A stretch of 64,000 nucleotides of DNA. It comes from a virus. Each line of letters starts with the position of its first letter. Positions within the stretch are counted from its first letter, which is position 1. The stretch is taken from the IMG/VR virus record IMGVR_UViG_3300036852_000503, one strand, 5' to 3'. The notes beneath the pieces are model-generated. The model was not told the origin of the DNA and ran no database searches. It saw only the letters and a program-made list of their open reading frames with translations. The position numbers and the translations under genes were made by a program. This document shows, piece after piece, positions 1 to 64,000 of the stretch.

Positions 1-12
1 ATTAAGTAAACG

Positions 13-50
13 CCGATCCCACCCACGCTCGGGTACGCGGGTGGGATCGG
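13..50 (-). terminator. Hairpin terminator downstream of rtcB
   Basis: Perfect 12-bp stem CCGATCCCACCC (13-24) / GGGTGGGATCGG (39-50) with a 14-nt loop. On the minus strand it starts 4 nt after the rtcB stop and is followed by TTTACTTAAT. Confidence 0.6.
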
Positions 51-54
51 ACGA

Positions 55-1224
55 CTAGTCCCCCTTGACGTTGAGGATCTGACGCAGCGTGTGCCGCACC
101 TCGACCAGGTCGGCGGCGTCCTTCATGACGACGTCGATGTCCTTGTACGCGCCGGGGATCTCGTCGATGAACGCGTCGGTGTCGCGGTACTCGATGCCGA
201 CCATCGCCTGACGCAGGTCCTCGTGCGTGAACGTCCGACGCGCGACGGTGCGCGAGTAGTTGCGTCCGGCACCGTGCGGCGATGAGTCCAGGGCGAACCG
301 GTCGCCCTTGCCGACCACCACGTACGACGCTGTGCCCATCGAGCCGGGGATCAGACCGGCCGTGCCCACGCTCGCGTCGATCGCGCCCTTGCGGGACAGC
401 CACACCTTCTCGCCGAAGTGACGCTCCTGGACCGTGTAGTTATGATGGCAGTTGATCGTCTCCTGCCGACTGACCGGCTCGCCGATCCAGTCGGCGACGC
501 ACTTGACGACGCGGTCCATCATCTCCTCGCGGTTGAACCAGGCGAACGCCTGCGCCCACCGCATCTCGCGGATGTACTTCCAGAACTCGGGGTCACCGTG
601 GACCAGGTAGGCGAGGTCCGGGTCGGGGAGGTCGATCCACCGACGCCTGCACTGCTCGATCGCGACCTTGATGTGGTGCGTGGCGATCTTGTTGCCGACG
701 CCCCGCGAGCCGCTGTGCAGGAAGAGCCACACACGACCGACCTCGTCGACCGTCACCTCGATGAAGTGGTTGCCCGAGCCGAGCGTGCCGAGCTGAAGCT
801 CCCAGTTCGCCGCGTAGTCACTCGGATCGAACAATGAGTCATCGGCCCGGGCACGTAGCGTGTCGACGCGCAGCTCGGCCGTCGAGGTCAGCCGCGTGTT
901 GTACTTGCCGGCCGACGTCGGCACGGCGGCCTCGATGCTCTCGCGCAGCGGGCGCAGGTCCCGGTTCTTGATGTCGTCCACGTCGAACTGCGTGCGGACG
1001 GCAATCATGCCGCAGCCGATGTCGACGCCGACCGCGGCCGGCATGATCGCGCCGCGCGTGGGGATGACGCTCCCCACCGTCGCCCCCTTGCCCAGGTGCG
1101 CGTCCGGCATGAGCGCGACGTGCGGGTAGATGAACGGCATGGTCGCGATGAGCTCGGCCTGGGCGCGCGTGTTCGGCTCCAGGATCGACGCCCAGTTCAT
1201 GAGTCGGTCGTTGACTCGCTCCAT
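55..1224 (-). CDS. rtcB: RtcB-family RNA 3'-phosphate/5'-OH ligase
   Basis: 389-aa ORF with RtcB hallmarks: MPDAHLGKGATVGSVIPT, GVDIGCGM, GSGNHFIEV, HSGSRGVGNKIA, NCHHNY, PGSMGTASYVV, SSPHGAGR. AGGAA-type RBS upstream of ATG 1224. Confidence 0.93.
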   Translation of the reverse strand: MERVNDRLMNWASILEPNTRAQAELIATMPFIYPHVALMPDAHLGKGATVGSVIPTRGAIMPAAVGVDIGCGMIAVRTQFDVDDIKNRDLRPLRESIEAAVPTSAGKYNTRLTSTAELRVDTLRARADDSLFDPSDYAANWELQLGTLGSGNHFIEVTVDEVGRVWLFLHSGSRGVGNKIATHHIKVAIEQCRRRWIDLPDPDLAYLVHGDPEFWKYIREMRWAQAFAWFNREEMMDRVVKCVADWIGEPVSRQETINCHHNYTVQERHFGEKVWLSRKGAIDASVGTAGLIPGSMGTASYVVVGKGDRFALDSSPHGAGRNYSRTVARRTFTHEDLRQAMVGIEYRDTDAFIDEIPGAYKDIDVVMKDAADLVEVRHTLRQILNVKGD

Positions 1225-1240
1225 CGTGATTCCTATCTTC

Positions 1241-1471
1241 TCAGCGTCGTGACGTCGCCGCCACGATGATCCAGACGGGCACCCACAGCCCGCACGTGAT
1301 GACGGACAGCAGTAGGTGCAGTCCGTGGTTGACGCCGCGCGTCGACGTGACGACGACCTGGTTCGACTACGTCGGCCACGCCGGCGCCGGAGGTGGTAGG
1401 TAGCACCGCTGGCCCCGCTGGTCCAGCGTGTAGTGCCGACCCGTCTCGTACTCGAGGTACACGCCGCTCAC
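1241..1471 (-). CDS. Small protein gene with an in-frame TAG (34-aa N part plus 41-codon TM-helix C part)
   Basis: Not in the ORF track. GTG 1471 overlaps the upstream stop (GTGA). 34 codons (SGVYLEYETGRHYTLDQRGQRCYLPPPAPAWPT) run to TAG 1367-1369. The same frame then continues with strong third-position G/C bias through GLHLLLSVITCGLWVPVWIIVAA to TGA 1241-1243, with no ATG/GTG/TTG before the helix. Track ORF 1233..1634 in another frame is R/P-rich with poor GC3. Confidence 0.5.
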
Positions 1472-1608
1472 AACCCCACCGCCCACAGCACGAGCGGGCC
1501 GAGCGGGGCCAGCACGCCGAGCAGCACGCCCGCGAGCGCGCTACCCAGCGTGGCGCGCACGACGGTGCGCGGGTGGACGACGTAGGTGCGCTTGGCGTGA
1601 CGTGCCAC
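1468..1608 (-). CDS. 46-aa single-pass membrane protein
   Basis: Not in the ORF track. GGAGA RBS then GTG 1608; ARHAKRTYVVHPRTVVRATLGSALAGVLLGVLAPLGPLVLWAVGL; high GC3; stop overlaps the next start (GTGA). Confidence 0.6.
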   Translation of the reverse strand: MARHAKRTYVVHPRTVVRATLGSALAGVLLGVLAPLGPLVLWAVGL

Positions 1609-1653
1609 GACGGTTCTCCCTGGTGTGGGTTCAATGTGTCGTGACCAACTTTA

Positions 1654-1773
1654 TCACACGTTCACGTGCCGTAGCGCGCAGCCCGCGGTTCGCACGACGT
1701 CGTAGCAGCGTCGGCACATGGCCTCGTGACGAAACCACGCCCAACGCCGGTGACAGACCCGACAGATGATCAC
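1654..1773 (-). CDS. 39-aa CxxC...CxxC zinc-finger-like protein
   Basis: Not in the ORF track. GAGGAAAG RBS; GTG 1773 overlaps the upstream stop (GTGA); IICRVCHRRWAWFRHEAMCRRCYDVVRTAGCALRHVNV. Confidence 0.6.
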   Translation of the reverse strand: MIICRVCHRRWAWFRHEAMCRRCYDVVRTAGCALRHVNV

Positions 1774-2039
1774 CGTGTCGACTTTCCTCGGGTGCCGAAC
1801 CACGGCGAGTGGTGCGGCCTGCCGACGCACGTCTTACACCTCGAGTACTTGACGGGTGCCTGCGTCCTAGTCTGACTGATCAGGTACGCCGGGTCGGAGC
1901 GTCGACGCTTCTCCCACAGTACGTTGAACCGGTAGTCGCGTGGACTCATAGCTGACGCCTCCCGCACGGTGCCGTCGTGCAGCTCGTACGCGTACGCACG
2001 GGACCACGCGGCCTTCTTACGTCGACGCTTCACGCTCAT
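1770..2039 (-). CDS. Hypothetical basic protein (89 aa)
   Basis: Part of track ORF 1770..2117. ATG 2039 (or GTG 2042) fits the GC3 pattern; MSVKRRRKKAAW...; stop coupled to the next gene. Confidence 0.55.
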   Translation of the reverse strand: MSVKRRRKKAAWSRAYAYELHDGTVREASAMSPRDYRFNVLWEKRRRSDPAYLISQTRTQAPVKYSRCKTCVGRPHHSPWFGTRGKSTR

Positions 2040-2301
2040 CACCGTCCAACTGTCGCTTGACTCTGGGAAGTTCCAGCAGATCACCCACGGTGCGCACGCC
2101 CAGTCGAGCCCGGGCACGTTGCAGTTGACACTGGACCGAGCGGTAGCTCAGGTCGAGGTCGCGCACCGCGGCCGCGACGGACGAGCCGCCGCGCACCCGC
2201 CGCAACACGAGCACCAGGGTGAGTGTGACCTCATCGTCGGGCACGGTGCTGGGCCGTGGGTACCTCACCGGCGTCAGCGCCGTGATGTCGTGCGACCTCA
2301 C
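2017..2301 (-). CDS. LuxR/GerE-type helix-turn-helix protein
   Basis: 94-aa ORF. C-terminal HTH-like segment VAAAVRDLDLSYRSVQCQLQRARARLGVRTVGDLL. GTG start coupled (GTGA) to the upstream stop. Confidence 0.6.
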   Translation of the reverse strand: MRSHDITALTPVRYPRPSTVPDDEVTLTLVLVLRRVRGGSSVAAAVRDLDLSYRSVQCQLQRARARLGVRTVGDLLELPRVKRQLDGDEREAST

Positions 2302-2537
2302 GTCGAGTCACCTTCCCACTCGGCCGGCTCCCACGCCGACGTGCTGACAGTCCGCGCCACCAGCCGCGAGTTGGGCCGCATGCACAGGAGGTCGGCCAGC
2401 GCGGCGCGCGCCGAGTACTTAGCGCTGTCGGTGATGCCGTACGCCACGTAGAAGTTGCGACCGTTTGGGTACACCCAGTGAATGCCCCACTCGGTGACGG
2501 TCTTCGACCTGTTGACCGGTGCGTTCCCGTGCGTCAT
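2298..2537 (-). CDS. Hypothetical protein (79 aa)
   Basis: Track ORF 2298..2606 trimmed to ATG 2537, which overlaps the upstream micro-ORF stop (ATGA); MTHGNAPVNRSKTVTEWGIHWVYPNGRNFYVAYG... Confidence 0.6.
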   Translation of the reverse strand: MTHGNAPVNRSKTVTEWGIHWVYPNGRNFYVAYGITDSAKYSARAALADLLCMRPNSRLVARTVSTSAWEPAEWEGDST

Positions 2538-2629
2538 CGCCCCAACACCGCACACAGCACGTAGAGCGTCACCCAGAACGTGAGGCCCACGCCGATCTCG
2601 AACCACGGTGCCGTCTTGAGGATCTTCAT
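2534..2629 (-). CDS. 31-aa membrane micro-protein
   Basis: Not in the ORF track. ATG 2629; MKILKTAPWFEIGVGLTFWVTLYVLCAVLGR; ATGA overlap with the next gene. Confidence 0.5.
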   Translation of the reverse strand: MKILKTAPWFEIGVGLTFWVTLYVLCAVLGR

Positions 2630-2663
2630 ACCCTGCCGAATGTACTCGCGTCGGTTCACTCGT

Positions 2664-3143
2664 CTACCTCCCGCCCGCTCGCCGGACCGCGTCGCGCACG
2701 ACCGGCAGCTGGAGCAGGCGTAGCGTGCTCTCGACCCCGAAGCGCGTGCGCAGCTTCCGCGTCGTGTACGTGACCACGCCGGAGCCCCAGCCCTGCGCGT
2801 ACGTCACGCCGTCCTGCGTGAAGCCGGCCCGCAGCGCCGTGAGCACAATCAACTCGATCTCGGTGAACGCCGACGGGTCGGCGCGCCTCACCGGGGTGAG
2901 CGCGGCGGTCGAGCACCGCTGCGGTTCGTCCAGCTCGGCCCGCACCGCCGGCACCATGAGGAGCTGCTGCGTTGACGTCACGCGGTGCGTGGCGCGCAGT
3001 GACCGCAGTCGCTCCAGCATGTTCACGTACGGCATGTCGAGATCCAGGGCCACGCTCCGCTGCGCGAAGCCGCGGCGTAGCGCCCGCAGCATCAGCACGT
3101 CCTTGTCCGAGAGTACCCGCTGCTTGGTCGTCGTCATCGTCAC
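2664..3143 (-). CDS. Protein with two tandem LuxR-like HTH modules
   Basis: Track ORF 2664..3305 trimmed to GTG 3143 (GAGGAG RBS 7 nt upstream, GTGA coupling) or ATG 3137. Two similar halves: ...LMLRALRRGFAQRSVALDLDMPYVNMLERLRSLRATHRV... and ...IVLTALRAGFTQDGVTYAQGWGSGVVTYTTRKLRTRFGV... Confidence 0.65.
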   Translation of the reverse strand: MTMTTTKQRVLSDKDVLMLRALRRGFAQRSVALDLDMPYVNMLERLRSLRATHRVTSTQQLLMVPAVRAELDEPQRCSTAALTPVRRADPSAFTEIELIVLTALRAGFTQDGVTYAQGWGSGVVTYTTRKLRTRFGVESTLRLLQLPVVRDAVRRAGGR

Positions 3144-3385
3144 TGTCGCTCTCCTCGTTCGCCTGCCTGCACGGCCGCGCGTGGGCCGTACGGTCCCCGC
3201 TTGGTCCGGCGCTCCGTGTGAATCGTCTTGATCGGCTTCCAGTAGCCCGCCGCGGGGATGTGCATGCGGCAGCCCCAGCCGGAAGGCGCGCCGCAGCGCG
3301 GGCACTCGCGGCTGAGCGGGCTGGTCGTCGGCGGCGAGCCGGTGTAGCCACCCGCGGAAACGCCGGCGCGCGATCGCTTGCTCAC
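3140..3385 (-). CDS. Hypothetical Cys-containing small protein (81 aa)
   Basis: Track ORF; CPRCGAPSGWGC motif; GTG start coupled to the upstream stop. Confidence 0.55.
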   Translation of the reverse strand: MSKRSRAGVSAGGYTGSPPTTSPLSRECPRCGAPSGWGCRMHIPAAGYWKPIKTIHTERRTKRGPYGPRAAVQAGERGERQ

Positions 3386-3546
3386 GTCGTCACCTCGCCG
3401 TCGGCACGCACCGCGCGATCGCGGTGGGCGTAGTCGCGGTGGTACACGCGGTTACCTCGACTGTACCGAAGGTCGAAGCAGGGGCCACCGGCGGTCGCGT
3501 GGCACCAGTCGCAGTGATCGTAGCGCTTCCAGTTGGTTTTAGTCAT
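3382..3546 (-). CDS. Hypothetical Cys/His-rich protein (54 aa)
   Basis: Track ORF 3382..3597 trimmed to ATG 3546 (GGAGAGAACG upstream); MTKTNWKRYDHCDWCHATAGGPCFDLRY... Confidence 0.6.
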   Translation of the reverse strand: MTKTNWKRYDHCDWCHATAGGPCFDLRYSRGNRVYHRDYAHRDRAVRADGEVTT

Positions 3547-3563
3547 CGTTCTCTCCACGGCTC

Positions 3564-3749
3564 CTAGATCCGGTCCAGCGTGTCGGTGGGCATCCACCCG
3601 CCGCAGCTCGCCACCTGCGCCGCGACGAGCGCGGCCTCGTCGCGCGAGTCGGCGGCGACGGTCACGCGGGTCCAGTGGTGCACCGCGACACCCGACTTCA
3701 GCGCGTCGTGCGTCGACACGCCGACGTCAAACTCGAAGACGTCAGCCAT
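3564..3749 (-). CDS. Hypothetical protein (61 aa)
   Basis: Track ORF 3564..3932 trimmed to ATG 3749; MADVFEFDVGVSTHDALKSGVAVHHWTRVTV... The upstream part of the ORF is R-rich junk. Confidence 0.6.
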   Translation of the reverse strand: MADVFEFDVGVSTHDALKSGVAVHHWTRVTVAADSRDEAALVAAQVASCGGWMPTDTLDRI

Positions 3750-3942
3750 CGTCACCCACCGCGTCGCGTCGCGCACGCCGGTCGAGCCACGCCTGCCGGC
3801 GCGCCCGGTGCGACCGCTTGATCTCCGCGTCCGCGCGCCGACGCGACGCCGTCGCGGTGGTGCACGGCCTGCCCACGCCCGCCGCGCAGTACGCGCAGCG
3901 CACCTCGCGGGCGTCGTGCTCGCCGACGTCACCGATCCTCAC
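3742..3942 (-). CDS. Hypothetical Cys-containing basic protein (66 aa)
   Basis: Track ORF 3742..3996 trimmed to GTG 3942, coupled (GTGA) to the upstream micro-ORF; CAYCAAGVGRPC motif. Confidence 0.5.
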   Translation of the reverse strand: MRIGDVGEHDAREVRCAYCAAGVGRPCTTATASRRRADAEIKRSHRARRQAWLDRRARRDAVGDDG

Positions 3943-4061
3943 GGCGTCACCGTGACTCGCGCGCCGCGCAGGCTGTTGATGAGGTCGATCACCCACGGTC
4001 CGTACGCCACCAGCAGGAACAGGAACCCGACGACCGCCAGCAACGTGATGATCCTACTCAT
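3939..4061 (-). CDS. 40-aa membrane micro-protein
   Basis: Not in the ORF track. GAGGGAGAGC then ATG 4061; MSRIITLLAVVGFLFLLVAYGPWVIDLINSLRGARVTVTP. Confidence 0.55.
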   Translation of the reverse strand: MSRIITLLAVVGFLFLLVAYGPWVIDLINSLRGARVTVTP

Positions 4062-4102
4062 GCTCTCCCTCTTCCTCGGCCAACGCTACGGTAGACGGTA
4101 GC

Positions 4103-4741
4103 CTACCGCGGCTCGACGGTCGCGCGACGCGACTCCGCGTCGCCGCCGCGGTAGCCGTGCTCGACGGCGCGATCCTTGTACATCTTCGGCAGTTCGTCCT
4201 GGATTTCACCCGTTTCCACAAACGCCTTGATGGCGTCGATCGCCGCGTTGGTCCGGTGTTGCCACTCCCACCCAGCCACCACGTTCTTTCGGGCACGCCG
4301 CGCGATGAATTCGTGAGACGTGGTGGTGGATGCCGCGTCGCCGTCACGGTACCGCTTCGGCAGCGCGTTCGTGACGACGCCGTCGTTCACGTACGACTTG
4401 ATCGCGCCGATCTGCTCGGCGCTCCACAGGAAGCCGGACCAGCCGGCCACGACGATCATGCGGCGCCAGTACTCGTGCTGCCGATGCGCGTAGCTCGGGC
4501 CCACGGGCGGCCGGGTCGTCGTGAGCTGGTCGGGGCCGAGCTGCGTGTGGCTCCAGCGTGGCCCGGACTGGGCGCGGGACGCGGCCAGACGCTCCTGGTA
4601 CCGCGGGTCGGCGCGCTTGGCGTCGACCCGCGCCTTGAGCACGGCCTTGGTGAGGTCGCCGCACTGGTCCCAGAACGCCTCGTCGGACGTGGGCGCGTCG
4701 AGCAGCTCGCGCATCTTGACGCGGAACTCGCTGATCTCCAT
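4103..4741 (-). CDS. Hypothetical protein with an internal duplication
   Basis: 212-aa ORF with ordinary composition. Repeated module VVAGW...IGAIKSYVNDGVVTNALPKRYRD / VVAGWEW...IDAIKAFVETGEIQDELPKMYKD. Confidence 0.8.
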   Translation of the reverse strand: MEISEFRVKMRELLDAPTSDEAFWDQCGDLTKAVLKARVDAKRADPRYQERLAASRAQSGPRWSHTQLGPDQLTTTRPPVGPSYAHRQHEYWRRMIVVAGWSGFLWSAEQIGAIKSYVNDGVVTNALPKRYRDGDAASTTTSHEFIARRARKNVVAGWEWQHRTNAAIDAIKAFVETGEIQDELPKMYKDRAVEHGYRGGDAESRRATVEPR

Positions 4742-4742
4742 C

Positions 4743-5063
4743 TCAGACCTCGCTCTTGGTGTTGCGCGCCAGCTCGCGCGCGTACGTGTCGACCAGCGCC
4801 TGAGCCGCCTTGACGCGGCTCGTCTCGACCACGCCGGAGCGCCGCGCGTGCCGGTTGACGCGCAGCTCCGCGGCGACGGCGTGCTTCAGCTGCCACGACC
4901 AGCCCTTGCGCACGCGGGTCGCGACGCGAATCCGGCCCTGCGTCACGTGCGTCTCGGTGGTGTCCTTGCGGACCGTGCCGATCAGCACGCCGTCCACCCG
5001 CACCTCGTGCAGCTCCGCGCCGTCGTAGTCGGTCTTCTCGGCCTTCGTGATCGTGACGTTCAT
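4743..5063 (-). CDS. Hypothetical protein (106 aa)
   Basis: Track ORF preceded by the conserved leader GGAACCCAAGGAGAGCACG-ATG. Confidence 0.8.
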   Translation of the reverse strand: MNVTITKAEKTDYDGAELHEVRVDGVLIGTVRKDTTETHVTQGRIRVATRVRKGWSWQLKHAVAAELRVNRHARRSGVVETSRVKAAQALVDTYARELARNTKSEV

Positions 5064-5102
5064 CGTGCTCTCCTTGGGTTCCGGTGTTCGTGCTCTGTGA
5101 CA

Positions 5103-5131
5103 ACCGTATCAAATATCCCAACACCGTGCAA
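5103..5131 (-). promoter_or_regulatory. Sigma-70-like promoter (TTGCAC-17 nt-TACGGT)
   Basis: Read on the minus strand: -35 TTGCAC (5131-5126), 17-nt spacer, -10 TACGGT (5108-5103). The whole module of about 72 nt down to the ATG is nearly identical to the plus-strand module at 38445-38515. Confidence 0.5.
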
Positions 5132-5152
5132 CCACCAAACCCATCGACCTCA

Positions 5153-5560
5153 CTACCGACGGAGCCGACCGTGCCGCCGCGTCAGCTTCGCGATCGTCGC
5201 CACCGCGTCGTCGCCCGGGTCGGCCACGTCGCGCTGGCCGTGGTCGGCCGCCTCGGCGGCGCTCGCGAACAGCGGCTCGGACGGCGCGGGCACCCCACCC
5301 GCCGGTCGGTCGAAGCGGAGCGCCAGCAAGTCGTGCTCGTGACCGCGCGACGTGTGGCACACGGCCCAGCCGTGGCAGTGGAACTCGGGCGACGCGTGGC
5401 ACGCGAACCCGACCGGCGGCTGCTCGGTCGTGGGTGCGTCGTACCCCCGCAACTTGTCGTACTCGGGCGACGCCCACACGCCGCTGGGAACGTCGCGGCG
5501 GTAGGGGCACGCGCCGCAAGCCTTCACTCGGACCTCGGTCATCTCGTTCACTCCGTTCAC
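5153..5560 (-). CDS. Hypothetical Cys/His-rich protein
   Basis: 135-aa ORF (the start could be ATG 5542); CGACPYRRDVPSGVW...FACHASPEFHCHGWAVCH. Confidence 0.75.
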   Translation of the reverse strand: MNGVNEMTEVRVKACGACPYRRDVPSGVWASPEYDKLRGYDAPTTEQPPVGFACHASPEFHCHGWAVCHTSRGHEHDLLALRFDRPAGGVPAPSEPLFASAAEAADHGQRDVADPGDDAVATIAKLTRRHGRLRR

Positions 5561-5587
5561 GAAGGTGATGATCCAGTGGTGCCGGCG

Positions 5588-5797
5588 TCACATGCCGCGA
5601 CGCGGGCAGACGTCGCTCGGCACGCACACCCGGCACGTGCTGTCGACATCCTGGCACGCCGAAACCGGCGCGGGCGTTGGTGACGTCCCGGGGCGGGGCG
5701 TCGTGCCGCCAGGAGGCGCCTGGCAGCCCGTTGGGGCGGCCAGGGCGCCAACCACGGCGACGCACGCGGCCAGGGCGCGGGTCCAGGTGAGCATCAT
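5588..5797 (-). CDS. Small secreted or membrane-anchored Cys-rich protein (possible lipoprotein)
   Basis: 69 aa. N-terminal signal-like MMLTWTRALAACVAVVGALAAPTGC, then a P/T-rich segment and more Cys. The lipobox is not canonical. Confidence 0.5.
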   Translation of the reverse strand: MMLTWTRALAACVAVVGALAAPTGCQAPPGGTTPRPGTSPTPAPVSACQDVDSTCRVCVPSDVCPRRGM

Positions 5798-6054
5798 GCG
5801 TCGTCCGCCCGCCGATCGCCGTGGTTGAACACGACGATCGCGCCGATGCCGCCAGTGGTGATCTTGACCAGCTCCAGCAGGTGGGCGGGCAGCTCGCCGC
5901 CCTCGATGAAGTCGTCGCCCAGCTCCATCACCTCGGTGGCGTCCTCGGCCACCTGCTGGAACGTCCGGTCCACCTGGACGGTGATCACGACGCGCACGTC
6001 GGCCAAGTAGGTGTGCCGGTACTCCAGCGTGAACGAGTTCAGCGGGCTCCCCAT
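5794..6054 (-). CDS. Hypothetical acidic protein (86 aa)
   Basis: Track ORF preceded by CCTAGGAGAGCACG-ATG. Confidence 0.75.
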   Translation of the reverse strand: MGSPLNSFTLEYRHTYLADVRVVITVQVDRTFQQVAEDATEVMELGDDFIEGGELPAHLLELVKITTGGIGAIVVFNHGDRRADDA

Positions 6055-6114
6055 CGTGCTCTCCTAGGTTGAGTGATCCAGTGTGACAACGCGTCGGGCG
6101 CCCGTGATGTGATG

Positions 6115-6297
6115 CTACTGGTTGCGGTACGCGACGCGCAGGAGTAGCTGCTCCGCTTCGTCGACGGCCACCAGTGTGGTGACGATAGTGTCGTCCAGTG
6201 TCGCCGTGTCACCGTCAGTCGCGGTGACGCGATGCTCGGACACGACGTAGACGACGTCACCCACTCGCAGGTCACGATACTTGGTCATGCTGATCAC
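6115..6297 (-). CDS. Hypothetical protein (60 aa)
   Basis: Track ORF with plausible composition (the start may be ATG 6288). Confidence 0.65.
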   Translation of the reverse strand: MISMTKYRDLRVGDVVYVVSEHRVTATDGDTATLDDTIVTTLVAVDEAEQLLLRVAYRNQ

Positions 6298-6322
6298 CTC
6301 TCATCGACTCGTGAGCTACTCA

Positions 6323-6361
6323 GTGTGGCCCCGGGCCTCGAACCCGGGTGGCTGCCGACAC
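6323..6361 (-). ncRNA. tRNA acceptor/T-arm minihelix-like element
   Basis: Minus strand reads GTGTCGGC-AGCCA-CCCGGG-TTCGAGG-CCCGGG-GCCACAC. This gives a 7-bp acceptor-like stem with one bulged C and a 6-bp stem closing a TTCGAGG T-loop. It lies in the 73-nt spacer between two genes. Confidence 0.3.
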
Positions 6362-6370
6362 CACCGATTC

Positions 6371-6628
6371 TCAGAACTCCCAGCCCATGTACTCGTACGC
6401 GTCGAACTTGGCGTCGGAGCGGGTGCGGTAGGTCTCGATGACCTCACCCTCGATGACCAGATCCCAACCCTTGGTGGTCTTGTCGATGCGGACCAGGTCG
6501 TGGCTCGTGACCTGCACACGGCTCGTGGTGCCCTCGCCGATCAGCGCGAACCCGGACCGACCGCTCGCGGTCCAGATGAAGTCGCCGTGCTTGGTACGCT
6601 TCGGGACGAACGCGGTGGTCGTGGTCAT
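6371..6628 (-). CDS. Hypothetical protein (85 aa)
   Basis: Track ORF preceded by GGAACCAAGGAGAGAATC-ATG. Confidence 0.8.
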   Translation of the reverse strand: MTTTTAFVPKRTKHGDFIWTASGRSGFALIGEGTTSRVQVTSHDLVRIDKTTKGWDLVIEGEVIETYRTRSDAKFDAYEYMGWEF

Positions 6629-6670
6629 GATTCTCTCCTTGGTTCCGGGTTGCTCTGCGGTGCTAAGACA

Positions 6671-6699
6671 AATCTACCACAGACCGGGCAAACTTAACC
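6671..6699 (-). promoter_or_regulatory. Promoter, GGTTAA-17 nt-TAGATT class
   Basis: Minus strand: GGTTAA (6699-6694), 17 nt ending in TGTGG, then TAGATT (6676-6671), followed by the conserved TTGTCTTAGCACC. Confidence 0.5.
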
Positions 6700-6732
6700 C
6701 ACGACTTTACGGAAACGTGAGTTAAGTTTGCC
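6687..6732 (-). terminator. 12-bp perfect inverted repeat overlapping the -35 element
   Basis: GGCAAACTTAAC (6687-6698) / GTTAAGTTTGCC (6721-6732), 22-nt loop, just downstream of the stop at 6746. Confidence 0.4.
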
Positions 6733-6745
6733 GCTCACGGCGTTG

Positions 6746-7012
6746 CTACTCGCTGATCTCCGTGATCTGGCCGGCGAACGTGCGCCGGTCGTCGTTGGCG
6801 TCGCCGTCGGCGTTGTCGACGTACCGGTCGATGACGGCGAGCAGGTCGGCCTCGGTGCCCGTGAACCGGACGACGGGCCACCCGTTGTCGCCCAGGTCGC
6901 GCCCGATCTGGGCCATCACGCCGGGGATGCCGAAGATGAACTTACCCGCGGCGTCCAGCGGGTCCTCGTCCACGTCGTAGACGATGTCGAGTTCGAGCGT
7001 GCACGTGCTCAC
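6746..7012 (-). CDS. Hypothetical acidic protein (88 aa)
   Basis: Track ORF 6746..7132 trimmed to GTG 7012 (CCAAGGAGACCAC upstream); STCTLELDIVYDVDEDPLDAAGKFIFGIPG... Confidence 0.65.
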   Translation of the reverse strand: MSTCTLELDIVYDVDEDPLDAAGKFIFGIPGVMAQIGRDLGDNGWPVVRFTGTEADLLAVIDRYVDNADGDANDDRRTFAGQITEISE

Positions 7013-7106
7013 GTGGTCTCCTTGGTCGTCGTTGGACTCGTCAACGCGGGCCTCACCCGCGGACGCCGACGCCTCCCGGCGTGGGCGTTTCGTCCTGTGA
7101 GGGTCG

Positions 7107-7352
7107 TCAGGTCCGCTGGATGATCCTGTCACCCGGGGTGGTGACGTGCTCGAAGTCGTACGACGCCTCGATGCCGAACTCGGTCCGCGCGCAGTCCTCG
7201 AGCGCCGTCAGGCACTCCTGCACGTACTCGTAGTCGCCGAACGAGTAGCCGACGCGAACGTCGAGAATGAGGCTCGCGGGGTCGATGGGCGAGACGACGG
7301 TGACCTTGACCACCTCGGCGTCCCGCGTGAACGTGATCGTGTACCGGTGCAT
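7107..7352 (-). CDS. Hypothetical protein (81 aa)
   Basis: Track ORF preceded by GGAACCTAGGAGAGCACG-ATG. Confidence 0.8.
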   Translation of the reverse strand: MHRYTITFTRDAEVVKVTVVSPIDPASLILDVRVGYSFGDYEYVQECLTALEDCARTEFGIEASYDFEHVTTPGDRIIQRT

Positions 7353-7393
7353 CGTGCTCTCCTAGGTTCCAGTGTGCCGCGAGTCAACCTTGG

Positions 7394-7543
7394 GCGAACC
7401 ACGCGGGGCGGGACAGTCCGGGACGCCGTCTACGTCCCCTACCCTTCGTTGGTACTTCACCGTCTTGCCGCCAGCCAACGCTCCCAGCGGTGAGGGCACG
7501 AACGGAGAGCCGGTAGCAAGATGCGCGGCCCCGCGTGGTTCGC
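7394..7543 (-). ncRNA. Structured long 5' leader or ncRNA closed by a 16-bp inverted repeat
   Basis: GCGAACCACGCGGGGC (7394-7409) is the perfect reverse complement of GCCCCGCGTGGTTCGC (7528-7543), 118 nt apart. Inner hairpin GGACG/CGTCC at 7422-7437. It lies between promoter 7578-7606 and ATG 7352. The ORFs drawn here are R/G-rich with poor GC3. Confidence 0.45.
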
Positions 7544-7577
7544 TTTGGAGTTGTGTCGTGCTGTGGTGCTAAGACAA

Positions 7578-7606
7578 ACTCTACCACATGCCGGATGAGT
7601 TTGACC
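7578..7606 (-). promoter_or_regulatory. Promoter, GGTCAA-17 nt-TAGAGT class
   Basis: Minus strand: GGTCAA (7606-7601), 17 nt ending in TGTGG, TAGAGT (7583-7578), then TTGTCTTAGCACC. Confidence 0.5.
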
Positions 7607-7615
7607 CGGTAACTT

Positions 7616-7855
7616 CTAGGAAACCGTGCGGATCACGGTGAGCGTGTGGCCCAGTTCAAAGCCGACCGGCGTGTCGACGCCCGCCACGCGGGCCTGCACG
7701 GTGGTCACCCGGGCGCGACTCCCGGCGAACAGGTGCGCGCCGTTGGACCGCCAGACCCTGGTGACCTCGCGCAGCTGGCCGCCCGCGGCGAGGTACCGGT
7801 CGCCCGCGCGCAGGTCCTGGGCGGGGATGCTGATCACCGTGGTGTCGTCGCTCAT
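7616..7855 (-). CDS. Hypothetical protein (79 aa)
   Basis: Track ORF preceded by GGAACCTAGGAGAGCACG-ATG. Confidence 0.8.
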   Translation of the reverse strand: MSDDTTVISIPAQDLRAGDRYLAAGGQLREVTRVWRSNGAHLFAGSRARVTTVQARVAGVDTPVGFELGHTLTVIRTVS

Positions 7856-7894
7856 CGTGCTCTCCTAGGTTCCGATCCAGTGGTGCTGGTGACT

Positions 7895-7923
7895 ACATTA
7901 CCACACGTCGGGTCAACTTAACC
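7895..7923 (-). promoter_or_regulatory. Promoter, GGTTAA-17 nt-TAATGT class
   Basis: Minus strand: GGTTAA (7923-7918), 17 nt ending in TGTGG, TAATGT (7900-7895). Confidence 0.45.
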
Positions 7924-7941
7924 CATCATTATGGACTCAAC

Positions 7942-7977
7942 GGGCGGACCCCGCGGCGTGAACCGCGGGGCCCGCCC
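7942..7977 (-). terminator. Strong GC hairpin terminator
   Basis: GGGCGGACCCCGCGG (7942-7956) / CCGCGGGGCCCGCCC (7963-7977): 14 bp plus one mismatch, 6-nt loop, 12 nt after the stop of the 7990..8364 gene. Confidence 0.6.
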
Positions 7978-7989
7978 TCGGGTGGTACG

Positions 7990-8364
7990 TTACAGCGCGC
8001 GCACGAGCTCCGTGACCGCGACCGCGAGTGTGACGACGACGCCGCCGCCGAACGCCAGCGCGGTCACCGCGCAGCCCTTCTTTTCGGCGACCGTCTTGTC
8101 GTGCTTGATCGACTCCTTGTGCGTGCGCCGATCACGCTTCGCCTTGTTGCGCGGGTGCATGATGCTGTCGCGGTTCTTAGGGCACAGGTTGTCGGGGTGC
8201 GGCTTACCCTTGCAACCTCGACTACACCGCTTGTTACTCCCCGACGCCGCGTACTTGCGATTGCGCGACTCCTTGGATCCCCTACCACTCAAGTCCACGT
8301 AGTGCGGGCAGTCGCGCGCGTTGTCGTGCTCAGCGTTGCAAGCGTAGCACCAGAATGTGACCAC
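7990..8364 (-). CDS. Cys-rich, highly basic protein with a C-terminal TM anchor
   Basis: 124-aa ORF, GTG start after GGAACCAAGGAGAGTAC; WCYACNAEHDNARDCPHY...CSRGCKGKPHPDNLCPKN..., then GCAVTALAFGGGVVVTLAVAVTELV. G+C is visibly lower than in neighbouring genes. Confidence 0.75.
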   Translation of the reverse strand: MVTFWCYACNAEHDNARDCPHYVDLSGRGSKESRNRKYAASGSNKRCSRGCKGKPHPDNLCPKNRDSIMHPRNKAKRDRRTHKESIKHDKTVAEKKGCAVTALAFGGGVVVTLAVAVTELVRAL

Positions 8365-8413
8365 GTACTCTCCTTGGTTCCTCGGCGCCGGCCCGTCCGG
8401 CGCCCGCGGGTTA

Positions 8414-8443
8414 AGCCTACCACATAGTACCCGGTCGGGTCAA
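8414..8443 (-). promoter_or_regulatory. Promoter (TTGACC-18 nt-TAGGCT)
   Basis: Minus strand: TTGACC (8443-8438), 18 nt ending in TGTGG, TAGGCT (8419-8414). Confidence 0.5.
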
Positions 8444-8706
8444 CGCCGACCGTCGCCCGGCACGACGCGCACCCGCTGGTCCAGCGGCGTCGTGAGGTAG
8501 CCATCCGTGAGGTTCGGCTCGACGACTCGCCACACCTGCGGCGACACCTCGATCGTGACGTCTTCAGCGTGATCCAGTCGACTGCACGTCAGCATCGCGC
8601 TGCGTACCAGCTGCCTCATCACCTCGGCGGTGAATCGCTCGCCGCACCGCGTCAGCTCACTGTCATCGGGTTCGCCGTCGCCGAGATCACCCGGCGCCGT
8701 CATCAT
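8440..8706 (-). CDS. Hypothetical protein (88 aa)
   Basis: Track ORF with ordinary composition. Confidence 0.7.
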   Translation of the reverse strand: MMTAPGDLGDGEPDDSELTRCGERFTAEVMRQLVRSAMLTCSRLDHAEDVTIEVSPQVWRVVEPNLTDGYLTTPLDQRVRVVPGDGRR

Positions 8707-8950
8707 CGCTCCGCGACCTCGGCGGCGGGAGCGTGCGACCCAGGATCTTGCCGGCCTGCGCCGCGCAGTCCTCGCCGAAGCTGGCGAGCCCGTAGAACGG
8801 CGACGACTCGTTGGGGGAGTCCCACGTCGCCGCGTACCGCGAGATCTGCACGTAGTCGAGGCCGATCTTAAGCCACGACTCGATCGCGAGCGCGCGCTCC
8901 CTGTTGATGATGCGCGCCAACCGTCTCGGATCCATGCGGGGTTCCGTCAC
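8687..8950 (-). CDS. Hypothetical protein (87 aa)
   Basis: Track ORF; GTG start with GAGGAGG RBS. Confidence 0.7.
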   Translation of the reverse strand: MTEPRMDPRRLARIINRERALAIESWLKIGLDYVQISRYAATWDSPNESSPFYGLASFGEDCAAQAGKILGRTLPPPRSRSDDDGAG

Positions 8951-8991
8951 CGTCGTGCCTCCTCGTTCCCATCAACTCATCGTCGTCGTCG

Positions 8992-9249
8992 TCAGCGCAT
9001 GCCGCAACCTAGGTGCGGCGTGACGTGCTGGTCGCCGACGCACCGTCGCCGCGGTCGCAGCGTGCTGGGGATCGGCACGCCGGGCGCCGCCTCGGTGTGG
9101 ATGACGTCACCCAACGCCGCCGCGCAGACGCAGTTGCCCACGCCCGACTGGACGTCGCGCGCGTACACGTGCGGCAGCCGGTACTCGCTGCGGAACGGCC
9201 CCACCGAACCCTCGTGCCCCGGCACCGCGTGGTGCCGAGCGGTGGTCAC
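8992..9249 (-). CDS. Hypothetical protein (85 aa)
   Basis: C-terminal part of track ORF 8992..9411. GTG 9249 is coupled (GTGA) to the upstream stop. High GC3 begins only from this start. Confidence 0.55.
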   Translation of the reverse strand: MTTARHHAVPGHEGSVGPFRSEYRLPHVYARDVQSGVGNCVCAAALGDVIHTEAAPGVPIPSTLRPRRRCVGDQHVTPHLGCGMR

Positions 9250-9839
9250 GCGTCCCGCCTCAGCACGACGCGGCCGTGGTAAATGTCGCCCTGGTCGATC
9301 ACCGTGAAGCCCCGCTCCAGCAGGTAGGGCACCGCGTCGCCGCCCTTGCCGTTCCAGCCGGGTCCAGGTGTCGGGTCGAGCACCGACGGCAGCGCCCACG
9401 TGTCGTCGCACGCCACGATCCCGCCGGCGATCACGTGCGGCTCGACCAGCATCGCCACCGAGAGGTGCGACGCGAGGCTCGCCTGACGCGAGTACGCCTG
9501 GCCGCGCGCCTCATACTCGAGTCGCTGCGCGTCCCACATGCCCTCGGGCGCGTGCTCGTACGGCCAGTCGTGCCCGTCCAGCCAGGCGAAGCCGATCGGC
9601 AGGGTCCAGGTGCGCAGCACGTCCTCGGCGCGTCCGCGGTGCGGCAGCACGTTCGGGATTGAGCACGCCCGGTCGATCTGACCCGGGTCGACGTCGATCA
9701 CGTGCATCGGCGGCCCGACCTTGCTGAGGAACGTGGTCGACCCCTCGCCGTCCGAGTCGCGTTCGACGCCCACCTCGAGGATGACCGCGCCGGGCGGGTA
9801 CGCCACGTCCGCCGCCACCTTGTACCCCTGGGTTCCCAC
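9246..9839 (-). CDS. Class I methyltransferase-fold-like protein
   Basis: 197-aa ORF; VILEVGV...GEGSTTFL resembles a degenerate SAM-binding motif I and IVACDD resembles motif IV. Weak call by eye only. Confidence 0.35.
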   Translation of the reverse strand: MGTQGYKVAADVAYPPGAVILEVGVERDSDGEGSTTFLSKVGPPMHVIDVDPGQIDRACSIPNVLPHRGRAEDVLRTWTLPIGFAWLDGHDWPYEHAPEGMWDAQRLEYEARGQAYSRQASLASHLSVAMLVEPHVIAGGIVACDDTWALPSVLDPTPGPGWNGKGGDAVPYLLERGFTVIDQGDIYHGRVVLRRDA

Positions 9840-9906
9840 GTGCGCAACCCTAGCACACAGGCCCCGGGTCCTCGTGGTGAGGATCGGGGCCCGCGGCGTG
9901 AAGTGA

Positions 9907-10083
9907 TCAGGCCCAGTACGCCTTGACCTCCGCGCCGGACGCGATCAGCGCGCTGATCTCATCGGTGGTGAGCACCCGCTCAGGCTGGGTCTCGCACAGC
10001 GTGCGGGTGGACTTGAGGGTCGCGGTCAAGCGGCCGAGGCGGAAGGTGCGGGTCGCGGTGACCGAGACGGTGCGAACGTTCAT
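9907..10083 (-). CDS. Hypothetical protein (58 aa)
   Basis: Not in the ORF track. ATG 10083 after GGAACCTAGGAGATCACG; MNVRTVSVTATRTFRLGRLTATLKSTRTLCETQPERVLTTDEISALIASGAEVKAYWA; high GC3. Confidence 0.65.
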   Translation of the reverse strand: MNVRTVSVTATRTFRLGRLTATLKSTRTLCETQPERVLTTDEISALIASGAEVKAYWA

Positions 10084-10126
10084 CGTGATCTCCTAGGTTC
10101 CTAAGCTGTTTTGCGGTGCTAAGACA

Positions 10127-10155
10127 ATAGTACCACAACGATGGTGACGTTGACC
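10127..10155 (-). promoter_or_regulatory. Promoter, GGTCAA-17 nt-TACTAT class
   Basis: Minus strand: GGTCAA (10155-10150), 17 nt ending in TGTGG, TACTAT (10132-10127), then TGTCTTAGCACC. Confidence 0.5.
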
Positions 10156-10192
10156 GGCACGAGCGAGACAATCTTACGTGAACTACGTTCAC

Positions 10193-10540
10193 TCACCGCC
10201 TACCTCGGCGCGCGAACGCGGTCCGCGCGGGTCCAGTGTGCGGTGCCCTCGGCCTCGCGCCGTCACGCAGTCCGTCGAGCGGCCCCTCGGTGACGTCGGC
10301 GTCGACGTAGGCGCCCTCGTCCACCCGCACCTTGGTGCCGCGCACCAGCACGTACCGCAGCTCGTTACCGTCATCGTGCAGCTCGCCCCGCCGCTCGAGG
10401 AGCCGGACCACCTCGCTTCCCAGCGTGACCGTCAGCCGGTGGTCGCCGCCTAGGTGGTGACGCCGTCGGAGCGCGACGACCTCCGCGCCCAACGGCGTGA
10501 GGATGTCGTCGTCGCCTCGGTCGTCACGCGGTGTCGTCAT
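10193..10540 (-). CDS. Hypothetical protein (115 aa)
   Basis: Track ORF; the N-terminal two thirds look like ordinary protein and the C-terminal tail is R-rich. Confidence 0.55.
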   Translation of the reverse strand: MTTPRDDRGDDDILTPLGAEVVALRRRHHLGGDHRLTVTLGSEVVRLLERRGELHDDGNELRYVLVRGTKVRVDEGAYVDADVTEGPLDGLRDGARPRAPHTGPARTAFARRGRR

Positions 10541-11192
10541 CCTCAGACCTCCCCGGCCCTTCCTTGTCTACTACGCCGATGTCGTCTACGGCCGGCGCCG
10601 ACCACGTGCCCTCGACGTCGACGGGAGCCCCGGAGGGCGACTCCAGGACCAGGAGCTGCCGGTGCGCCTCCTCGAACGCGGCCACGCGCCGGGCCGGTTC
10701 CAGGTTCAGCTTGTCGATGACGCGCCCGATCACCTCCGCGACGATCTGACCCTCGAGTTCGACCTGCCGCACCATCCGCTCGGCGACGCCCGCGTTGACG
10801 GCCGCCGCGGCCGTGCGGGTCATGAGCGCGCGCTCCTTCCGCGACTCGGTCATCCAGCGGAGCACCGCGACCGTGTCCGGGTCGCCGCCGTCGTTCTCGC
10901 CCGTGGTCGCGTCGCGCACCGCGCGCTCCAGCTGGGCGTCGACCCACGCCACGCGGCCCGCCGCGAGCCGCACGCCCTTGAGTAGGGCCTCCCACGGCGT
11001 GACGTTCAGCTCGCGGGCCACGTCCAGTGCCATCATCCACGCCCCGTGTCTCGTCGCCGTTCCGTGCTTCTTACACGGGCCGTAACCCGCGTGCCGGGTG
11101 AACTCGCCCGCCAGGTATCTACAGCGTGTACCTCGCCGTGTGGTCTCGCCGCACCTCAGCGCGAGACGGCGTGCGGTGCGGCGAGCGTTCAT
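10524..11192 (-). CDS. Hypothetical protein with an N-terminal Cys cluster (222 aa)
   Basis: Track ORF 10524..11429 trimmed to ATG 11192; MNARRTARRLALRCGETTRRGTRCRYLAGEFTRHAGYGPCKKHG... The upstream part of the ORF is R/W-rich junk. Confidence 0.65.
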   Translation of the reverse strand: MNARRTARRLALRCGETTRRGTRCRYLAGEFTRHAGYGPCKKHGTATRHGAWMMALDVARELNVTPWEALLKGVRLAAGRVAWVDAQLERAVRDATTGENDGGDPDTVAVLRWMTESRKERALMTRTAAAAVNAGVAERMVRQVELEGQIVAEVIGRVIDKLNLEPARRVAAFEEAHRQLLVLESPSGAPVDVEGTWSAPAVDDIGVVDKEGPGRSEDDDTA

Positions 11193-11206
11193 AGATCCAT
11201 AATAGC

Positions 11207-11431
11207 CTACCGATCCGTAAGTGCCCGCTCGACGACGTCGGCGAGTCGGTTGATCGCCGTCGCGATTTCGTGGTTCGCCTCGGCGATGTTGTCGAGCGCC
11301 TGGCCTACGGGATGCGGTGAACCAGATTGTGACTTTCCACCAAGCGCGGCGGCTAGTCCTTCGATGGCGCCCATGTGTCCACCCGGCCCGTGGAACGAAA
11401 GTTCGCGGATCGCGTCGCCAACGTCGCACAT
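11207..11431 (-). CDS. Hypothetical protein (74 aa)
   Basis: Track ORF 11207..11464. ATG 11431 follows AGGAAG, and GC3 rises only after it. Confidence 0.6.
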   Translation of the reverse strand: MCDVGDAIRELSFHGPGGHMGAIEGLAAALGGKSQSGSPHPVGQALDNIAEANHEIATAINRLADVVERALTDR

Positions 11432-11468
11432 AAGATCACTTCCTACTCGCTCGGCATTCGTCACTGTA

Positions 11469-11765
11469 GATCTTGCTCAAGATCAGGTACACTAGCCGTT
11501 CCTACTGTACCTGAGCACGTGTTGTGGATCTTGGGTACAGTGGAACAGTAACTTTTCGGTTAGCCATGTAGTAGACGGTGGGCGGTAGGTGCGCGTCGTA
11601 CGGGCATTTAATGGTTATAGCCAGTTTCTACTGTACCTACTGTTCTACTGTACCCTACCGTTACCCGATCCACTGTTTACCGTTGTCAAAGATTCATCAT
11701 TATTCATTTACGCAGGTACACTGACACCCGATCCTACCGTTCCGCATCATACCTCCTACTGTACC
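11469..11765. repeat. Iteron-like repeat field in an AT-richer intergenic region
   Basis: CTACTGTACC at 11502, 11628, 11645 and 11756. Variants: CTACTGTTC at 11637, CCACTGTTTACC at 11670, inverted GGTACAGTGG at 11534 and GGAACAGTAAC at 11542. 16-nt palindrome GATCTTGCTCAAGATC at 11469-11484. TACCGTT occurs 3 times. Confidence 0.7.
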
Positions 11766-11788
11766 CGGCCTAGTGAACCCGGTTCAAC

Positions 11789-11815
11789 GGAACAGTAAGC
11801 GTCGCTTACTGTTCC
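11789..11815 (-). terminator. 27-nt perfect palindrome downstream of the primase/helicase gene
   Basis: GGAACAGTAAGCG-T-CGCTTACTGTTCC, 8 nt after the stop at 11824. It shares the ACTGT core with the iteron-like repeats. Confidence 0.55.
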
Positions 11816-11823
11816 GGCGCCTC

Positions 11824-14199
11824 TCAAGATCCAAAATTCGCCGCCCACGCGGCCGTCCCCGAGGCCCACCGTACCCCCCTGAAACCTCGTACCTTCACGC
11901 CTCCCACGTTGACGGCGTTCTTGGGTCGGTCCAGTCCGTGACCGGTCAGCTCGCGCGACAACCGGATCATGTTCAGCTTGTCGAAGCCCCGGACGCCGTG
12001 CTGCTCGCACCAGCGCTCGTACGCGGCGTACAGCTCCGTGTTGTCGATGAAGTCGTTGGGGTCGCCCGTCCGCGTGAACGTGTCCTCGATGAACTGCCCC
12101 GTGAAGTCCTCCTCGTCGCGGTACGTCTTGACGTCGTCGCGGATCGACGCCGGTACGCCCAGTGAGCCGAGCTGCCGCCAGTCCAGCAGCCCCTGGAGCG
12201 CCCAGTTCAGGATGCCCGACGCCTCCTCCAGGTACAGCAGGTCGCCGAACCGGTCGATCGCCTGGCCCGGCTGGATCTTGCCGTGGCAGAGGATCCGGTG
12301 CATGCGGTTCCACACGCCGTCCGAGGGGTCCCGGACGGTCGGCTGGCCGTTGCCCGCGATCCACAGCTTGAACTGGGCGTCGAACTCGAAGAAGTCCTTC
12401 TTCATCCGGCGCGCCTTCACGCGCTTCGACCCGGTCAGCGCCTTCACGCGCTCGACGTTCAGCGCCTTGCCCTGCCGGGTCTCGTCGATGAACACCAGCC
12501 GCGCGCCGAGCAGGTCGGCCATGATGGTCGGGTGCTGCTCGTCGCCGCCGGTCAGCAGCGCGGTGGTGGCCGTCTGGGCGTAGGAGCCCATGAGCTGCAT
12601 CACCGGCTCGATGAACGCGTTCTTACCGTTCGAGCCGCTCCCCTCCATGAAGAAGAACGACCGGGCACCCACGTCGCCGGTCAGCGTGTAGCCGACGGCC
12701 CGGCGGATGTAGGCCATCAGCACCGGGTCGCCGTTGCAGAGCAGCTCGACGTGGCCCAGCCACCGCTGGTACGTCGCCGTTGGGTCGTGCGTCACCTCGG
12801 CGAGCCGGGTGCAGAGCTCCTCACGCCTGGACTCGCGCAGCTCGCCGGTACTCAAGTCCAGGGTGCCGTTGCGCACCACCAGCAGGTTCGGGTCGGAGTC
12901 CAAGTCCTCGGTGGTGACGACCAGCTCGGGCTCCGCCTCGGCGCCGGCGAGCATCGCGCGCCGTCGCTGGATCGACTCGGAGTCGCGCGCCCAGTTGGCC
13001 AGCCGGGCGCGGACGTCGCCCTCCGCGACCTCGGCGTCGCGCCGGATCGAGTCGATGACCTCCTTCGTGAGGTCCAGCGACCGGTTGGTCCGATCGGGTG
13101 CCCACCGGAGGCCGTCCCAGACGTACCAGCGCTTCTCGTCCGCCGCGAACCGCAGCCGGTCGCCCAGGACGCGGACCACCCGCAGCGAGTTGCCGAGGTC
13201 GGTCGGGAGCGCGTCCCGCGGCGGTGCCTCCTGGACCTGGGTGGCGCTCAACCCCACGCGCTGGGCCCACGCCAGCGTGGTGGGCGACGGCCCGGCGATC
13301 CCGCGTCCCGGCCCGTGCTCGCGCCGGACGCGGTCCACGAGCTCGATCACGTCGTCGGCCGTCCACGGGTTGGCCGGGTCCGAGTTGACCAGCAGCTGGA
13401 GGACCACCATGCCGAGCGCGATCATCTCGGAGCGGTACGCGTTGCGCCCGCGCAGCGAGCACATGTACCGGTAGAACTCGGTCTGCTGCTCGCCGGGCGC
13501 GATGCCGTCCCGGAGGATGCCCTCGACGTCCACCCGCTCGCCGCGGTCGTCCAGGGCCGGGTTGTCCTCGGCGGAGTGCGCCCCCGACCGGTCGCGCCCC
13601 GCGCCGCCGACCTGGAGCGCCTCGACCCACCTGGGCCCCAGGAACGCCAGGTCGGCGACCTGCGGGACCGACTCGCTGAGTACCCACCCCGGCGCGTACC
13701 ACCGGTACGTCCCCTGGGTGTCCGGGTGCACGGACGGCCAGACCACGGCGAACCGGTGACCGTGCCGGACGATCTCGACGTTCGAGCCCCGGCCGAGGTC
13801 GGACTTCCAGTCCAGGCCCGGCGGGACGCGGTAGAGCCGGATGCCCGACCCGGACCCATCCGTCCGCGACGTGGAGATCCACGTCGGCGGCAGTTGCTCG
13901 TCCAGCTGCGTCTCGAACCAGTCGACGGTCTCCGCCCCGACGCGGCCGTTGTAGGCGTCCACGTCGACGCCCAGCACGTCGTCCGGCAGGCGCAGCCCGA
14001 CGTTGGCGCGCGGCATCGACTCGACCCACTGGTCCAGCTGCGCGTCGTCGGGCCACGGTGCCCCGCGTCCGGTGAAGTCCATTGGCGGCGTCCGCTTGCC
14101 GATGATCGGCAGGACGCCGAGCCACCCGGCGTCGCGGTACGCTCGCGCCCCGTCGCCGTACGGGGCCGTCACCCGGCCACCCGGCCGTTCACGCGGCAC
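11824..14199 (-). CDS. Bifunctional DNA primase/polymerase plus P4/D5-type helicase
   Basis: 791-aa ORF. N-terminal prim-pol-like region (AYRDAGWLGVLPIIGKRTPP...VDVD...). C-terminal P-loop FFFMEGSGSNGKNAF with LVFIDE Walker B. The start could be GTG 14199 or GTG 14172. Confidence 0.85.
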   Translation of the reverse strand: MPRERPGGRVTAPYGDGARAYRDAGWLGVLPIIGKRTPPMDFTGRGAPWPDDAQLDQWVESMPRANVGLRLPDDVLGVDVDAYNGRVGAETVDWFETQLDEQLPPTWISTSRTDGSGSGIRLYRVPPGLDWKSDLGRGSNVEIVRHGHRFAVVWPSVHPDTQGTYRWYAPGWVLSESVPQVADLAFLGPRWVEALQVGGAGRDRSGAHSAEDNPALDDRGERVDVEGILRDGIAPGEQQTEFYRYMCSLRGRNAYRSEMIALGMVVLQLLVNSDPANPWTADDVIELVDRVRREHGPGRGIAGPSPTTLAWAQRVGLSATQVQEAPPRDALPTDLGNSLRVVRVLGDRLRFAADEKRWYVWDGLRWAPDRTNRSLDLTKEVIDSIRRDAEVAEGDVRARLANWARDSESIQRRRAMLAGAEAEPELVVTTEDLDSDPNLLVVRNGTLDLSTGELRESRREELCTRLAEVTHDPTATYQRWLGHVELLCNGDPVLMAYIRRAVGYTLTGDVGARSFFFMEGSGSNGKNAFIEPVMQLMGSYAQTATTALLTGGDEQHPTIMADLLGARLVFIDETRQGKALNVERVKALTGSKRVKARRMKKDFFEFDAQFKLWIAGNGQPTVRDPSDGVWNRMHRILCHGKIQPGQAIDRFGDLLYLEEASGILNWALQGLLDWRQLGSLGVPASIRDDVKTYRDEEDFTGQFIEDTFTRTGDPNDFIDNTELYAAYERWCEQHGVRGFDKLNMIRLSRELTGHGLDRPKNAVNVGGVKVRGFRGVRWASGTAAWAANFGS

Positions 14200-14459
14200 G
14201 TGCTACGATCGGTCATGCGTGTTCTACCTCCTGGTGTCGTCCCACTGGACGGAGGTGCGGCGAGGTGTGAGCGCACGCCGCCGAAGTCCGCCTCGCGTCC
14301 GGTCACCCCGGGTCTACCCGGTCGCTCCGGTCGAGGTCAGGGCGTCAATTTACAACCCTCGACGCCGCTTGACCGAACCCGGTAATGATCTTCGACCGCG
14401 GCGGCGACGGCTCCCCGCGACGCACCGGTCGCACGCCTCACGGCCCCGGCGACGGCGCG

Positions 14460-14468
14460 TGGTAGGGT
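14460..14468 (+). promoter_or_regulatory. Extended -10 promoter candidate (TGgTAGGGT)
   Basis: TGGTAGGGT at 14460-14468 in the divergent region. The same TGnTAGGGT motif recurs at 15925 and 17114. No clear -35 element. Confidence 0.35.
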
Positions 14469-14562
14469 AGTTGTCGACCGCCCCGTCCACCTCCCTGGGA
14501 CCGACGGGGCGGTCGTCCACGGCGCGGCGACGCGTCACCAGGAATAAGGAGAGGACGACGCA

Positions 14563-15078
14563 GTGAGCGCACTCCCGATCACACAACTTCCGACGATGGC
14601 CGACGTGGGGACGCGCCGGACCTGGTACCTGCCGCTGGGCCGGGGCCGGACCGACCAGCGTCACCAGGTCGACGCCACGTTCATCGGCATGGGCTCGTCC
14701 GTGCAGCACCAGCACCGGCACCACGACCCGGGCGCGTCGTTCGCGCGCACCGATCAACGGTGCGGCGCGTGCCGCTGGTTCGAGACTCGCATCTTCCGCG
14801 TCGTGACGCCGCCGTCGGATGAGCCGGACCACCGGGCGCGCACCGAGTACGTGCTGCACCACGTGGGCGCGTCGATCGTGCCCGGCGAGGTCGACCTGCA
14901 CCGGCACGAGCTGGTCTACTCCGCGCACGAGGTCATCGAGGCGTTCACGGTCCGGCGCGTCACGGACGGCCACCCGAGCGAGCCGTTCATGACCCGGCCC
15001 GCGGCGCGCGCGCTGGCCATGGCCGCCGGCTACGACCGTCAGCTCGAGTTGGCGTACGTCGACAGGGCCACGGCGTGA
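14563..15078 (+). CDS. Hypothetical protein (171 aa)
   Basis: Track ORF; AAGGAGAGG RBS; GTG start. Confidence 0.75.
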   Translation: MSALPITQLPTMADVGTRRTWYLPLGRGRTDQRHQVDATFIGMGSSVQHQHRHHDPGASFARTDQRCGACRWFETRIFRVVTPPSDEPDHRARTEYVLHHVGASIVPGEVDLHRHELVYSAHEVIEAFTVRRVTDGHPSEPFMTRPAARALAMAAGYDRQLELAYVDRATA

Positions 15079-15302
15079 CCGCGCGCACGCTCGATCTCAA
15101 CATCAGCGCGCCGGCACGCAGGCCCCGCGTCCGGCGGGCGCGACAGGGTGAGTACATCTACACGGTCGCGGCCCGTCGGAACCTCGCGCCGCCGTGGCTC
15201 CTGGAGGAGCCGGTGGGCGTCGCTAGGTTCAAGGTGGTGACGGCGTTCCCGACGTGGCGCGCCGCGATCCAGTCCGTGCTGCGCGACTACTGGGGAATGT
15301 GA
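15075..15302 (+). CDS. Hypothetical protein (75 aa)
   Basis: Track ORF; GTGA coupling to the upstream gene. Confidence 0.6.
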   Translation: MTARTLDLNISAPARRPRVRRARQGEYIYTVAARRNLAPPWLLEEPVGVARFKVVTAFPTWRAAIQSVLRDYWGM

Positions 15303-15309
15303 GGAAAGC

Positions 15310-15900
15310 GTGAATCTACCTCCGCTACCGCACGGCGTCGACCTACCTCCGCCACCTCGCGGCGCCGGCGGCGTGGTCACGTGGCAGAGTCTTCTCGCGC
15401 GGGCCGGACGCTACGGAACGCGAGGAGGCACCGTGCCCGACGGGCACACCCGAAGTCGACGCCCGCACGCGCAGGAGGAGCGCACCAGGCTCCGCGGCGT
15501 CGACACGCCGGGGTGTGACTGCGGCCGCTCGGGGATGGGCGTCGAGTGGCACGCGTTCAACTGCACGTGGATAATGGTCCGGCGCGTAGGTGAGCACGTT
15601 GCCGCCGCCGCTGCTGCCGCCAACGCCCGCCGTGCCGATTCTACCCGGGAGGAAGTGGTGCGCGTGGCCAACCCACGAGTCGGCACGTCCAAGACGATCG
15701 AGTCCCCGCGCGCGGAGTGCGTCGCGGCCGGGTGCGCGTGGGTGTACCCGAACAACGAGGTCACGGCGCGCGAGAGCGGCTCGCACCGCGAGGTCAACGC
15801 CGAGGCGCGCGGCCACGTCCACCACCGTCCGAGTCACGAGGTGCGCGTGACCGTGGCGCACGTCACGACGTTCGCCGTCGGGAAGTCGACCGACGCCTGA
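15310..15900 (+). CDS. Hypothetical protein (196 aa)
   Basis: Track ORF; GAGGAAAG RBS upstream of the GTG. Confidence 0.6.
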   Translation: MNLPPLPHGVDLPPPPRGAGGVVTWQSLLARAGRYGTRGGTVPDGHTRSRRPHAQEERTRLRGVDTPGCDCGRSGMGVEWHAFNCTWIMVRRVGEHVAAAAAAANARRADSTREEVVRVANPRVGTSKTIESPRAECVAAGCAWVYPNNEVTARESGSHREVNAEARGHVHHRPSHEVRVTVAHVTTFAVGKSTDA

Positions 15901-15924
15901 CCGCCTCACCGCTAGGCCGCGGCG

Positions 15925-15933
15925 TGCTAGGGT
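15925..15933 (+). promoter_or_regulatory. Extended -10 promoter candidate (TGcTAGGGT)
   Basis: TGCTAGGGT followed by the leader AGTCACCAGGAACCAACGAACCCCAGGAGAGAAG-ATG. Confidence 0.35.
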
Positions 15934-15967
15934 AGTCACCAGGAACCAACGAACCCCAGGAGAGAAG

Positions 15968-16306
15968 ATGTTCGAGACTCAGGTCCAAGCGGGCGTCGCC
16001 CGGCTGAACGACTGGACCCCCGGTTGGCTCGACCACGTCGACGTGGACGCGCTGGACATGGTGTCCGCCGTCGACTGCGTGGCCGGCCAGGTCGGGCGTA
16101 AGTTGCTCGGCAGCGTCTGGTCGCCGTTCAGTACAACGCTTCGCGCGCTGAACATCCCGCTTCACGACGAGGCCGCGTTCGGCTTCGACATTTCCGAGGA
16201 CATCAGTTCAGTTGATGATCGGCGCGCCGCGTACGTCGCGCTGAACGCCGAGTGGACGCGGGTCATCACGGATCTGAAGGTCGCTTCGGCCGCGCACTTG
16301 TCCTGA
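15968..16306 (+). CDS. Hypothetical protein (112 aa)
   Basis: Track ORF with a strong RBS. Confidence 0.8.
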   Translation: MFETQVQAGVARLNDWTPGWLDHVDVDALDMVSAVDCVAGQVGRKLLGSVWSPFSTTLRALNIPLHDEAAFGFDISEDISSVDDRRAAYVALNAEWTRVITDLKVASAAHLS

Positions 16307-16368
16307 CCGTCGTGAGGCAACCTGCAATAATCTACACCGAACACAGACAGAGAATTGCCGAGGGACTG

Positions 16369-17109
16369 ATGACCACCAAGTTGCACACGGTTCTCGCGCT
16401 CCTCAAGGGAACGCGCCAGCGTGCCTACGCGGCGAACGCGGAGCTGCGCAAGACCGCCAAGAAGAACGACCTGTACGCGGGCATCGCCCGGCGGTACCAG
16501 CCGCGCAAGGAGGACGGCGACACGCTGCCGGAGGAGTCCACGCTCGTCCAGCAGGACGCGGGCGACATCCTGGAGCAGTTCGTCGCGAACCAGGTCAAGC
16601 TGTGGGACCTGACGGGCACGATGGAGGCGACGAGCGGCGTCGCCCGCGCGGACATCATCACCGCCAACAACACCGTGCTGGCGACCGACGTCCCGGCCAC
16701 GTTCATGCTCTTTCTCGAGCGTCAGCTGGACGACGTACGGACGTTCATCAACGACATCCCGACTCTCAACCCGGCCGAGGTTTGGCACACCGACCCGAGC
16801 GGGACGTGGGCGACGGAGCCGTTCAAGACGGTGCGGACCAAGAAGATCCCCCGGAATCACGTGATCGCGCCGGCCACCGACAAGCACCCGGCGCAGGTCC
16901 AGGTGTTCACCGAGGACGAGATCGTCGGCGACTGGACCACGATCAAGTACTCCGGCGCGCTGGCGGCCGGGCACAAGCGCGAGATCATCGACCGGATCGA
17001 CGCGCTCAAGGACGCGGTCAAGTCGGCCCGCGAGCGCGCGAACGAGGCGGAGGTCGTGGAGGTACGCGTGGCGGCACGCCTGTTCGACTACCTGCTCGGT
17101 GGCTCGTAG
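16369..17109 (+). CDS. Hypothetical protein (246 aa)
   Basis: Track ORF 16252..17109 trimmed to ATG 16369 (GAGGGAC upstream); MTTKLHTVLALLKGTRQRAYAANAELRK... Confidence 0.75.
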   Translation: MTTKLHTVLALLKGTRQRAYAANAELRKTAKKNDLYAGIARRYQPRKEDGDTLPEESTLVQQDAGDILEQFVANQVKLWDLTGTMEATSGVARADIITANNTVLATDVPATFMLFLERQLDDVRTFINDIPTLNPAEVWHTDPSGTWATEPFKTVRTKKIPRNHVIAPATDKHPAQVQVFTEDEIVGDWTTIKYSGALAAGHKREIIDRIDALKDAVKSARERANEAEVVEVRVAARLFDYLLGGS

Positions 17110-17113
17110 GACG

Positions 17114-17122
17114 TGGTAGGGT
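17114..17122 (+). promoter_or_regulatory. Extended -10 promoter candidate upstream of the tRNA cluster
   Basis: TGGTAGGGT at 17114-17122, immediately after the stop of the preceding gene. Confidence 0.3.
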
Positions 17123-17203
17123 AGACCACGTCGCGAATACTCCATGGGGATGATGGAGAGCACGAAAGCCGTCGGTCGTGGTGGGCGGGCGGCGAGTAGG
17201 GTA

Positions 17204-17281
17204 GGCACGGTAGCTCAACGGTAGAGCAACGAGCGGCGGGAGTCGCTCTTACGGTTCCAGGTTCGAGTCCTGGACGTGCCG
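17204..17281 (+). tRNA. tRNA-like gene with a non-canonical anticodon arm (identity undetermined)
   Basis: Acceptor GGCACGG/ACGTGCC (6 of 7 bp). D-arm GCTC-AACGGTA-GAGC. T-arm CCAGG-TTCGAGT-CCTGG. Between them are 28 nt instead of about 22: a 5-7 bp stem (GAGCG/CGCTC core) with an 8-nt loop GCGGGAGT, and a 6-nt variable region. Confidence 0.45.
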
Positions 17282-17329
17282 CGCAGCACTAGACACAGAC
17301 GCAGTGACAGTGAAAGACAGATCGGAAAA

Positions 17330-17401
17330 CCCCGTTAGTGGAGGTTCGAGTCCTTCCCGGGACACTCATGCCCCGGTAGCCCAATTGGCAGAGGCGCGGG
17401 G
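17330..17401 (+). ncRNA. Circularly permuted tRNA-like unit B (3' half then 5' half)
   Basis: Order: CCCCG (17330-34), TTAGT, T-arm GGAGG-TTCGAGT-CCTTC, CCGGGAC-A, linker CTCAT, GCCCCGG (17370-76), TA, D-arm GCCC-AATTGGCAG-AGGC, G, CGGGG (17397-401). Acceptor strands pair 6 of 7. CGGGG/CCCCG form a perfect 5-bp anticodon stem. Total 72 nt. Confidence 0.4.
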
Positions 17402-17470
17402 ACCCGCACAGACACTCGCTGCAGACACAGCACGCACGCCTAGGACCGGATCGACTGGTCGTGTCAATGA

Positions 17471-17562
17471 TTCCGAGACGGTGGTTCGAATCCGCCCGCG
17501 CGCTCCAAACATCATGCGCGCGTAGTAGAGTGGCAACACGCGGATCCCTAAGACAAAGTCCG
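17471..17562 (+). ncRNA. Circularly permuted tRNA-like unit C (3' half with encoded CCA, then 5' half)
   Basis: Order: TTCCG (17471-75), AGAC, T-arm GGTGG-TTCGAAT-CCGCC, CGCGCGC-T-CCA (to 17507), 8-nt linker, GCGCGCG (17516-22), TA, weak D-arm with GG, G, CGGAT (17541-45), CCCTAAG... Acceptor pairs 7 of 7; CGGA/TCCG pair. The downstream segment alternatively forms CGGAT-12 nt-GTCCG (17541-62). Confidence 0.35.
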
Positions 17563-17595
17563 ACCTGCACCGCTGCCGGTACGCCGAATAGGCAG

Positions 17596-17667
17596 TACAT
17601 CAAAGCTCAATGGTCGAGCAACTGACTTCTAATCAGTGTGAAGCGGGTTCGATTCCCGCTGATGTCA
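17596..17667 (+). tRNA. tRNA-Arg (anticodon TCT)
   Basis: Acceptor TACATCA/TGATGTC (6 bp plus a 1-72 mismatch). D-arm GCTC-AATGGTC-GAGC. Anticodon arm ACTGA-CTTCTAA-TCAGT. Variable GTGAA. T-arm GCGGG-TTCGATT-CCCGC. Discriminator A; no encoded CCA. Confidence 0.85.
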
Positions 17668-17752
17668 ACATCGCTACCTGCAAAGTAGCTTGGAGGCCGG
17701 TCCTGGGCAGGGCCGGCCTCCGCCATCTACGGACTAGCGTTTGGGGTGAGTC

Positions 17753-17956
17753 GTGGAGAGAGTGAAGATCACGCGCACGATCGTGCACACCGCGTTCGTG
17801 CCTCGCGAGTGTTATCCCGGCATGTCGAGGCGCGCCGTCGTCGATCACGAGACGTCGCTGCCGCTCGCCGAGGCCGTCGAATCACTGGTTGACGCCGGTG
17901 AGTTCGAAGTCCAGCTGACCACCGTCGTGCAGTTCGAGGAGATGAGTGACCGATGA
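17753..17956 (+). CDS. Hypothetical protein (67 aa)
   Basis: Track ORF with ordinary composition. Confidence 0.65.
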   Translation: MERVKITRTIVHTAFVPRECYPGMSRRAVVDHETSLPLAEAVESLVDAGEFEVQLTTVVQFEEMSDR

Positions 17957-18153
17957 GAACGTGTGGGTACGCGGGGATCCGCGACGCCGCCGAGAGTGCA
18001 GCCGTCGCGTTTCACGCGGTGGCCGAGTCGTGCCGTGGTACCGGCACGCCGCTCGGCACGGCGAGCGCGCTGCGAACTGCCAGCGTCGCGCTGGCGGGCA
18101 TGGCCGACGAGTTCACGTCCCTGCACGACGCGATCACCGCGGCCGGTCGGTAG
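17953..18153 (+). CDS. Hypothetical Ala-rich protein (66 aa)
   Basis: Track ORF; ATGA coupling to the upstream gene. Confidence 0.6.
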   Translation: MRTCGYAGIRDAAESAAVAFHAVAESCRGTGTPLGTASALRTASVALAGMADEFTSLHDAITAAGR

Positions 18154-19118
18154 TGCTCCTACTAGTCGACGGTGCGGACTGCGTCGCCAAGTCGACGCTC
18201 GTCCACCGGCTCGTCGACGCGATCACGGCGCGCGAGGCCGACGGTCGACTCGACGTCAGGCACGCCGGGCCGCCGACGAGCCATCCTCTGGACGAGTACG
18301 AGACGCCGCTCCTGGACTACCGCCCGGGAACCGGTCGGCACGTCGTCTGCGACCGTTGGCACCTCGGGGAGGCGGTCTACCCGGCTGTGTTCGGGCGCCC
18401 CACCAAGTTCGACGACGCCGTGCGACTCCACGTGGACCTATTCCTCCGGTCGCGCGGCGCGTTGGTCGTCGTGGTCACCGCGCGCGCCACGCGCGTCCAG
18501 CAGTGCATCGAGGAGCGCGGCGACGACCTGGTCACGTCCGACATGGTCCACGCGATCCAGTCGGGCTTCACCGACGCCCTGCGGATGAGCCTGGTGCCGT
18601 TCGTCGTCGTCAACGGCTACGAGGTGACCGACGACGACGTCCGGCTCATCATCGAGCGCGCCGACGCCGAGGCGCGCGGCGCCGCGCGGCTCAACCAGTT
18701 CACGACGTACGTCGGACCGGCGCGCCCCGCGACGCTCCTCCTGGGCGACGTGCGCCACGGGTCTGACGGCGACCCGGGTGACCTGCGACCCGCGTTCATG
18801 CCGTACCCGGCGACGTCGGGGCACTACGCGCTCGGCGAGGTCGCGCGCCGGTGGCCGATCACCGCGCTGGCGGGTCTGGGCATCGCGAACGCGTGCGACG
18901 TCGACGACCCGGTCGAGCTGCGCGCGGCGCTGGGCGACCCGGTCACGGTCACGCTCGGCCGCAACGCCCAGCGGCGACTACCCGGGATGGCGCGCGAGTT
19001 GCCGCACCCGCAGTGGGTCCGGCGTTTTCAACACCGGAGCGGCGACGCGTACGCCGCCATGCTGCTCGGTGAACCCATTCCCGACGTGTACTCGCAGGTC
19101 GAGCTCACGCTACCGTAA
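18153..19118 (+). CDS. P-loop nucleotide/nucleoside-monophosphate kinase-like domain fused to a UDG-superfamily-like domain
   Basis: Track ORF 17946..19118 trimmed to GTG 18153 (TAGTG overlap). N-terminal LLLVDGADCVAKSTLVHRLV with a DRWH-type segment (CDRWHLGEAVY). The C-terminal half has LLLGDVRHGSDGDPGDLRPAFMPYPATSGHYAL and LPHPQWVRR, resembling UDG family-4 motifs A and B. Confidence 0.5.
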   Translation: MLLLVDGADCVAKSTLVHRLVDAITAREADGRLDVRHAGPPTSHPLDEYETPLLDYRPGTGRHVVCDRWHLGEAVYPAVFGRPTKFDDAVRLHVDLFLRSRGALVVVVTARATRVQQCIEERGDDLVTSDMVHAIQSGFTDALRMSLVPFVVVNGYEVTDDDVRLIIERADAEARGAARLNQFTTYVGPARPATLLLGDVRHGSDGDPGDLRPAFMPYPATSGHYALGEVARRWPITALAGLGIANACDVDDPVELRAALGDPVTVTLGRNAQRRLPGMARELPHPQWVRRFQHRSGDAYAAMLLGEPIPDVYSQVELTLP

Positions 19119-19131
19119 GGAGGCCAACCCG

Positions 19132-20016
19132 TTGGAGCTCAAGCTCACCGACATGCGCGACGACTACGTGGGTCTCGTGCGGCACGTGATCAGGAACGGC
19201 GCGGAGGTCTCGGCGCGCGGCATCGCGACGCGCGAGCTGACCGCCGTGACGCTGGTCATCGAGAACGTCCTGGAGCCGCTCCTGCCGATCGGCGTCGGCC
19301 GCGGCGTGAACACCCGACTGGCGGCGCTCGAGGCGCTCCAGCTCATCTCGGGCGTCTCCCGGTTCGACCTGGTCCAGGTCGTCGCGCCGGGCTTCGCGCG
19401 CGTCCTGGTGGACCAGGCCGACCCCGACTACGGCGCGTACGGCCCTCGGATCGTCCAGCAGGTCACCGACTGCGTCGACCTGCTCGAGCGCGACCCGTCG
19501 AGTCGGCAGGCCGTGTGCGTCATCTGGAACGAGAAGGACCTACGGCACGCGGGCGACAAGCCCTGCACGGTGTTCATGCAGTTTCTCGTGCGCAAGAGCC
19601 CCACCGGCGAGTTCGACGCGCTGGAGCTGCACACGCACATGCGCAGTCAGGACGTCTGGCTCGGCGTGCCGTACGACGTGTTCATGTTCACCCAGTTGCA
19701 GCACACGGTGGCGAGTGAGCTTCGGCTACCGGTGGGTAGGTTCGTGCACCACGTGACCAGCCTGCACATCTACGAGCGCGACCTGGACGCCGCGACCAAG
19801 TTGCACGGCGTGACGGGACCGCTCGCCGACGAGCTGCCCTGCGGCGTCGTCCCGGCGCGCGACGGCGCCGGTGACGACGGCGACGACGGCTTCAACGTCG
19901 CGGCGTACCTCCTGGAGGGCAACAGCACGACGGCGGAGGACGCGGCCAACCCCTGGTACGCGGTGCAGCTCGACGAGATCGAGAAGCAGCTGGCGACGGA
20001 GCACGACGGTGGGTGA
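19132..20016 (+). CDS. Thymidylate-synthase-family pyrimidine C5 methylase or hydroxymethylase
   Basis: TTG 19132 after TAAGGAGG. Motifs: SRQAVCVIWN, catalytic DKPCTVFMQFLV, MRSQDVWLGVPYDVFMFTQL, SLHIYERD. Substrate and chemistry cannot be read from the sequence. Confidence 0.8.
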   Translation: MELKLTDMRDDYVGLVRHVIRNGAEVSARGIATRELTAVTLVIENVLEPLLPIGVGRGVNTRLAALEALQLISGVSRFDLVQVVAPGFARVLVDQADPDYGAYGPRIVQQVTDCVDLLERDPSSRQAVCVIWNEKDLRHAGDKPCTVFMQFLVRKSPTGEFDALELHTHMRSQDVWLGVPYDVFMFTQLQHTVASELRLPVGRFVHHVTSLHIYERDLDAATKLHGVTGPLADELPCGVVPARDGAGDDGDDGFNVAAYLLEGNSTTAEDAANPWYAVQLDEIEKQLATEHDGG

Positions 20017-20029
20017 CGACCGACCCTCG

Positions 20030-20497
20030 ATGGACCAGACGCTCATGCGGATGGCGGTGCTGATGGCCGATCGCGCCACGTGCTCGCGCGCCCAGGTCGG
20101 CGCCGTCATCGTCAAGGAGACGCGGCCGATCTCCAGCGGCTACAACGGCACCGCCGCCGGTCTTCCCCACTGCGACCACTCGTGCAACTGCGGGTATCCC
20201 GGTGAGGGCGGTAAGTACTTTGACGGCAAGCACCTGTCAAACTGCCGCACACTGGTACCCTGTGATGAAGCTATTCACGCCGAGGCCAACGCCGTCGCGT
20301 TTGCGGCCAAGCACGGCGTCTCGACGGACGGCGCCACGCTCTACACGACAATGACTCCCTGTCTAGCGTGCGCTAAGCTGATCGCGAACGCCGGCATCAC
20401 GCGCGTCGTCGCCGCGTCGGCGTACCGCGACGACAGCGGTATGCTGCTGCTCGAGCGGCTGGGCATCCAGGTGCAGAGTGGGTCACTTTACCTCTAG
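20030..20497 (+). CDS. Deoxycytidylate (dCMP) deaminase
   Basis: ATG 20030; zinc motifs HAEANAV and TPCLACAKLI; GYNG. Confidence 0.85.
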   Translation: MDQTLMRMAVLMADRATCSRAQVGAVIVKETRPISSGYNGTAAGLPHCDHSCNCGYPGEGGKYFDGKHLSNCRTLVPCDEAIHAEANAVAFAAKHGVSTDGATLYTTMTPCLACAKLIANAGITRVVAASAYRDDSGMLLLERLGIQVQSGSLYL

Positions 20498-20512
20498 GAA
20501 GTAGGAACTCAC

Positions 20513-20626
20513 GTGGAAGTCATACTGATCATCGCGGCGCTACTCTGGGCGTACCTGCTGGGTCGTCGGCACGGTCGCGCCGCCGTGGAGCGTCGCGTGC
20601 AGGATCTTCTCGGCCGACCGAGGTAG
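20513..20626 (+). CDS. 37-aa membrane micro-protein
   Basis: Not in the ORF track. GGAAGTAGGAA RBS, GTG 20513; EVILIIAALLWAYLLGRRHGRAAVERRVQDLLGRPR. Confidence 0.5.
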   Translation: MEVILIIAALLWAYLLGRRHGRAAVERRVQDLLGRPR

Positions 20627-20635
20627 GAGCGTGGC

Positions 20636-22432
20636 TTGAGTCTTGATGAGGTCAAGGGCATCCATCTCGTCGATGACCTTGACACGGCGTGGGAGTGCAA
20701 GCGCTGGTTGTCCACGTGCGACGAGATCGCCGTGGACACGGAGGGCACGGGATTAAATACCCGGATCGACAAGGTGCGGCTGCTGCAACTCGGCGACCGG
20801 CAGACCGCGTACTGCATTCCCATCGACTTTCCCGGCTGGGGCGCGCTCGGAACCGAGCTGCTCACCAAGTTCCAGGGGCGAATGGTCGCGCACAACCTGA
20901 CTTACGACGCCGAGATGATCAAGGGCACGCTCGGGGTCCAGCTGCCGATCGAGCGCTGCGACGACACGCGGCTCATGGCGCACGTGCTGGAGTCCACCGG
21001 TTCGACGGCGCTCAAGAGCCTCACGCGGCGGTTCGTCGACCCGCGGGCCGGCAACTTTCAGCACCAGCTCGACGACGCGATGAAGAAGAGCGGCTGGTCC
21101 TGGTCGATCATTCCGATCGACTTCGAGCCGTACTGGATGTACGGCGGCCTCGACACGATCCTCACGATGCAGCTCAAGGACTACCTCGAGCCGCAGGTCA
21201 TGGCGGAGGCACCCGAGTCGTACGCGCTGGAGCTGGCCGTCGCCTGGGTGACGCGCCGCATGGAGCAGCGCGGCATCCAGCTCGACCGCGAGTACACCGC
21301 CGAGCTGGCGGCCAGCCTTAGCAGGTACGTTGAGGAGGCCGAGACCTGGTGCCAGGCGTACTACGGCGTCTCCCCGGGGTCCAACGCCAAGGTCGTCGAG
21401 CGCCTCCAGGCGGATGACGTCGAGTTCACGAAGATGACCGACGGCGGCGCGTGGAGTCTCGACGCGGAGGTTCTCGAGTCGATCGACCACCCGCTCGCCG
21501 AGACCGTGCTGAAGCGCCGGCGCGCGCAGAAGACCGTGTCCACCTACCTGGACAACTACCTGACCATGTCCGAGTGGGACGGTCGGATCCACCCGTCCAT
21601 CAACACCATCGGCGGCACGGACAAGAACCCGTTCGAGCCGGGTGGTAGCAAGGGCGTTCGGACCGGTCGCATGTCGTGCAGCGATCCCAACCTGCAGAAC
21701 GTGCCCATTCGCACCACCATGGGCAAGCGGATTCGCAACTGCTTCACGTCGTCGATCGACCACACGTGGATCAAGTCCGACTTCTCGCAGATCGAAATGC
21801 GGGTCTTGGCGCACATGTCGCAGGATCCCAACATGATCGCCGCGTTCAACGCGCCCGGCGACTTCTTCGTGAACATGGGACGAACGCTCTTCGACGAGCC
21901 CGACTTCCGGAAGGCCGACCCGCGTCGCCAGCTACTCAAGAACGGCGGCTACGCGAAGATCTACGGCGCGGGCATTCCCAAGTTCGCCAAGACCGCAGGC
22001 GTGCCGGAGCTCGAGGCCAGCGACTTCATGCGCGACTTCGACGGGCTGTACCGGAAGGTGCCCGAGTGGATTCGGTCGATCGAGAACCTGGGTCGTTCAA
22101 CGCTGAGTCACGAGGGTCAGGCGTACGTGCGCTCGCCACTTACCGGGCGCAAGCACGTCGCCGACGCGGGTAAGCTGTACGTGCTGGTCAACTACCTGAT
22201 TCAGGGTACCGCCGGCGAGATCCTCAAGCGTAAGATCGTGGAGGCCGACCAGGCGGGCCTGGGCGACTTCATGATCCTACCGGTGCACGATGAGATCGAC
22301 CTGGACGTGCCCAACGACGACCTGGAGGACGCGATGGCGACGCTGCACGACGTGATGAACGACGCCGAGCTGCTCACGGTGCCCATCACCGCGTCGATCG
22401 AGACCGGTCTGCGCTGGGGCGACGTCGCGTGA
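20636..22432 (+). CDS. polA: Family A DNA polymerase (Pol I-like, with 3'-5' exonuclease domain)
   Basis: 598-aa ORF. Exo motif IAVDTEGTGL. Polymerase motifs SCSDPNLQNVP, DFSQIEMRVLAH, RRQLLKNGGYAKIYG, ILPVHDEI. Confidence 0.92.
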   Translation: MSLDEVKGIHLVDDLDTAWECKRWLSTCDEIAVDTEGTGLNTRIDKVRLLQLGDRQTAYCIPIDFPGWGALGTELLTKFQGRMVAHNLTYDAEMIKGTLGVQLPIERCDDTRLMAHVLESTGSTALKSLTRRFVDPRAGNFQHQLDDAMKKSGWSWSIIPIDFEPYWMYGGLDTILTMQLKDYLEPQVMAEAPESYALELAVAWVTRRMEQRGIQLDREYTAELAASLSRYVEEAETWCQAYYGVSPGSNAKVVERLQADDVEFTKMTDGGAWSLDAEVLESIDHPLAETVLKRRRAQKTVSTYLDNYLTMSEWDGRIHPSINTIGGTDKNPFEPGGSKGVRTGRMSCSDPNLQNVPIRTTMGKRIRNCFTSSIDHTWIKSDFSQIEMRVLAHMSQDPNMIAAFNAPGDFFVNMGRTLFDEPDFRKADPRRQLLKNGGYAKIYGAGIPKFAKTAGVPELEASDFMRDFDGLYRKVPEWIRSIENLGRSTLSHEGQAYVRSPLTGRKHVADAGKLYVLVNYLIQGTAGEILKRKIVEADQAGLGDFMILPVHDEIDLDVPNDDLEDAMATLHDVMNDAELLTVPITASIETGLRWGDVA

Positions 22433-22935
22433 CCGAACGGTTTCTCGGCTACGTGATCGGCGTGGACCCCGGCACCAGCACCGGCGTGTTCGCGCTGCGG
22501 CTCGACGCCGACGGCGTGCGCCCAATCCACCGGTACCAGGGTGGACCCGACCCGGCGCTCGACTGGATCGAGAAGGTGCTGACGCACGCCGCGGCGCACG
22601 GCGAGACCGTGCACGTCGCGTGCGAGCGCTACACCGTGGGGCCTAAGACCGGTCTGCTGACGCAGCAACCGGTCGCCCTGCACGTCATCGGTCGACTGAA
22701 GCACCTCACGGGGACGTTCGACGTGCCGCTGACCATGCAGTCGCCGGGAGACGCCAAGAAGTTCGCGCCCAACGAACTACTCGAGACGCTCGGCTTCCGG
22801 GTCAAGCCGGCCGAGGTCGGCCGGCGCGACGCCAACGACGTGAACGACGCGGCGCGGCACGCCGTGCTGGTGCTCGCCAAGACGTGGGCAACACTCTTCG
22901 ACGCGCTCGTTCGCCGGACGTCGTCACCACGGTAG
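22429..22935 (+). CDS. RuvC-like Holliday junction resolvase
   Basis: 168 aa; VIGVDPGTSTGV, VACERY, DANDVNDAARHAVLVL (acidic catalytic residues in RuvC order). Confidence 0.7.
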   Translation: MTERFLGYVIGVDPGTSTGVFALRLDADGVRPIHRYQGGPDPALDWIEKVLTHAAAHGETVHVACERYTVGPKTGLLTQQPVALHVIGRLKHLTGTFDVPLTMQSPGDAKKFAPNELLETLGFRVKPAEVGRRDANDVNDAARHAVLVLAKTWATLFDALVRRTSSPR

Positions 22936-22982
22936 TGACGTGCGTTGGTAGTATTCCACTCGAAGCGGACTAAGGAGTCAAC

Positions 22983-23174
22983 GTGAACTACGTGAGTCAG
23001 GCCGTGCTGGCGTGGATCCTCAACGTCGTGGCGTCGCTGCTGGCGCGCGCGATCGACGGGCGCTCGCTGCGCGCCAACCTCGACCGGTTGCACACCGGCG
23101 CGTCGGTTGAGTGGGCGATCGGACTGCGCGAGCAGCAAGGTCGGCACGCGCTGCGCACGACGGCGACGGCGTGA
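22983..23174 (+). CDS. Hypothetical small protein (63 aa), N-terminal hydrophobic segment
   Basis: Track ORF; TAAGGAG RBS. A TGgTAGTAT extended -10 candidate lies at 22946-22954. Confidence 0.6.
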   Translation: MNYVSQAVLAWILNVVASLLARAIDGRSLRANLDRLHTGASVEWAIGLREQQGRHALRTTATA

Positions 23175-23175
23175 C

Positions 23176-25083
23176 TTGCCGCACGCCGACTACGACCCGA
23201 TCAGGAACCTCATCACGGTCGCCACGGTGTGGAGTGAGAAGGACCTCATTCGCTCCGTGTCCGGTGCCGGGTACCGCGACGGCGCGTGGCGCGTCCCCGC
23301 GACCTGGGCCTCGCTGGTCACCTTGCGCGGCGTCTTCAAGGAGACGCTCACCCTGGGCGAGACGCTCGTTTCGTGGGCCTGGGAGCTTCGTCGAGCACGC
23401 GTTGACCCAGCCTTGGAGGTACGGGCGCTCCTGGAGTGGCCGGTCACGGAGAACCTCAACGAGCACCTCTACCCGTTCCAGCGTGCGGGCGTCGAGTTCA
23501 TGCTGCGCGCCGGTAGCGGCCTCATCGGCGACGAGATGGGCACCGGTAAGTCGATCCAGCTGCTGTCCATGCTGCGCGCCCGGCTGCACCGGGGTGAGCC
23601 GGCGCTGCCGGCACTCATCATTTGCCCCAACTCGGTGAAGCGACACTGGGTCCGTGAGATCGACCGGTGGCTGCCGGGCGTGACGGCGTACAACGTGGAG
23701 GGAGGCGCGGTCCAGCGGCGTAAGGTACTCAAGAGCGCGCTTCACGATCCCACCGCGGTCGTGATCATCAACATCGAGTCGGTGCGGCTCTTCACGCGAC
23801 TCGCGCCGTACGGCGCGATCAAGCTCAAGCGCTGCCGCCAGTGCGACAAGCATCACGGCGACGAGGGTCTGACCGCGGCGCGCTGCGACGTGCACCACAA
23901 GGAGTTGAACGACTTCGAGTTCAGAACCGTGGCGCTCGACGAGGCGCACCGCGTCAAGGAGCCAAAGTCGCAGCAGACGCGCGCCATCTGGCACGTCATG
24001 CACCAGGCGTCGGTCCGGTACCGGTGGGCGCTGACCGGCACGCCGATCGCGAACCATCCCGGCGACCTCTGGTCGGTCATGCACGCCGTGGCGCCCGACG
24101 ACTTCCCGACGCGCTCGCAGTTCATCGAGAGGTACTGCCTATCCGGGTGGAACGCGTACGGCGCGCTTCAGATCGTGGGCATCCGGCCGGACACGCGCGA
24201 CGAGCTGTTCAAGCTCCTGGACCCGCGGTTCCGCCGGATGCTGAAGGCCGTGGTGCTGCCGCAGCTTCCACCCAAGGTCCGCCAGACGCGCTACGTGGAC
24301 ATGTCGACGGCGCAGGCGCGCATGTACGGCGAGCTGGACAAGTCGCTGATCACGCGACTGCCGGACGGCGAGCTGCTCATCGCGCCAACGCAGCTCGCCG
24401 CGCAGGTGCGGCTCATGCAGGTCGCGTCCACGTCGGTGAAGATAACCAAGCCGGACCCTGACCGCATGGAGACGTGGTCGGTGACGCTGGTCGAGCCGTC
24501 GACCAAGCTCGACGCGCTCGAGGAGGTGCTGGACGAGCGCGGCGTTCTCGCGCACGACTACGCCGGCCCGGCGGTGCTGATCGCCGCCGAGTTCAGGCAG
24601 CTGATCGACCTCGCCGCGCGGCGACTCGACAAGCTGGGGATCCACTACGCGCTCATCACCGGCGACGTGTCGCCGCACGACCGTGAGCGCGCGCTCGACG
24701 CGCTGCGGGCGCGCTCGATCCGCGCGCTGCTGTTCACGAACAAGGCGGGCGGGGTCGGCCTGGACATGTCCGCGTCCGACACGCTCATCAACCTCCAGCG
24801 CTCGTGGTCGCTCGTGGACGAGAGTCAGAAGGAGAACCGCAACCACCGGATCGGCTCGGAGATGCACGAGTGCGTGAACATCATCGACATCGTCATGAAG
24901 GGGACTGTCGAGGAGGTCCAGGTGACGCGGCTGCACGAGAAGCTCGAGCGGCTGGACGAGATCACGCGCGACCGGGCCGCACTTCTCCGGGCCAACGTCA
25001 ACGCCGACACAACCGATCTCGACGCACTGGAGGCTCTCATCTTGAACACTCCCATCGGACTACCTAGCGTAAGTGAGGAGTGA
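23176..25083 (+). CDS. SNF2-family helicase/ATPase
   Basis: Track ORF 23107..25083. Likely TTG 23176, directly after the upstream stop. Motifs LIGDEMGTGKS, LDEAHRVK, WALTGTPIAN, and the C-terminal helicase lobe TNKAGGVGLD...QKENRNHRIGS. Confidence 0.88.
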   Translation: MPHADYDPIRNLITVATVWSEKDLIRSVSGAGYRDGAWRVPATWASLVTLRGVFKETLTLGETLVSWAWELRRARVDPALEVRALLEWPVTENLNEHLYPFQRAGVEFMLRAGSGLIGDEMGTGKSIQLLSMLRARLHRGEPALPALIICPNSVKRHWVREIDRWLPGVTAYNVEGGAVQRRKVLKSALHDPTAVVIINIESVRLFTRLAPYGAIKLKRCRQCDKHHGDEGLTAARCDVHHKELNDFEFRTVALDEAHRVKEPKSQQTRAIWHVMHQASVRYRWALTGTPIANHPGDLWSVMHAVAPDDFPTRSQFIERYCLSGWNAYGALQIVGIRPDTRDELFKLLDPRFRRMLKAVVLPQLPPKVRQTRYVDMSTAQARMYGELDKSLITRLPDGELLIAPTQLAAQVRLMQVASTSVKITKPDPDRMETWSVTLVEPSTKLDALEEVLDERGVLAHDYAGPAVLIAAEFRQLIDLAARRLDKLGIHYALITGDVSPHDRERALDALRARSIRALLFTNKAGGVGLDMSASDTLINLQRSWSLVDESQKENRNHRIGSEMHECVNIIDIVMKGTVEEVQVTRLHEKLERLDEITRDRAALLRANVNADTTDLDALEALILNTPIGLPSVSEE

Positions 25084-26491
25084 TGTGTACACTCCGGACG
25101 AGTTGACCGGCGCGATCGTGCTCGACGTGCGCACTCGCTACAAGCTGTCGCGCGTCGAGTTCAGCGATCTCGTCGGCTTCAGCGGCAAGAGCACGGCGCG
25201 ACTCAACAACATCGAGAAGCGCGACTCGTGGAAGGCCGGCGACCGCGAGATGATCGCGGCCGCGATCAACACGCTCGTCAAGACGGCCGGCGCGGTTGGT
25301 GCGGTCAAGTCGCGCGGCGAGTCGTCGGCGTCGGCGATGCACGTCACGCACCCGGCGTCGGGTGACGGCGGCTCGGTCGTGCTGCTCGATCCCGACTACG
25401 AGGACGAGTTGAACGAGCAGCTCGTGGCGGTGCTGCCGATCGAGGACTTCGTGCCTCCGGCGTGGGAGCTCGCGCCGCCCGTGCTCCCGGCGCAGCTGGA
25501 CCCCGAGGTGCACGCGTTCAGCAACTCGGAGTTCCAGACGTTCAAGCGCTGCCGGCGCAAGTGGTGGCTCGCGTGGTACCGCAACATGGTGCTGCGAACC
25601 GAGGACTACACGGGCGTCCGGTCGACCGGAACGCGTGTTCACACGGCGCTCGAGGCGTGGTACGTTCCGGAGGGACGGCAGCGCGTCGACCCGCGCGACG
25701 CCCTGGAGCGCGTCATCGTCGAGGACTGGACTAAGATCATCAACCTCGCGCAGTCGCGCGGCGCGAACGACGAGCAGCTCGCCGAGTTGGCCACCGACTT
25801 CGCCGGGAGCACCAATCTCGAGCGTGCGATGGTGGAGGGCTACGTCCAGTGGCTCGAGGAGACGGGCGCCGACTCGGAGCTTCGCATCGTGGGCTCCGAG
25901 GTGCCCATGATCGTGGACGTCGAGCTGCCCATGGGCGACGACGAGCCTCGGCAGATCCAGCTGATCGGCCTGCTGGACTCGCGGGCTCACCGGGTGACCG
26001 ACGGCAAGCGGTTGTTCGTCGACCACAAGACCGTGGGCGACTTGCAGGGGCCGGTGATCACACTACCGCAGAACGAGCAGATGCTCCACTACCACCTTCT
26101 GGAGTTTCTGAGCGGCGGCGACGGCGACGCGCTGTGCGACGGCGCGCTCTACAACATGCTTCGTCGCGTCAAGCGTTCGGCGCGCGCCAAGCCGCCGTTC
26201 TACGAGCGTGTCGAGGTGCGGCACAACCAGTTCGAGCTCGACTCGTACAAGCAGCGTGCGTTCGCCGTGTCGCGGGAAATCCTTCGCACGATCGACGCCC
26301 TGGACCGTGGCGAGCATCACCTCGACGTCGTGTACCCGTCACCAACATCGTCGTGCCGTTGGGACTGTGATTTTTTTGCCGTCTGCAACATGTTCGACGA
26401 CGGGTCGAGCGGCGTCAACGACATGATCGGCGCGCTCTACACCCAGGGCAACCCGCGCGAGCGCTACGACAAGAAGGGTCGCGACGCGTGA
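25073..26491 (+). CDS. HTH domain fused to a PD-(D/E)XK Cas4/RecB-like exonuclease
   Basis: 472 aa (the start could be GTG 25085). XRE-like LSRVEFSDLVGFSGKSTARLNNIEKRD. Nuclease part FSNSEFQTFKRCRRKWWLAWY...DHK... and C-terminal Cys cluster SSCRWDCDFFAVC. Confidence 0.75.
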   Translation: MRSDVYTPDELTGAIVLDVRTRYKLSRVEFSDLVGFSGKSTARLNNIEKRDSWKAGDREMIAAAINTLVKTAGAVGAVKSRGESSASAMHVTHPASGDGGSVVLLDPDYEDELNEQLVAVLPIEDFVPPAWELAPPVLPAQLDPEVHAFSNSEFQTFKRCRRKWWLAWYRNMVLRTEDYTGVRSTGTRVHTALEAWYVPEGRQRVDPRDALERVIVEDWTKIINLAQSRGANDEQLAELATDFAGSTNLERAMVEGYVQWLEETGADSELRIVGSEVPMIVDVELPMGDDEPRQIQLIGLLDSRAHRVTDGKRLFVDHKTVGDLQGPVITLPQNEQMLHYHLLEFLSGGDGDALCDGALYNMLRRVKRSARAKPPFYERVEVRHNQFELDSYKQRAFAVSREILRTIDALDRGEHHLDVVYPSPTSSCRWDCDFFAVCNMFDDGSSGVNDMIGALYTQGNPRERYDKKGRDA

Positions 26492-27375
26492 CCGAACCAA
26501 CGTCCGAGCAGTCCGTGGCCGTCGAGCCGCCGGTGCTGTTCGACACCCACGAGCGCTTCTCACTCCTCATCCACGGGCCGTCGAAGATCGGCAAGTCGTC
26601 GCTCTCGGGGACTGCGCCCAAGCCGGTGCTCGTGCTGGACGCCGAGGGGAGTTGGCGCTTCATCCCGGTGCGTAAGATCTACTGGGATCCAGTCGGGCCG
26701 CCGCCGGTGTACGACGGCACGTGGGACGCGTGCATCGTCACGATCAACGCGTGGGCCACGGTCCAGCTCGTGTACAACTGGGTGTCGCAGTACATCACCC
26801 CGTTCGTGTCGATCGTGATCGACTCGATCACCGAGATTCAGCGCCGCTGCAAGGCGAATCTGGTCGGGCACGAGGCGCCTAAGATGCAGGACTGGGGCGT
26901 GCTCCTGTCGCAGATGGACGCGGTGATCCGCGGCTTCCGCGACCTAGCGCTCATTCCGTCGCTCAACACACGCTGCGTGATGTTCATCGCCGAGACGCGC
27001 ATGTCGCACAATACCGGCAAGTGGGTGCCGTACATGCAGGGGCAGATCTCCGTGTCGCTGCCCTACTGGGTGGACGTGTGCGGTTACATGTACCCCGACT
27101 GGGAGCCCGACGCCAACGGGCAGCCGAGTCAGGAGGTCCGGCGACTGTGGATCTCACCTCACCCGCAGTACGAGTCGGGCGAGCGGGTCCAGGGTCGACT
27201 CGGCAACGTCATCACCATTCACAAGCCCGACGTGGGAAGGAGCGGCCAGGACGTTGAAAACTGGATGAACATCATCTTCAACCGGGTCGCGACGACGGCC
27301 GACGCGCCGGTCATCACCACCGAACTCCCATCGATCACTCACGTTGCGTCGGCTCACGTCGCAACGGAAGGTTAG
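26488..27375 (+). CDS. RecA-fold AAA ATPase (Sak4-like recombination protein)
   Basis: Walker A LLIHGPSKIGKSSL; Walker B-like VSIVIDSITE; GTGA coupling. Confidence 0.7.
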   Translation: MTEPTSEQSVAVEPPVLFDTHERFSLLIHGPSKIGKSSLSGTAPKPVLVLDAEGSWRFIPVRKIYWDPVGPPPVYDGTWDACIVTINAWATVQLVYNWVSQYITPFVSIVIDSITEIQRRCKANLVGHEAPKMQDWGVLLSQMDAVIRGFRDLALIPSLNTRCVMFIAETRMSHNTGKWVPYMQGQISVSLPYWVDVCGYMYPDWEPDANGQPSQEVRRLWISPHPQYESGERVQGRLGNVITIHKPDVGRSGQDVENWMNIIFNRVATTADAPVITTELPSITHVASAHVATEG

Positions 27376-27384
27376 GAGTAGCAC

Positions 27385-28104
27385 GTGTCCACGATTGACT
27401 TCACCAAGGCTCTGGCCGACGCGAAGACCGTGTCGTTCGAGCCGCTGCCCAACGGCGACTACGACGTCGAGGTGGTGTCCGCGGAGGCCGTGACGGCGAG
27501 CACGGGCAAGCCGATGATCAAGACCAAGATGAAGGTCATCACCGGCCCGCACATGAACAAGCCGATCATCAACAACTTCACGCTGTCGCTGGACAACCCG
27601 GTCGCTGTGTCGATCTTCTTCCGGCACATGAAGTACTTCGGCATCGACGACGCGTTCTTCGCCGCACTCGGCTCGCAGGGCAGCCTGGCACCGGTCGCGC
27701 AGGCCATGGTGGGTCGCCGCGTCAAGCTGTCGCTGACGCAGCGCGAGTGGGGCGGCGAGATGCGGAACAACGTCGCCGGCGTCAAGCCGTACACCGGCGC
27801 GCCGGGCGCAGGTCCCGCCGGCCCCGCCGGGCCCGGCTCGTTCACGCCCGGCCCGGTGACGGGTCCGGGTGCCGCGGTGGTGGCGCCCATGCCCACCGCT
27901 CCGGCGCCGACGCCCGCCCCGGCACCCGCCCCGGCCGCTCAGCCGGCTCCCGCGGCACAGCCCGTCGCGCCGCCGGTGCCAGCACAGCCGACGCCGGCCG
28001 CGGCCGTCCAGGATGTCCAGAGCATCCCCACGGCCGCCGAGGTGGCGCCGCCGTTGACCGCGTCGGCACCCGTCATCCCGCCTCCGCCGGAGTTGCCCAT
28101 CTAG
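27385..28104 (+). CDS. Sak4-associated ssDNA-binding-like protein with a Pro/Ala-rich tail
   Basis: 239 aa; N-terminal FEPLPNGDYDVEVVSAE...KPMIKTKMKVITGP. The last roughly 100 aa are low-complexity P/A. The family (DUF669-like) was judged by eye. Confidence 0.45.
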   Translation: MSTIDFTKALADAKTVSFEPLPNGDYDVEVVSAEAVTASTGKPMIKTKMKVITGPHMNKPIINNFTLSLDNPVAVSIFFRHMKYFGIDDAFFAALGSQGSLAPVAQAMVGRRVKLSLTQREWGGEMRNNVAGVKPYTGAPGAGPAGPAGPGSFTPGPVTGPGAAVVAPMPTAPAPTPAPAPAPAAQPAPAAQPVAPPVPAQPTPAAAVQDVQSIPTAAEVAPPLTASAPVIPPPPELPI

Positions 28105-28136
28105 TCCACGCCCCACCGAGTTGACGGGATGAACCT

Positions 28137-28688
28137 ATGGATCGACGTCGGCACGTCGTGTTCGACCTCGACGGCGTCCTACTGGACACCGCCGACATCA
28201 TCACGGTCGCGTACATGCGTGCCGGCGTCGACCCACCTCACAACATTCTCGAGTGCGAGGGCACGAACTGGCTCGCTGGGCAGGTCCAGGGTGACGAGCT
28301 CACGCGGGTGCGCCGGCACAAGAACGAGTTCTACCTCGACATGCTGCGACGCTTCGAGGCCGCGCACATGCCCGCGTTCACCACGGTGTGGGACTTGCTT
28401 GACCGTGGGTATCGGCTGCACGTGCTCACCGGCGCGCCGAGCGGCGCGATCGAGGCGCTTCGCGAGGGTTACTACGGCGAGAGCAACTGGCCCTTCACGT
28501 CCGCGTTCGACGGCGTCACCACGCCCGAGAAGATGAAGTTGCTTGCCCGCCTTGGTGACGGCGGGGTGTATATTGACGACCAGGCGCGGCTCGTCGATGT
28601 TCCCGACGGCTGGCGCTTCATCCACTACACCGGTCAGAGCGCGGACGAGTTGCTCCGGCTGGTCGAGCACGGCGAGAGGAAAGTTTAA
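28137..28688 (+). CDS. HAD-superfamily hydrolase/phosphatase
   Basis: Motif I VVFDLDGVLLDT; motif III/IV region GGVYIDDQ. Confidence 0.75.
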   Translation: MDRRRHVVFDLDGVLLDTADIITVAYMRAGVDPPHNILECEGTNWLAGQVQGDELTRVRRHKNEFYLDMLRRFEAAHMPAFTTVWDLLDRGYRLHVLTGAPSGAIEALREGYYGESNWPFTSAFDGVTTPEKMKLLARLGDGGVYIDDQARLVDVPDGWRFIHYTGQSADELLRLVEHGERKV

Positions 28689-29579
28689 GTGCGACTCTGT
28701 GTAGGTGCGGTATCGCAGCGGGTCGTCGAGGAGGCGGCCAAGCTCCAGGTGCACCAGGTCGTCGCGTCGCGGCGTCAGGTGGACGTCGGCGGGGGTTACA
28801 CCGGCTACGACCAGACGACGCTGGTCGACACGGTCAAGCGGTTGAGCGAGGGTAACACGAAGGTGGTGCGTGATCACGGCGGGCCGCTCCAAGGTGGCAC
28901 CGACGACGACGGCCGCGCGTCGCTGGATGCCGACGTTCAGGCCGGGTTCGACGGCCTGCACCTCGACGTCTGCCAGTTGCCGTACGACCGGCAGGTGACC
29001 GAGCTGCTCGAGCTGCTCGAGACGTACGGCAACCTGGGCCTGACCATTGAGATCGGTGGCGAGCACGACACCCAGGAGCACAACGCGCTGCTGCTCGGCG
29101 CCGCGCTCGCGTTCGGCGTCGAGATCGACTACGCGGTAGTGGGCTTCGGTTCGCGTGTCTGGGCCGACCGACAGTACGGCGCGCCGACCTACGCGGGCAA
29201 GCTTATGCTCACCAGCGCGCGCGCGAACGCGCTCGGCGTCAAGACTAAGATTCACAACGTGGACTGGGTCGGCGGCCGAGTCGCGAACTACGCGGGTACA
29301 GTCGACGCGTACAACATCGCGCCCGAGTTCGGCGCCGTCGAGATCGACGCGCTGCTCACCGTTCTCAACTCGGACGTGGCGTACGGGCTGCTCGAGTTCG
29401 CGCACAAGAGTAAACTCTGGACCCGCTGGTTCAACGCGAACGAGGGCACGTGGTTCGACCGTGCCAAGTGCGCGCTGCGCTACCTCCAGTGGTCCAGTGA
29501 GGTGCAGGATGTCACGCTCAGCCACGACGCCGACCAGTTTGTGAGGATGATGATCCGTGATGCAATTCAGCGTGGGTGA
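28689..29579 (+). CDS. TIM-barrel sugar-phosphate enzyme-like protein (tagatose/fructose-bisphosphate-aldolase-like)
   Basis: 296-aa ORF, GTG start 1 nt after the HAD stop; SRRQVD...GYTG...VVRDHGGP...HLDV...EIGGEH pattern. Family assignment is tentative. Confidence 0.4.
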   Translation: MRLCVGAVSQRVVEEAAKLQVHQVVASRRQVDVGGGYTGYDQTTLVDTVKRLSEGNTKVVRDHGGPLQGGTDDDGRASLDADVQAGFDGLHLDVCQLPYDRQVTELLELLETYGNLGLTIEIGGEHDTQEHNALLLGAALAFGVEIDYAVVGFGSRVWADRQYGAPTYAGKLMLTSARANALGVKTKIHNVDWVGGRVANYAGTVDAYNIAPEFGAVEIDALLTVLNSDVAYGLLEFAHKSKLWTRWFNANEGTWFDRAKCALRYLQWSSEVQDVTLSHDADQFVRMMIRDAIQRG

Positions 29580-29949
29580 GCTGTTCGACATCCTACTCGC
29601 CGGCGAGGTGACGCTCACCTACAAGCCGTGGGGTAGCGAGCGGACGGTGGCCACCGAGCACTTCCTGCTCAAGCTGATCGACGTGCACGCCGGCGAGCGG
29701 ACGTCGCTTCAGCACCACGTCAGGAAGTATGAGATCCACTGGATCATGGGTGGCGACGGCACCATCGAGGGTACGCCCGACGACGACCTCTTCCGACCGC
29801 GACCGTCCGGTGCCTACCCGGTCTACCCCGGCACGGTGCACCGCGCGGTGGGACCGCTGACCATTCTCGAGATCAGCACCAACCACCCGGACGACGTGGT
29901 CCGACACGAGGACGACTACGGTCGCTCGGCGACAGACGGCGGTGAGTGA
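29557..29949 (+). CDS. Cupin-domain protein (sugar-phosphate isomerase/epimerase-like)
   Basis: 130 aa; cupin motifs HAGERTSLQHHVRKYEIHWIMGGDG and PGTVHRAVGP. Confidence 0.6.
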   Translation: MMQFSVGELFDILLAGEVTLTYKPWGSERTVATEHFLLKLIDVHAGERTSLQHHVRKYEIHWIMGGDGTIEGTPDDDLFRPRPSGAYPVYPGTVHRAVGPLTILEISTNHPDDVVRHEDDYGRSATDGGE

Positions 29950-29952
29950 TCG

Positions 29953-31470
29953 ATGACCGCGTTCGTGATCGTCGCCGCTGGGCTCGGTACCCGCGTGGGC
30001 CGGGTCGGCGAGTCGTTGCACAAGTCGCTGATTCCCCTCGCGCAGCGCGCCGTGCTGTCGCACCTCTTCGACCTGGCGCCTCGCGACGCGCGACTCGTCG
30101 TCTGCGTGGGTCACCGCGCCGGTCAGATCCGTGACTACGTGGCCTTGGCGCACCCGCAGCTCGCGGTTGAGTTTGTCGACGTGCCCGACTGGAACGGGCC
30201 TCACGGAGGACCTGGGGCGTCGCTACTGGCCGCTCGCGAGGCGGTGGGCGACGACGACGACCTGATCGTCACGTCGTGCGACACGCTCTGGGGCCGTGAC
30301 CAGGGTCTCTGGCACGACTCGAGTTCGTGGGTCGCCGTCGCGCCCATTCCCGCGGGCACCGACCCGATCCGCTGGACGCGCGTGGAGCACAACTCCGATC
30401 GCGTGTCCACGATCTACGACAAGCGTCACGGCGGTAGCGGCAACGAGCCGGCGTGGACCGGTCTGGCGCGCGTCGCGGCGCGGGACCTGCCCACGTTCTG
30501 GTCCGGGTTGACGAGCGCGCGACCGGCGCACGAGTTGCAGATCGTAAGCGGACTCGACGAGATCAGACACAACCTGCGGGTCAAGTGGATCGACTGGACC
30601 GACGTCGGCGACGAGACCGCGTACGCGAGCGCCGTCGCGCGCGTGAGCGGTTACGACTTCGTCAAGTACGACCAGGCCACGTACGTGCTGCCCACCGAGG
30701 GCCGGGTCGTCAAGTTCAACGCCGACCCGGAGGTGATCACTCACCGAATTCACCGCGCCGCGCACCTCACGACGATGGTGCCGACTCCGATCGTGTCGGG
30801 CAACGACGCCACGCTCATGGCGCACCCGTACGTTCCCGGCGTCACCGCGTACGACGCGGTCGAGCTGCACGACGTCGAGCTCACGCACCGCATTCTCGAC
30901 TGGTTCGACGCGACGGTGGGCAGCTCGACGGCGCACGCGCCGCTACCCGGTGCGCGCGGCACACGGCAGAGTTTGAACGAGTTCTACGTGAACAAGACCC
31001 TCGGGCGCGTCGCGCAGCTTCCCGCGCGGCTGCGGGCTTCCGCGCGCGATGCGGTGGACGCGGTCGACTGGGTCGCGCTGCTGGACGGCGCGGTCTGGGG
31101 GACGCCGCACGGCGACTTCAACCACGGCAACATCATCGTGACGCCGGGTGGCGAGCTGGTCGGCATCGACTGGCGCGAGAACTTCGCGGGCAGCTACTAC
31201 GGCGACATCCGCTACGACCTGGGCAAGCTGCTCGCCGGAACGGTGGTGCACTGGCAGCGTGCCCAGTGGGGCGACTTCCGACCCTGGGTTGAGGGTGAGA
31301 AGCACGCGCTGGCGATCCGCGAGTTCGTCGAGCGCATGCCCGGCGTGGACGTCCGCGACATCGAGATCATCGGCGCGCTGTCACTTCTCAACTGCGCCCC
31401 ACTCCACGCGGCGCCGCTCGACGAGATCCTCGTCGCGCGGGGCTGCGCGTGGCTCCAGCGGGTGCTGTGA
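29953..31470 (+). CDS. Bifunctional sugar-1-phosphate nucleotidyltransferase / APH-choline-kinase-fold sugar kinase
   Basis: 505 aa. N-terminal VIVAAGLGTRVGRVGESLHKSLIPLA (NTP-transferase G-loop). C-terminal HGDFNHGNIIV...GIDWRE (kinase catalytic loop plus DxD-like). Confidence 0.7.
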   Translation: MTAFVIVAAGLGTRVGRVGESLHKSLIPLAQRAVLSHLFDLAPRDARLVVCVGHRAGQIRDYVALAHPQLAVEFVDVPDWNGPHGGPGASLLAAREAVGDDDDLIVTSCDTLWGRDQGLWHDSSSWVAVAPIPAGTDPIRWTRVEHNSDRVSTIYDKRHGGSGNEPAWTGLARVAARDLPTFWSGLTSARPAHELQIVSGLDEIRHNLRVKWIDWTDVGDETAYASAVARVSGYDFVKYDQATYVLPTEGRVVKFNADPEVITHRIHRAAHLTTMVPTPIVSGNDATLMAHPYVPGVTAYDAVELHDVELTHRILDWFDATVGSSTAHAPLPGARGTRQSLNEFYVNKTLGRVAQLPARLRASARDAVDAVDWVALLDGAVWGTPHGDFNHGNIIVTPGGELVGIDWRENFAGSYYGDIRYDLGKLLAGTVVHWQRAQWGDFRPWVEGEKHALAIREFVERMPGVDVRDIEIIGALSLLNCAPLHAAPLDEILVARGCAWLQRVL

Positions 31471-32948
31471 TGAGCCTGCGCATTGGGTACGGTAAGTTCG
31501 GGCGCAGCATGGCGTTTGACCGCAACAAGTGGGGCTTCCAGGGGGACGCGGAGGCACCTAACCTACTCATGCGGCTCGCCCGACGCAACCCCGACGTGAC
31601 GTGGGTGATCGTCGGTAAGAACACCGGCACCGGCTGGCAGGGTGAGCAGAACATCGAGAACCCGTGGTCCGACGGCTCGTGGACGAGTAAGATCAGGGGC
31701 CAGCCGTACAACAACATCGGTGCCGGCCAGACGCCGCCGCCCGACGAGCTGTTCATCCCGTATCGCAAGGCCGGCGGTGGCTTCTGGCTCAACGGCGATG
31801 CGTACCGACGCGACCTCGCGATCGCCGACGTGATCGCCGGTCTCGACGGCGTCGTGATGCACATGGGGCAGCACGGCACGAGTCACGTGCCGATCCCGCA
31901 GTCGACGTCCACGTGGGCCGACGCGGCGCGTCAACCCGAGCTGATCACGTCGCCGCAGCTCTGGTCGCGCAACTACGGCGAGTACGCGGCGCGCGGACTC
32001 AACGCGCTCGGCGATCGGACCAACGGCGAGGCGCCGGTGGTCTGGCTGGTGACGGACCCGCGCAACTACCTCAAGGCGCGCGATCTCAAGTGGCCCAGCG
32101 GCTCGCGCGAGGTGCTCGCGCAGTACGAGTTCACGCGCACCACCCGCCACGAGCGCTACCTGGACCCGCGCGCGCCCGATGAACTCGGGTGGGACAACTG
32201 CGCCGTCGACCGCGACGGCGAGGTGTGGGTGGCCGACAACAGCTACGTGCACGCCGGACTTGAGCTGATGATACTCCCCGACGACTGGGAGACGTGGGGT
32301 CCAGCGGGATTCCACGAGCGACTGCCGACGGGCGTCGCGTCCACGTCGTTCAGCGACGGCCGCATCGGGCGTGAGCTGCGGCGGTCCGAGCTGATTCGCG
32401 ACTACCTGCTCGCCGCGTTCCCCGATGCCGAGATCTTCGGCAAGTGGGATGCGGTGAGCGAGGCGGACATTCTTCCGCGCGTGGTGGTGCGCAACAAGCC
32501 GGACGAGTTCGCCAGCCTACTCAACCGCTGGCGCGTGACGCTCGCGATGCCGGCGCTCGGGACACCCTGGACGGTCGCCAAGGTGTTCCAGTGCTTCGCC
32601 GCGAACGTCGCGTGCTTCATGGTCGAGCAGCTCGACGACCAGGGGTGGCTCCTACCCACCCGCCGGCGAGGTCCTGGTACCCAGCAGGTGGGCAATGTGT
32701 TCGGCACGGACATACCGCTGTGGTCGATCAGGAACGACTGGACACCTCGTGACCTGATGCTCGCGAGTTGGCTGCGCGTGGAGTCGCCGGTCGAGTTCGA
32801 GCGGGGCGCCCGTCAGGTGAGTCATCGTGAGTCGCTGTGGGAGTGGATCGTTCAGGCCCAGCGCGCGCTGCTGCAACGTCGCTGGGATGAGCACTTGACC
32901 GAAGTTTCGATCGAGCGACTGCTCGGCATCAATGGAGAAGACAGGTGA
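31470..32948 (+). CDS. Hypothetical 492-aa protein (candidate transferase of the cluster)
   Basis: Track ORF 31449..32948. ATG 31470 overlaps the upstream TGA. No motif recognised with confidence. Confidence 0.7.
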   Translation: MSLRIGYGKFGRSMAFDRNKWGFQGDAEAPNLLMRLARRNPDVTWVIVGKNTGTGWQGEQNIENPWSDGSWTSKIRGQPYNNIGAGQTPPPDELFIPYRKAGGGFWLNGDAYRRDLAIADVIAGLDGVVMHMGQHGTSHVPIPQSTSTWADAARQPELITSPQLWSRNYGEYAARGLNALGDRTNGEAPVVWLVTDPRNYLKARDLKWPSGSREVLAQYEFTRTTRHERYLDPRAPDELGWDNCAVDRDGEVWVADNSYVHAGLELMILPDDWETWGPAGFHERLPTGVASTSFSDGRIGRELRRSELIRDYLLAAFPDAEIFGKWDAVSEADILPRVVVRNKPDEFASLLNRWRVTLAMPALGTPWTVAKVFQCFAANVACFMVEQLDDQGWLLPTRRRGPGTQQVGNVFGTDIPLWSIRNDWTPRDLMLASWLRVESPVEFERGARQVSHRESLWEWIVQAQRALLQRRWDEHLTEVSIERLLGINGEDR

Positions 32949-33217
32949 GCGACGACGTGATCGACCCGACCGAGTTGCCCGGTCGAGTGACCGGCTATCG
33001 ACCGCAGACGTCGGCAGCCGTCACGTTGGTGAACAGGATCAAGAACTACGAGCGCGACGTCGCGATCCTGTGGGCGCAGGTCAACCGGCACGACGGCGTC
33101 GACGCCGACCAGCGTGAGCTCTCGCTCGCGCGCGATCACTTCGAGGACGGCTTCATGCACCTAGTGCGCGCCGTGTTCAAGCCCGTTGACCCATTCGTGG
33201 AGGCTCTCGGTGGCTGA
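32945..33217 (+). CDS. Hypothetical protein (90 aa)
   Basis: Track ORF; GGAGAAG RBS; GTG start. Confidence 0.65.
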   Translation: MSDDVIDPTELPGRVTGYRPQTSAAVTLVNRIKNYERDVAILWAQVNRHDGVDADQRELSLARDHFEDGFMHLVRAVFKPVDPFVEALGG

Positions 33218-33791
33218 CTGGAAGTGGTTGGAGTCGACCCGTCGACTCCAGGAGGAGTCGTTTGGCGTCGTCTACCCGATCGAGGGTGAGCAGCTCGCGG
33301 ACTACGTGGTGTGGAACCACACTGCGCTCGTCTCGGAGGCCACCGAGCTGCTGAACGAGTTCGGCTGGAAGCCGTGGGCGTCGCCTCGTGGCTGGGTCAA
33401 CCGTCAGTTGGCGCTGAAGGAGGCCGTGGACGTCGCGCACTTCCTGGCGAACATCATGTGCGCGATCGACGTGACGGACGATGAGTGGGAGGCCGCGTAC
33501 CGCTCGAAGCAGGGCGTCAACGCGACACGCCAGCGCGAGGGATACGATGGAATATCGGGGAAGTGCCCGGGCTGTAAGCGTGCGTACGACGACGACATCC
33601 ACTGCAAGCCCGGCTACCTTCAGAAGAGTGCCACGGGAGTTGTTTGCATCAAGGTAGGCGCGCAGTGCAGTGAGCAGACGTGCCCGGGATGCGGAACCGA
33701 CTACGCGGACACGGTTGACTGCTACACGGCGAACGATCCCGACAACGTAAGTCGTAAGATTTACTGTGGCAAATTGCGCGAGAACATCTAG
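33210..33791 (+). CDS. All-alpha NTP pyrophosphohydrolase (MazG / dimeric dUTPase-like) with a C-terminal Cys-rich extension
   Basis: Track ORF 33186..33791, likely GTG 33210; EATELLNEFGWKPW and KEAVDVAHFLANIM resemble the metal-binding helices. The C-terminus has CPGC...C and CPGC...C. Confidence 0.55.
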   Translation: MADWKWLESTRRLQEESFGVVYPIEGEQLADYVVWNHTALVSEATELLNEFGWKPWASPRGWVNRQLALKEAVDVAHFLANIMCAIDVTDDEWEAAYRSKQGVNATRQREGYDGISGKCPGCKRAYDDDIHCKPGYLQKSATGVVCIKVGAQCSEQTCPGCGTDYADTVDCYTANDPDNVSRKIYCGKLRENI

Positions 33792-33803
33792 GAGGAGTCC
33801 AGC

Positions 33804-34996
33804 GTGTACCGATACGTCTCGTGTCAGACGTTCGCGGGAGGTTTCGACGTAGGTATGGTGCAGGCAGGCTTCGAGTTGGTGCACAAGGTCGAGCAGCACG
33901 GTGGGTTCGGTATGCCCAACTGCCTGGCGAATCGCGACATTCTTGGGCACAACTGGACATTCGAGATCGGTGACTACAAGACGTGGTCCGCGCCTGAAGT
34001 GGAGGTACTGGCAGGGAACCCTCCCTGCTCTTGACTGGCTTTTCAGCTATGACCGACAGGAAGTACCGCGGCATCGACGCCAAGGTGAATTCGTGCATGT
34101 GGGTGCTCATGGAGTACGCCGCGCGCGTGAAGCCGCAGGTCATCGTCATGGAGTCGGTGCGGCAGGCGTACACCGGCGGCCGCGCGATGATGACCGCGCT
34201 GCGCGACGACCTCGAGGCGAAGAGCGGGTTGAAGTACGACCTCTACCACGTCATGCAGGACGCGATCGAGCTGGGCGGCCCGGCGGTGCGCAAGCGTTAC
34301 TTCTGGGTGGCGTCGCAAATCCCCTTCGGCGTGGAGTTCCCCGTCATCACGCGCACGCCGACGCTCCACGACGTGATCGGCGACATCGAGCCGCTCGCCG
34401 AGACGTGGCAGCTCCAGCCGTACCGGCGACCGCCCTCCTGGTGGGCGAGCGCGCCTCGGTCGACGTCGGGTGCGGTCGACGGGCACATGACGCGCACCGG
34501 CATCGCGCACCGGCGAACGCTCGACCTCCTGACGCTGGGTGAGCAGCTCGGCGAGCCGTGGCCGCAAGGGTGGCACGTCGGCAAGTTCGCGCAGCACATC
34601 TACGACCGGCACGGCTGCCTACCCGACTCGTGGCTCCACCTGAAGAGCAAGTTGCTCGGGAACGACTTCCACATGGGTTACATCTCCGTGACCAGGTGGG
34701 ACGACAACCGCTCGGCGCGCGTGATCACCGGCGGCGCGCTCGACCTGGTGCTCCACCCCACGCAGCCCCGCTTCATCTCGCACCGTGAGGTCGCGCGCGT
34801 CATGGGCTTCCCGGACGACTGGCGCATCCTACCGCTGCGGGACCAGAGCAGCCTGAAGGCGACGTGGGGCAAGGGCATCACGACGCACTGCGGCCGCTGG
34901 ATCGGCGAGCAGGCGCGCGCGGCGCTGGACGGCGCACCCAACTCGTTCGTGGGCACGCCCGTCGGCGATCGTGAGTGGCTGATCAAGCGCAAGTGA
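33804..34996 (+). pseudogene. DNA (cytosine-5) methyltransferase interrupted inside catalytic motif IV
   Basis: Frame 1 (33804-34034): motif I FAGGFDVG ... GNPPCS then TGA at 34032. The -1 frame (from 34031): TGFSAMTDRKYRG...QVIVMESV (motif VI-like)... to 34996. Deleting 5 nt (TTGAC, 34031-34035) would give a contiguous GNPPCSGFS. Confidence 0.75.
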
Positions 34997-35061
34997 AGTG
35001 ACGTTGGGTAGGCACCTGTTAATATTCGGCTGAGTCACATTACGGCAACCGAGGAGTACGA

Positions 35062-35397
35062 GTGTCCGACGAGGAACTAAGCGTTGTGGAGCAGATCGAA
35101 TTCACCGGCGAGCCCGCCGCGGAGCCCGAAGGCGACGCCGAGCCGGCCGGCGCCACCGGTGTCGAGGCCAAGGGTCGGCGCGGTCGGCCGCGCTCGGAGG
35201 ACGCCCTGGGCCGCGACAACGCGGTGCTCGCCGCGCTCGGCGAGGGCGTGAAGACGCGCGAGCAGCTCGCGACCGAGATCAACCAGCCCGGCGGGCTCAC
35301 CTACCTGTCGCTGTACCGCCTCCGGAAGGAGGGCAAGGTCCAGCGGTTCGAGGGCGAGGGCGTCAAGCGGGGGTGGCAGCTCACCTCCGTCGAGTGA
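35062..35397 (+). CDS. Winged-helix-like DNA-binding protein with an acidic N-terminus
   Basis: 111 aa; GAGGAG RBS; KGRRGRPRS AT-hook-like segment, then VLAALGEGVKTREQLATEINQPGGLTYLSLYRLRKEGKV. Confidence 0.6.
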   Translation: MSDEELSVVEQIEFTGEPAAEPEGDAEPAGATGVEAKGRRGRPRSEDALGRDNAVLAALGEGVKTREQLATEINQPGGLTYLSLYRLRKEGKVQRFEGEGVKRGWQLTSVE

Positions 35398-35476
35398 CTC
35401 ACGCGCGCGTACGCGTAGCGCACGAGCGCACGCGTACGCGCGGCGTGAGCCCGGCTAAAGATCTTGAAAGTCACTG

Positions 35477-35505
35477 GGTTCATTTGTCCCAGCGTGTGGT
35501 AAAGT
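35477..35505 (+). promoter_or_regulatory. Promoter, GGTTCA-17 nt-TAAAGT class
   Basis: GGTTCA (35477-82), 17 nt ending in TGTGG, TAAAGT (35500-05). Same architecture as the minus-strand early promoters. Confidence 0.5.
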
Positions 35506-35524
35506 TTGGCAGGTAGGGCAGCGA

Positions 35525-35587
35525 GGGCGACAAGCTTCCACGGATTACGGGATGGCATCCCACCGGGTTCGATCCCCGGGTCGCCCA
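35525..35587 (+). ncRNA. Truncated tRNA-like element (acceptor plus T-arm intact, no anticodon loop)
   Basis: GGGCGAC (35525-31) pairs 7 of 7 with GTCGCCC (35580-86). T-arm CCGGG-TTCGATC-CCCGG. Only 31 nt lie between them (about 42 expected), containing the hairpin GGGAT-GGC-ATCCC. Discriminator A. Confidence 0.45.
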
Positions 35588-35622
35588 CTCGGAAGGCACG
35601 ACGCACGACCTAGGAGAGCACG

Positions 35623-36219
35623 ATGCAGACCGTTGCGACGATTTTGGCGCAGGCCACCGACAAGCAGATCAACCTCATGCTCAAGCTCGCCGGCGAGCGC
35701 GTCGTCGAGGACTGGGGCACCTGCGGCGAGGAGCGCATCGAGACGCTCGGCGCGAAGATCGAGGACCTGGGTGAGCGGCTCGACAAGCGCATGGCGTCGG
35801 CCATGATCGACTTTCTGCTGACGCGGCCGATCGACAAGCGTGAGGCCGACTGGGAGAAGTCGCTGGCCAGCGAGGTTCCCGCCAGCGTGGACGAGCCGCT
35901 GACGCCCGGCGTCTACGAGACGCACGGCCGCGTGTACGTCGTCAAGTACAACAAGGCGCGCACGAACCTGTACGCCAAGGTGCTCGTCGAGATCAACTCC
36001 GATCGGCTGGTCGAGTCGGGTGACGTCGTTAAGATCGAGTTCGAGTACGCGCCCGGCGCGATCCGCCTCATTAAGTCGCGTCACCGCATGACCGTCGAGC
36101 GTGCGGAGGAGCTGACGATCCGCTACGGTCGCTGCATCAACTGCGGTCGCGCGCTGAAGGCCGCCAAGTCCGTGAAGGCCGGCATCGGGCCGGTCTGCAT
36201 CAAGTCGTTCGCCGTCTAG
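35623..36219 (+). CDS. Hypothetical protein with a C-terminal CxxC...GIGPVC motif
   Basis: 198 aa preceded by CCTAGGAGAGCACG-ATG; C-terminal RYGRCINCGRALKAAKSVKAGIGPVCIKSF. Confidence 0.8.
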   Translation: MQTVATILAQATDKQINLMLKLAGERVVEDWGTCGEERIETLGAKIEDLGERLDKRMASAMIDFLLTRPIDKREADWEKSLASEVPASVDEPLTPGVYETHGRVYVVKYNKARTNLYAKVLVEINSDRLVESGDVVKIEFEYAPGAIRLIKSRHRMTVERAEELTIRYGRCINCGRALKAAKSVKAGIGPVCIKSFAV

Positions 36220-36228
36220 GAGGTTGGC

Positions 36229-36381
36229 GTGACCGACTGGGGTCTACCTACCGAAGCGGAGCTCCAGGGCGTCTGGCTCGCCCTGGAGCGCACGTCGAGG
36301 ACGCGCGACGAGTCGGGGTGGCTGGCTCCCCTGGAGCCGAGCGACGCGCTCGACGCGCACTGGCGCCTAGGCTGGGAGTAG
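36229..36381 (+). CDS. Hypothetical protein (50 aa)
   Basis: Not in the ORF track. AGGAGG RBS, GTG 36229; TDWGLPTEAELQGVWLALERTSRTRDESGWLAPLEPSDALDAHWRLGWE. Confidence 0.55.
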   Translation: MTDWGLPTEAELQGVWLALERTSRTRDESGWLAPLEPSDALDAHWRLGWE

Positions 36382-36405
36382 GCGCAAAAATCTTGTCACA
36401 ACTTG

Positions 36406-36434
36406 TTTACACGGTGACTAACGTGTGCTAGGTT
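36406..36434 (+). promoter_or_regulatory. Sigma-70-like promoter (TTTACA-17 nt-TAGGTT)
   Basis: -35 TTTACA (36406-11), 17-nt spacer ending in TGC, -10 TAGGTT (36429-34), in an AT-richer spacer. Confidence 0.5.
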
Positions 36435-36474
36435 TACATCACAGCACAGGAACTTAGGAGAGAAGGCGATCATC

Positions 36475-37473
36475 ATGACCTCAACGCTCGAGTCCCCCGC
36501 CCCCGCCCCCGCCCTCGCCGACTACGCCGAGCAGGGAGGCGAGAAGATGTTCAGCTCGCGTCGGCTGCCCTGGGCCAAGATCGGCACGGTCATCGACGAC
36601 CCGAGCGTGGATGCCGCCACGGCCGCGCAGCTCGGCGGTCTCGACTTCGACGTCGAGCTGCGGAGCGTGCGCTACAACGTCGTCAACGCCGACGGCATCA
36701 AGTCCACCAAGACCATCCCGAACCGCAAGGCCGTCGTACGGGTCGGCACCGACGAGTTCTTCGACGTGGTGAGCACGAAGTACGTGCCGGTCCAGTACCG
36801 CGACGCGTTCTCGTTCCTGGACGGCATTCACCCCCGCTACGTGTCGGCGGGTACGATGGGTGGCGGTAAGCAGGGCTTCATGGTCATTCAACTCCCCGGC
36901 GCCGAGGACGTCTCCGTGGACGTCAACGGCGTGAACGACCCGCACATGCTCTACGTGATCGTTCGCACGTCGCACGACCGCTCCAAGGCCCTCGAGGTCG
37001 CCGTGATGCCGCTGCGCGGACTGTGCATGAACATGCTCGGCCTGCCCTCGCTCACCCGAGGCGCCGAGCAGCGCTGGTCGTTCAAGCACGTCGGCGACGT
37101 CGCCGAGAAGTTGGAGCAGGCCCAGGCCACGCTGCTCAAGACGGAGAAGTACGTCGACGCGTTCCGAGGCACGGTGCGGCAGCTCGCGTCGGTCACGCTG
37201 GACGGCGACGACGTCAACACGATCCTCAAGCGCGTCCTGCCGGACCGCCCGATGCGCGACGACGCGATCGCCGCGATCACGGCGTCGTACACGGACAGCC
37301 CGGCCGTGGGCTTCACCGGCACCGGCTGGGGCCTCACGAACGCGGTGAGCGAGTACTTCCAGTGGGGCCGGAACGAGGGCTCGCGCACCGACCAGTCGAT
37401 GTTCACCTCCGCGCTGTCCGGCGACACGCGCAAGTACGTCGGCCGGACCGCCCAGCTCCTGCTGACCAGGTAG
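36475..37473 (+). CDS. DUF932-like phage/plasmid protein
   Basis: 332 aa; the overall pattern (LPWAKIGTVIDD...FDVVSTKYVPVQYRDAF...GGGKQGFMVIQLP...VRTSHDRSKA) matches my recollection of the DUF932/TIGR03299 family. Confidence 0.55.
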   Translation: MTSTLESPAPAPALADYAEQGGEKMFSSRRLPWAKIGTVIDDPSVDAATAAQLGGLDFDVELRSVRYNVVNADGIKSTKTIPNRKAVVRVGTDEFFDVVSTKYVPVQYRDAFSFLDGIHPRYVSAGTMGGGKQGFMVIQLPGAEDVSVDVNGVNDPHMLYVIVRTSHDRSKALEVAVMPLRGLCMNMLGLPSLTRGAEQRWSFKHVGDVAEKLEQAQATLLKTEKYVDAFRGTVRQLASVTLDGDDVNTILKRVLPDRPMRDDAIAAITASYTDSPAVGFTGTGWGLTNAVSEYFQWGRNEGSRTDQSMFTSALSGDTRKYVGRTAQLLLTR

Positions 37474-37488
37474 TTAGCAGGTGAGATG

Positions 37489-37529
37489 CCGTGGGGATCG
37501 GGTGCCGGGGTTGACCCCGATCCTCACGG
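37489..37529 (+). terminator. 14-bp hairpin terminator
   Basis: CCGTGGGGATCGGG (37489-502) / CCCGATCCTCACGG (37516-29), one G-T pair, 13-nt loop, 15 nt after the stop at 37473. Confidence 0.6.
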
Positions 37530-37536
37530 CCACCCA

Positions 37537-37603
37537 GGGTCCGTAGCTCAACTGGTTGAGCGCCTCGACGGAGGAGTTGTAGGTTCGAATCCTACCGGGC
37601 CCA
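37537..37603 (+). ncRNA. tRNA-like element whose anticodon arm is a 4-bp stem with a tetraloop
   Basis: Acceptor GGGTCCG/CGGGCCC (7 bp including one G-T), TA, D-arm GCTC-AACTGGTT-GAGC, G, then only 12 nt CCTC-GACG-GAGG where 17 are expected, variable AGTT, T-arm GTAGG-TTCGAAT-CCTAC, discriminator A. Confidence 0.5.
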
Positions 37604-37636
37604 CGTAGAAACTTCACCATCGATGAGAGGAAAGCA

Positions 37637-38047
37637 ATGGGTGCACCACGTGTCTGGCAGAAGGTCATGGCCGTGCTGGTCGACGCGCCGGGGGTGACGC
37701 TGTACCGGACCGAGATCGCGGAGCGCGCCGGCCTCACGCCCGAGCAGGTCTACGGCGCCATCAACACGATCATGCGCAACTCCGAGAAGGCGCCGTTCAT
37801 CGACGTCGTGCACAAGGGCGCCGCGTGGCGCTACGCGCCGAAGGGCGCGACCCTCACGCAGGACTCGATCAAGCAGCGCGCGCAGGTCCAGGGTACGGTC
37901 TCGCGGTCAAACACTGGACCGTCGCCGTCGCCCTTGCCGTCGCTCGGCACGTCGACGCGCGTGTTCGAGGAGATCGGCAAGCTCAAGGACGGCAGCATCC
38001 TACTCCGTGACAGCGACGGCAACATGTGGTCCGCCAGCGAGCTGTAG
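37637..38047 (+). CDS. Winged-helix-like DNA-binding protein
   Basis: 136 aa; GAGAGGAAAG RBS; VTLYRTEIAERAGLTPEQVYGAINTIMRN. Confidence 0.6.
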   Translation: MGAPRVWQKVMAVLVDAPGVTLYRTEIAERAGLTPEQVYGAINTIMRNSEKAPFIDVVHKGAAWRYAPKGATLTQDSIKQRAQVQGTVSRSNTGPSPSPLPSLGTSTRVFEEIGKLKDGSILLRDSDGNMWSASEL

Positions 38048-38081
38048 TCGATCACGCACGATCAGTCACCAGGAGGTCGTG

Positions 38082-38432
38082 ATGAGCAGCTCGAGCGACG
38101 CGTTCATGCGCAACCCGGATCGTTCGTGCGTCAACGCGCCGCTCGAGGTGTTCGTCACCTCGGGCGACGAGGCGGACGAGCCACCCTTCCCGTCCGAGGA
38201 CGCGCGATACTACTGCGACCGGTGCCCGGTCCGACCGGAGTGCCTGATGTACGCCCTGGACAACGGCGTTGACTTCGGCGTGTGGGGTGGCATGAGCGCG
38301 TACCAACGTGGACTACTCAGGCGTAAGAAGGAGCGGAAGCGCTGCCCGTCGTGCAGCTCGACGGACATCGTGCTGGAGAACGGCAGCGAGATCTGCCTCG
38401 CGTGCGGTGTGTCGTGGGAGGTTTGGAACTAG
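38082..38432 (+). CDS. whiB: WhiB-family transcription factor with a C-terminal zinc-ribbon extension
   Basis: ATG 38082 after CAGGAGG; C-x-CDRCPVRPEC cluster, GVWGG turn, basic RRKKERKR, then CPSC...CLAC. Confidence 0.8.
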   Translation: MSSSSDAFMRNPDRSCVNAPLEVFVTSGDEADEPPFPSEDARYYCDRCPVRPECLMYALDNGVDFGVWGGMSAYQRGLLRRKKERKRCPSCSSTDIVLENGSEICLACGVSWEVWN

Positions 38433-38444
38433 TGACTCGTGTGG

Positions 38445-38473
38445 TTGCACGACGTTGGGATTTATGATATGGT
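38445..38473 (+). promoter_or_regulatory. Sigma-70-like promoter (TTGCAC-17 nt-TATGGT)
   Basis: -35 at 38445-50, -10 at 38468-73. The module continues to ATG 38513 and is near-identical to the minus-strand module at 5131-5061. Confidence 0.5.
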
Positions 38474-38512
38474 TGTCTCACGGCCCGCTACCAGGAACCC
38501 AAGGAGAGCACG

Positions 38513-39259
38513 ATGACCGAGCCCCGGTTCGACGTTCAGGACAAGATCGCGAAGCTGCTCGCGAAGGCCGAGAAGACCACGCCCGAGGAGGCGCTGGTTC
38601 TGACCGAGGCCGCCGAGCGAATGATGCTGAAGTACGGCATCGAGCAGGCTGTGATCAACGCGAAGCGCGCGGGTAGCGACCACGCGTCGGACGAGCGCAT
38701 CATTCGCGTGATCATCCAGCTCAAGGGCACCTACCGCCGGGCGCTTCTTCTGACGCTGGGCAACATTGCCGACGCGTTCGGCACCGTGAAGACGATCAAC
38801 GGTCACACGCGCGACAGCACCGAGTTCCTCTGGCTGGTCGGCTACGAGTCCGACGTGCGGCAGGTCGAGACGCTGGTCACGTCGCTTCACCTGCAGCTGA
38901 TGGCCGCGCTGTCGACATGGTGGCGCACGTTCGACGCCGACGGCATGACGGCGATGGCGAAGTTCAAGGCGCGCCGGCAGTTCATGCTCTCGTTCGGGAG
39001 CGGCGCGTGCGCGCGCATCGCGGCGTCGCGTCGTGAGGCGGTTGCCGACGCCACGAACGCCGAGCCCGGCACCGCCCTGGTGCTGCGCGACCGACGCTCG
39101 GCAGTCACCTCGTGGGTCGACGCGCAGTACGAGCTCGTCCCGGGCAAGTCCGTGCGCATGGCGAGTGGCGGTTATGCGGCGGGTAGCGCTGGTTACGAGG
39201 CCGGGCGCAACGCGAGCACCGGCGAGGGCGCGCTGAAGGCGACCAAGGCGATTCGGTAG
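38513..39259 (+). CDS. DUF2786-like protein
   Basis: 248 aa; N-terminal DKIAKLLAKAEKTTPEEALVLTEAAERMMLKYGI is typical of that family as I recall it. Confidence 0.55.
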   Translation: MTEPRFDVQDKIAKLLAKAEKTTPEEALVLTEAAERMMLKYGIEQAVINAKRAGSDHASDERIIRVIIQLKGTYRRALLLTLGNIADAFGTVKTINGHTRDSTEFLWLVGYESDVRQVETLVTSLHLQLMAALSTWWRTFDADGMTAMAKFKARRQFMLSFGSGACARIAASRREAVADATNAEPGTALVLRDRRSAVTSWVDAQYELVPGKSVRMASGGYAAGSAGYEAGRNASTGEGALKATKAIR

Positions 39260-39283
39260 CAAACACACGCCTCCAGGCGTCCT

Positions 39284-39344
39284 CTGAGACGGCAACGCCG
39301 CCCTAGCCGGGGTAACCGGCACGCGGGCGGCGTTGCCGTCTCAG
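39284..39344. terminator. Bidirectional terminator: 20-bp perfect inverted repeat between convergent genes
   Basis: CTGAGACGGCAACGCCGCCC (39284-303) / GGGCGGCGTTGCCGTCTCAG (39325-44). The 21-nt loop contains GCCGG-GGTAA-CCGGC. Confidence 0.7.
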
Positions 39345-39372
39345 CGTGACCCTGAGCGGTGTTGGCGGGTAG

Positions 39373-40449
39373 CTAGGCGTTGACCTCACTGTTGACACGC
39401 CGACGATCCGCGGCGACCGCGTCCGACCACGACTCCCACCACTTCCAGGCGTGATCCTCGATCCGAAGCGTCGCCGCGACCGCACGGCCGGCTTCGCTCA
39501 GCTCGGACCGTCGCGCCGCGTTCTCGCGAAGCGACTTGATCGTCCGGTACCAGTCGTTGGGTCGCTCAGCCAGTAGGCCGCAACCCAGCTCGTGCAGCCG
39601 CCGGTACTCCGTGCGCGGCGACGCGACCCACGGTACGCCGACCGCGGCCAGCTCGAGCGGCTTGAGCCACGACTTGGACGCGTTGAACACCGTGTCGGCG
39701 AGCGGCGTGATGCCCACGCCGATGTGCTCGGCGAGCACGCGCGGCCAGTCCAGCAGCTCGACGGCCACGCGCAGCTGCGTCACGTAGTCGTCGCTTGGTA
39801 GGCCGAATGCCTTGCCCACGCCGGGCGACGTGCTGGTGACGTGCAGCCGCGCGCCCTCGTGCACCAGCCGTGCGACGGAGCTGCCCACGACGTCGGGGTC
39901 GTTCGGGTGAGACCCCAACGACGCGGGCCAGCCGATCACGCTGGAGTCGACGTGACGCACGTCGTAGTAGTGCGCCGCCAGGTAGTTCGGCAGCACACGG
40001 CCCCGGCCGTGCGCCGCGTAGCGCTTGACCAGCGCCGGCGTGGTCGCGGTGACCAGCGACGCGTGACGACACGCGTCGTCCAGGTTGCGCCACGAGTGCT
40101 CACCCTGGTTGCGTGGGTGCAGCATTCGCCACGCCGGGTTGTCCGGGTGGATGGTGCCGAGGTCGTCGTCCACGTCGATCACCACGGTGACGCCCTGCCC
40201 GCGCAGCGCGCGCACGGCCTGCGCCATGTACTTGTGCGTCACACGCTGGAGCACCACAACGTCGGTGCCCTCGGGAATGTCAACGTTGACCACGCGGTCG
40301 TCGCGGTCGTCGATGCGGAGGAGCAGCTTGCGCGACTCCTGCTCGATGACTGTGACGTCGTGGCCCGCCGCGCGGAGTACCTCGGCGGGCCAGATGACGC
40401 GGTGGTGACCGCAGCCGTAGTGATCGGCGGGAAAGACGAGTACCCTCAC
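39373..40449 (-). CDS. Glycosyltransferase (GT-B-like)
   Basis: 358 aa; MRVLVFPADHYGCGHHRVIWPAEVLRAAGHDVTVI N-terminus and two-lobe layout typical of phage/actinobacterial glycosyltransferases. Judged by eye. Confidence 0.55.
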   Translation of the reverse strand: MRVLVFPADHYGCGHHRVIWPAEVLRAAGHDVTVIEQESRKLLLRIDDRDDRVVNVDIPEGTDVVVLQRVTHKYMAQAVRALRGQGVTVVIDVDDDLGTIHPDNPAWRMLHPRNQGEHSWRNLDDACRHASLVTATTPALVKRYAAHGRGRVLPNYLAAHYYDVRHVDSSVIGWPASLGSHPNDPDVVGSSVARLVHEGARLHVTSTSPGVGKAFGLPSDDYVTQLRVAVELLDWPRVLAEHIGVGITPLADTVFNASKSWLKPLELAAVGVPWVASPRTEYRRLHELGCGLLAERPNDWYRTIKSLRENAARRSELSEAGRAVAATLRIEDHAWKWWESWSDAVAADRRRVNSEVNA

Positions 40450-40658
40450 GGCTTGGTCGAGCCGCTCTTACCGGCTGGTGCCGAGCTGGCCTGCGCCTGG
40501 CCACGTGCGGCAGGTGCGGCGGGCGCGCTCTCCAGGGTGGCCACGCGCTCGGCGAGTCGCGTGCTGACGGCGACGAGCTGGTCGCTTACCACCACGAGCT
40601 GCGAGACGCGCTGCTGCAACTCGGTGATGTTGTCCTGCATACGCTGGATCAGTGACAT
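40446..40658 (-). CDS. Coiled-coil small protein (70 aa)
   Basis: Track ORF; heptad-like N-terminal half, A/P/S-rich tail. Confidence 0.6.
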   Translation of the reverse strand: MSLIQRMQDNITELQQRVSQLVVVSDQLVAVSTRLAERVATLESAPAAPAARGQAQASSAPAGKSGSTKP

Positions 40659-40697
40659 GAACGTGGCCTCCGGTGGGTGGGTGAGTGAACGCCGGCG

Positions 40698-41516
40698 CTA
40701 GACCGAGGGCCCGGCGTTGTACTTGCCGATCCAGTCGGCGGCCTCGGCGCCGCTCACGCCGAGGTGCGGGACGCCGGCGTCCTTGAACGCCGTGCGCAGG
40801 CTGTCCTTGTCACCCACGTAGGTGGATCGACTGTTCGTGAAGTCGATGATGAACGCGGCGCCCACGTCGATGGTGGGTACCGGGTCGTGCGTGACTTCGA
40901 GACCGATTCCGTTCATGGTGTCCTTCCCTCGCGTACGTGGTGCGTCGATGACCGAGTACTGAATGATGCGATTGAGATCGAGTCCGCCCGGGTCCCAGTG
41001 CTCGTCGGGCGCCGGGGCGTGCTGGTGCCCTAGGTGCCCGGAGTACGACCTGAGCCCGTCGAGCGACAGCCGGATGGGGCTGTCGGGCGACGCCAGCACG
41101 AAGTCCACCTCGTGGGCCGCGTAGCAGCGTAGGTACTGGTCGGGTACGCCGAACGCGTCGCGGATGGGACGCACGACGTTCTCACCCAGCCAGCGCAGCT
41201 CGGCGTCGCCGAGCAGGTGCGCGCTCTCCGAGAATCCCACCACTTCGACCTGCACCACGCGCGAGCGGTCGTTCGACGTCCCGGCGAGCGAGTACGCGGC
41301 GAGGTTCAGCGGAATGTGCTGGACCCTCTCCTTGGTGGCTGGGTTGACGATGATGTGCGGCGGGTAGGGTCGGTACGCGTTGACCGCACCAATTACCGAC
41401 GTACCCTGCGTCATGTGCCAGAGCAGCTTCGGGTCGTCGTTCTCGACGTACGTCGCACCGGCGACGTCGCCGCCGAGTGGCATTCGCTCGTAGCCGTCGA
41501 GCCACGTGTCAGTCAT
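40698..41516 (-). CDS. Endolysin (N-acetylmuramoyl-L-alanine amidase-like)
   Basis: 272 aa located between the tail genes and the glycosyltransferase; HMTQG...VQVEVVGF...GHLGHQHAPAPDEHWDPG resembles amidase_2/PGRP-type zinc ligand spacing. Confidence 0.55.
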   Translation of the reverse strand: MTDTWLDGYERMPLGGDVAGATYVENDDPKLLWHMTQGTSVIGAVNAYRPYPPHIIVNPATKERVQHIPLNLAAYSLAGTSNDRSRVVQVEVVGFSESAHLLGDAELRWLGENVVRPIRDAFGVPDQYLRCYAAHEVDFVLASPDSPIRLSLDGLRSYSGHLGHQHAPAPDEHWDPGGLDLNRIIQYSVIDAPRTRGKDTMNGIGLEVTHDPVPTIDVGAAFIIDFTNSRSTYVGDKDSLRTAFKDAGVPHLGVSGAEAADWIGKYNAGPSV

Positions 41517-41577
41517 GAGTGACCTCCTGGTCTATTAAAACAGGAGCGCGGCGTCGACCTCGTCGTGACCGTCGTGG

Positions 41578-42105
41578 CTACGTCAGTCCAGGACCCTGCA
41601 CCTTAATCTTGGTGTGAATGCCGAACAGCGTCAAGGTGTCGGAGTTGGACGCCTTCTGCCTGCGCAGCTTGATCGTGTGTGAACCTGCCGCCGCCAGCGT
41701 GACCGTCCACCCCTGCGAGATGGCGACACGACCACTCGATCCCTCACCCTCCGCGTGCGCCTCACCCGTGGTGTTGGTGACGCCGTCCACCATGATCGTG
41801 CCGATGAACGTGTCGGTGCCGCCCGTCGTGGCCACGTCCCAGTACGACTCGACGCTCACCACCGTGTTGACGGTCGGCGTCGTGAACGTGAGCGTCGCGC
41901 CGGCCACGTCGGTGTCGACCGTGGTGACGGTCTCATCGCCGGCCGAGCGTGCCTCACGGTAGACCGTGCTCCTGCTGATCACCGTGGCGTCGGTGATCTC
42001 GAGCTGATCCTCGACGGCCTGCGCCAGCGCGTTGATCTGGACCGGGCCGTTGGGTGGGTCGCCCAACTCGGGGTAGGGGAAGTTGTATGTTGCGGTGACG
42101 CCCAC
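41578..42105 (-). CDS. Minor tail protein / receptor-binding candidate
   Basis: 175 aa; N-terminal YNFPYPELGDPPNG motif common at the start of actinophage minor tail proteins. Confidence 0.6.
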   Translation of the reverse strand: MGVTATYNFPYPELGDPPNGPVQINALAQAVEDQLEITDATVISRSTVYREARSAGDETVTTVDTDVAGATLTFTTPTVNTVVSVESYWDVATTGGTDTFIGTIMVDGVTNTTGEAHAEGEGSSGRVAISQGWTVTLAAAGSHTIKLRRQKASNSDTLTLFGIHTKIKVQGPGLT

Positions 42106-42116
42106 GACGCGCTCCT

Positions 42117-42818
42117 CTAGTCTCCGTGTCCGTAGAATGCGGTAGGTACGACGCTGGCCCAGTCAACACCGGCGGTTCCAGTGATGAGTTGGATTTCATA
42201 GCTCACGAAGACGAGCTGCCCGTACATACCCGCCGGCCACGCGTAGTCGATGGGGCCCCAGACGACGCCCGGGGTGCCGGTGGTGGTTGTGTACACGCCG
42301 GACGTCGCCATGAGCGTGCCGCCCGGCGGGCTCGCCGCGTTGGTCGGGTACGCCGTGTACCACTGCACCCGGGCCTGGCCCGTTGCGGTGCCGCCCGACA
42401 CCTGGACCTTCCCGCCAACCGCTACCTTGGGGTGGTTGATGATCATTGCGGAGACGAGCTTCGACGTGTACGCGCCGAGCGTGTTGGTCTGGAGGACGGC
42501 GTCGGTGTTCTGCTGGTAGAACGCCTCCGAAATGTCGGGCATGACACCCGAGAAGAAGTCGGCTGAACCCGGGATGACGATGCGGCCAAGAATGAAGTAG
42601 CTCGTCTTATACCGCAGTAGGCCGACGACGTGCCCGACGCGCAGCACCAGCGCCTCGGTGATGTTCAGCATCGGCACGTTCGTGATGGGCGTCCCCACCA
42701 CGTCAATCACGTTGTCGCCCGTCTGCCGGTTCCACGCCCTGATGACGCCCTGGTGGTAGCCGACGTCGGCGACCGACCGCTGTGCCAGCGACGACGTTAT
42801 GTCATCACTACGTCCCAC
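42117..42818 (-). CDS. Minor tail protein
   Basis: Track ORF 42117..42956 trimmed to GTG 42818 (GAGAGGTAGG upstream). The earlier part is R/S junk overlapping the upstream gene. Confidence 0.6.
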   Translation of the reverse strand: MGRSDDITSSLAQRSVADVGYHQGVIRAWNRQTGDNVIDVVGTPITNVPMLNITEALVLRVGHVVGLLRYKTSYFILGRIVIPGSADFFSGVMPDISEAFYQQNTDAVLQTNTLGAYTSKLVSAMIINHPKVAVGGKVQVSGGTATGQARVQWYTAYPTNAASPPGGTLMATSGVYTTTTGTPGVVWGPIDYAWPAGMYGQLVFVSYEIQLITGTAGVDWASVVPTAFYGHGD

Positions 42819-42837
42819 TTGTTCACCTACCTCTCGA

Positions 42838-43947
42838 CTACGATGAGACGACGAACTGCTCGCGAGTTTTCGCCGACATGATGCCCTCGGCGCGTAGCGG
42901 CGTGACGAGCGTCTCGATGACGTGAATCTCAATGCCCGACGACGTCGTGACCTCAACCGCGTCGGCGACTTCGAGCGCCGGGTTCGGCACGGTCGTGAAG
43001 TCGATGTTGTAGGGCAGGCCGATCACCTGCTGAAGAAGTGACGTACCGGCGCGCACGGCCTGGTCATTGGTCGTGATGAACGACGACGCGAAGAAGCGGG
43101 GGACCTTGCCGAACCGGCCGTACCAGTAGGTCGGGCTGTTCGGGTTGTTGTCCAGCACCACCGCGTGAACCGGTGGCAGCGTGTCGCCGGCCTCGCCGTT
43201 CACGACGACCGCGTTGTACGTACCCTCGCGCGTGATCGACTGGTCCAGTGAGACGAGCACGCCGTTGTGCCCGGAGTTGACCGAGTAGACGGAGACGGTG
43301 GGGTCGGGAGGGTCGCGAATGACCAGCACACCTCGGTAGTCGAAGTACATGATCTTACCGAACGACGTGACGAGCTCGGTGAGAAACTCGAACCGGTCCC
43401 GCTCGGCGACCTGGTCACGGCCGAGCTGCATCACGTCAGTCGTGTCGTCCCACTCGATGGTGACGAGCGGGTAGACCTCACTTACCAGTTGAAGCACGAC
43501 GTCACCCACGAGCTCCGCGGCGAAGAACTGGATCGGCTCGATGAGCCGCGCCTCGACGATGCCACTCATCCGGTCCAGCGCGGCGATGCGAAGTGGGTTG
43601 TTGGGCAGGTCCGACTCCTCGACCGTCGCGATGCGGAAGTAACCCTGGCTCACCCACTCGCTCGTGCCGTTGCCGTACGAGATGCCCCGCCTAACGAAGA
43701 TCTCATTGCCGTACGGCGTGAGCAGCCCGCTCGACTGCGTGGTGAACATGTTGGTGCCGTCGGTGGTGAGCGCGAGCGTCGCGCGCACGTCCGCCGCGGC
43801 ATCCGCCGAGACGTCGCCGTCGATGATCGGGATGTCGACGCCGTCGGGATCGGTGCCCGTCTGGTACGTGGTGACGACGCGCGCGTCGGCGACCATCCGG
43901 TGCGAGCCCCGGAGTGCCGTGAGAAATTGACTGCTAACTGGTCTCAC
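42838..43947 (-). CDS. Minor tail protein
   Basis: 369-aa ORF in the tail module. Confidence 0.65.
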   Translation of the reverse strand: MRPVSSQFLTALRGSHRMVADARVVTTYQTGTDPDGVDIPIIDGDVSADAAADVRATLALTTDGTNMFTTQSSGLLTPYGNEIFVRRGISYGNGTSEWVSQGYFRIATVEESDLPNNPLRIAALDRMSGIVEARLIEPIQFFAAELVGDVVLQLVSEVYPLVTIEWDDTTDVMQLGRDQVAERDRFEFLTELVTSFGKIMYFDYRGVLVIRDPPDPTVSVYSVNSGHNGVLVSLDQSITREGTYNAVVVNGEAGDTLPPVHAVVLDNNPNSPTYWYGRFGKVPRFFASSFITTNDQAVRAGTSLLQQVIGLPYNIDFTTVPNPALEVADAVEVTTSSGIEIHVIETLVTPLRAEGIMSAKTREQFVVSS

Positions 43948-43959
43948 GTGATCAGCTCC

Positions 43960-45390
43960 TCACGACACGATGACGTCGTTGGTCGACCCGACGAGCGTGA
44001 GTAGACTGGCCCAGTCAACGTGGTTGGCGAGGACGTCGCTCCACGTGGCGTACGTGTTGACGACCGTCTGCCACGTGCCGAGCGCACCTACGATGTCGGC
44101 GCTCGGCGCCGCGATCTCAATCAGCGGCAGGTTGAAGACGCGCCAGTCGTTGTCGCAGTCGCGGTTGCGCAGCGGCCGGCGCTCGTCGGTGTCCTGCACC
44201 GCGGCGTAGAGCGTGGGCATGGGGTCACCCGGCGGCGCCTGGAAGAAGAACGTGTCGCCCGTGGCGAGAATGATGTCGAAGTCGGTGCGTTCGGTCGTCG
44301 TGCGCGTGATGACGTCGATGACCAGCTCCTTCGAGCCGCGCACGTCGGTGACCGCGATCGGGTAGTTCCTACCCACCACCACGAAGATGCCGTTGCGCGC
44401 GCGTCGCTTGATCGACGAGATGTTGGGAATGCAGCCCAGCGGCCTGTTGAGGAACGGCCGTGCGATCACCTTGATCCAGGTGGTGGTGATCGTAGGTGTG
44501 ATCGACACGATCTCGGAGCTGAGCAGTAGGTCGGCGTGAAGGAACGCCACGACGAACGAGCGTGAGATCGCCGTGCTGCCACCCGACACCGTCGCGGTGT
44601 CGACGGCGATGTCGGTCTTGGTCGTCTGCGCCATGTACGACCACGACATCGCGGCGTCGTCACCTGCGGTCGAGATCGTGCCGTTCCCCTGAATGGCGTT
44701 CCAGCCGGCGGTACCCGCCGACACCGAAGTCCAGTCGTCCTGCTTCCAGAGTCCCTGGACGAGCATCATGCGGTCGAACGGAACGGTCAGTGCGGGGCGG
44801 TCGATGTTCTGGGCCGGCGTGCTGTTCAGCTGGGTCGCCACGTTGCCGACCGTGAGCGACGTGTTGCGGAACGCGGCAGTCTGGACCAGTGTGTCCGCGT
44901 TGGCGACGCCGCCGGTGAACGACACCGTGGGCGTGGGCTCCGAGCCACCCGTGACGATCCTGCCGAACAGCTTCACGTTCGACGCGTCCATGACCGTGGT
45001 GTAGCCGGTGGGCACGTTGGGTTGACCGGTGCCCGAGTTGCGGATGCTGGCCTCAATGAGCATGAGGTCGCCGGCCTGGTAGCCGATCGGCAGCGTGGCG
45101 ACGAGCGACGAGTTGTTGCCGCTGACCGGTGGGCCACCGGTCACGTACGTGCTCGCCGTCGTGTCGTACGCGCGGATCCGGTAGAAGTTCTGGACGTTCG
45201 CCGAGAACTCGTAGTCGTCCACGTGCACCGAGTTGCCGCTCGGTACGAGCGCGCCGCCACCGCGAACGGTGGTCCAGTTGACTTGGTTCGTGGAGCGCTC
45301 GATCGTGACGACGTCGGTGGCGACGTTGAGCCCGGTGACGACGACTTGGACGCGGGACAGCACGCCGTCGTACGTAAGAGTGGTGCTCAC
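43960..45390 (-). CDS. Minor tail protein (distal-tail position)
   Basis: 476-aa ORF immediately downstream of, and overlapping, the tape measure stop. Confidence 0.65.
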   Translation of the reverse strand: MSTTLTYDGVLSRVQVVVTGLNVATDVVTIERSTNQVNWTTVRGGGALVPSGNSVHVDDYEFSANVQNFYRIRAYDTTASTYVTGGPPVSGNNSSLVATLPIGYQAGDLMLIEASIRNSGTGQPNVPTGYTTVMDASNVKLFGRIVTGGSEPTPTVSFTGGVANADTLVQTAAFRNTSLTVGNVATQLNSTPAQNIDRPALTVPFDRMMLVQGLWKQDDWTSVSAGTAGWNAIQGNGTISTAGDDAAMSWSYMAQTTKTDIAVDTATVSGGSTAISRSFVVAFLHADLLLSSEIVSITPTITTTWIKVIARPFLNRPLGCIPNISSIKRRARNGIFVVVGRNYPIAVTDVRGSKELVIDVITRTTTERTDFDIILATGDTFFFQAPPGDPMPTLYAAVQDTDERRPLRNRDCDNDWRVFNLPLIEIAAPSADIVGALGTWQTVVNTYATWSDVLANHVDWASLLTLVGSTNDVIVS

Positions 45391-48020
45391 GGTACCCTCC
45401 GACCTCCCGCGGTGACGGCGCGCTTGACGCGTCGGTCACGATCCGACACGACGTTGGTGACGAGACTCGTGAGCTCCTGCTCGCCGATGAACACCTGGAC
45501 ATCGACGCTGCCGTCGACGACGGCGGAGCCTGCGTCGGCCGAGCGCGCCGCGCTCTCGGCCATCCGACGCGCGACGTCGCCGCTCGTGCCTCCGGTGGCA
45601 CGCGTCGTGAAGTTGCCAACGTTGGTCGGCGAACTCCGCGCGAACTCGCTCTGCGTGGCCTGCATGAGCCCCTGGACCGCGCGCCGGACCGCGGAGTCGT
45701 CGCTCAGCGACTTGGCGAAGTCACGGATCATGCTCTCACCCGAGAACGTGACGTAACCTCGGCCGGAGAACGGTCCCTCCTTGGCGGGGGAGAACGGGAA
45801 GAGCGCGCGCATGCTGCTCATCGCCTGGCCAATCGCGTTCTTAGCGTCCTGGATCTTGGCCTTGATGCCGTCGATGAACCCGGAGATGAACTTGGCACCG
45901 GCGTCGAAGAGAATCCGGCCAACGTCCCCGAACGAGTCGCGAATCTTGTTGGGGATGTCCCGCACGTACTGAAGTGCTTCCTGGAACTTGTCGCGAATGG
46001 AGTCGCGAATGTTGCCAAAGATGTCCGCGATGCCCTTCACGAGCGGCACCAGGCCCTCGTTGAACGTGAGCTTGAGGCTGTCGACGAACACCCCGGTGGC
46101 GTTCTTGATCTGATCCCACACGAACGGGACGACCTTCGAGAGGGCGTTCCACGCGTCGACGAGCGGTGTGATCGCGATGTTGATCAGCGAGAGAATGACG
46201 CCGGTTATTAGGATGATCCCGTCGATGAGCGGAGGTGCGACGTTCACCGTGAAGTCGGCGAACGTGCTGATGAGCGGACCTAGCTTGACGAGTATGTCGC
46301 CCAGCTTCTCCGCGAGATCCGCGATCTTAGGCGCCAGGTCCTCGATCGCCTTCACCAGCGAGTTGCTGATGACCTCGACGAGCTGGGTCAGCTTGTCCAT
46401 GTCGATGGACTCGATGACGCGCCTCAACACGTCGGCGAGCGGTGGCAGTAGCGTCTGCGCCAACTTGAAGATCGGGTCCAGGAGGGGCACGAGCGCCATG
46501 AGCAGGTCGCCGAAGAAGCCGATCAGGTTCACGAGCGCCGGCACCAGGTCGGGAATGATCTTAGCCATGTGGTCGCTGAGCTTACTCAGCACCTCGGACA
46601 GGACGGGAAGTAGCGCGTCGAGCGCCGCCTTGAACACCGTCCCAATCGCGTCGCCGAGCTGCTTGAAGATGCCGGCGAGCGTGCGCATGAAGTCCACGAA
46701 GCCGGTCGACGCCGTGAACTCGCGAAACGTCTTGATGAGCTCGGTGAGCGGCGTCTGGAGTTCTCCCGTGCCCTCGATGAGCGGCCTGAAGATGTTGCCG
46801 ACGATGCCGACGATGTCCTTGAGAATGGACCAGAGTGCCTTGAGCGCGTCAACGCCGTCGAGCATGAACTCCTTGAGCTTGCCGGATTCCTTGGCCTGCG
46901 CAATGAAGTCGCGGAACTTGATGGCGGCCTTCTCGGCGCCGCTGGTCAGGCCGGCGAAAACGTTGGCGCCGACGTCGGCGATGTCCAGCAACGCCTCGAG
47001 TACCGGTCCGAACGCGGCACCCAAGTTGTGCACGACGGTGACGGTGCTGTCCATGATGGACCTGACGGCGCCGAGGCTGTCGGCGCTGATCAGCACGTCG
47101 ATGAAGTTGCGGGCCACCTTGTTCAACTCGGTCGAGATGTCGACCAGGCCGTGTGTTAGCGCCGGTAGGAACAGCTTGGCGAGCGCGTCGATCTTGTGAT
47201 CGAGGCCCTTGAAGAACGCGCCTTGGATACCCTGGATGACGCCGTCGAATTCGTCCTTCAGCTTCCGGACGGCCTTGACGAACTCCTGCGCCGGCGGCGC
47301 GAGCTTCTTCATCTCCTCGGCGAGCTTCTTGGGGTCGGTCTCCTTGATGGCGTCCGCGACCCCCGTGAACGCGAGCTTGGCCACCAGCCCGGCCGCGCCG
47401 ATCGTGGCCAGCGCACCCGGCAGGAGCGCCGCCGCCTGCGCCGCGGTCGCGAGTAGTTGGCCGAGCGACGCCACGATGGGTAGCAGCGACGTCACACTGG
47501 TGCCGATCGACACCACCTTGCCGAGGCTGGTGGCGACTCCGACCAGTCGCTCGTTCAGTCGTCTGAACGAACCGTCGACGTCGTCGCTCGACTTGCTCGC
47601 GTCCTTGTTCACCTTGTCGACGGCATCGCCGATCTTGTCGACTTCACGCTTGACGTCGCGACTCGCCTTCTCGGCCGCGGTGGGTAGTCGCGTGATCACC
47701 TGCTCGATGCCGTTCGCGGCCCTGCGCGTGGCGACGACGACGTGCTGCTGCGTGTCGTCGAACCAGTTGACGATCTTGGTGTTGGTCTTGTCGATCTTAT
47801 CGCTGACGCTGTTGAGATCGTCGTTGATGTCGCCGGTCAGGCGCTTGAACGGGTCGCCACCTCCGCCGCCCTGACCCAACTTGCTGATCTTCTTGTCCAC
47901 GTTGCCGAGCGACTTCTCGATGTCGCGCGAGAACGTCTTGACCTTGGTGAGCAGCTCGCGGGCGAACAGCTCGACGTCGGGGATGATCTCGACGGCCGCG
48001 CGCGCGATGACGTCAGCCAC
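45387..48020 (-). CDS. Tape measure protein
   Basis: 877 aa; long helical/hydrophobic central region (LLPIVASLGQLLATAAQAAALLPGALATIGAAGLVAKLAF...). Position follows the chaperone pair. Confidence 0.9.
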   Translation of the reverse strand: MADVIARAAVEIIPDVELFARELLTKVKTFSRDIEKSLGNVDKKISKLGQGGGGGDPFKRLTGDINDDLNSVSDKIDKTNTKIVNWFDDTQQHVVVATRRAANGIEQVITRLPTAAEKASRDVKREVDKIGDAVDKVNKDASKSSDDVDGSFRRLNERLVGVATSLGKVVSIGTSVTSLLPIVASLGQLLATAAQAAALLPGALATIGAAGLVAKLAFTGVADAIKETDPKKLAEEMKKLAPPAQEFVKAVRKLKDEFDGVIQGIQGAFFKGLDHKIDALAKLFLPALTHGLVDISTELNKVARNFIDVLISADSLGAVRSIMDSTVTVVHNLGAAFGPVLEALLDIADVGANVFAGLTSGAEKAAIKFRDFIAQAKESGKLKEFMLDGVDALKALWSILKDIVGIVGNIFRPLIEGTGELQTPLTELIKTFREFTASTGFVDFMRTLAGIFKQLGDAIGTVFKAALDALLPVLSEVLSKLSDHMAKIIPDLVPALVNLIGFFGDLLMALVPLLDPIFKLAQTLLPPLADVLRRVIESIDMDKLTQLVEVISNSLVKAIEDLAPKIADLAEKLGDILVKLGPLISTFADFTVNVAPPLIDGIILITGVILSLINIAITPLVDAWNALSKVVPFVWDQIKNATGVFVDSLKLTFNEGLVPLVKGIADIFGNIRDSIRDKFQEALQYVRDIPNKIRDSFGDVGRILFDAGAKFISGFIDGIKAKIQDAKNAIGQAMSSMRALFPFSPAKEGPFSGRGYVTFSGESMIRDFAKSLSDDSAVRRAVQGLMQATQSEFARSSPTNVGNFTTRATGGTSGDVARRMAESAARSADAGSAVVDGSVDVQVFIGEQELTSLVTNVVSDRDRRVKRAVTAGGRRVP

Positions 48021-48402
48021 CGCTCACCACCCCCATCGAGCGCATGAACGACTGCGACGCGTCCTCATCACCGTACCACCACGACGGCTCACCCGTCTCC
48101 CTCAGCGGCACGTACTCACCTCCGGGTAGCTGCCACTTGGTGACCTGCATGACGTACTCGTAGTCCTGACGCGGCTTGTCGGGGTTCTTCTCGTCGTACC
48201 GAAGTCGATCCAGCGACGCCTTGTACAGGACGTTGAGCAGCCGGTTGAGCGGCAGCGTGAGAAGATCTACACCGCGGCCGACGTGCTCACCGTCGAGCTC
48301 GTGCCAGACTCCGGGTTGTCGGGCCCAGACGAGGAGTCCGAGTCCGGCTGTGTAGGGCGCAGCCCGTACCGCTCGAACAGGAAGTGCACCACGTCCATGC
48401 AC
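48013..48402 (-). CDS. Tail assembly chaperone, -1 frame extension (expected G-T-type fusion)
   Basis: The ORF is open in the -1 frame relative to 48267..48692 across 48267-48402 and continues to 48013. Its own ATG start is probably not used. Confidence 0.55.
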   Translation of the reverse strand: MHGRGALPVRAVRAAPYTAGLGLLVWARQPGVWHELDGEHVGRGVDLLTLPLNRLLNVLYKASLDRLRYDEKNPDKPRQDYEYVMQVTKWQLPGGEYVPLRETGEPSWWYGDEDASQSFMRSMGVVSGG

Positions 48403-48692
48403 GTCGCCAGGCCGATCGGGTTGGACGTGTCGCTCAACCTGGCGATGAAGCGCTCGGCGGACTCGGGGACGAGCAGCGCCCGGATCATCGACTTCATGAT
48501 GTTCTTGCGGTTCTCGGGGTTGGTCGAGTCGGCGCTGAGCGCCGTCGCGTACGCGCTGAACTCGAATGCCGTGTCGGCGGCCAAGTCGCGGACGCCGGTG
48601 AACACGTCACCGTCGATCTTGAACTGGAGCGCCGTGGTTCGCACGGAGAAGTCCATCATTTCGCCGCTCGCGGTCACACCCTGGTCGGCCAC
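48267..48692 (-). CDS. Tail assembly chaperone
   Basis: 141-aa acidic protein directly upstream of the tape measure gene. Confidence 0.7.
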   Translation of the reverse strand: MADQGVTASGEMMDFSVRTTALQFKIDGDVFTGVRDLAADTAFEFSAYATALSADSTNPENRKNIMKSMIRALLVPESAERFIARLSDTSNPIGLATCMDVVHFLFERYGLRPTQPDSDSSSGPDNPESGTSSTVSTSAAV

Positions 48693-48770
48693 GTTACCTC
48701 ACTAGATCGACGCGTCACTACCGTACGATGCCAGCATAGATCGGTCGCGCGCGCGTTGTCGGCTAGTGTC

Positions 48771-49184
48771 CTACGAGCGGATGTCCTGGAGCGCATTCTC
48801 CAGGAATGGGTTCGGCTTGATGCCCTTGACGGAGCGCGCGTACACGAACTTGTTCTTGCCCTTGGGCTTGAACTTGAGGAACTTGGCCCGCTTGGGGTAG
48901 ATGGGCGCGTGTCGTGGGCCGTAGATGCCGGTGCCCTTCATGATGTACCACGCGTAGGTGACGTGCGTCTCAACGCGGCCCACCGGTCCAGTTGGGAACG
49001 AAGTGACCGAACTTCTGATCGACGAGCGCAGCCGTCCCCTGCGCACCGGGGCGCGACGCTTGGCGCCTGCCTGGACCCGCAGCGTGAGGCGCTTGGTATG
49101 CCTGTAGAACGGCTTGCCCGGTGACGTCGTGAAGCGCTTGAACTCCCGCAACTTCAACGTGACGCCCGTGACCCTCACGCTCAT
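48771..49184 (-). CDS. HK97 gp10-like head-tail joining/tail completion protein
   Basis: 137 aa; VETHVTYAWYIMKGTG...NPFLENAL pattern. Confidence 0.6.
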   Translation of the reverse strand: MSVRVTGVTLKLREFKRFTTSPGKPFYRHTKRLTLRVQAGAKRRAPVRRGRLRSSIRSSVTSFPTGPVGRVETHVTYAWYIMKGTGIYGPRHAPIYPKRAKFLKFKPKGKNKFVYARSVKGIKPNPFLENALQDIRS

Positions 49185-49188
49185 CTAG

Positions 49189-49716
49189 TCATCGCCTCTC
49201 AACGGCGACGAACGCGTGAAGTTCAGAGCCTCCGCAGTCGCCTAGCGGCCCCTGCGTGGTTTGCTCGCCGATCGAGAAGTCAATGATGCTGTCGCCGTCC
49301 TTCAGGGCGCAGAGCACGCGTGCCGTCGTGTCCAGGGTGACGAACGCGTCGGCCAGCATGATCTTAGCCGTCGCGTCGAGCTGCGCGCACTCGACGCTGA
49401 TCGCGCGACCTACGGGCTGCGGCATGCATCGCATCACTTGGATCGTGACGTCGCCGACCAGCCACGCCAGGTCGCAGCCCGCGCCGACGCGCGTTCCCGA
49501 GCCCAGAGTGCCTGGGAACTCGTCGGAGAGGAACCAGTTGGTCGTGGAGACGTAGAGCGCGCCGCAGGTGCAGTCGTCCCACGCGATGGCGCCGGGCACG
49601 ACGCAGCCGCTGGCCAGCGGGCCGCCGAGCGACTGCGTCGCGATGGCGGCGAGCAGCTCGGTGACCAGCGTCGTGCTGAGCGTGTAAAACGCGAGCGGCC
49701 CGGCGAGTTGAGTCAC
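49189..49716 (-). CDS. Head-tail connector-region protein
   Basis: Track ORF 49189..49791 trimmed to GTG 49716 (GTGA coupling). Confidence 0.55.
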   Translation of the reverse strand: MTQLAGPLAFYTLSTTLVTELLAAIATQSLGGPLASGCVVPGAIAWDDCTCGALYVSTTNWFLSDEFPGTLGSGTRVGAGCDLAWLVGDVTIQVMRCMPQPVGRAISVECAQLDATAKIMLADAFVTLDTTARVLCALKDGDSIIDFSIGEQTTQGPLGDCGGSELHAFVAVERR

Positions 49717-50519
49717 GTGTTCGACCTCCGCGCGAGCGCGCCGTCGACGCTGTACACGGCCGATCGCGCCGTGAGCTTGTTCGGATTCCACGTCGCCAGG
49801 AACATGTCGACGAGGTACATACCGGTCACTCGGTCCTTGAGCAGCTCGGTGATCTGCGGGAATGAGATCGTGACGTTCTGCCGGACCAGCTGCGTGACGC
49901 CCTGGGGTAGTCGGCAGTCGTCACCGCGCAGCGCGCGCATGAACTCGCAGGCCAGCTCGCCCACTGCCCACGCGCCACCTTCGGGTACGGGGATACCAAA
50001 CTCGGCGGTAACCGACCACGTGCCCACCTCCGTGTCGGGAAGATTCAGGTTGTTGCACGTGGGCCACTGCAACCCGTCGGTGCGGATCAGCAGCCGGTTG
50101 TCGTCCACGTGGTACGCACCCGTGACCAGTGGTGCGCCGTCGACCCGGACCTCCACGATGCGGTACACGGGCGCGGGTAGGACGACCTCGGACAGCTCGG
50201 TGCACGAGCAGCCTCCCGTGCAGCCGCCGCACGTCAGGTTGAACCACTGGCCGCCGATCAGCGCGGGTGTGACGAACTGACCGTCACCTGGAAACGCATC
50301 GCCGAACTGCGGGAAGCCCGAGAAGAAGTCGTCGCACTCGCGTCGGCACGGGCGCAACTTTACCGTGCACAGGCCGAACTGGCGACCCGACAGACCCCAC
50401 ACGACTTCGGTCGCGAAGCGCGCCGCCGACCCGGTGGTGGTGGGTGACTCGCACGACACGTCGCACGGCCACACGACGGGCCAGGTATCACAGGGACCAA
50501 ATGGGGTACTCACGGCCAC
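49713..50519 (-). CDS. Cys-rich head-tail connector-region protein
   Basis: 268 aa; CDTWPVVWPCDVSC..., CGGCTGGCSC. Confidence 0.6.
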   Translation of the reverse strand: MAVSTPFGPCDTWPVVWPCDVSCESPTTTGSAARFATEVVWGLSGRQFGLCTVKLRPCRRECDDFFSGFPQFGDAFPGDGQFVTPALIGGQWFNLTCGGCTGGCSCTELSEVVLPAPVYRIVEVRVDGAPLVTGAYHVDDNRLLIRTDGLQWPTCNNLNLPDTEVGTWSVTAEFGIPVPEGGAWAVGELACEFMRALRGDDCRLPQGVTQLVRQNVTISFPQITELLKDRVTGMYLVDMFLATWNPNKLTARSAVYSVDGALARRSNT

Positions 50520-50547
50520 CTCCTCGCCCTAGTGTAGTCCGCGATCG

Positions 50548-50895
50548 CTAAATGGCGGGTGCCACGCCTACGGAGGCGCACACCGTCCAGGTGATGAGGA
50601 GCGACGCGTACCGTTGGGTTCCGTTTCCCACCCAAAACATTCCCGCGTACGGGCCGGGTGCGGGAAAGTCACTGGCGACCCACGTGTACGTCACCTTACC
50701 GTTAGCGGCGTCGGTGATCACCGCGTTGAGCGTGACGACGTTGATGAACGGCGCCGTGTTGCCCCGCTCGCCCCGCTGGAACTTTGCGGTGTAGCCGGCG
50801 AGGTTGATCGGTCCGCCGGCGTAGTCCAGAAACTGGTACTCGAGCGGGGCCGGAATTTCACCTACGACGTACGGCCCGATCGTGTCTTGACTCAC
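50548..50895 (-). CDS. Structural-module protein (115 aa, beta-rich)
   Basis: Track ORF; GTGA coupling to the upstream gene. Confidence 0.6.
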
Positions 50896-51866
50896 GGTGT
50901 TGCCACCTCCGTCCCCGAAATGTGGTTGGTCGGCTCGCGTCCCGAAATGTGATTGTTCGGCTCGCGCCCGTGAATGCGAATGCGCGCGCCGGTGTTCGGA
51001 CCGGCAATCGAACCCACCGCGGCATCGGTGATGCCCACTGCGTCGGTGAGCGTGCGCGTCTGCGAGCCCGAGTGCGCGACGCCGTCGGTGACACCCACTG
51101 GATCGGTGACGGCGCGCACGTCCGTCAGCACGTCCGTCGCCGCGTCAGTGATGCCGATCGGATCGGTCACGGTCTTGGTGTACGCCGTGCTGGTGGCGGT
51201 CGGCACCAGGGTGATCTCGAGCTGCGCGGTCCAGGGGATCGGCGGGCCGTCCTCCGTGGTGGAGCCCACGCCACCCGCCAGCGAGTTGGCGTTGCCGGAG
51301 TAGTCCACGGCCTCGGTAGTGACGAACGGGTGAAAGCGAAGTAGGCTGTCGGTTCGTCGCGGCTGGTACTGCGCGAGCTCGGCCTCGACCTCGGCCTGCG
51401 TAAGCGCCGCGTTCCACATCTTGAACGCGGCGATGCGGCCCGACCAGAAGAAGTTGCCGAAGTTGACCGAGTCACCAATGGCCAACCCACCCGGCGGGTT
51501 GGTAGCCGTGAAGTTTCCCGCCGCGGTGTCCACCGTCAACGCCGCCGTGGCGGCGTCCGCGTGGTAGTAGTTGGCCGTGGTGCCGTTGACCGACAGTCCC
51601 ATGCGGTACCAGGTGCCGACCGTGAACGTCGACGCGCCGAGCGGTGTGCCGGAGTACGTCACCGTGTCGAACACGCCGACGGTGGTGCCGTCGGAGAACG
51701 TGGACACGTCGACGTACGCGCCGTTGACGCCGACCGACACCTGGCACGAGAAGTCGTTGCGGTCCACGACGAGTTGGGTCCACCACGTGATCGTCCAGAC
51801 GTTGGCGCTGGGTAGTCCGGTGGCCGCGGTGTACTCGTCGGTGCCCGACGCGAAGCGAACTGCCAC
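50892..51866 (-). CDS. LamG/concanavalin-like lectin-fold protein with C-terminal short tandem repeats
   Basis: 324 aa; [18 protein letters not shown]...[22 protein letters not shown] is typical of Laminin_G_3. The C-terminus has TDxxGxTD repeats and GREP(N/T)NHIS twice. Confidence 0.65.
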
Positions 51867-51878
51867 AGCTACCTCCCC

Positions 51879-52379
51879 CTACGTGGACAGGTAACTAACC
51901 GTGACCTTGACGAGGATCACGTCGCCCGTCAGCGTGTCGGCTCCGTTGTTGGCGTCTCGCGCGATGCGCAGCCAGACGATGTCGTCGGCCGCGATCGAGT
52001 CGAGGTTGGTCACCGTGATGGTGCAGCGGTGAAGGCGCTGGGCAGTCGTGCCGAGGTGACTGTCGGTGACGCTGTTCAGCGTCGCCAGCGTCTTGGTCTC
52101 GACGTCCTGCGTGTCGGTGTTGGGTGTGATCGCGGCGACCTGCGACTCGAACACGACGTCACCGGACGACGCCGTGTCGGCATACCAGTCGATGTCGAGG
52201 GTAACGTTACCGCTGGCGTAGTTGACCGCGCGAAACGACCAGAACACTGCCTCGTCGGCCGCCGCGTCGAACGCCAACCCGTACACGGGGAAGTTGGTGC
52301 CGTTGCGTACCAGCGCGGGAAACGCGGTCGTGAGAAAGTACCCCGCCGCCGGCTCGAGTTGAATGAAGACGTTGGCCAC
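51879..52379 (-). CDS. Structural-module protein (166 aa)
   Basis: Track ORF; GTG start overlapping the upstream TAG by 1 nt. Confidence 0.6.
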   Translation of the reverse strand: MANVFIQLEPAAGYFLTTAFPALVRNGTNFPVYGLAFDAAADEAVFWSFRAVNYASGNVTLDIDWYADTASSGDVVFESQVAAITPNTDTQDVETKTLATLNSVTDSHLGTTAQRLHRCTITVTNLDSIAADDIVWLRIARDANNGADTLTGDVILVKVTVSYLST

Positions 52380-52639
52380 TAGTCCTCCGGAGTCCGTAGT
52401 AGACCGGCACGACGCATGGCGACGTAGCAGAGGAGGAACGTCTTCTGCGCTAGGTTGGCCGAGCCGCGGAACGGCTGTGGCAGCGCGGCGTTGAACGACG
52501 TCTGATTCGCCTCGATCCAGTCGTCGGTCGCGTCGACGGCGTCCCGGAGCTGCGTCTTGGTGACGCCACCGAGCGACCCGGGCCAGTTGCGCATCACCTG
52601 CGCGAGTACCCGAAACCGATTCACGGCGTCCAGTGCCAT
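52379..52639 (-). CDS. Structural-module protein (86 aa)
   Basis: Track ORF. Confidence 0.6.
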   Translation of the reverse strand: MALDAVNRFRVLAQVMRNWPGSLGGVTKTQLRDAVDATDDWIEANQTSFNAALPQPFRGSANLAQKTFLLCYVAMRRAGLLRTPED

Positions 52640-52652
52640 CGTGACTCCTGTC

Positions 52653-53222
52653 CTAGGCGCCTAGGAGGTCGTGATTCCACGTCACCGTCAGCGTGTCCGA
52701 CGCGCCCTTGCTGCCGACGCCGGTGAGTAGCGCACGCGCGATCGTGGCGGCTGCTAGCGACGTCGCGTCGGCCAGCACGTCGTTGACGAGCACGACTTCG
52801 GTGATCGCCGACGCCGTGGTTGCCTTGCCGGCTGCCCAGACGGCCTGCCACGTGATCCGACGCGACGCGCCCGCCAGCGCCGACGTTGGGAAGCCGCCGG
52901 CGAGTGCCTGGTGCGAGTCGCTCAGGTACGTGACCAGCGCGGCCCCGGCGCCCGTCTTGGCGGGCGCGGTGCCGCCGGTGCCGAGCTTCATGCCCGTGAC
53001 CTGCGCCGGAGGTCCGGCAATGCCCGCGGCGCGCTCGCCGTAGAACTGGTCGCCGACCTGCGTGACCAGGTTGTGCGTCTCGCAGCGTGCCGTGAGAACG
53101 CCGTCGGCGTCGCGCAGCTCGGCGACCACGAAGCCCACGACGCCGATCGGCTCGTCGTCACCTCGCCCGCGGTCGAGCCGCGCGACGACCGAGTCGCGCA
53201 GACTCGCTCGACTGGTACCCAC
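52653..53222 (-). CDS. Structural-module protein (189 aa)
   Basis: Track ORF 52653..53351 trimmed to GTG 53222, 14 nt after the upstream TAG. Confidence 0.55.
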   Translation of the reverse strand: MGTSRASLRDSVVARLDRGRGDDEPIGVVGFVVAELRDADGVLTARCETHNLVTQVGDQFYGERAAGIAGPPAQVTGMKLGTGGTAPAKTGAGAALVTYLSDSHQALAGGFPTSALAGASRRITWQAVWAAGKATTASAITEVVLVNDVLADATSLAAATIARALLTGVGSKGASDTLTVTWNHDLLGA

Positions 53223-53236
53223 GGTTGACCCCGATC

Positions 53237-53920
53237 CTAGGTGAGCGTCGTCGGACCGCAGACTGCCGTGGGCAGCGCGACGGTGGTGATGTTCCAGAGC
53301 CAGTGCTCGATGGCACCCAGCTCGTTGACGACGCGCGGACTCGGCAGCCACGACGTGCCGCTACCCGGTCCGTTGCCCCACTGCGTGGCCGCGCCCTGCG
53401 TCTCCGAGACGAACGACAGGGTGGAGCGCGCGTTCTCGATCGTGTACGTATTGATCTTCACGTTGCCGACGTTGGGCCACGCGTTGTAAATGTACTGCTG
53501 CGCGCCCGACGCGTCGCACGCGCCGGAGCCCGCGACACGCTGCCAGACCTCCATGGAGAACCTGTTGCTGGCCTCGCCCTCGGCCACCGCCCAACCGGTT
53601 CCAGTGGTGGCGGGCGACGCGGTGTCCAGGAGGCGCGCGCTCATGATGTACGCGGCGGCCACCGGGTCGATCGAGCAGAAGTTCACGGTGAGCATGAGGC
53701 GCTTGAGCGTCGGCCGGTCCTTCTGGTTGACGCACGCGGCGCCGTCGGCGTTGCGCTCGAAGAACTCCTCGCCGTCCTCGTAGTCGGGCTCCATCTCGAC
53801 CTGGACGAATCCCGTGGTCGTGACGACCAGCGACGACGCGCCGGTGACCGGGATGCCACACTCGTCGAGCTTGACGATGCGTAGGTGAGTTCCCTTGATG
53901 GGGGCTGCGCAGATGGCCAC
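53237..53920 (-). CDS. Structural protein (possible major tail/tube protein)
   Basis: 227-aa beta-rich ORF. No other obvious tube candidate exists between the capsid and chaperone genes. Function not established. Confidence 0.35.
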   Translation of the reverse strand: MAICAAPIKGTHLRIVKLDECGIPVTGASSLVVTTTGFVQVEMEPDYEDGEEFFERNADGAACVNQKDRPTLKRLMLTVNFCSIDPVAAAYIMSARLLDTASPATTGTGWAVAEGEASNRFSMEVWQRVAGSGACDASGAQQYIYNAWPNVGNVKINTYTIENARSTLSFVSETQGAATQWGNGPGSGTSWLPSPRVVNELGAIEHWLWNITTVALPTAVCGPTTLT

Positions 53921-53936
53921 TGTGTCTACCTCACTC

Positions 53937-54836
53937 CTACACTATCGGTACGCCGATGTCGACCAAGATGGCAAAGTGGCAGCAATCCCAACCCAGCACG
54001 TACGTGCGCTCGGCGATCATCTCGATCGTGTTGTTGCCACGGTTGATCGACTCGCTGAGCGTGAACGTCTTGATGTCGCCTCGGCGCATGGTGACTGCAC
54101 CGGTCGCGTAGATCCAGGACTCGCCGGTGGCGGGCGCCGCGCCGGCGGGCGACGTGCCTGGGTAGCCCGCGCCGGCAGCCACGAGGTTGCCGTTTAGCGT
54201 CTTAAGAATGCCGTTGTAGGCCTTGACCAGTCCCCACGCGTCCAGGGTGGGTAGCACCTTCACCGGCACGTGAATGACGCCGACGCCGTTGTAGCAGTCG
54301 GCGAGCGCGGCCTCGAGTAGGCCAAGACCGGTGACGATGTCGACCGCGGCGCCGGTGACCACGATCGACGCCGGGCTCTGCAACTGAATACTCTGCGCGT
54401 CGACGACCGTGGCGTTGGCCGCGAGGTGGGGAAACACCACCGTCTTACCGTCGGCGGCACCGGTCCAGAATGCGCGTTCGATCTGCCACGGCTCGCTCTG
54501 CGTGAGCGCGTCGTTGGCGATCTTGGCCGCGTCGCCGTTGCCGACCGGCGAGCAGTCGAACTTAGCGAACGGCGTGAACGGCGTCGAGCCGCGCAGCGTG
54601 AGGTTGACGACGTCGGTCTTGGCGTTGGGCTGCGGCGGTGCCTCACCCGCACCGGTCACCACGATGCACTCATCGTACGTCGTGTTGCCCATGGGGCTGA
54701 GGCAGCGCGACTCCCACGTGACGCCGTTCTGCCAGTGAATGTTGTCGCCGGTCGCGATCGGCTGCACGACGCTGAGTAGGCCGTAGGGCTGCGGTGTGAA
54801 CGCAGGTGGGTCGACAATGAGGCGAGGTCCTGCCAC
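53937..54836 (-). CDS. Capsid-module protein with an HK97-fold-like look
   Basis: 299 aa; ...IERAFWTGAADG...AERTYVLGWD... reminiscent of HK97-type capsid/encapsulin shells. Tentative. Confidence 0.35.
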   Translation of the reverse strand: MAGPRLIVDPPAFTPQPYGLLSVVQPIATGDNIHWQNGVTWESRCLSPMGNTTYDECIVVTGAGEAPPQPNAKTDVVNLTLRGSTPFTPFAKFDCSPVGNGDAAKIANDALTQSEPWQIERAFWTGAADGKTVVFPHLAANATVVDAQSIQLQSPASIVVTGAAVDIVTGLGLLEAALADCYNGVGVIHVPVKVLPTLDAWGLVKAYNGILKTLNGNLVAAGAGYPGTSPAGAAPATGESWIYATGAVTMRRGDIKTFTLSESINRGNNTIEMIAERTYVLGWDCCHFAILVDIGVPIV

Positions 54837-54884
54837 CTGCGTTCACCTTCCTCCGCGTAGTGTGCTCGTGCCGATCGACGTGGC

Positions 54885-56648
54885 TTACAGGTTGAAGCCG
54901 GTGCCGTTAGCGGAGCCGGTGCGACCGTTGACGGCGAAGTTGATCGTGTACTGCCTGGACTCGTGACCCACCCGGGCGATCAGGTGGCACTCCTCCGACC
55001 ACGCCGCGGTGTGGTCGTTCGTGGCGTTCAGCACGCTGTCCCGCACGATGCCGAGGTCCAGGGAGAGACCGTTGCCGAGGACGAACGTGCCCGCCGCGTA
55101 GATCATGATCGTCGCCGACGTCGGCCACGCGGTCAGCGCGGTGGCGTTGCCGAACTGGCCGGCGCCGCGCACCTGGTAGTCGTTGACCCACTGGACCCGC
55201 ACGTTGATCGTGGCGAAGTCCGAGTCGATCTCGGCGTCGCTGATCTGGTTTGCCTCCACGCCGGTGCGCCACGCGAGGTCGGCCCGGATGGTGGCCTTCA
55301 GCCAGTACGGCGCGATGACCTCCAGGACGTCGTCCTGGCACATGCCGTAGCGGGCCCGGTAGTCCGTGGCGCCGAGTGAGATGCCGCCGTAGACCTGCTG
55401 GTAGACCGGCTGGCCGGTGACCGCGTAGTTGCCGGTGCTGATCGCCGCGGCCGACAGCGTGGTCATCTGCTGGAGGAATCGGCCGTTCATGGCGTGCGCG
55501 TGCGCCGACATGAGCAGCTGGAGGAAGTTGGACGTCGCCTCGGGGTACGCGTCGTCGGTCAGGTTGCCCGCCGTCAGGCAGACGCCGTAGCACTCGAGGC
55601 GCGTGTCGGTGAACGTCGGGCACGGGACGCGGACACACGGCTTGGTCGGCGAGCCGGTGACCGCGGCGATGTCGCTCGCCTCGGTCCAGAGCCACGGGTT
55701 GGACGTGACGCTGAACGCCGTGCTGAAGCCGCCGAACGCGACGCCGCTGAAGACGTCGGCGAGCGACGGGGAGACCGGGAACCGAACGCCGCCGCGGCTG
55801 ACGCCGAACGTCGGGAGGTCGACCAAGCCGTCCTCGCACGCGATGTTGAAGAAGTCGTACCGGACCTCGGACGGCGCGCACCAGCCACCGGCCGCGACCA
55901 GCGCGTTCTTCTTGTCCTGCGAGGTGATGTGCCGCAGCAGCTCGCCGACCTGACCGAGCGAGGTGCGGTCGTCGACCGTGTGCTCATACTCGTTGCGGAT
56001 CGTCGCCACGAGCTGCTGGTTCGGCGCGTTCTGCGTGACCGGCATCGCGCGGGCCTTCTTCTGGAAGATCTCCGTGAGACCGTCCAGCCCGTTGACGCCG
56101 TCGCCGCGCGCGACGCCCGGGATGTCCACGCTCGCGGTGACCGCCAGCTTGGCCCGGGGCGGCGACGCGGTGACGGGCGCGAACTGCTGCGCCTGCGACA
56201 GCGAGGCGCGCTGCGTGGCCTGCGTCACGGCGCGCGGCGACATGCGGTCGCCGAGGATGTTGACCAGTGCGGCCGTGGCGCCCTGCGTCGCCGCGGCCGC
56301 GATGGCCGTGAGGTCGATCGCCGGTGCCGCGCTCGGCTTGGTGCTGTCGAGCTGCTGCGCGCCGTGCACACGCGCGTCGAGCATGGCCTGCTGCGCGATG
56401 AGCTTCGCACGCTCGGCCTCGCTGGCCTGCGCGGCGCGAGCGACCCGGCCCTGAAGTTCGGCGCGGATCCGATCCAGACCGTCGGCCAGCTTCGCGGCGT
56501 AGGAGACGATCTCCGGGGAGACCTCCTCCGCGTTGATGCGGGTGTACTCGGCGACGATCTGCGCCTCGAGTGTCGACAGTTCCTCGTGCGACGTGATGAG
56601 GGTGAGATCCTGCGGAACGTTCACAAGCTCCTCAGGCTTTCCGGGCAC
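54885..56648 (-). CDS. Major capsid protein with an N-terminal scaffold-like coiled coil
   Basis: 587 aa. The first roughly 120 aa are helical/charged (AELQGRVARAAQASEAERAKLIAQQAMLDARV), followed by AAGGWCAPSEVRYDF...PCVRVPCP. Follows the protease gene after a 200-nt leader. Confidence 0.65.
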   Translation of the reverse strand: MPGKPEELVNVPQDLTLITSHEELSTLEAQIVAEYTRINAEEVSPEIVSYAAKLADGLDRIRAELQGRVARAAQASEAERAKLIAQQAMLDARVHGAQQLDSTKPSAAPAIDLTAIAAAATQGATAALVNILGDRMSPRAVTQATQRASLSQAQQFAPVTASPPRAKLAVTASVDIPGVARGDGVNGLDGLTEIFQKKARAMPVTQNAPNQQLVATIRNEYEHTVDDRTSLGQVGELLRHITSQDKKNALVAAGGWCAPSEVRYDFFNIACEDGLVDLPTFGVSRGGVRFPVSPSLADVFSGVAFGGFSTAFSVTSNPWLWTEASDIAAVTGSPTKPCVRVPCPTFTDTRLECYGVCLTAGNLTDDAYPEATSNFLQLLMSAHAHAMNGRFLQQMTTLSAAAISTGNYAVTGQPVYQQVYGGISLGATDYRARYGMCQDDVLEVIAPYWLKATIRADLAWRTGVEANQISDAEIDSDFATINVRVQWVNDYQVRGAGQFGNATALTAWPTSATIMIYAAGTFVLGNGLSLDLGIVRDSVLNATNDHTAAWSEECHLIARVGHESRQYTINFAVNGRTGSANGTGFNL

Positions 56649-56850
56649 GTTGGCCTCCTCTAGAGGGCGTGCGGACGTCCGCGCGCGTCATTCTCTGATG
56701 TAGTGTAGCAGGACACCACCGTTGTGCGACCCGCGAGTTGGCATTCTTACCTTGATGCCGGTTCGGGGACCGAAACGGGGTTGGGAACGGGAATGGATTC
56801 CTGTGTTGGCTGAATGATCGGCTGGTTCTTCCGGCAGTTGCACATTGTTC

Positions 56851-59430
56851 TTAAACCTCCTTGAGAATGCGCTTGCCCAGCATTGCCATGACGTGCTTGA
56901 GCGCGTCGCTGTCACGCTCCTGCTCGGTCATGATGTTGCCGATGGTCATGAAGCCCGCGGCCACCAGCGACTGCGGTACGCCGCTGGCGATGCGCGCCCG
57001 CGTGCGCAGGTGGAAGCCCGCGACGTTGACGCCGAGTAGACCGACCAGGCGCAGCTCGCCGCCGATGCGCCGCCAGTCGCCGCTCACTCGGCCGGACGCC
57101 CGCAAATCGTGCACGCGCGCCGACTCGGCGTGCGGTCGGATCGCGCCGGCGACCCAGATGCCGACCTCGTCGTTACCCACGACGACGTCGGCGACGACGC
57201 TGCCCGTGTTGTCGTAGTGCTCGGCGGCGCGCGACGCGCGGTACGACAGCGGCGCGTGGCCGGTGGCCACCGTGATCTGGCCCACGGCGACGTGCGAGCC
57301 GTCGGCGCACACCACCTCACCGGTCATGAAGTACGGGTGCGCGTCCTCGACCGGCGGGCTCACGCAGATGTCGTCGAACCCGACGTGGCACTCACCCCAC
57401 TGCGCGGCGTGCCCGTAGACGCGACCCTGGTCGGTGATGGTGATGCCGACGGGAACGCTGAGTCCCGGGTTCTCGAACCACGCGCTCGGCGGTCGCCACG
57501 CGTCCAGCTTGGCCTGCTCGGCCGCGGCCACCAGCGTCGCGTCGTTGAACTGCGCCGGTGGTGGCTCGCGGTCGGCGTCGCGGAGGTGCGCGGCCAGGTG
57601 ATCGTAAATACCCTGACGCTCGCCGGCCGGCACCGTTGTGCCGCCTCGACCGCCGTTGAGTACGCCGATGCCGCTGGAGCACGCCGTGAGGTTGGCCGCG
57701 CCGGGCTTGCCGTCGGCCCCGACCTCGTGGTGCAGGAACTTGGCGGCCGACTTCGTGACCTTGCCGTTCTCCACCGCACCGTCGTCGAGCCAAGCGTAGC
57801 CCATGCGAGCCGTGTCGACGGACATCGGCGACGGCAACCGCTTCTCGTTGATGCCAACATCCCAGGGGACATCTGACGTGGCCGTAGAATGCGTGCCAAC
57901 GGCGCCAAACTTCAGCTCCGCTACGGCTGCCAGGGCGGCCGTGAGCGCGTCGACGTCGTCGCCGACCAGCGAGACGGTCGCCTCGACGAATGCCGGGATG
58001 TCGACCAGTGTGGCCCCGCGAACGCGCCCGCCGTGGTATACGATCTTCTCCGGGCGGCCGAACAGCGCGTCCAGTGGGTTGCCGGCGTCGCCCTCGTCCC
58101 CCGTGGGCGACTCCGGCCAGACGACCTCGACGTCCGCGTCGGCGATGTCGTCGGCGTCGATCGAGATGCCGCCCGCGAAGCCGTCGTTGAGCCTGCGGCG
58201 GATCTCGAAGCCGTCGGGGCTCTTGATGTCGAGCACGCCCGCGCCCATGATCTTCTCGCCGTCGCGCCACACCTTGTCGGCTCGACCGACGGTCACGGTG
58301 ACGTCGTGCTCGCCGCCGTGCGCCGTCTCCTTCTGCCAGCGGATCAGCACCTGGTCCGCCCACGTGAGCGCGCCGGGTGCGAACTCGCGACCGTCGCCGG
58401 TGGTGATGCCCTCGACGGCCAGGACGCCCGTCCACAAGCGCGCCTTCTCGAACTCGGCGTCGGTCATGAACGAACCGTCGCCAACACGCTGGTAGCCGGC
58501 GGGCGTCTCGCCGTCGCCGGGCATCATCTTGTCGCCAGGCATGCCGTCACCACCGGTCACGGCGAACGTACTGGTCGAGACGACGCCCATCTTTCCACCT
58601 TCGTCGTTGGTGTAGAGCGCGGCAATCTGCTCGTCGGCGGACTGCTCGGTGTCGTGGCAACCCATGACCTCGTCGTTGTCATCCTGCACGACGGCCCACG
58701 GTTCGGCCGCCGAGCACGCGGCGTGGTTCTCCACCTTGTGCCACGGCATCGGTGCACCTCCCAATGATGATGTTAGTGTAACAGGTTCGCCCAACGGCAC
58801 GTCGGTGACGTCATTCCCGAACGCGACACGGACCTGATCGAACGTCACCGGGCCGACTCGCTCCGAAACGGCATCCAGTAGATCCTCATCTGAGTACGCA
58901 ATGCAAATGTGCGGCTGCCACGGCATGTGCTGCTCGGGCATGTCGAATTCGCTGAGATTCGACCTAATGAGGGCACGGATCGTCGCGAGCTGCGACTGAC
59001 CGTCCTCACTGGTCTCGTCGCTCGCGTCGCCGACGTTGACGACCCACGCCGGCTCGTCGCTCCCGGGGTTCCAGTGTGCCACGCCGAACGCGTTGCCCTG
59101 GATCGGCCAGAACTCACGGGCCACCTCCGTCACCGCGTCGACGACGTAGTTGCGCACGTCATCCGGGAAGTCGCTCTTACCCAGGTACCAGAGGGTGAGG
59201 TGCAGCTCGTCGGCGGGTTCGTACCCGTCGAGCGCGAGTCGCGCGACGTCGGCGTCGCTTGGGACCAGGGCGATCATGCCACCGTCGAACTTATCTGTGT
59301 TAACTGCCGCGGTGACGACGTCCAGAGGTTCACCGTTGAGTAGTCGTGTGATCTCGTCGTTGGTGAAGCCCTCGTCCTCATCCACCACGGTGAACATGAC
59401 GTTATTCGGATCGGACAACGGCGTTGACAC
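56851..59430 (-). CDS. Capsid maturation protease with an N-terminal 2H (LigT-like) phosphoesterase domain
   Basis: 859 aa. Residues about 50-205 carry two HxT/S-type motifs (ELHLTLWYLG; QPHICIAYS) in LigT-like spacing. The middle and C-terminal parts resemble prohead protease regions (GVLAVEGITTGDGREF..., GHAAQWGECHVGF). Confidence 0.6.
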   Translation of the reverse strand: MSTPLSDPNNVMFTVVDEDEGFTNDEITRLLNGEPLDVVTAAVNTDKFDGGMIALVPSDADVARLALDGYEPADELHLTLWYLGKSDFPDDVRNYVVDAVTEVAREFWPIQGNAFGVAHWNPGSDEPAWVVNVGDASDETSEDGQSQLATIRALIRSNLSEFDMPEQHMPWQPHICIAYSDEDLLDAVSERVGPVTFDQVRVAFGNDVTDVPLGEPVTLTSSLGGAPMPWHKVENHAACSAAEPWAVVQDDNDEVMGCHDTEQSADEQIAALYTNDEGGKMGVVSTSTFAVTGGDGMPGDKMMPGDGETPAGYQRVGDGSFMTDAEFEKARLWTGVLAVEGITTGDGREFAPGALTWADQVLIRWQKETAHGGEHDVTVTVGRADKVWRDGEKIMGAGVLDIKSPDGFEIRRRLNDGFAGGISIDADDIADADVEVVWPESPTGDEGDAGNPLDALFGRPEKIVYHGGRVRGATLVDIPAFVEATVSLVGDDVDALTAALAAVAELKFGAVGTHSTATSDVPWDVGINEKRLPSPMSVDTARMGYAWLDDGAVENGKVTKSAAKFLHHEVGADGKPGAANLTACSSGIGVLNGGRGGTTVPAGERQGIYDHLAAHLRDADREPPPAQFNDATLVAAAEQAKLDAWRPPSAWFENPGLSVPVGITITDQGRVYGHAAQWGECHVGFDDICVSPPVEDAHPYFMTGEVVCADGSHVAVGQITVATGHAPLSYRASRAAEHYDNTGSVVADVVVGNDEVGIWVAGAIRPHAESARVHDLRASGRVSGDWRRIGGELRLVGLLGVNVAGFHLRTRARIASGVPQSLVAAGFMTIGNIMTEQERDSDALKHVMAMLGKRILKEV

Positions 59431-62400
59431 TAGGCACCTCCCTCAACGACGACGCGAAGCTTCACTACTCGATCTTTTGGATTATCTGGGTGCGGCTGCG
59501 AACTGATGATCTTAAACTGCGTGCCGGGCGCCAGCGCCATCTCATTCTCATCCGGCCAGTAACTTAGCTCCTTGAGCCACGCCATTCGCGAGCCCTTGGG
59601 CGCGTCGATTTCAATGTGAACGTTGCCGCTCCAAATCCCATTCTTGATGCTCGTGCTCATGACGCCCTTGTCCGTGATGGTCTTACCCACCATCTCGTCC
59701 AGTTTTTCAGGCACGTACACACCAAACGAGTTAAATGTAGTCTTGCGATACAGCACAATGTCGTCGGTGCTTGTCTTCATTGCCGCGTTGATCTGCGCAA
59801 TAGTCTTGCGGGTGCCCTCCGTGCAACCTTGGTAGCCGGTGCCGCGTAGGCAGTTGTTGACCTGAACGTACGCCGGACCTGTGTACTTCTTAAGCGCGGC
59901 GCGCTGCGCACCGTTGATCGGCGGCGGATCGACCACGTTCATACGCTTCTGCAGTTCGTTCGCGTCAGCCTCCGTGAGCTCACGCGGTAGCGGTGTGAAC
60001 GACACCGTGGGTTTGGGGGTTGGGTTGCTTTGCAGCAACGCGTGCTTCTTACCACCAGGTGTTTCGAGAAACGCGTGAACCTTGGTGTAGAACGGCTTGG
60101 TGGGGCCACCTTTGTCCGACTGGTCCATAATGTTGAGCGCATCGTTCATAGTTAGTCCAGGATGTGTCTTGGACACTTCGAACGCGGCGTCGTACATCTT
60201 CTTGCCCGGACTGCTCGCCTTGGCGCTGTGCTTCTGGAAGATGGCCTTCGTCTTGATCACGTCATCAACTGGGTACTTCTTCTCGATGACTGGTGTCGGC
60301 ATGTTCAACACAGGCTCGATCGGCTTCTCACCGGTGATGTACCGGTCGATAAGATCTTGCCGGCGCAGCGTGAGCTTCTGCTTGAGCTTAGCCGCGGTGG
60401 CGCCGGTGAACCCGGCGGCGTCTACCAGCTGATTGATCTGGTGAGGTTCGATGGCCTCGATTTTCTTGACACCCTTGCGAATGTCGTCGTCGGTGATGTC
60501 GGCGTAGATCTTTGCAGCAATTGGGTTGAGAGTCTTATCACGCAGCGAGCTGGTTTCGGTAACGGCGTCGCCAAAGTTGAGACCCTTCGGTGACCCATCC
60601 GCACGGTAGAGTAGTGAGCCACTTGGGTCTGTGCGCACCGGGTGGCCTGGCTTATCGGCGATGATGTTCTCACCGTAACCGCCGACCTCCGTGTTGCCAA
60701 GCCACGCGTCGATCGCGAAGTCCTCGTACAACTTACTCTTAAACTGTGGGTTGTCCATGTTCTGCGACATCTTGCCGAGGCCCTGGACGTGCTTCCACTG
60801 CGTGCCTAGTTCATTGGTCTTGCCATGGAAGAACATGTTGTCGACGGCGACGAACTCGGCATCGGGCACGTCGACGCCCGCGAGCTGGTACAGCTTACTT
60901 GCCAGAAGCGTGTTGCGGGCGGCCGACTGCGAGGGCGCGGACCTAACGTAGACTTCATCACCGTTCGGATCGGCGAACACCGCGCCCTTCGCGAAGCTGG
61001 GAGGCGTCAACCGCTTGTATCCGGCCATGGGCTTGACGTTGGCGATCGACGTCAGGGGCGACTTAGGCACCGTGGGCGACGTGGTCAACGGAGCCGACGT
61101 GGTGGGTGCGGCTGGTGCGGCCGGCGTCGTCGGCGCGATCGTCTTGACCAATTCGTCCGACGTGACCGGCTTGGTTGACGCGCTCGGTCCAGGTGCGCTC
61201 GGCTGCTTACTGGCGCCGCTTCCGTACCGATTGATCAGATCCTGACGCCGGGCCTTCAACTTCGTCTTCAGTTCTTCCGAGGTGTTGCCGGAGCTGAAGT
61301 TCGCCGCGTCCACCATGTCGTCGATCTGCTTAGGTGTGATGGCCTCGATCTTGGCCACACCCCTGCGAATGTCCTCGTCGGTGATGTCGGCAAAGATCTT
61401 CGCGCTCTGCGCGTTGAGCGCGGGGTTGCGCAGCGTGTTGATCTCGGTGACCGTGTCGCCGAAGCTTGAACCCTTCGGCGTACCTTGCGCGCGGAAGAGT
61501 AGCGCGCCGCCGGAGTCGATGCGCGCCGGCTCGCCGCTCTTGTCGGTGATGACGTTGTCGTAACCCAAGCCGACGACATCCCAGTTTGCGAGCCACGCGT
61601 CGGCGGCGAAACCCTCATAGAACTTACGCTTGAATTCTGGATCCTTGATTCTCGTCGCGATGTTGGTGTCACCCGTGATGATGCGCGACTTGGTGCCGAG
61701 CGCGCCGTTCTTTCCCGGAAACGACGCGTCGTCCAACTTGACCAGCTCGACGTCCGGCGTCCGAACGCCCGCGAGTTCGTACAGCTTGTTGGCCAACACC
61801 TCGTTCTTGGCGTGGTTACCGCTCTTCGACGCCTTCACGTAGTGAAAGTCACCGTTGGGATCGATAAACGACCCACCCTGCTGCGATCCTTGCTTCCCAC
61901 CTACCTTGGTGAACCCCGCCATTGGCATGGGGTCGTCGATCAGCTTCTTAGGCTTGGCGGGTGTCGTCGCCTGCGCCGCGGTCGGACCGTTGTCGTCACC
62001 CGGCTCGAACCACTCGGCGTCGTACGACTTAATGGCGTCATACGCCTTGGTCTTAATGGCCGTCTGGTCAACCTGCCACTCGCCGTTGGCCTGCCTACTC
62101 TGCAGACTGTACCGGTCGCCCTCCCACACGATGCGCTTGTCACCGCTCTTGTTCGTGGCGAGCGTCGTGCCGGCTGGTCGCTTCTTATGCACCAGGGCGT
62201 GCGTGATCTTAAGAGGCTTACCCGGCGTCTTGGCACTAGGTGACGTTCTGGACGGCGCACCAGGTGACGTTGTCGTCGGCACGTTCGTCGTCGCCGTCTT
62301 ACCCTCGTCACCCGGCTCGAACCACGAGGGCGCGTACGCGTTGACCGCCACGTACGCCTTGGTCTTGATCGCGGTCTGATCGGTCTGCCACTCACCGCTG

Positions 62401-63698
62401 GATCGCTTGTGTTGGAGGTTGTACTGCGTGCCGTCCCAGACGACCCGCTTGCTCTGGTCACCGCTCACCGCCGTGACGGTGCCCGGCTCACGCTTCTTGT
62501 GAATGAACGCGTGCGTGATCTTTACCTGCTTGCCGAGTGCACCGGCTGAGCTGGACTTACCGGACGGCCCAGGTGGGCTACCCAAGTCTCCCGCACTCGG
62601 CGCACCCGACGACTTAGCAGCCGAGTCGTCATCGTCATCCGGCGTGAACCACTCGGTATCGAAAGCCTTGATCGCGTTGTACGCCTTGGTCTTAATCGCA
62701 GTCTCTTCAACGGTCCACTCGCCGTTAGGCTGCTTCCGCTGGAGATTATAATACATACCTCCCCACACAGCACGCTTATCACCGGTCTTGTTGATCGCAA
62801 TGACCGTTCCCGGCTCGTGCTTCTTGTGGATCAGCGCGTGCGTGATCTTAAGTGACTTGCTGGACGCGCCACCCGGAGTCTTGGCGAACTTACCGTCGCT
62901 GTCGCGTGGGTGCTTTCCCGGAGTCCAGTTGGGCGACGCCGCGGCGGCCAACGTGTCGTCGTAGTCGAGGAACTCATCATCCGGGATGTCCCAGATCAAA
63001 GTGCACCTGCAGTTAATGGTCTCACCCGGCGGTGCGGTGGGATCGTGCGGCCGGTCCATCGGGTAGCCGCCTACCGTGAACTTTCCGCGCATGTCGACGA
63101 CCTCGCCGTTGACGGCGACGTGCGTCGGGCGCGTGTGGCCGTCGTGCGTGGCGAGCCACTCCTTGGTGGCGTCCAGCGTCGTGGCCGTCATCTGCGCGTA
63201 CGAGCCCGCCTCGCTCGCGGCCATCACCTCGTTGCGCGCGATCACTTCGGCGCGCGGCAGCGCGATGTCGGTGGTCGCGACGATGCGATCACGGATCTGG
63301 TCGATGCTCTCGCCGTTGAGGTTGCCCTCGATCATCTGCTCCCGCGCGACGTTCCAGACTAGGTCGCCGATGTCGCGCAGCCGGTTCTTAACGCCCACGC
63401 GAAAGAAGTCGGCGATCGACTGCACCACGCGCGGAATGCTGATGGCCGCGGTCAGCGCGTGCTCGTGTAGCTGCCGCCACGTGTCGTCCGCCGACTCCCG
63501 CCACACGCGCATGACGTGATCGGCGAGTCGCTGGTCGATGCGAATCGCCCACTGCGTGCGGATCGTGATGAGGTCGTCCACGCTACGCACGCGTGATGCG
63601 ACGTGCTTCAGCGTCGCTGTGACTTCACGCCGGACGAGCGCGGCGAACTCGTCGCCGCGCCGGTCCAGCTGCTCAAGAGTGGGACCCGTTACGCGCAC
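59430..63698 (-). CDS. MuF-like minor capsid protein fused to repeats, two kinase-like modules and a C-terminal ADP-ribosyltransferase toxin domain
   Basis: 1422 aa. MuF/SPP1 gp7 motif HTRPTHVAVNGEVV...PPGETINCRCTL. Three repeats of about 70 aa (KITHA(L/F)(I/V)HKK...AIKTKAY...WF(E/T)P). Two paralogous modules of about 235 aa. ART R-S-E motifs VLYRKT, VMSTSIK, PDENEMA. Confidence 0.85.
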   Translation of the reverse strand: MRVTGPTLEQLDRRGDEFAALVRREVTATLKHVASRVRSVDDLITIRTQWAIRIDQRLADHVMRVWRESADDTWRQLHEHALTAAISIPRVVQSIADFFRVGVKNRLRDIGDLVWNVAREQMIEGNLNGESIDQIRDRIVATTDIALPRAEVIARNEVMAASEAGSYAQMTATTLDATKEWLATHDGHTRPTHVAVNGEVVDMRGKFTVGGYPMDRPHDPTAPPGETINCRCTLIWDIPDDEFLDYDDTLAAAASPNWTPGKHPRDSDGKFAKTPGGASSKSLKITHALIHKKHEPGTVIAINKTGDKRAVWGGMYYNLQRKQPNGEWTVEETAIKTKAYNAIKAFDTEWFTPDDDDDSAAKSSGAPSAGDLGSPPGPSGKSSSAGALGKQVKITHAFIHKKREPGTVTAVSGDQSKRVVWDGTQYNLQHKRSSGEWQTDQTAIKTKAYVAVNAYAPSWFEPGDEGKTATTNVPTTTSPGAPSRTSPSAKTPGKPLKITHALVHKKRPAGTTLATNKSGDKRIVWEGDRYSLQSRQANGEWQVDQTAIKTKAYDAIKSYDAEWFEPGDDNGPTAAQATTPAKPKKLIDDPMPMAGFTKVGGKQGSQQGGSFIDPNGDFHYVKASKSGNHAKNEVLANKLYELAGVRTPDVELVKLDDASFPGKNGALGTKSRIITGDTNIATRIKDPEFKRKFYEGFAADAWLANWDVVGLGYDNVITDKSGEPARIDSGGALLFRAQGTPKGSSFGDTVTEINTLRNPALNAQSAKIFADITDEDIRRGVAKIEAITPKQIDDMVDAANFSSGNTSEELKTKLKARRQDLINRYGSGASKQPSAPGPSASTKPVTSDELVKTIAPTTPAAPAAPTTSAPLTTSPTVPKSPLTSIANVKPMAGYKRLTPPSFAKGAVFADPNGDEVYVRSAPSQSAARNTLLASKLYQLAGVDVPDAEFVAVDNMFFHGKTNELGTQWKHVQGLGKMSQNMDNPQFKSKLYEDFAIDAWLGNTEVGGYGENIIADKPGHPVRTDPSGSLLYRADGSPKGLNFGDAVTETSSLRDKTLNPIAAKIYADITDDDIRKGVKKIEAIEPHQINQLVDAAGFTGATAAKLKQKLTLRRQDLIDRYITGEKPIEPVLNMPTPVIEKKYPVDDVIKTKAIFQKHSAKASSPGKKMYDAAFEVSKTHPGLTMNDALNIMDQSDKGGPTKPFYTKVHAFLETPGGKKHALLQSNPTPKPTVSFTPLPRELTEADANELQKRMNVVDPPPINGAQRAALKKYTGPAYVQVNNCLRGTGYQGCTEGTRKTIAQINAAMKTSTDDIVLYRKTTFNSFGVYVPEKLDEMVGKTITDKGVMSTSIKNGIWSGNVHIEIDAPKGSRMAWLKELSYWPDENEMALAPGTQFKIISSQPHPDNPKDRVVKLRVVVEGGA

Positions 63699-64000
63699 CG
63701 TTCACCCGCCGTTCTGCATCGGCAATCAACTGCTCGTCGTGCGGGAACACACGACTGCCAATGATGAACTCACCCTTGGTGTCGAGCCAGCACTCGTAGC
63801 TACCGTTCGTGCCGGGGTGCACGCTGACGCCCTCGAACGTCGCGTGCGTGAACGGGCACGAGAACAGCTTCGGCTGACACAGTAGCGGGTGCTTGAGGCG
63901 CCAGCCGGCGACGGTGAACTCGATGACGTGCGTCGACTTCGCCTGCAGGATGGTGAACGCGTAGTCACGCGAGCCCGCCTGGGTCGACGCCGCCGGAGCC
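63673..64000 (-). CDS. 3' end of an upstream structural gene (probably portal), partial
   Basis: Not in the ORF track. The frame is open from the window edge to TGA 63673-75 with high GC3; ...YAFTILQAKSTHVIEFTVAGWRLKHPLLCQPKLFSCPFTHATFEGVSVHPGTNGSYECWLDTKGEFIIGSRVFPHDEQLIADAERRVNGARNGSHS. Overlaps the MuF start by 26 nt. Confidence 0.6.
   Translation of the reverse strand, partial: APAASTQAGSRDYAFTILQAKSTHVIEFTVAGWRLKHPLLCQPKLFSCPFTHATFEGVSVHPGTNGSYECWLDTKGEFIIGSRVFPHDEQLIADAERRVNGARNGSHS

What the first reader, a model, noticed from the sequence alone, without database searches (positions are those of the whole stretch)
17330..17562. Two adjacent tRNA-sized units arranged as circular permutations (3' half upstream of its own 5' half)
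Four T-arms occur in 17204-17667, but only the last belongs to a canonical tRNA. For the T-arms at 17340 and 17480, no matching 5' acceptor strand exists upstream. The complement lies 6-12 nt downstream and is followed by TA, a D-arm and a 5-nt strand that pairs with the 5 nt sitting one variable loop upstream of the T-arm. Unit B pairs acceptor 6 of 7 and has a perfect CGGGG/CCCCG anticodon stem. Unit C pairs acceptor 7 of 7 and CGGA/TCCG, and encodes CCA. Each unit is 72-75 nt, that is a whole tRNA opened at the anticodon loop and closed at the acceptor end. If joined at the loop, the 5' parts would present CCG (B) and CUA (C), both preceded by C rather than U33. As far as I know, permuted tRNA genes are described in a few algae and archaea, not in phages. 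This genome also encodes RtcB, the ligase that joins tRNA halves. The less exciting alternative is decay or rearrangement of a former tRNA array. The alternating-GC acceptor of unit C makes that particular match less surprising.
Basis: partly seen in the sequence, partly recalled or inferred. Interest (0 to 1): 0.85.

Follow-up and report, generated by a model that had tools for sequence, protein, structure and literature searches.

The report
tRNA-mimic small RNA pair beside DUF7873
The two "inside-out tRNAs" are real, but they are not split tRNA genes waiting to be re-joined: they are two conserved tRNA-mimicking small RNAs of the bacterial Y-RNA (YrlA) type, and they follow an uncharacterised protein gene (DUF7873) in about 95% of the 160 phage and bacterial loci I examined.

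Summary
Units B (core 17330-17401) and C (core 17472-17544) have the order AC-like strand, variable loop, T arm, acceptor 3' strand, short linker, acceptor 5' strand, UA, D arm, AC-like strand. A strict scanner finds exactly these two in 64 kb, against 0.06 expected by chance.

The two ends of each unit are closed by conserved, covarying helices and internal loops, not by a re-joinable anticodon loop. This topology is that of the tRNA-like Y RNA YrlA, which is the only Rfam similarity (24.6 bits, below threshold). A genuine YrlA from a Ro-encoding phage scores only 32.5 bits.

Both units belong to a fixed pair, here called type 1 and type 2, that lies directly downstream of a DUF7873 gene. My covariance models find type 2 in 76 of 80 viral loci and 77 of 80 bacterial genome loci. 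Acceptor stems are almost always 7/7 paired, with very different sequences. No Ro60 gene was found in the window or in the complete genome of phage Keelan, and RtcB is not a conserved neighbour.

Best reading: a Y-RNA-like tRNA-mimic pair, probably nicked by RNase P at the acceptor hairpin, that partners with DUF7873 or host Ro60. I class it as a new variant of a known kind. Its function is unknown.

The parts
16369..17109 (+). DUF7873 protein gene (246 aa). It is the conserved upstream neighbour of the RNA pair.
   Evidence: Pfam PF25283, E = 3.1e-84. A 246-aa homolog is 99% identical. The AF2 model has pLDDT 90.4 and no fold match in the PDB or BFVD.
16303..16331 (+). Promoter-like site upstream of the DUF7873 gene. 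It is a possible start of a DUF7873-plus-RNA transcript.
   Evidence: It is the only sigma-70-like match in 16000-18000, with 0.1 expected. This is a consensus match only.
17204..17282 (+). tRNA-like element of normal topology without an anticodon loop. It has a 7-bp stem capped by a GGGA tetraloop.
   Evidence: ARAGORN calls it tRNA-??? and Rfam tRNA scores 39.9 bits. A syntenic counterpart lies at L010 1564-1639.
17283..17422 (+).
   Evidence: The type 1 model (R2) hits 17269-17455 at 127 bits, but the window is in the training set. Rfam YrlA hits 17307-17425 at 24.6 bits. P1 is inferred from covariation between loci.
17340..17376 (+). Unit B: T arm (17340-56), acceptor 3' strand (17357-63), linker ACUCAU (17364-69) and acceptor 5' strand (17370-76).
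   Evidence: The acceptor helix is 97.6% paired across 30 homologs, and all 7 pairs show changes on both sides.
17445..17580 (+).
   Evidence: The type 2 model (R1) hits 17432-17588 at 104.5 bits, but the window is in the training set. The six-helix structure is 91.8% paired, with covariation score 0.876 against 0.25 in shuffles.
17480..17522 (+). Unit C: T arm (17480-96), acceptor 3' strand (17497-17503), encoded UCCA (17504-07), linker (17508-15) and acceptor 5' strand (17516-22).
   Evidence: The acceptor is 99.6% paired across 37 homologs. L010 keeps 7 of 7 pairs through two compensatory changes.
17596..17667 (+). Canonical tRNA-Arg(UCU), the last gene of the array.
   Evidence: ARAGORN. 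Rfam tRNA 57.9 bits.
17691..17720 (+). GC-rich hairpin that ends the array (GGAGGCCGG...CCGGCCUCC).
   Evidence: The sequence is. The same hairpin is present in L010 with compensatory changes (GAUGGCCGG...CCGGCCAUC).
55..1224 (-). RtcB RNA ligase gene. It is present in the window but not linked to the RNA pair.
   Evidence: Pfam PF01139, E = 4.6e-120.

Best explanation
Units B and C are two non-coding tRNA-mimic RNAs of the Y-RNA-like (YrlA) architectural class. They are not tRNA genes. Each RNA is roughly 140-190 nt. Its 5' and 3' ends pair into a long, imperfect stem with conserved internal loops. The stem is capped by a three-way junction that reproduces the tRNA T arm, a 7-bp acceptor helix closed by a short loop, and the D arm.

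Shown here. The pair (type 1 then type 2) is a fixed module directly downstream of a DUF7873 gene. Type 2 is present in about 95% of the 160 viral and bacterial DUF7873 loci examined, and type 1 in most of them. The window carries the phage-borne copy, placed between two further tRNA-like genes.

Inferred. (a) D-loop GG and T-loop UUCRA contacts fold the cap into a tRNA-like L shape. (b) RNase P cuts 5' of G+1 in the acceptor hairpin, and the 3' strand ends in NCCA, either encoded (as in unit C) or added. This would give a nicked two-piece RNA, as was shown experimentally for Mycobacterium smegmatis YrlA (PMC4201824). (c) The conserved stem loops are protein-binding sites. In type 2 these are 5' AUCGAMY opposite 3' YUUAAACGYSG; in type 1 they are the 6-nt-periodic AGAYUS repeats. 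(d) The strict synteny makes the DUF7873 protein the prime candidate partner, with host Ro60/Rsr as the alternative. The biological role is unknown. It is probably tRNA-related RNA surveillance, repair, or decoy or tether activity.
For: Topology and chance: (2 units found, 0.06 expected).

Rfam: the only Rfam similarity for unit B is YrlA, over the full model, in the same T-acceptor-D order. Homologous units score 21-37 bits. The genuine YrlA of Ro-encoding phage Bxz1 scores only 32.5 bits, so sub-threshold scores are normal for phage members.

Covariation, type 1: 91.5% of cells paired, score 0.579 against 0.161 in shuffles (0 of 500 reach it) and at most 0.21 when partners are slid.

Covariation, type 2: 91.8% paired, score 0.876 against 0.250 (0 of 500) and at most 0.19 when slid. 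This includes the two end-closing helices Pa and Pb.

Long 5'/3' stem of type 1: cofolding of the flanks gives nested long-range pairing in most of 30 homologs, mean z = -1.6.

Synteny: the type 2 model gives full-length hits in 77 of 80 genome loci (58-124 bits, nearly all outside the training set) and 76 of 80 viral loci. Hits lie 150-400 nt after the DUF7873 stop in most loci and on the same strand in all but one. The type 1 model gives full-length hits of 100-153 bits in about 60 of 80 genome loci. The strict scanner finds units downstream in 63 of 74 viral and 66 of 73 genome loci, against 3 of 74 and 0 of 73 in upstream control windows.

RNase P-type features: acceptor 7/7 in about 98% of units, G+1 in 153 of 181, NCCA encoded in 32 of 80 viral units.

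Experimental precedent: PMC4201824.

No Ro60 in cis: window; complete Keelan genome; two bacterial loci, 6 kb either side.
Against: No expression, processing or binding data exist for this family; everything beyond structure and synteny is inference. Rfam YrlA scores are far below the gathering score (24.6 against 69). The YrlA 5' motif GNCGAAN0-1G is matched only loosely (AUCGACUG in unit C, AGUGAAAG in unit B). The stem modules do not align with the genuine Bxz1 YrlA: my type 2 model matches only its tRNA-like core, at 28.8 bits.

DUF7873 has no recognisable RNA-binding fold and no structural neighbour, so the proposed partnership rests on gene order alone. Herpetosiphon DUF7873 loci lack the RNAs. 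The type 1 P1 helix and long stem are less rigorously supported than the type 2 helices because the alignment register is noisy.
Confidence: 0.72

Rival explanations
1. These are ordinary Ro60-dependent Y RNAs (YrlA plus YrlB). They are made by the phage to bind the host's Rsr/Ro60 ring, and DUF7873 is only a bystander neighbour.
For: They have the same permuted tRNA-like module as YrlA. M. smegmatis also has two tandem RNAs processed from one precursor. The type 2 5' loop strand AUCGAAUG/AUCGACUG resembles GNCGAAN0-1G. The motif CUUAAACGCCG is shared with the Bxz1 YrlA.
Against: No Ro60 gene was found in the window, in complete phage Keelan, or within 6 kb either side of two bacterial loci. 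The conserved neighbour is DUF7873 in about 95% of loci. Ro-encoding and DUF7873-encoding phages are largely different sets. The stem modules differ from the Bxz1 YrlA. Whether the hosts encode Rsr elsewhere was not tested.
Confidence: 0.2
2. These are true permuted tRNA genes. The transcript ends are cut and ligated (for example by RtcB) to form an anticodon loop, and the acceptor linker is removed, yielding decoding tRNAs.
For: The cloverleaf is permuted, the acceptor has 7 bp, CCA is encoded, and RtcB is in the genome. Closing helices also occur in algal permuted pre-tRNAs (own knowledge).
Against: No conserved 7-nt loop with U33 and R37 can be reconstituted. The residues next to the AC-like stem are variable in length or form family-wide conserved motifs and helices. 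Only two types exist across 160 loci, with no anticodon diversity. In some Streptomyces genomes the tRNA-like domain of type 1 is lost while the flanks are kept. RtcB is not syntenic, and none is annotated in Keelan. Bacteria have no bulge-helix-bulge splicing endonuclease (established knowledge).
Confidence: 0.04
3. These are decay or rearrangement debris of a former tRNA array, or a false positive from a tRNA dimer (the T arm of one tRNA followed by the D arm of the next).
For: The units sit inside a tRNA-like array. The dimer artefact was noted by Chen et al.. The 5' half of unit B is 97% identical to the 5' half of the Keelan tRNA-Leu.
Against: The two acceptor strands of each unit are mutually complementary in about 98% of homologs despite very different sequences. 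All helices covary. The position and order after DUF7873 are fixed across phyla.
Confidence: 0.01
4. These are two-piece (permuted) tmRNA-like molecules that act in ribosome rescue.
For: There are weak partial Rfam hits to cyano_tmRNA, beta_tmRNA and tmRNA_permuted over the T arm plus acceptor hairpin. The two-piece logic and the CCA end also fit.
Against: ARAGORN finds no tmRNA. G3:U70 is rare. The hits cover only the T arm and acceptor hairpin. I did not look for a tag reading frame or pseudoknots.
Confidence: 0.01

Closest known systems
YrlA, the tRNA-like bacterial Y RNA (Rfam RF02553; Chen et al. 2014, PMC4201824)
   Same: The order is the same: closing stem, variable region, T arm, acceptor-like hairpin, D arm, closing stem. 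The tRNA tertiary-contact nucleotides are conserved. In actinobacteria the acceptor has 7 bp, and in M. smegmatis the RNA is cut by RNase P and carries CCA. Two RNAs lie in tandem. The elements sit in phage tRNA-array regions. There is a loose NCGAA-type motif in the 5' stem strand.
   Different: The units score below the Rfam gathering score. The neighbour gene is DUF7873, not Ro60/Rsr. The stem modules differ: type 2 has Pa, an AUCGAMY/UUAAACG loop and Pb, and type 1 has 6-nt periodic repeats. Ro binding is untested.
Permuted tRNA genes of Cyanidioschyzon merolae, other algae and Thermofilum (own knowledge)
   Same: The 3' half is encoded upstream of the 5' half, and the two are joined by a short linker at the acceptor end.
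   Different: Those genes yield decoding tRNAs through bulge-helix-bulge cleavage and ligation. Their permutation points vary and they cover many anticodons. Here there is no reconstitutable anticodon loop, the ends are closed by conserved helices, and only two types exist.
Two-piece (circularly permuted) tmRNA of alpha-proteobacteria and cyanobacteria
   Same: The gene order is permuted so that the T arm and 3' acceptor-CCA precede the 5' acceptor strand. The likely product is a nicked two-piece RNA held together by base pairing.
   Different: ARAGORN finds no tmRNA, and there is no alanine identity pair. I did not look for a tag reading frame or pseudoknots. The units are much smaller than tmRNA.

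Membership tests
Canonical tRNA | Contiguous cloverleaf recognised by ARAGORN or by Rfam RF00005 | tested here: not met
   There is no tRNA call over 17330-17401 or 17471-17552.
Permuted tRNA gene | The 3' half lies upstream of its own 5' half, with the acceptor strands complementary across a short linker | tested here: met
Permuted tRNA gene | The ends can be joined to give a 7-nt anticodon loop (U33, R37), and anticodons differ among family members | tested here: not met
   The flanks of the AC-like stem are conserved motifs or helices, or vary in length. Only two types exist across 160 loci.
Permuted tRNA gene | A bulge-helix-bulge motif at the junction and a splicing endonuclease | tested here: not met
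   The closing region is Pa, a large asymmetric loop, Pb and another loop, not a 3-4-3 bulge-helix-bulge. No endonuclease gene was seen among the ORFs scanned. The bulge-helix-bulge motif was not searched for with a dedicated tool.
YrlA (RF02553) | T arm, acceptor-like hairpin and D arm, in that order, closed by a stem formed by the 5' and 3' ends | tested here: met
YrlA (RF02553) | Reaches the Rfam gathering score (69 bits) | tested here: not met
   Unit B scores 24.6 bits. Unit C has no YrlA hit. The genuine Bxz1 YrlA also fails, at 32.5 bits.
YrlA (RF02553) | Encoded next to a Ro60/Rsr (TROVE) gene | tested here: not met
   Pfam scans of about 40 of the larger window ORFs found no TROVE domain. 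Parts of the phage genome beyond the window are unseen.
YrlA (RF02553) | GNCGAAN0-1G motif in the 5' strand of the Ro-binding stem | tested here: inconclusive
   Unit C has AUCGACUG and unit B has AGUGAAAG. The family consensus is AUCGAMYG.
YrlA (RF02553) | Bound by Rsr in vivo | not testable with these tools
   This needs immunoprecipitation.
Two-piece tmRNA | G3:U70 pair, tag reading frame and pseudoknots, with detection by ARAGORN | tested here: not met
   ARAGORN is negative. G3:U70 occurs in about 11 of 181 units. Rfam gives only partial T-arm and acceptor hits. I did not look for a tag reading frame or pseudoknots.
DUF7873-associated RNA pair (defined here) | Type 1 then type 2 RNA on the coding strand, within about 700 nt downstream of a DUF7873 gene, matching models R2 and R1 | tested here: met
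   Window hits are 127 and 104.5 bits, but the window is in the training sets. The independent syntenic relative L010 shows compensatory changes. There are 77 of 80 genome and 76 of 80 viral full-length type 2 hits.

The most novel reading that the evidence does not exclude
DUF7873 and its two downstream tRNA-mimic RNAs form a previously unrecognised ribonucleoprotein. It would be a Ro60-independent counterpart of the Ro/Y-RNA system. It is widespread in Actinobacteria, Chloroflexi, cyanobacteria and many phages, where it sits in tRNA arrays. The RNAs would be nicked by RNase P into two-piece molecules that end in CCA. The 6-nt periodic repeats of type 1 would serve as a platform for an oligomerising protein.
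Probability: 0.45. Interest if true: 0.8.

Novelty: new variant of a known kind. Interest (0 to 1): 0.62.

Why it matters
tRNA-like Y RNAs have so far been defined by their Ro60 partner. Here the same tRNA-mimic design sits in a strictly conserved module with a different, wholly uncharacterised protein family. That family has a confident AF2 model with no structural neighbour, and it occurs in at least 584 species genomes and 266 IMG/VR stretches.

This gives a testable handle on what tRNA mimicry is for in bacteria and phages, and a likely first function for DUF7873. It also has a practical use. Phage and Streptomyces annotations leave these 300-500-nt gaps empty or fill them with doubtful "hypothetical protein" calls. 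The two covariance models built here would annotate them.

Finally, it corrects an attractive but wrong reading. There is no evidence here for permuted, re-ligated tRNA genes in phages.

Tried and rejected
- Single-sequence MFE folding of the units with flanks gave z-scores near 0 and was uninformative.
- Megablast of the array (16500-18500) and of 14500-39000 against INPHARED phages found nothing. Distant blastn found only generic tRNA similarity, plus the Keelan tRNA-Leu 5' half.
- Exact-sequence look-ups of the window's RtcB and long-ORF DUF7873 failed, probably because of start-codon choice. A single-sequence IMG/VR scan with DUF7873 also failed. The profile scan worked.
- For DUF7873, PDB sequence and profile searches, Foldseek against the PDB and BFVD, and the PHROGs, PADLOC and NCBIfam libraries gave nothing significant. 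Several very weak Cas7-family Foldseek hits (probability below 0.1, TM about 0.1) are not evidence, so I did not build on them.
- RNAalifold on the raw MAFFT alignment recovered only the T, acceptor and D helices. The AC-like stem and the end-closing helices had to be specified and tested by hand. The register of P1 in type 1 remains noisy.
- Literature searches for DUF7873, for permuted tRNA in phages, and for YrlA in Streptomyces found nothing on this module. The 2020 Annual Review on bacterial Ro60 was not available.
- An early version of the counting script was wrong because alignment rows overwrote locus sequences. Corrected.
Full report
**1. The observation**

The window (66.6% G+C) carries four T loops between 17204 and 17667. 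ARAGORN and Rfam accept 17596-17667 as tRNA-Arg(UCU). They flag 17204-17282 as an aberrant tRNA, and they call nothing over the two middle T arms.

- Unit B is CCCCG / UUAGU / GGAGG-UUCGAGU-CCUUC / CCGGGAC / ACUCAU / GCCCCGG / UA / GCCC-AAUUGGCA-GAGGC / G / CGGGG (17330-17401).
- Unit C is UCCG / AGAC / GGUGG-UUCGAAU-CCGCC / CGCGCGC / UCCA-AACAUCAU / GCGCGCG / UA / GUAG-AGUGGCA-ACAC / G / CGGA (17472-17544).

A strict scanner for [quoted passage not shown] finds exactly these two units in the 64 kb. It finds 0.06 on average in shuffles. RtcB is present at 55-1224 on the minus strand. The observation therefore stands.

**2. What the topology matches**

A permissive Rfam scan of 16900-18000 gives one relevant hit. 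It is YrlA (Y RNA-like, RF02553) over 17307-17425. The full model is matched, at 24.6 bits against a gathering score of 69, and the helices come in the same order as the model's T, acceptor-like and D helices.

Chen et al. 2014 (PMC4201824) described YrlA as a Ro60-bound RNA. Its effector module mimics tRNA, with the acceptor stem closed by a loop and the RNA ends forming the Ro-binding stem. That is the same circular permutation.

In Mycobacterium smegmatis the YrlA acceptor stem has 7 bp. The RNA is cut by RNase P and carries CCA in vivo. A second RNA, YrlB, is processed from the same precursor.

As a calibration I examined the Ro-encoding mycobacteriophage Bxz1. The element upstream of its Ro gene (L174 4980-5056) scores only 32.5 bits with the Rfam model. 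Sub-threshold scores are therefore normal for phage members.

**3. Relatives and the conserved module**

The gene immediately upstream of the array is a DUF7873 protein. It lies at 16369-17109, has 246 aa, and matches Pfam at E = 3.1e-84. No close DNA relative exists among sequenced phages.

Protein searches led to DUF7873 genes in Gordonia, Arthrobacter and Rhodococcus phages. In each one a 400-580-nt unannotated gap follows the gene. Each gap holds two permuted units that give YrlA-type sub-threshold hits. I call the two units type 1 and type 2.

- **Type 1** has the nearly invariant D arm UAGCCCAAnnGGnAGAGGC. Its flanks carry 6-nt periodic repeats.
- **Type 2** has a 5' AUCGAMYG motif and a 3' CUUAAACGYSG motif.

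Unit B is a type 1 RNA and unit C is a type 2 RNA.

A metagenomic contig, L010, encodes a DUF7873 that is 75% identical to the window's. It has the whole array in synteny and shows compensatory changes relative to the window:

| Element | Window | L010 |
|---|---|---|
| Unit C acceptor | CGCGCGC/GCGCGCG | CGUGCUC/GAGCACG |
| Unit C T stem | GGUGG/CCGCC | GCUGG/CCAGC |
| Unit C Pb | GGUCG/CGACC | GAUCACG/CGUGAUC |
| Unit C Pa | ACCGG/CCGGU | CAUCGA/UCGAUG |
| Unit B, helix beyond the AC-like stem | CGG/CCG | GGGA/UCCC |

A profile scan with the DUF7873 alignment gave 266 IMG/VR stretches and at least 584 species genomes. The genomes include Streptomyces, Actinoplanes, Catenulispora, Actinomadura, Chloroflexota, a Deinococcales MAG and Oscillatoria. 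The best 80 loci of each set were fetched.

**4. Structure tests**

*Type 1* (alignment A2, 30 sequences). The T, acceptor, D and AC-like helices are 91.5% paired. The covariation score is 0.579, against 0.161 in shuffles (0 of 500 reach it) and at most 0.21 when partners are slid. All seven acceptor pairs show changes on both sides.

*Type 2* (alignment A3, 37 sequences). A six-helix structure is 91.8% paired. The covariation score is 0.876, against 0.250 in shuffles (0 of 500) and at most 0.19 when slid.

| Helix | % paired |
|---|---|
| Pa | 93 |
| Pb | 88.5 |
| AC-like | 67 (register noise) |
| T | 100 |
| Acceptor | 99.6 |
| D | 95 |

Pa and Pb close the RNA ends around a conserved internal loop.

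For type 1, cofolding of the flanks gives a long, nested, imperfect 5'/3' stem in most homologs. A short helix, P1, covaries between loci: GGAGC/GCUCC, AAGCG/CGCUU, UAGCG/CGCUA, GGGGU/ACCCC, and GCAGC/GCUGC in the window. The register of P1 is less secure.

**5. Strength of the association**

I built two covariance models, R1 for type 2 and R2 for type 1.

- R1 finds a full-length type 2 RNA in 77 of 80 genome loci, at 58-124 bits and E from 1e-12 to 1e-28. Apart from one Streptomyces locus, these sequences were not in the training set. It also finds type 2 in 76 of 80 viral loci.
- These hits lie 150-400 nt after the DUF7873 stop in most loci and on the coding strand in all but one (L030).
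- R2 finds full-length type 1 RNAs at 100-153 bits in about 60 of 80 genome loci. About 17 further loci have shorter copies in which the tRNA-like domain is missing but the flanks are kept.
- The strict scanner finds units downstream in 63 of 74 viral and 66 of 73 genome loci. Equal-sized upstream control windows give 3 of 74 and 0 of 73.
- Only the Herpetosiphon loci lack the RNAs.
- Rfam sees nothing in these loci other than sub-threshold YrlA.

**6. Why these are not permuted tRNA genes**

No U33/R37-type 7-nt loop can be reconstituted.

(b) There are only two types, each with a fixed D arm. There is no isoacceptor diversity.

(c) Some Streptomyces genomes keep the type 1 flanks and lose the tRNA-like cap.

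(d) RtcB is not syntenic. It is 16 kb away on the other strand here, and none is annotated in the complete 67.5-kb genome of Keelan, which carries the pair.

(e) Bacteria have no bulge-helix-bulge endonuclease (established knowledge).

Decay of a tRNA array is excluded by the covariation and the fixed synteny. A tmRNA-like role is unsupported: ARAGORN is negative and G3:U70 is rare. I did not look for a tag reading frame.

**7. The partner**

No TROVE/Ro60 domain was found in any of these places:

- about 40 of the larger ORFs of the window;
- the annotation of Keelan, or a Pfam scan of four of its ORFs (three unannotated, one annotated as an AAA-ATPase);
- 6 kb either side of two bacterial loci.

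Among sequenced phages, Ro occurs mainly in Mycobacterium (211 records) and Streptomyces (about 117) phages. DUF7873 occurs in Vibrio, Gordonia, Rhizobium, Klebsiella, Serratia, Arthrobacter and cyanophage records. The Gordonia phages listed with full-length Ro are not the ones with DUF7873. I could not inspect every record, so some overlap cannot be excluded.

DUF7873 gives a confident AF2 model (pLDDT 90.4). It has no significant neighbour in the PDB or BFVD, and no hit in PHROGs, PADLOC or NCBIfam.

The type 2 5' loop strand (AUCGAAUG or AUCGACUG) resembles the YrlA GNCGAAN0-1G motif. The motif CUUAAACGCCG also occurs in the Bxz1 YrlA. However, my type 2 model matches only the tRNA-like core of that RNA, at 28.8 bits.

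I therefore favour DUF7873 as the partner, on the strength of synteny. I keep host Ro60 as a live alternative.

**8. Mechanism, with shown and inferred steps marked**

Shown:
- the permuted tRNA-like fold;
- the closing helices;
- the conserved loops;
- the fixed gene order;
- the strong selection for a 7-bp acceptor (about 98% are 7/7) with G+1 (153 of 181);
- frequent encoded NCCA in phage copies (32 of 80).

Inferred:
- transcription together with DUF7873, based on a promoter-like site at 16303-16331 and a conserved hairpin at 17691-17720;
- an L-shaped fold;
- RNase P cleavage 5' of G17370 and G17516, and a 3' end at NCCA, by analogy with M. smegmatis YrlA;
- protein binding at the stem loops.

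The biological role is unknown. It may be surveillance, repair tethering, or decoy activity towards enzymes that recognise tRNA.

**9. Verdict**

The finding is real and non-random, but the proposed explanation is wrong. The elements are a new, unannotated variant of the tRNA-mimic Y-RNA class, in a widespread module with an uncharacterised protein. I found no description of this module in the searchable literature. That search cannot exclude papers in subscription journals.

Noticed in passing
window 17204-17282; L010 1564-1639: A tRNA-like gene of normal topology lacks an anticodon loop. In the window it has a 7-bp stem capped by a GGGA tetraloop. In the syntenic relative L010 it has an 8-bp stem with a 6-nt loop. 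ARAGORN reports tRNA-??? for both. It sits directly before the type 1 RNA.
   Followed up: partly
window 37537-37603: A second tRNA-like element without an anticodon. Rfam tRNA scores it at 53.5 bits and ARAGORN does not call it. It is 67 nt long and its anticodon arm is replaced by CCUC-GACG-GAGG. It lies downstream of a DUF932 gene (36475-37473).
   Followed up: partly
window 17290-17325 and 17410-17435; alignment A2: The flanks of type 1 RNAs carry 6-nt periodic repeats (AGAYUS). In the window the 5' flank reads AGACAC AGACGC AGUGAC AGUGAA AGACAG. An A is invariant every 6 nt across 30 homologs (positions 33, 39, 45, 51 and 57 of the first row). This suggests a periodic protein-binding platform or a regularly mismatched helix.
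   Followed up: partly
L123/L007 about 6850-6920, and about 17 other Streptomyces loci: In these loci the type 1 copies have lost the tRNA-like domain, which is replaced by a simple hairpin, but they keep the conserved flanks. The type 1 model (R2) hits them at 40-66 bits over about 140 nt.
   Followed up: partly
L001 3566-3811 (Keelan gp126); L006 3985-4194 (Ziko gp126): Annotated 'hypothetical protein' CDSs overlap the conserved RNAs in these phages. They are probably spurious gene calls.
   Followed up: no
L174 4980-5056 and about 5100-5200 (Bxz1, upstream of Ro gp220): The genuine YrlA of this Ro-encoding phage scores only 32.5 bits with Rfam. It shares the motif CUUAAACGCCGG with the type 2 RNAs. 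A second, YrlB-like RNA with GCCGAAGG follows it.
   Followed up: partly
window 56851-59430 (-): An 859-aa ORF in the structural gene block has a sub-threshold 2'-5' RNA ligase (2H phosphoesterase) domain at its N-terminus (23.9 bits against a cut-off of 27).
   Followed up: no
L030 3440-3595 (-): In this one viral locus the type 2 RNA is on the opposite strand, about 1.2 kb downstream of the DUF7873 gene. It is an exception to the otherwise fixed layout.
   Followed up: no
L092-L094, L009 (Herpetosiphon): These DUF7873 genes have neither RNA downstream. The gap instead holds short direct repeats and a long GC-rich palindrome.
   Followed up: no
alignments A2 and A3, linker before the acceptor 5' strand: In type 1 a C three bases before G+1 is invariant (CAU|G, CGA|G, CAC|G). 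In the window this is C17367. Its significance is unknown.
   Followed up: no

Follow-up and report, generated by a model that had tools for sequence, protein, structure and literature searches.

A phage protein family combining a thymidylate kinase/YorR-type P-loop kinase with a minimal uracil-DNA glycosylase fold, linked to predicted hydroxymethyl-cytosine systems

The stretch of viral DNA analysed here (the window; 64,000 nucleotides of the IMG/VR record IMGVR_UViG_3300036852_000503) contains an open reading frame (ORF) for a protein of 321 amino acids. As had been stated in a preliminary description made from the nucleotide sequence alone, the gene lies directly upstream of a gene for a thymidylate synthase (TS) family enzyme (Table 1). 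A gene call made independently for this contig yields the same 321-aa product for 18153-19118 (+), and the GTG start codon overlaps the TAG stop codon of an upstream 66-aa ORF by one base (TAGTG). The sequence strings quoted in the preliminary description were all located in the product, namely VDGADCVAKST at residues 5-15, GDVRHG at residues 198-203, RPAFMPYPATSGHYAL at residues 212-227 and HPQWVRR at residues 285-291. The ORF is confirmed to be genuine and to encode two domains, a thymidylate kinase (TMPK)/YorR-type P-loop kinase (residues 1-175) and a stripped-down uracil-DNA glycosylase (UDG) fold (residues ~185-305). Further downstream, the window contains probable genes for NDP-sugar supply. 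The pair of a nucleotidyltransferase and an APH-kinase domain that occurs among them has been reported for the synthesis of UDP-arabinose in phages (PMC13326640). An attempt to identify the ORF 31449-32948 as a glycosyltransferase gave no match in PDB, Pfam or PHROG and no similarity to the transferases of the DSL-LC01 metagenome-assembled genome (MAG) or of phage G.

Table 1 Features of the fusion gene and of its surroundings in the window
Feature	Position	Strand	Evidence
Kinase + UDG-like fusion, whole ORF, 321 aa	18153..19118	+	AF2 whole-protein model, pLDDT 93.6, pTM 0.92
N-terminal TMPK/YorR-type P-loop kinase domain + linker helix, residues 1-176	18153..18680	+	PHROG 761 'thymidylate kinase', E 2e-6
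Walker A / P-loop G7-A-D9-C-V-A12-K13-S-T15	18171..18197	+	K13 invariant; D9 139/145
D67-R68-W69, DR[YFHW] motif of TMPK/dNK-type kinases	18351..18359	+	Aligned to YorR 'DRF'
C-terminal minimal UDG-fold domain, residues ~185-305	18705..19067	+	Foldseek PDB + BFVD; homologue gp315 on PF03167
Motif-A equivalent G198-D199-V200-R201	18744..18755	+	Aligned to family-4 G-E-[GA]-P
RPAFMPYPATSGHYAL segment, equivalent of family-4 'GRPFVGxAGxLL' (base-stacking aromatic)	18786..18833	+	Alignment
N246, end of strand beta2, equivalent of the base-reading Asn of UDGs	18888..18890	+	Aligned to family-4 'TN' Asn
Motif-B equivalent H285-P-Q-W-V-R-R291	19005..19025	+	Aligned to family-4/UdgX 'HP[SA]xLLR'
TS-family enzyme, predicted 5-hydroxymethyl-dCMP synthase signature	19132..20016	+	PF00303, E 1.6e-26
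dCMP deaminase	20009..20497	+	PF00383, E 9.5e-26; PHROG 174, E 6e-50; gene call
Probable NDP-sugar supply genes: HAD-like, unknown 296 aa, cupin, nucleotidyltransferase + APH-kinase fusion	28137..31470	+	
dUTPase_2 / MazG-like NTP pyrophosphatase, possible dCTP/dUTP exclusion	33186..33791	+	PF08761, E 9e-10; PHROG 18650, E 1e-32
C5 cytosine DNA methylase	34031-34996		

The window protein alone has no match in Pfam or NCBIfam, and a megablast search with positions 17000-21000 against a phage collection gave no match either. Relatives of the protein are nevertheless numerous. At E<1e-30, they form 394 clusters at 90% identity and at least 659 when clustered at 50% identity. The best 150 are two-domain proteins, three of which are cut-off fragments. 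Thus, with hundreds of clusters and the best 150 having two domains, the fusion is not a chance event. Nearly all of the clusters are derived from uncultured viruses; the sole cultured relative is gp315 of Bacillus phage G. In a tblastn search of the fusion protein against phages, the DSL-LC01 MAG was the sole match at E<1e-3, and only the kinase domain was matched at E<=5, in Bacillus and Enterococcus phages. A scan of genome contigs for the fusion identified a single contig of a Coriobacteriia MAG, which looks viral and gives no information about a host or a prophage. The fusion family is large and unstudied, and its members currently carry wrong or incomplete annotations, either 'thymidylate kinase' or 'hypothetical'.

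The N-terminal half had been described as a P-loop kinase resembling dNMP and thymidylate kinases, and several searches bear this out. The family profile matches YorR (PDB 2axp/3kb2) at E 3.9e-17, and a Foldseek search with the whole-protein model placed YorR, TMPKs and PPK2 on top, with a probability of 1.0 for YorR and the TMPKs. Moreover, PF02223 was matched in 126 of the 145 relatives for which conservation was counted (E <= 0.1, best 2.9e-9). Among these relatives, K13, R68 (145/145), G72 and Y76 are invariant and D9, D67 (143/145), E73 and R122 (132/145) nearly so. R122 is the lid arginine of the 'RGDD' motif and, like the DR motif, it can be aligned to its counterpart in YorR. The fusion family thus combines a P-loop having the TMPK-type aspartate, the DR[YFHW] motif with the lid arginine, a profile match to a solved TMPK/YorR-type kinase and the corresponding fold. 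YorR from B. subtilis SPbeta and the TMPKs (PF02223) share with the family the P-loop 'EGPDCxxKST', the DR[FW] motif, the lid 'RGD[DE]' and the fold; however, they are single-domain proteins, and the 'HPLDEY' segment of the family is missing in YorR. At position 12 of the P-loop, the window copy has an alanine, whereas 138 of the 145 relatives have a glycine. This alanine might weaken the binding of ATP.

The C-terminal half was assigned to the UDG superfamily by structure. Because the Foldseek matches of the whole-protein model were all kinase folds, a separate model of the C-terminal domain (pLDDT 82.6) was needed. With this model, all of the top 20 matches in the PDB were family-4 UDGs or UdgX (probability 0.85-1.0), with TM scores of about 0.5 and an E value of only 6.5e-3. 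In BFVD, the top structural matches were viral UDGs, PolA-UDG fusions and gp315 of phage G. The models show the order beta-alpha-beta-alpha-beta-alpha-beta and the alpha/beta fold with a four-stranded parallel sheet that defines the superfamily. As judged from these models, the C-terminal half has a UDG fold, and family 4 and UdgX are its nearest relatives. The preliminary description had made its reading depend on a UDG fold in this half, and the Foldseek matches together with the match of gp315 to PF03167 indicate such a fold. At the sequence level, the relationship is faint. PF03167 was matched weakly in 13 of the 145 relatives (E <= 0.1, best 7.7e-5), and the two that were inspected closely fall below the curated cut-off. 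An hhalign comparison of the domain with four family-4 UDGs was weak as well (P about 0.01), with the motifs in register. The profile of the domain matched no UDG among the PDB sequences and hit just a spurious de novo TIM-barrel repeat, and with a hidden Markov model of four family-4 UDGs, neither the window nor the related loci yielded another UDG. A comparison with a 168-aa UDG-like ORF of phage M6 gave no specific similarity. The C-terminal domain is basic (median pI 9.0) and the kinase domain acidic (6.2). The pTM of 0.92 of the whole model suggests a fixed arrangement of both domains.

The residues of a UDG active site are largely present in this domain. The best structural matches of the domain, which are the family-4 UDGs of T. 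thermophilus (1ui0), T. maritima (1l9g/1vk2) and S. tokodaii (4zbx) as well as UdgX, share with it the acid in motif A, the stacking aromatic residue, the asparagine at the end of beta2 and the His-Pro of motif B with an arginine at +6. Position 199 in motif A is occupied by aspartate in 127 and by glutamate in 15 of the relatives (acid 142/145), and R201 is conserved in 143/145. In the RPAFMPYPATSGHYAL segment, F215 (144/145), P217 (142/145), Y or F at position 218 (118/145) and G223 (144/145) are conserved. N246, whose counterpart in UDGs reads the base (PMC11078745), is invariant (145/145), and the same holds for H285, P286, Q287 and R291 (145/145 each), of which R291 at +6 corresponds to the arginine in UdgX and family 4. 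The base-reading asparagine after beta2 and the His-Pro of motif B after beta4 are thus in the places that are typical of UDGs. However, the domain differs from family 4 in several respects. Motif A reads G-[DE]-x-R instead of G-E-[AGQ]-P-G, so that the acid is kept and the Pro-Gly of canonical UDGs is replaced by x-Arg; 'NACDVDD' takes the place of 'NxVKCRPP'; and motif B contains an invariant glutamine. With about 125 residues, the domain is also shorter than the family-4 enzymes (about 190), and the window protein itself gives no significant sequence match to them. The four 4Fe-4S cysteines and the motif GE[AG]PG, by which family 4 is defined, were not found; the N-terminal CxxC and the cysteines of 'KCRPP...AC' are absent, and C248 is the only conserved cysteine (109/145). 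A divergent member of the family, encoded at locus L040, carries 'VGEQ' and 'LPF', as do UdgX and family 4. The earlier view that the catalytic-type residues are altered is hence correct for the Pro-Gly of motif A and the Fe-S cysteines, which are lost, and incorrect for the acid, the asparagine, the His-Pro and the arginine, which are kept. A proline in motif A is generally found in the known UDG families. Since the family has no such proline and carries a virtually invariant arginine instead, the chemistry or the substrate of the domain may differ from those of known UDGs. In summary, the second half of the family is an unrecognised Fe-S-free mini-UDG with the unusual motif A G[DE]xR.

The gene order kinase, TS-like enzyme, dCMP deaminase and PolA is found at about 36 viral loci. 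In databases, the genes of this module in DSL-LC01 and in JGI records are named 'thymidylate kinase', 'thymidylate synthase' and 'deoxycytidylate deaminase', and the trio would be a classic module for the supply of dTTP. Based on these names, the fusion could be a housekeeping pairing of an ordinary dTMP kinase with a uracil-repair glycosylase that has nothing to do with DNA modification, and the TS homologue could be a normal thymidylate synthase, as annotated in DSL-LC01. We regard this as highly improbable. The TS homologue carries L143D, N177D, D169 and C146 at 38 of 38 loci, its closest match in the PDB is the CMP hydroxymethylase MilA, and it scores 71 bits against the ThyA equivalog with a cut-off of 327. 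Moreover, the module occurs together with genes for NDP-sugars and glycosyltransferases in the window, in DSL-LC01 and in phage G. According to published criteria, the combination of L143D, N177D and D169 marks a dCMP hydroxymethylase and not a dUMP hydroxymethylase; by the same criteria, a 5-hydroxy-dCMP synthase was ruled out because D169 is kept (PMC13326640). However, the C5 cytosine DNA methylase gene in the window implies some unmodified cytosine in the DNA, so a complete replacement of cytosine by hydroxymethylcytosine (hmC) is not assured.

In the preliminary description, the fusion had been proposed to modify bases at the DNA level, by analogy with thymidine-hypermodifying phages. In such a model, the UDG-like module would flip out a 5-hydroxymethyl-pyrimidine and the kinase would begin the hypermodification by phosphorylating its hydroxymethyl group, comparable to the pair of 5-HMUDK and aGPT-PPlase. 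A precedent is gp186 of phage SP10, in which 5-HMUDK is fused to a helix-hairpin-helix (HhH) glycosylase-like transferase (PMC5889632). Like the window protein, SP10 gp186 consists of an N-terminal P-loop kinase and a C-terminal domain with a DNA-glycosylase fold and belongs to a phage with a hydroxymethyl-pyrimidine, but its kinase is of the PF18748 type, its second domain has the helix-hairpin-helix PF18724 fold and its partner is a dUMP rather than a dCMP hydroxymethylase. The occurrence of the fusion in hydroxymethyl-pyrimidine and glycosylation contexts of two distant phage lineages also agrees with an action on DNA, and Arg201 could conceivably bind an anionic 5-substituent. However, this model is very unlikely and was not upheld. 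The profile PF18748 of the 5-hmdU DNA kinases gave nothing at E<=1 with the window protein, whereas the positive control, gp54 of phage M6, scored 7.7e-18; PF18748 does not appear in the 25 families that the 145 relatives match most frequently, and hhalign of the family against M6 gp54 gave only a local match of 45 columns (probability 69%). The kinase retains the TMPK hallmarks for binding the phosphate of a mononucleotide acceptor, which are Asp9 of the P-loop, D67-R68 and the arginine of the RGDD lid. The typical context of a 5-hmdU DNA kinase, a dUMP hydroxymethylase with asparagine at N177 together with PF18724, was not found either, with aspartate at N177 in 38/38 loci; the TS partner is thus cytosine-specific, yet the asparagine of the UDG-like domain suggests a uracil-type base. 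The ORFs scanned in the window yielded no aGPT-PPlase (amino-acid:DNA transferase, PF18724), no PLP enzyme and no radical-SAM partner. Finally, the kinase also occurs in other architectures. Locus L032 encodes a kinase-only orthologue of 183 aa (48% identity) without a UDG domain, which indicates that the kinase does not need this domain for its function, and at locus L038 a single ORF, which matches the Pfam domains of both enzymes, encodes the kinase and the TS homologue as one fusion. Judging from these sequence features, the kinase most likely acts on free nucleotides and not on DNA.

The closest relative from a cultured phage, gp315 of Bacillus phage G (AEO93574.1), is uncharacterised and annotated just as 'gp315'. 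It has the same two-domain architecture and a similar length (331 aa), and hhalign aligns it with the family over both domains (probability 98.9%, E 2e-17), although only about 19% of the residues are identical. Both of its domains exceed the Pfam cut-offs. The UDG domain of gp315 is close to canonical, with 48.2 bits for PF03167 (cut-off 24.3), the motif A 'AQNPG' and the motif B 'HPAYVKRF'; the corresponding motifs of the window family are 'G[DE]xR' and 'HPQxxRRF', and its domain is shorter. The gene neighbourhoods are also alike. In phage G, gp315 lies between homologues of the T4 DNA alpha-glucosyltransferase, a dCMP deaminase and a TS homologue that likewise carries L143D/N177D/D169, and NDP-sugar genes are present. 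Phage G differs in being a jumbo phage with a Firmicute host. A similar logic can be seen for gp1 and gp42 of phage T4 and for the clusters for cytosine hypermodification in DLP3, RB69 and RL38J1, in which a phage kinase is paired with a TS homologue specific for cytosine and is accompanied by a deaminase, glycosyltransferases and a dCTPase-like enzyme. In DLP3, RB69 and RL38J1, a YorR/TMPK-like 'nucleotide kinase' is encoded adjacent to the TS homologue or in its vicinity (PMC13326640). The passages covered here mention no UDG domain on T4 gp1 or on the kinases of these three phages. Further known systems are the PolA-UDG fusions of SP-15, YerA41 and phiLo (PDB 9qhs), in which a UDG fold is joined to a replication enzyme, and SP-15 and YerA41 have modified pyrimidines. 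In a subfamily including SP-15 and YerA41, the active fusions clear dU that stems from residual dUTP (bioRxiv 10.1101/2025.03.26.645540). However, their partner is a polymerase and the phages modify thymidine, whereas in the window family the partner is a kinase and the associated TS homologue is specific for cytosine.

The reading that we favour, judged about equally likely to be right or wrong, is that of a bifunctional protein in a phage system for hmC DNA, probably glycosylated, in which a pool kinase for 5-hydroxymethyl-dCMP, and possibly dTMP, is combined with a DNA-facing module for uracil-type glycosylation or base flipping. As its residue signature suggests, the downstream TS homologue would convert dCMP to 5-hydroxymethyl-dCMP. 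The N-terminal kinase would then form the diphosphate of 5-hydroxymethyl-dCMP, possibly also that of dTMP, in the nucleotide pool, which is suggested by homology, gene linkage and domain fusions. In phage T4, gp1 performs the corresponding kinase job for gp42, and it has no detectable sequence kinship to the window kinase. By its fold and motifs, the C-terminal domain is a minimal Fe-S-free module of the UDG superfamily. Because the acid of motif A, the base-reading asparagine, the His-Pro of motif B and the downstream arginine are kept, the domain most likely binds DNA and flips out and excises a uracil-type base. Candidate targets are uracil or a 5-substituted uracil such as 5hmU arising from deaminated hmC. 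In this way, the modified genome would stay free of stray uracil-type bases even as the dCMP deaminase of the phage floods the pool with dUMP. The kinase and UDG activities would be separable modules and not one DNA-kinase machine.

Domains that are fused usually serve one pathway, and a UDG-like role at the nucleotide level fits this rule more naturally than one in DNA repair. In an alternative reading, the UDG-like domain would be no DNA glycosylase but a non-catalytic or pool-level module. It could bind pyrimidine nucleotides for the kinase or regulate it, or it could hold the kinase at the replisome or on DNA, and the kinase would remain a pool enzyme. This alternative is somewhat unlikely, although it has to be taken more seriously than the others. 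The shared pathway of fused domains, as in the kinase-TS fusion of L038, speaks in its favour, and so do the loss of the canonical Pro-Gly, the small size, the lack of Fe-S cysteines and the tight packing onto the kinase that the pTM would imply. Moreover, UdgX has been crystallised with dUMP (PDB 6ajp), so UDG pockets can accommodate mononucleotides. However, the invariance of the asparagine, the His-Pro-Gln and the arginine at +6 together with the acid in motif A is what a working site and a DNA wedge require, and a plain tether or scaffold would allow more change. The basic character of the domain and the kinase of L032, which exists in nature without it, also argue against this alternative. 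It is improbable that the mini-UDG, instead of serving in repair, is a new component of DNA-level hypermodification of hydroxymethyl-pyrimidines. In that case, it could act together with the kinase and flip 5-hydroxymethyl-pyrimidines or uracil-type by-products out of the phage DNA, so that they can be modified or the base replaced, or it could cooperate with the adjacent deaminase in selectively destroying host DNA with unmodified cytosine, thereby sparing the hmC DNA of the phage. If true, this would mean that the UDG fold has been recruited into the phage machinery for modification or take-over in hundreds of uncultured viruses and in phage G.

Both in Bacillus phage G and in phages for which actinobacterial hosts have been assigned, the fusion family is thus connected with predicted systems for hydroxymethyl-cytosine and for glycosylation. 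The signature of the TS homologue predicts modified cytosine across a clade of uncultured phages, most of them with 60-100 kb. Since phage G can be cultured, the role of the fusion is open to direct testing. If the C-terminal domain is not a glycosylase, it would represent a new use of the UDG fold. If it is an active glycosylase, it would define a new UDG family. Together with the PolA-UDG fusions, there would then be two cases in which phages with modified bases have built uracil surveillance into their enzymes for DNA-precursor synthesis or replication.

The protein encoded by the fusion ORF combines an N-terminal kinase of the TMPK/YorR type with a C-terminal domain of the UDG fold, as the preliminary description had in essence proposed, and all sequence strings cited there were found in it. 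On its own, the protein had no match in Pfam or NCBIfam, and its sole PHROG match was PHROG 761 'thymidylate kinase' (E 2e-6, residues 1-174). A profile of 41 family sequences matched B. subtilis SPbeta YorR (PDB 2axp/3kb2; E 3.9e-17, residues 2-167), and the AlphaFold2 model of the whole protein (pLDDT 93.6, pTM 0.92) retrieved YorR, thymidylate kinases and PPK2 in Foldseek. Moreover, 126 of 145 diverse relatives, scanned singly at E <= 0.1, matched Pfam Thymidylate_kin (best 2.9e-9). The P-loop of the window copy reads G-A-D-C-V-A-K-S-T, with Ala12 (codon 12, 18186-18188) where 138 of the 145 relatives have Gly; this exchange may weaken ATP binding.

For the C-terminal half, residues 172-321 were modelled separately (pLDDT 82.6). 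The top 20 PDB matches in Foldseek all belong to the UDG superfamily (probability 0.85-1.0, TM ~0.5, E from 6.5e-3) and comprise the family-4 UDGs of T. thermophilus and T. maritima and UdgX of M. smegmatis. A viral structure library returned phage UDGs, PolA-UDG fusions and some proteins of ~330 aa. Pfam UDG was matched by 13 of the 145 relatives (scanned singly, E <= 0.1; best 7.7e-5), and the two matches looked at closely did not reach the curated cut-off. One structural match of the domain is the unannotated gp315 (331 aa) of Bacillus phage G, for which hhalign gave an alignment of 281 columns to the family profile, spanning the two domains (probability 98.9%, E 2e-17). By itself, gp315 scores 48.2 bits against Pfam UDG (curated 24.3; residues 189-318) and 28.9 bits against Thymidylate_kin (curated 27). 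Thus, by way of gp315 and the predicted structure, the C-terminal half appears homologous to UDGs, beyond a likeness of shape. Furthermore, 'VGEQ' and 'LPF', as in UdgX and family 4, occur in a divergent member encoded by a contig of a Coriobacteriia MAG. The thymidine-hypermodifying Pseudomonas phage M6 has a UDG-superfamily-like ORF of 168 aa ('LLIGQAPGP'; DQ163916 36832-37335, in our M6 locus 16833-17336; Pfam UDG E 0.002) ~1 kb upstream of its cluster of amino-acid:DNA transferase, radical-SAM and 5-HMUDK genes; it showed no specific similarity to the C-terminal domain of the window protein.

At 90% identity, the homologues fall into 394 clusters, almost all of ~300-330 aa and with at least 91% of the query covered, and an exhaustive profile search gave 659 clusters at 50% identity (E<1e-30), of which the best 150 cover both domains save for three cut-off fragments. 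Among 185,579 species genomes, the domain was found only on one viral-looking MAG contig, and the members of the family come essentially from uncultured viruses. The window (G+C ~67%) looks like a segment of a tailed-phage genome, in which a nucleotide-metabolism and replication module surrounds the fusion ORF. The ORF starts with GTG, which overlaps the TAG stop of an upstream ORF of 66 aa by one base, and genes called independently on the public contig include the identical protein. It is followed by the TS-family gene and by genes for a dCMP deaminase, PolA, a RuvC-like resolvase, an SNF2 helicase, a PD-(D/E)XK nuclease, an AAA_24 protein and DUF669, an order kept, with RuvC as an optional member, in 31 of 36 IMG/VR loci. 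A second UDG-like ORF was sought in the window and the related loci and was not found. The RtcB ligase, here in a phage context, may serve tRNA repair that counters host anticodon nucleases.

Features of the window, with positions and strands
Feature	Position	Strand	Remarks
RtcB RNA ligase	55-1224	-	full-length; PF01139, E 5e-120
Prim-Pol/D5 primase	11824-14199	-	
Two tRNA genes	17204-17282 and 17596-17667	+	just upstream of fusion ORF; one tRNA-Arg(TCT), the other an odd 79-nt ARAGORN call, anticodon not resolved ('gg' at position 36)
Fusion ORF	18153-19118	+	321 aa
TS homologue	19132-20016	+	~70 C-terminal residues beyond Pfam TS model
HAD-like hydrolase	28137 on	+	
Unknown 296-aa ORF	within 28137-32948	+	
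Cupin (mannose-6-P isomerase-like)	within 28137-32948	+	
Nucleotidyltransferase + APH fusion	29953-31470	+	domain pair as in phage UDP-arabinose enzyme
Unknown 499-aa ORF	within 28137-32948	+	conserved after DUF669 in many relatives
dUTPase_2/MazG-like pyrophosphatase	33186-33791	+	
C5 cytosine DNA methylase homologue	34031-34996	+	aligns only with Pfam model positions 79-320
Glycosyltransferase-like gene	39373-40449	-	Glyco_trans_1_2-like, at threshold

The preliminary description had taken the kinase to act on DNA, as in thymidine hypermodification. A precedent exists in SP10 gp186, a kinase-glycosylase-fold fusion able to serve the DNA-kinase role (PMC5889632), but the defining features of such an enzyme fail in the window family. 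PF18748, the Pfam 5-hmdU DNA kinase, did not match the window protein at E<=1 and is absent from the 25 families most frequently matched by the 145 relatives, whereas the positive control, gp54 of phage M6, was recovered with E 7.7e-18; hhalign of the family against gp54 gave only a 45-column match in the lid region. Across the 145 sequences, the kinase retains residues that contact a mononucleotide in established TMPK structures, namely D9 in the P-loop, D67-R68 of DR[YFHW], which is invariant, and a lid Arg. In addition, kinase-only proteins exist: one related locus has an orthologue of 183 aa (48% identity) directly followed by a TS homologue, and in three further loci (L035-L037) such proteins are likewise followed by one. 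On a 394-kb IMG/VR contig (L038:10001-11311), kinase and cytosine-type TS homologue form a single ORF of 437 aa with both Pfam domains. Fusion of a kinase with the maker of a modified mononucleotide is a classic sign of consecutive pool reactions. These variants likewise point away from a DNA kinase, a role that now seems very improbable, and the N-terminal half is probably a pool kinase. Of the preliminary description, the fusion itself thus stands, while its interpretation is supported in part, the DNA-kinase role not being supported.

The TS homologue indicates what this pool may contain. Its best match among solved structures is the CMP hydroxymethylase MilA, and it falls far below the ThyA equivalog cut-offs. 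In E. coli ThyA numbering, the TS homologue of the window and all 37 others from related loci keep C146 and D169 and have Asp in place of N177 and L143. According to a recent study, N177D selects dCMP as substrate, L143D/E accompanies hydroxymethyl rather than methyl products and D169N marks 5-hydroxy-dCMP synthases (PMC13326640, 2026). The residues therefore form the signature of a 5-hydroxymethyl-dCMP synthase, as which the protein is predicted to act. Beside this signature, a module for ordinary dTTP supply plus repair is hardly to be expected. For the clusters of DLP3, RB69 and RL38J1 that hypermodify cytosine, that study lists a YorR/TMPK-like 'nucleotide kinase' in the immediate or wider vicinity of the TS homologue, and it describes the making of NDP-sugar by a bifunctional nucleotidyltransferase + APH-type kinase and a HAD phosphatase (PMC13326640). 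Genes of these kinds are present in the window too, as a likely NDP-sugar/glycosylation set. By the signature of its TS homologues, this clade of uncultured phages, mostly of 60-100 kb, probably has a modified cytosine. The C5 methylase homologue may be N-terminally truncated or mis-started; it would be odd if replacement by hmC were full and may hint at incomplete replacement of cytosine. The only INPHARED relative, the distant Actinomycetia phage DSL-LC01 (OQ999401), has the same replication module, right after which (93284-96905) a glycosyltransferase, a UDP-galactopyranose mutase and a MazG-like pyrophosphatase are encoded, which suggests that a modified base of this kind bears another sugar there.

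The role of the UDG half was approached through its motifs, which local hhalign and MAFFT put in register with family-4 and UdgX sequences taken from PDB alignments. LLLG-D199-V-R of the family aligns with IVG-E-G-P, P217-Y218 (or F215) with P-F, GIA-N246 with YIT-N, LG..A with LG..A, and H285-P-Q-x-x-R-R291 with H-P-[SA]-x-L-L-R. The preliminary description had regarded the catalytic-type residues as altered. This holds for the motif-A Pro-Gly and the four Fe-S cysteines, which are absent together with ~65 residues of family-4 decoration, but not for N246, H285, P286 and R291, which like Q287 are invariant over the 145 sequences, nor for position 199 (D in 127, E in 15). F215 is kept in 144 and R201 in 143 of them; R201, 'NACDVDD' and the Gln in motif B are new conserved features of the family. 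A domain without catalysis, with a nucleotide-binding or tethering role, would accord with the losses and less well with the invariant residues, and we consider it rather unlikely. In the Brig1 study, the Asn equivalent to N246 recognises uracil by its Watson-Crick face, and an enzyme excising a cytosine derivative has Glu in its place (PMC11078745). By this analogy, the invariant Asn favours a uracil-type base as the likely substrate. With a median pI of 9.0, the C-terminal domain is basic, whereas the kinase domain is acidic (6.2); this is weakly consistent with DNA binding by the former.

We therefore propose that the TS homologue would form 5hm-dCMP, which the kinase would convert to the diphosphate, perhaps acting on dTMP too. 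In a reading given slightly less than an even chance, the mini-UDG would bind DNA and flip, and probably excise, a uracil-type base; candidates are U from dUTP downstream of the phage's own deaminase and 5hmU from deaminated hmC. A precedent is the PolA-UDG subfamily, to which proteins of the thymidine-hypermodified phages SP-15 and YerA41 belong: its fused UDG domain is active and clears dU in front of the fork (bioRxiv 10.1101/2025.03.26.645540).

The family appears to be a new subfamily of the UDG superfamily, in a domain architecture, the kinase-UDG fusion, for which no description was found in the literature searched. In phage G, a cultured jumbo phage, the gene of the fusion protein gp315 (JN638751 230927-231922; in our phage G locus 25928-26920) lies among genes for two homologues of the T4 alpha-glucosyltransferase, for a dCMP deaminase, for a HAD phosphatase and for a glucose-1-phosphate thymidylyltransferase; the TS homologue encoded there shows the L143D/N177D/D169 signature. 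The fusion is therefore linked to predicted glycosyl-hmC systems in two very distant phage lineages, and gp315 makes the family accessible to experiment.
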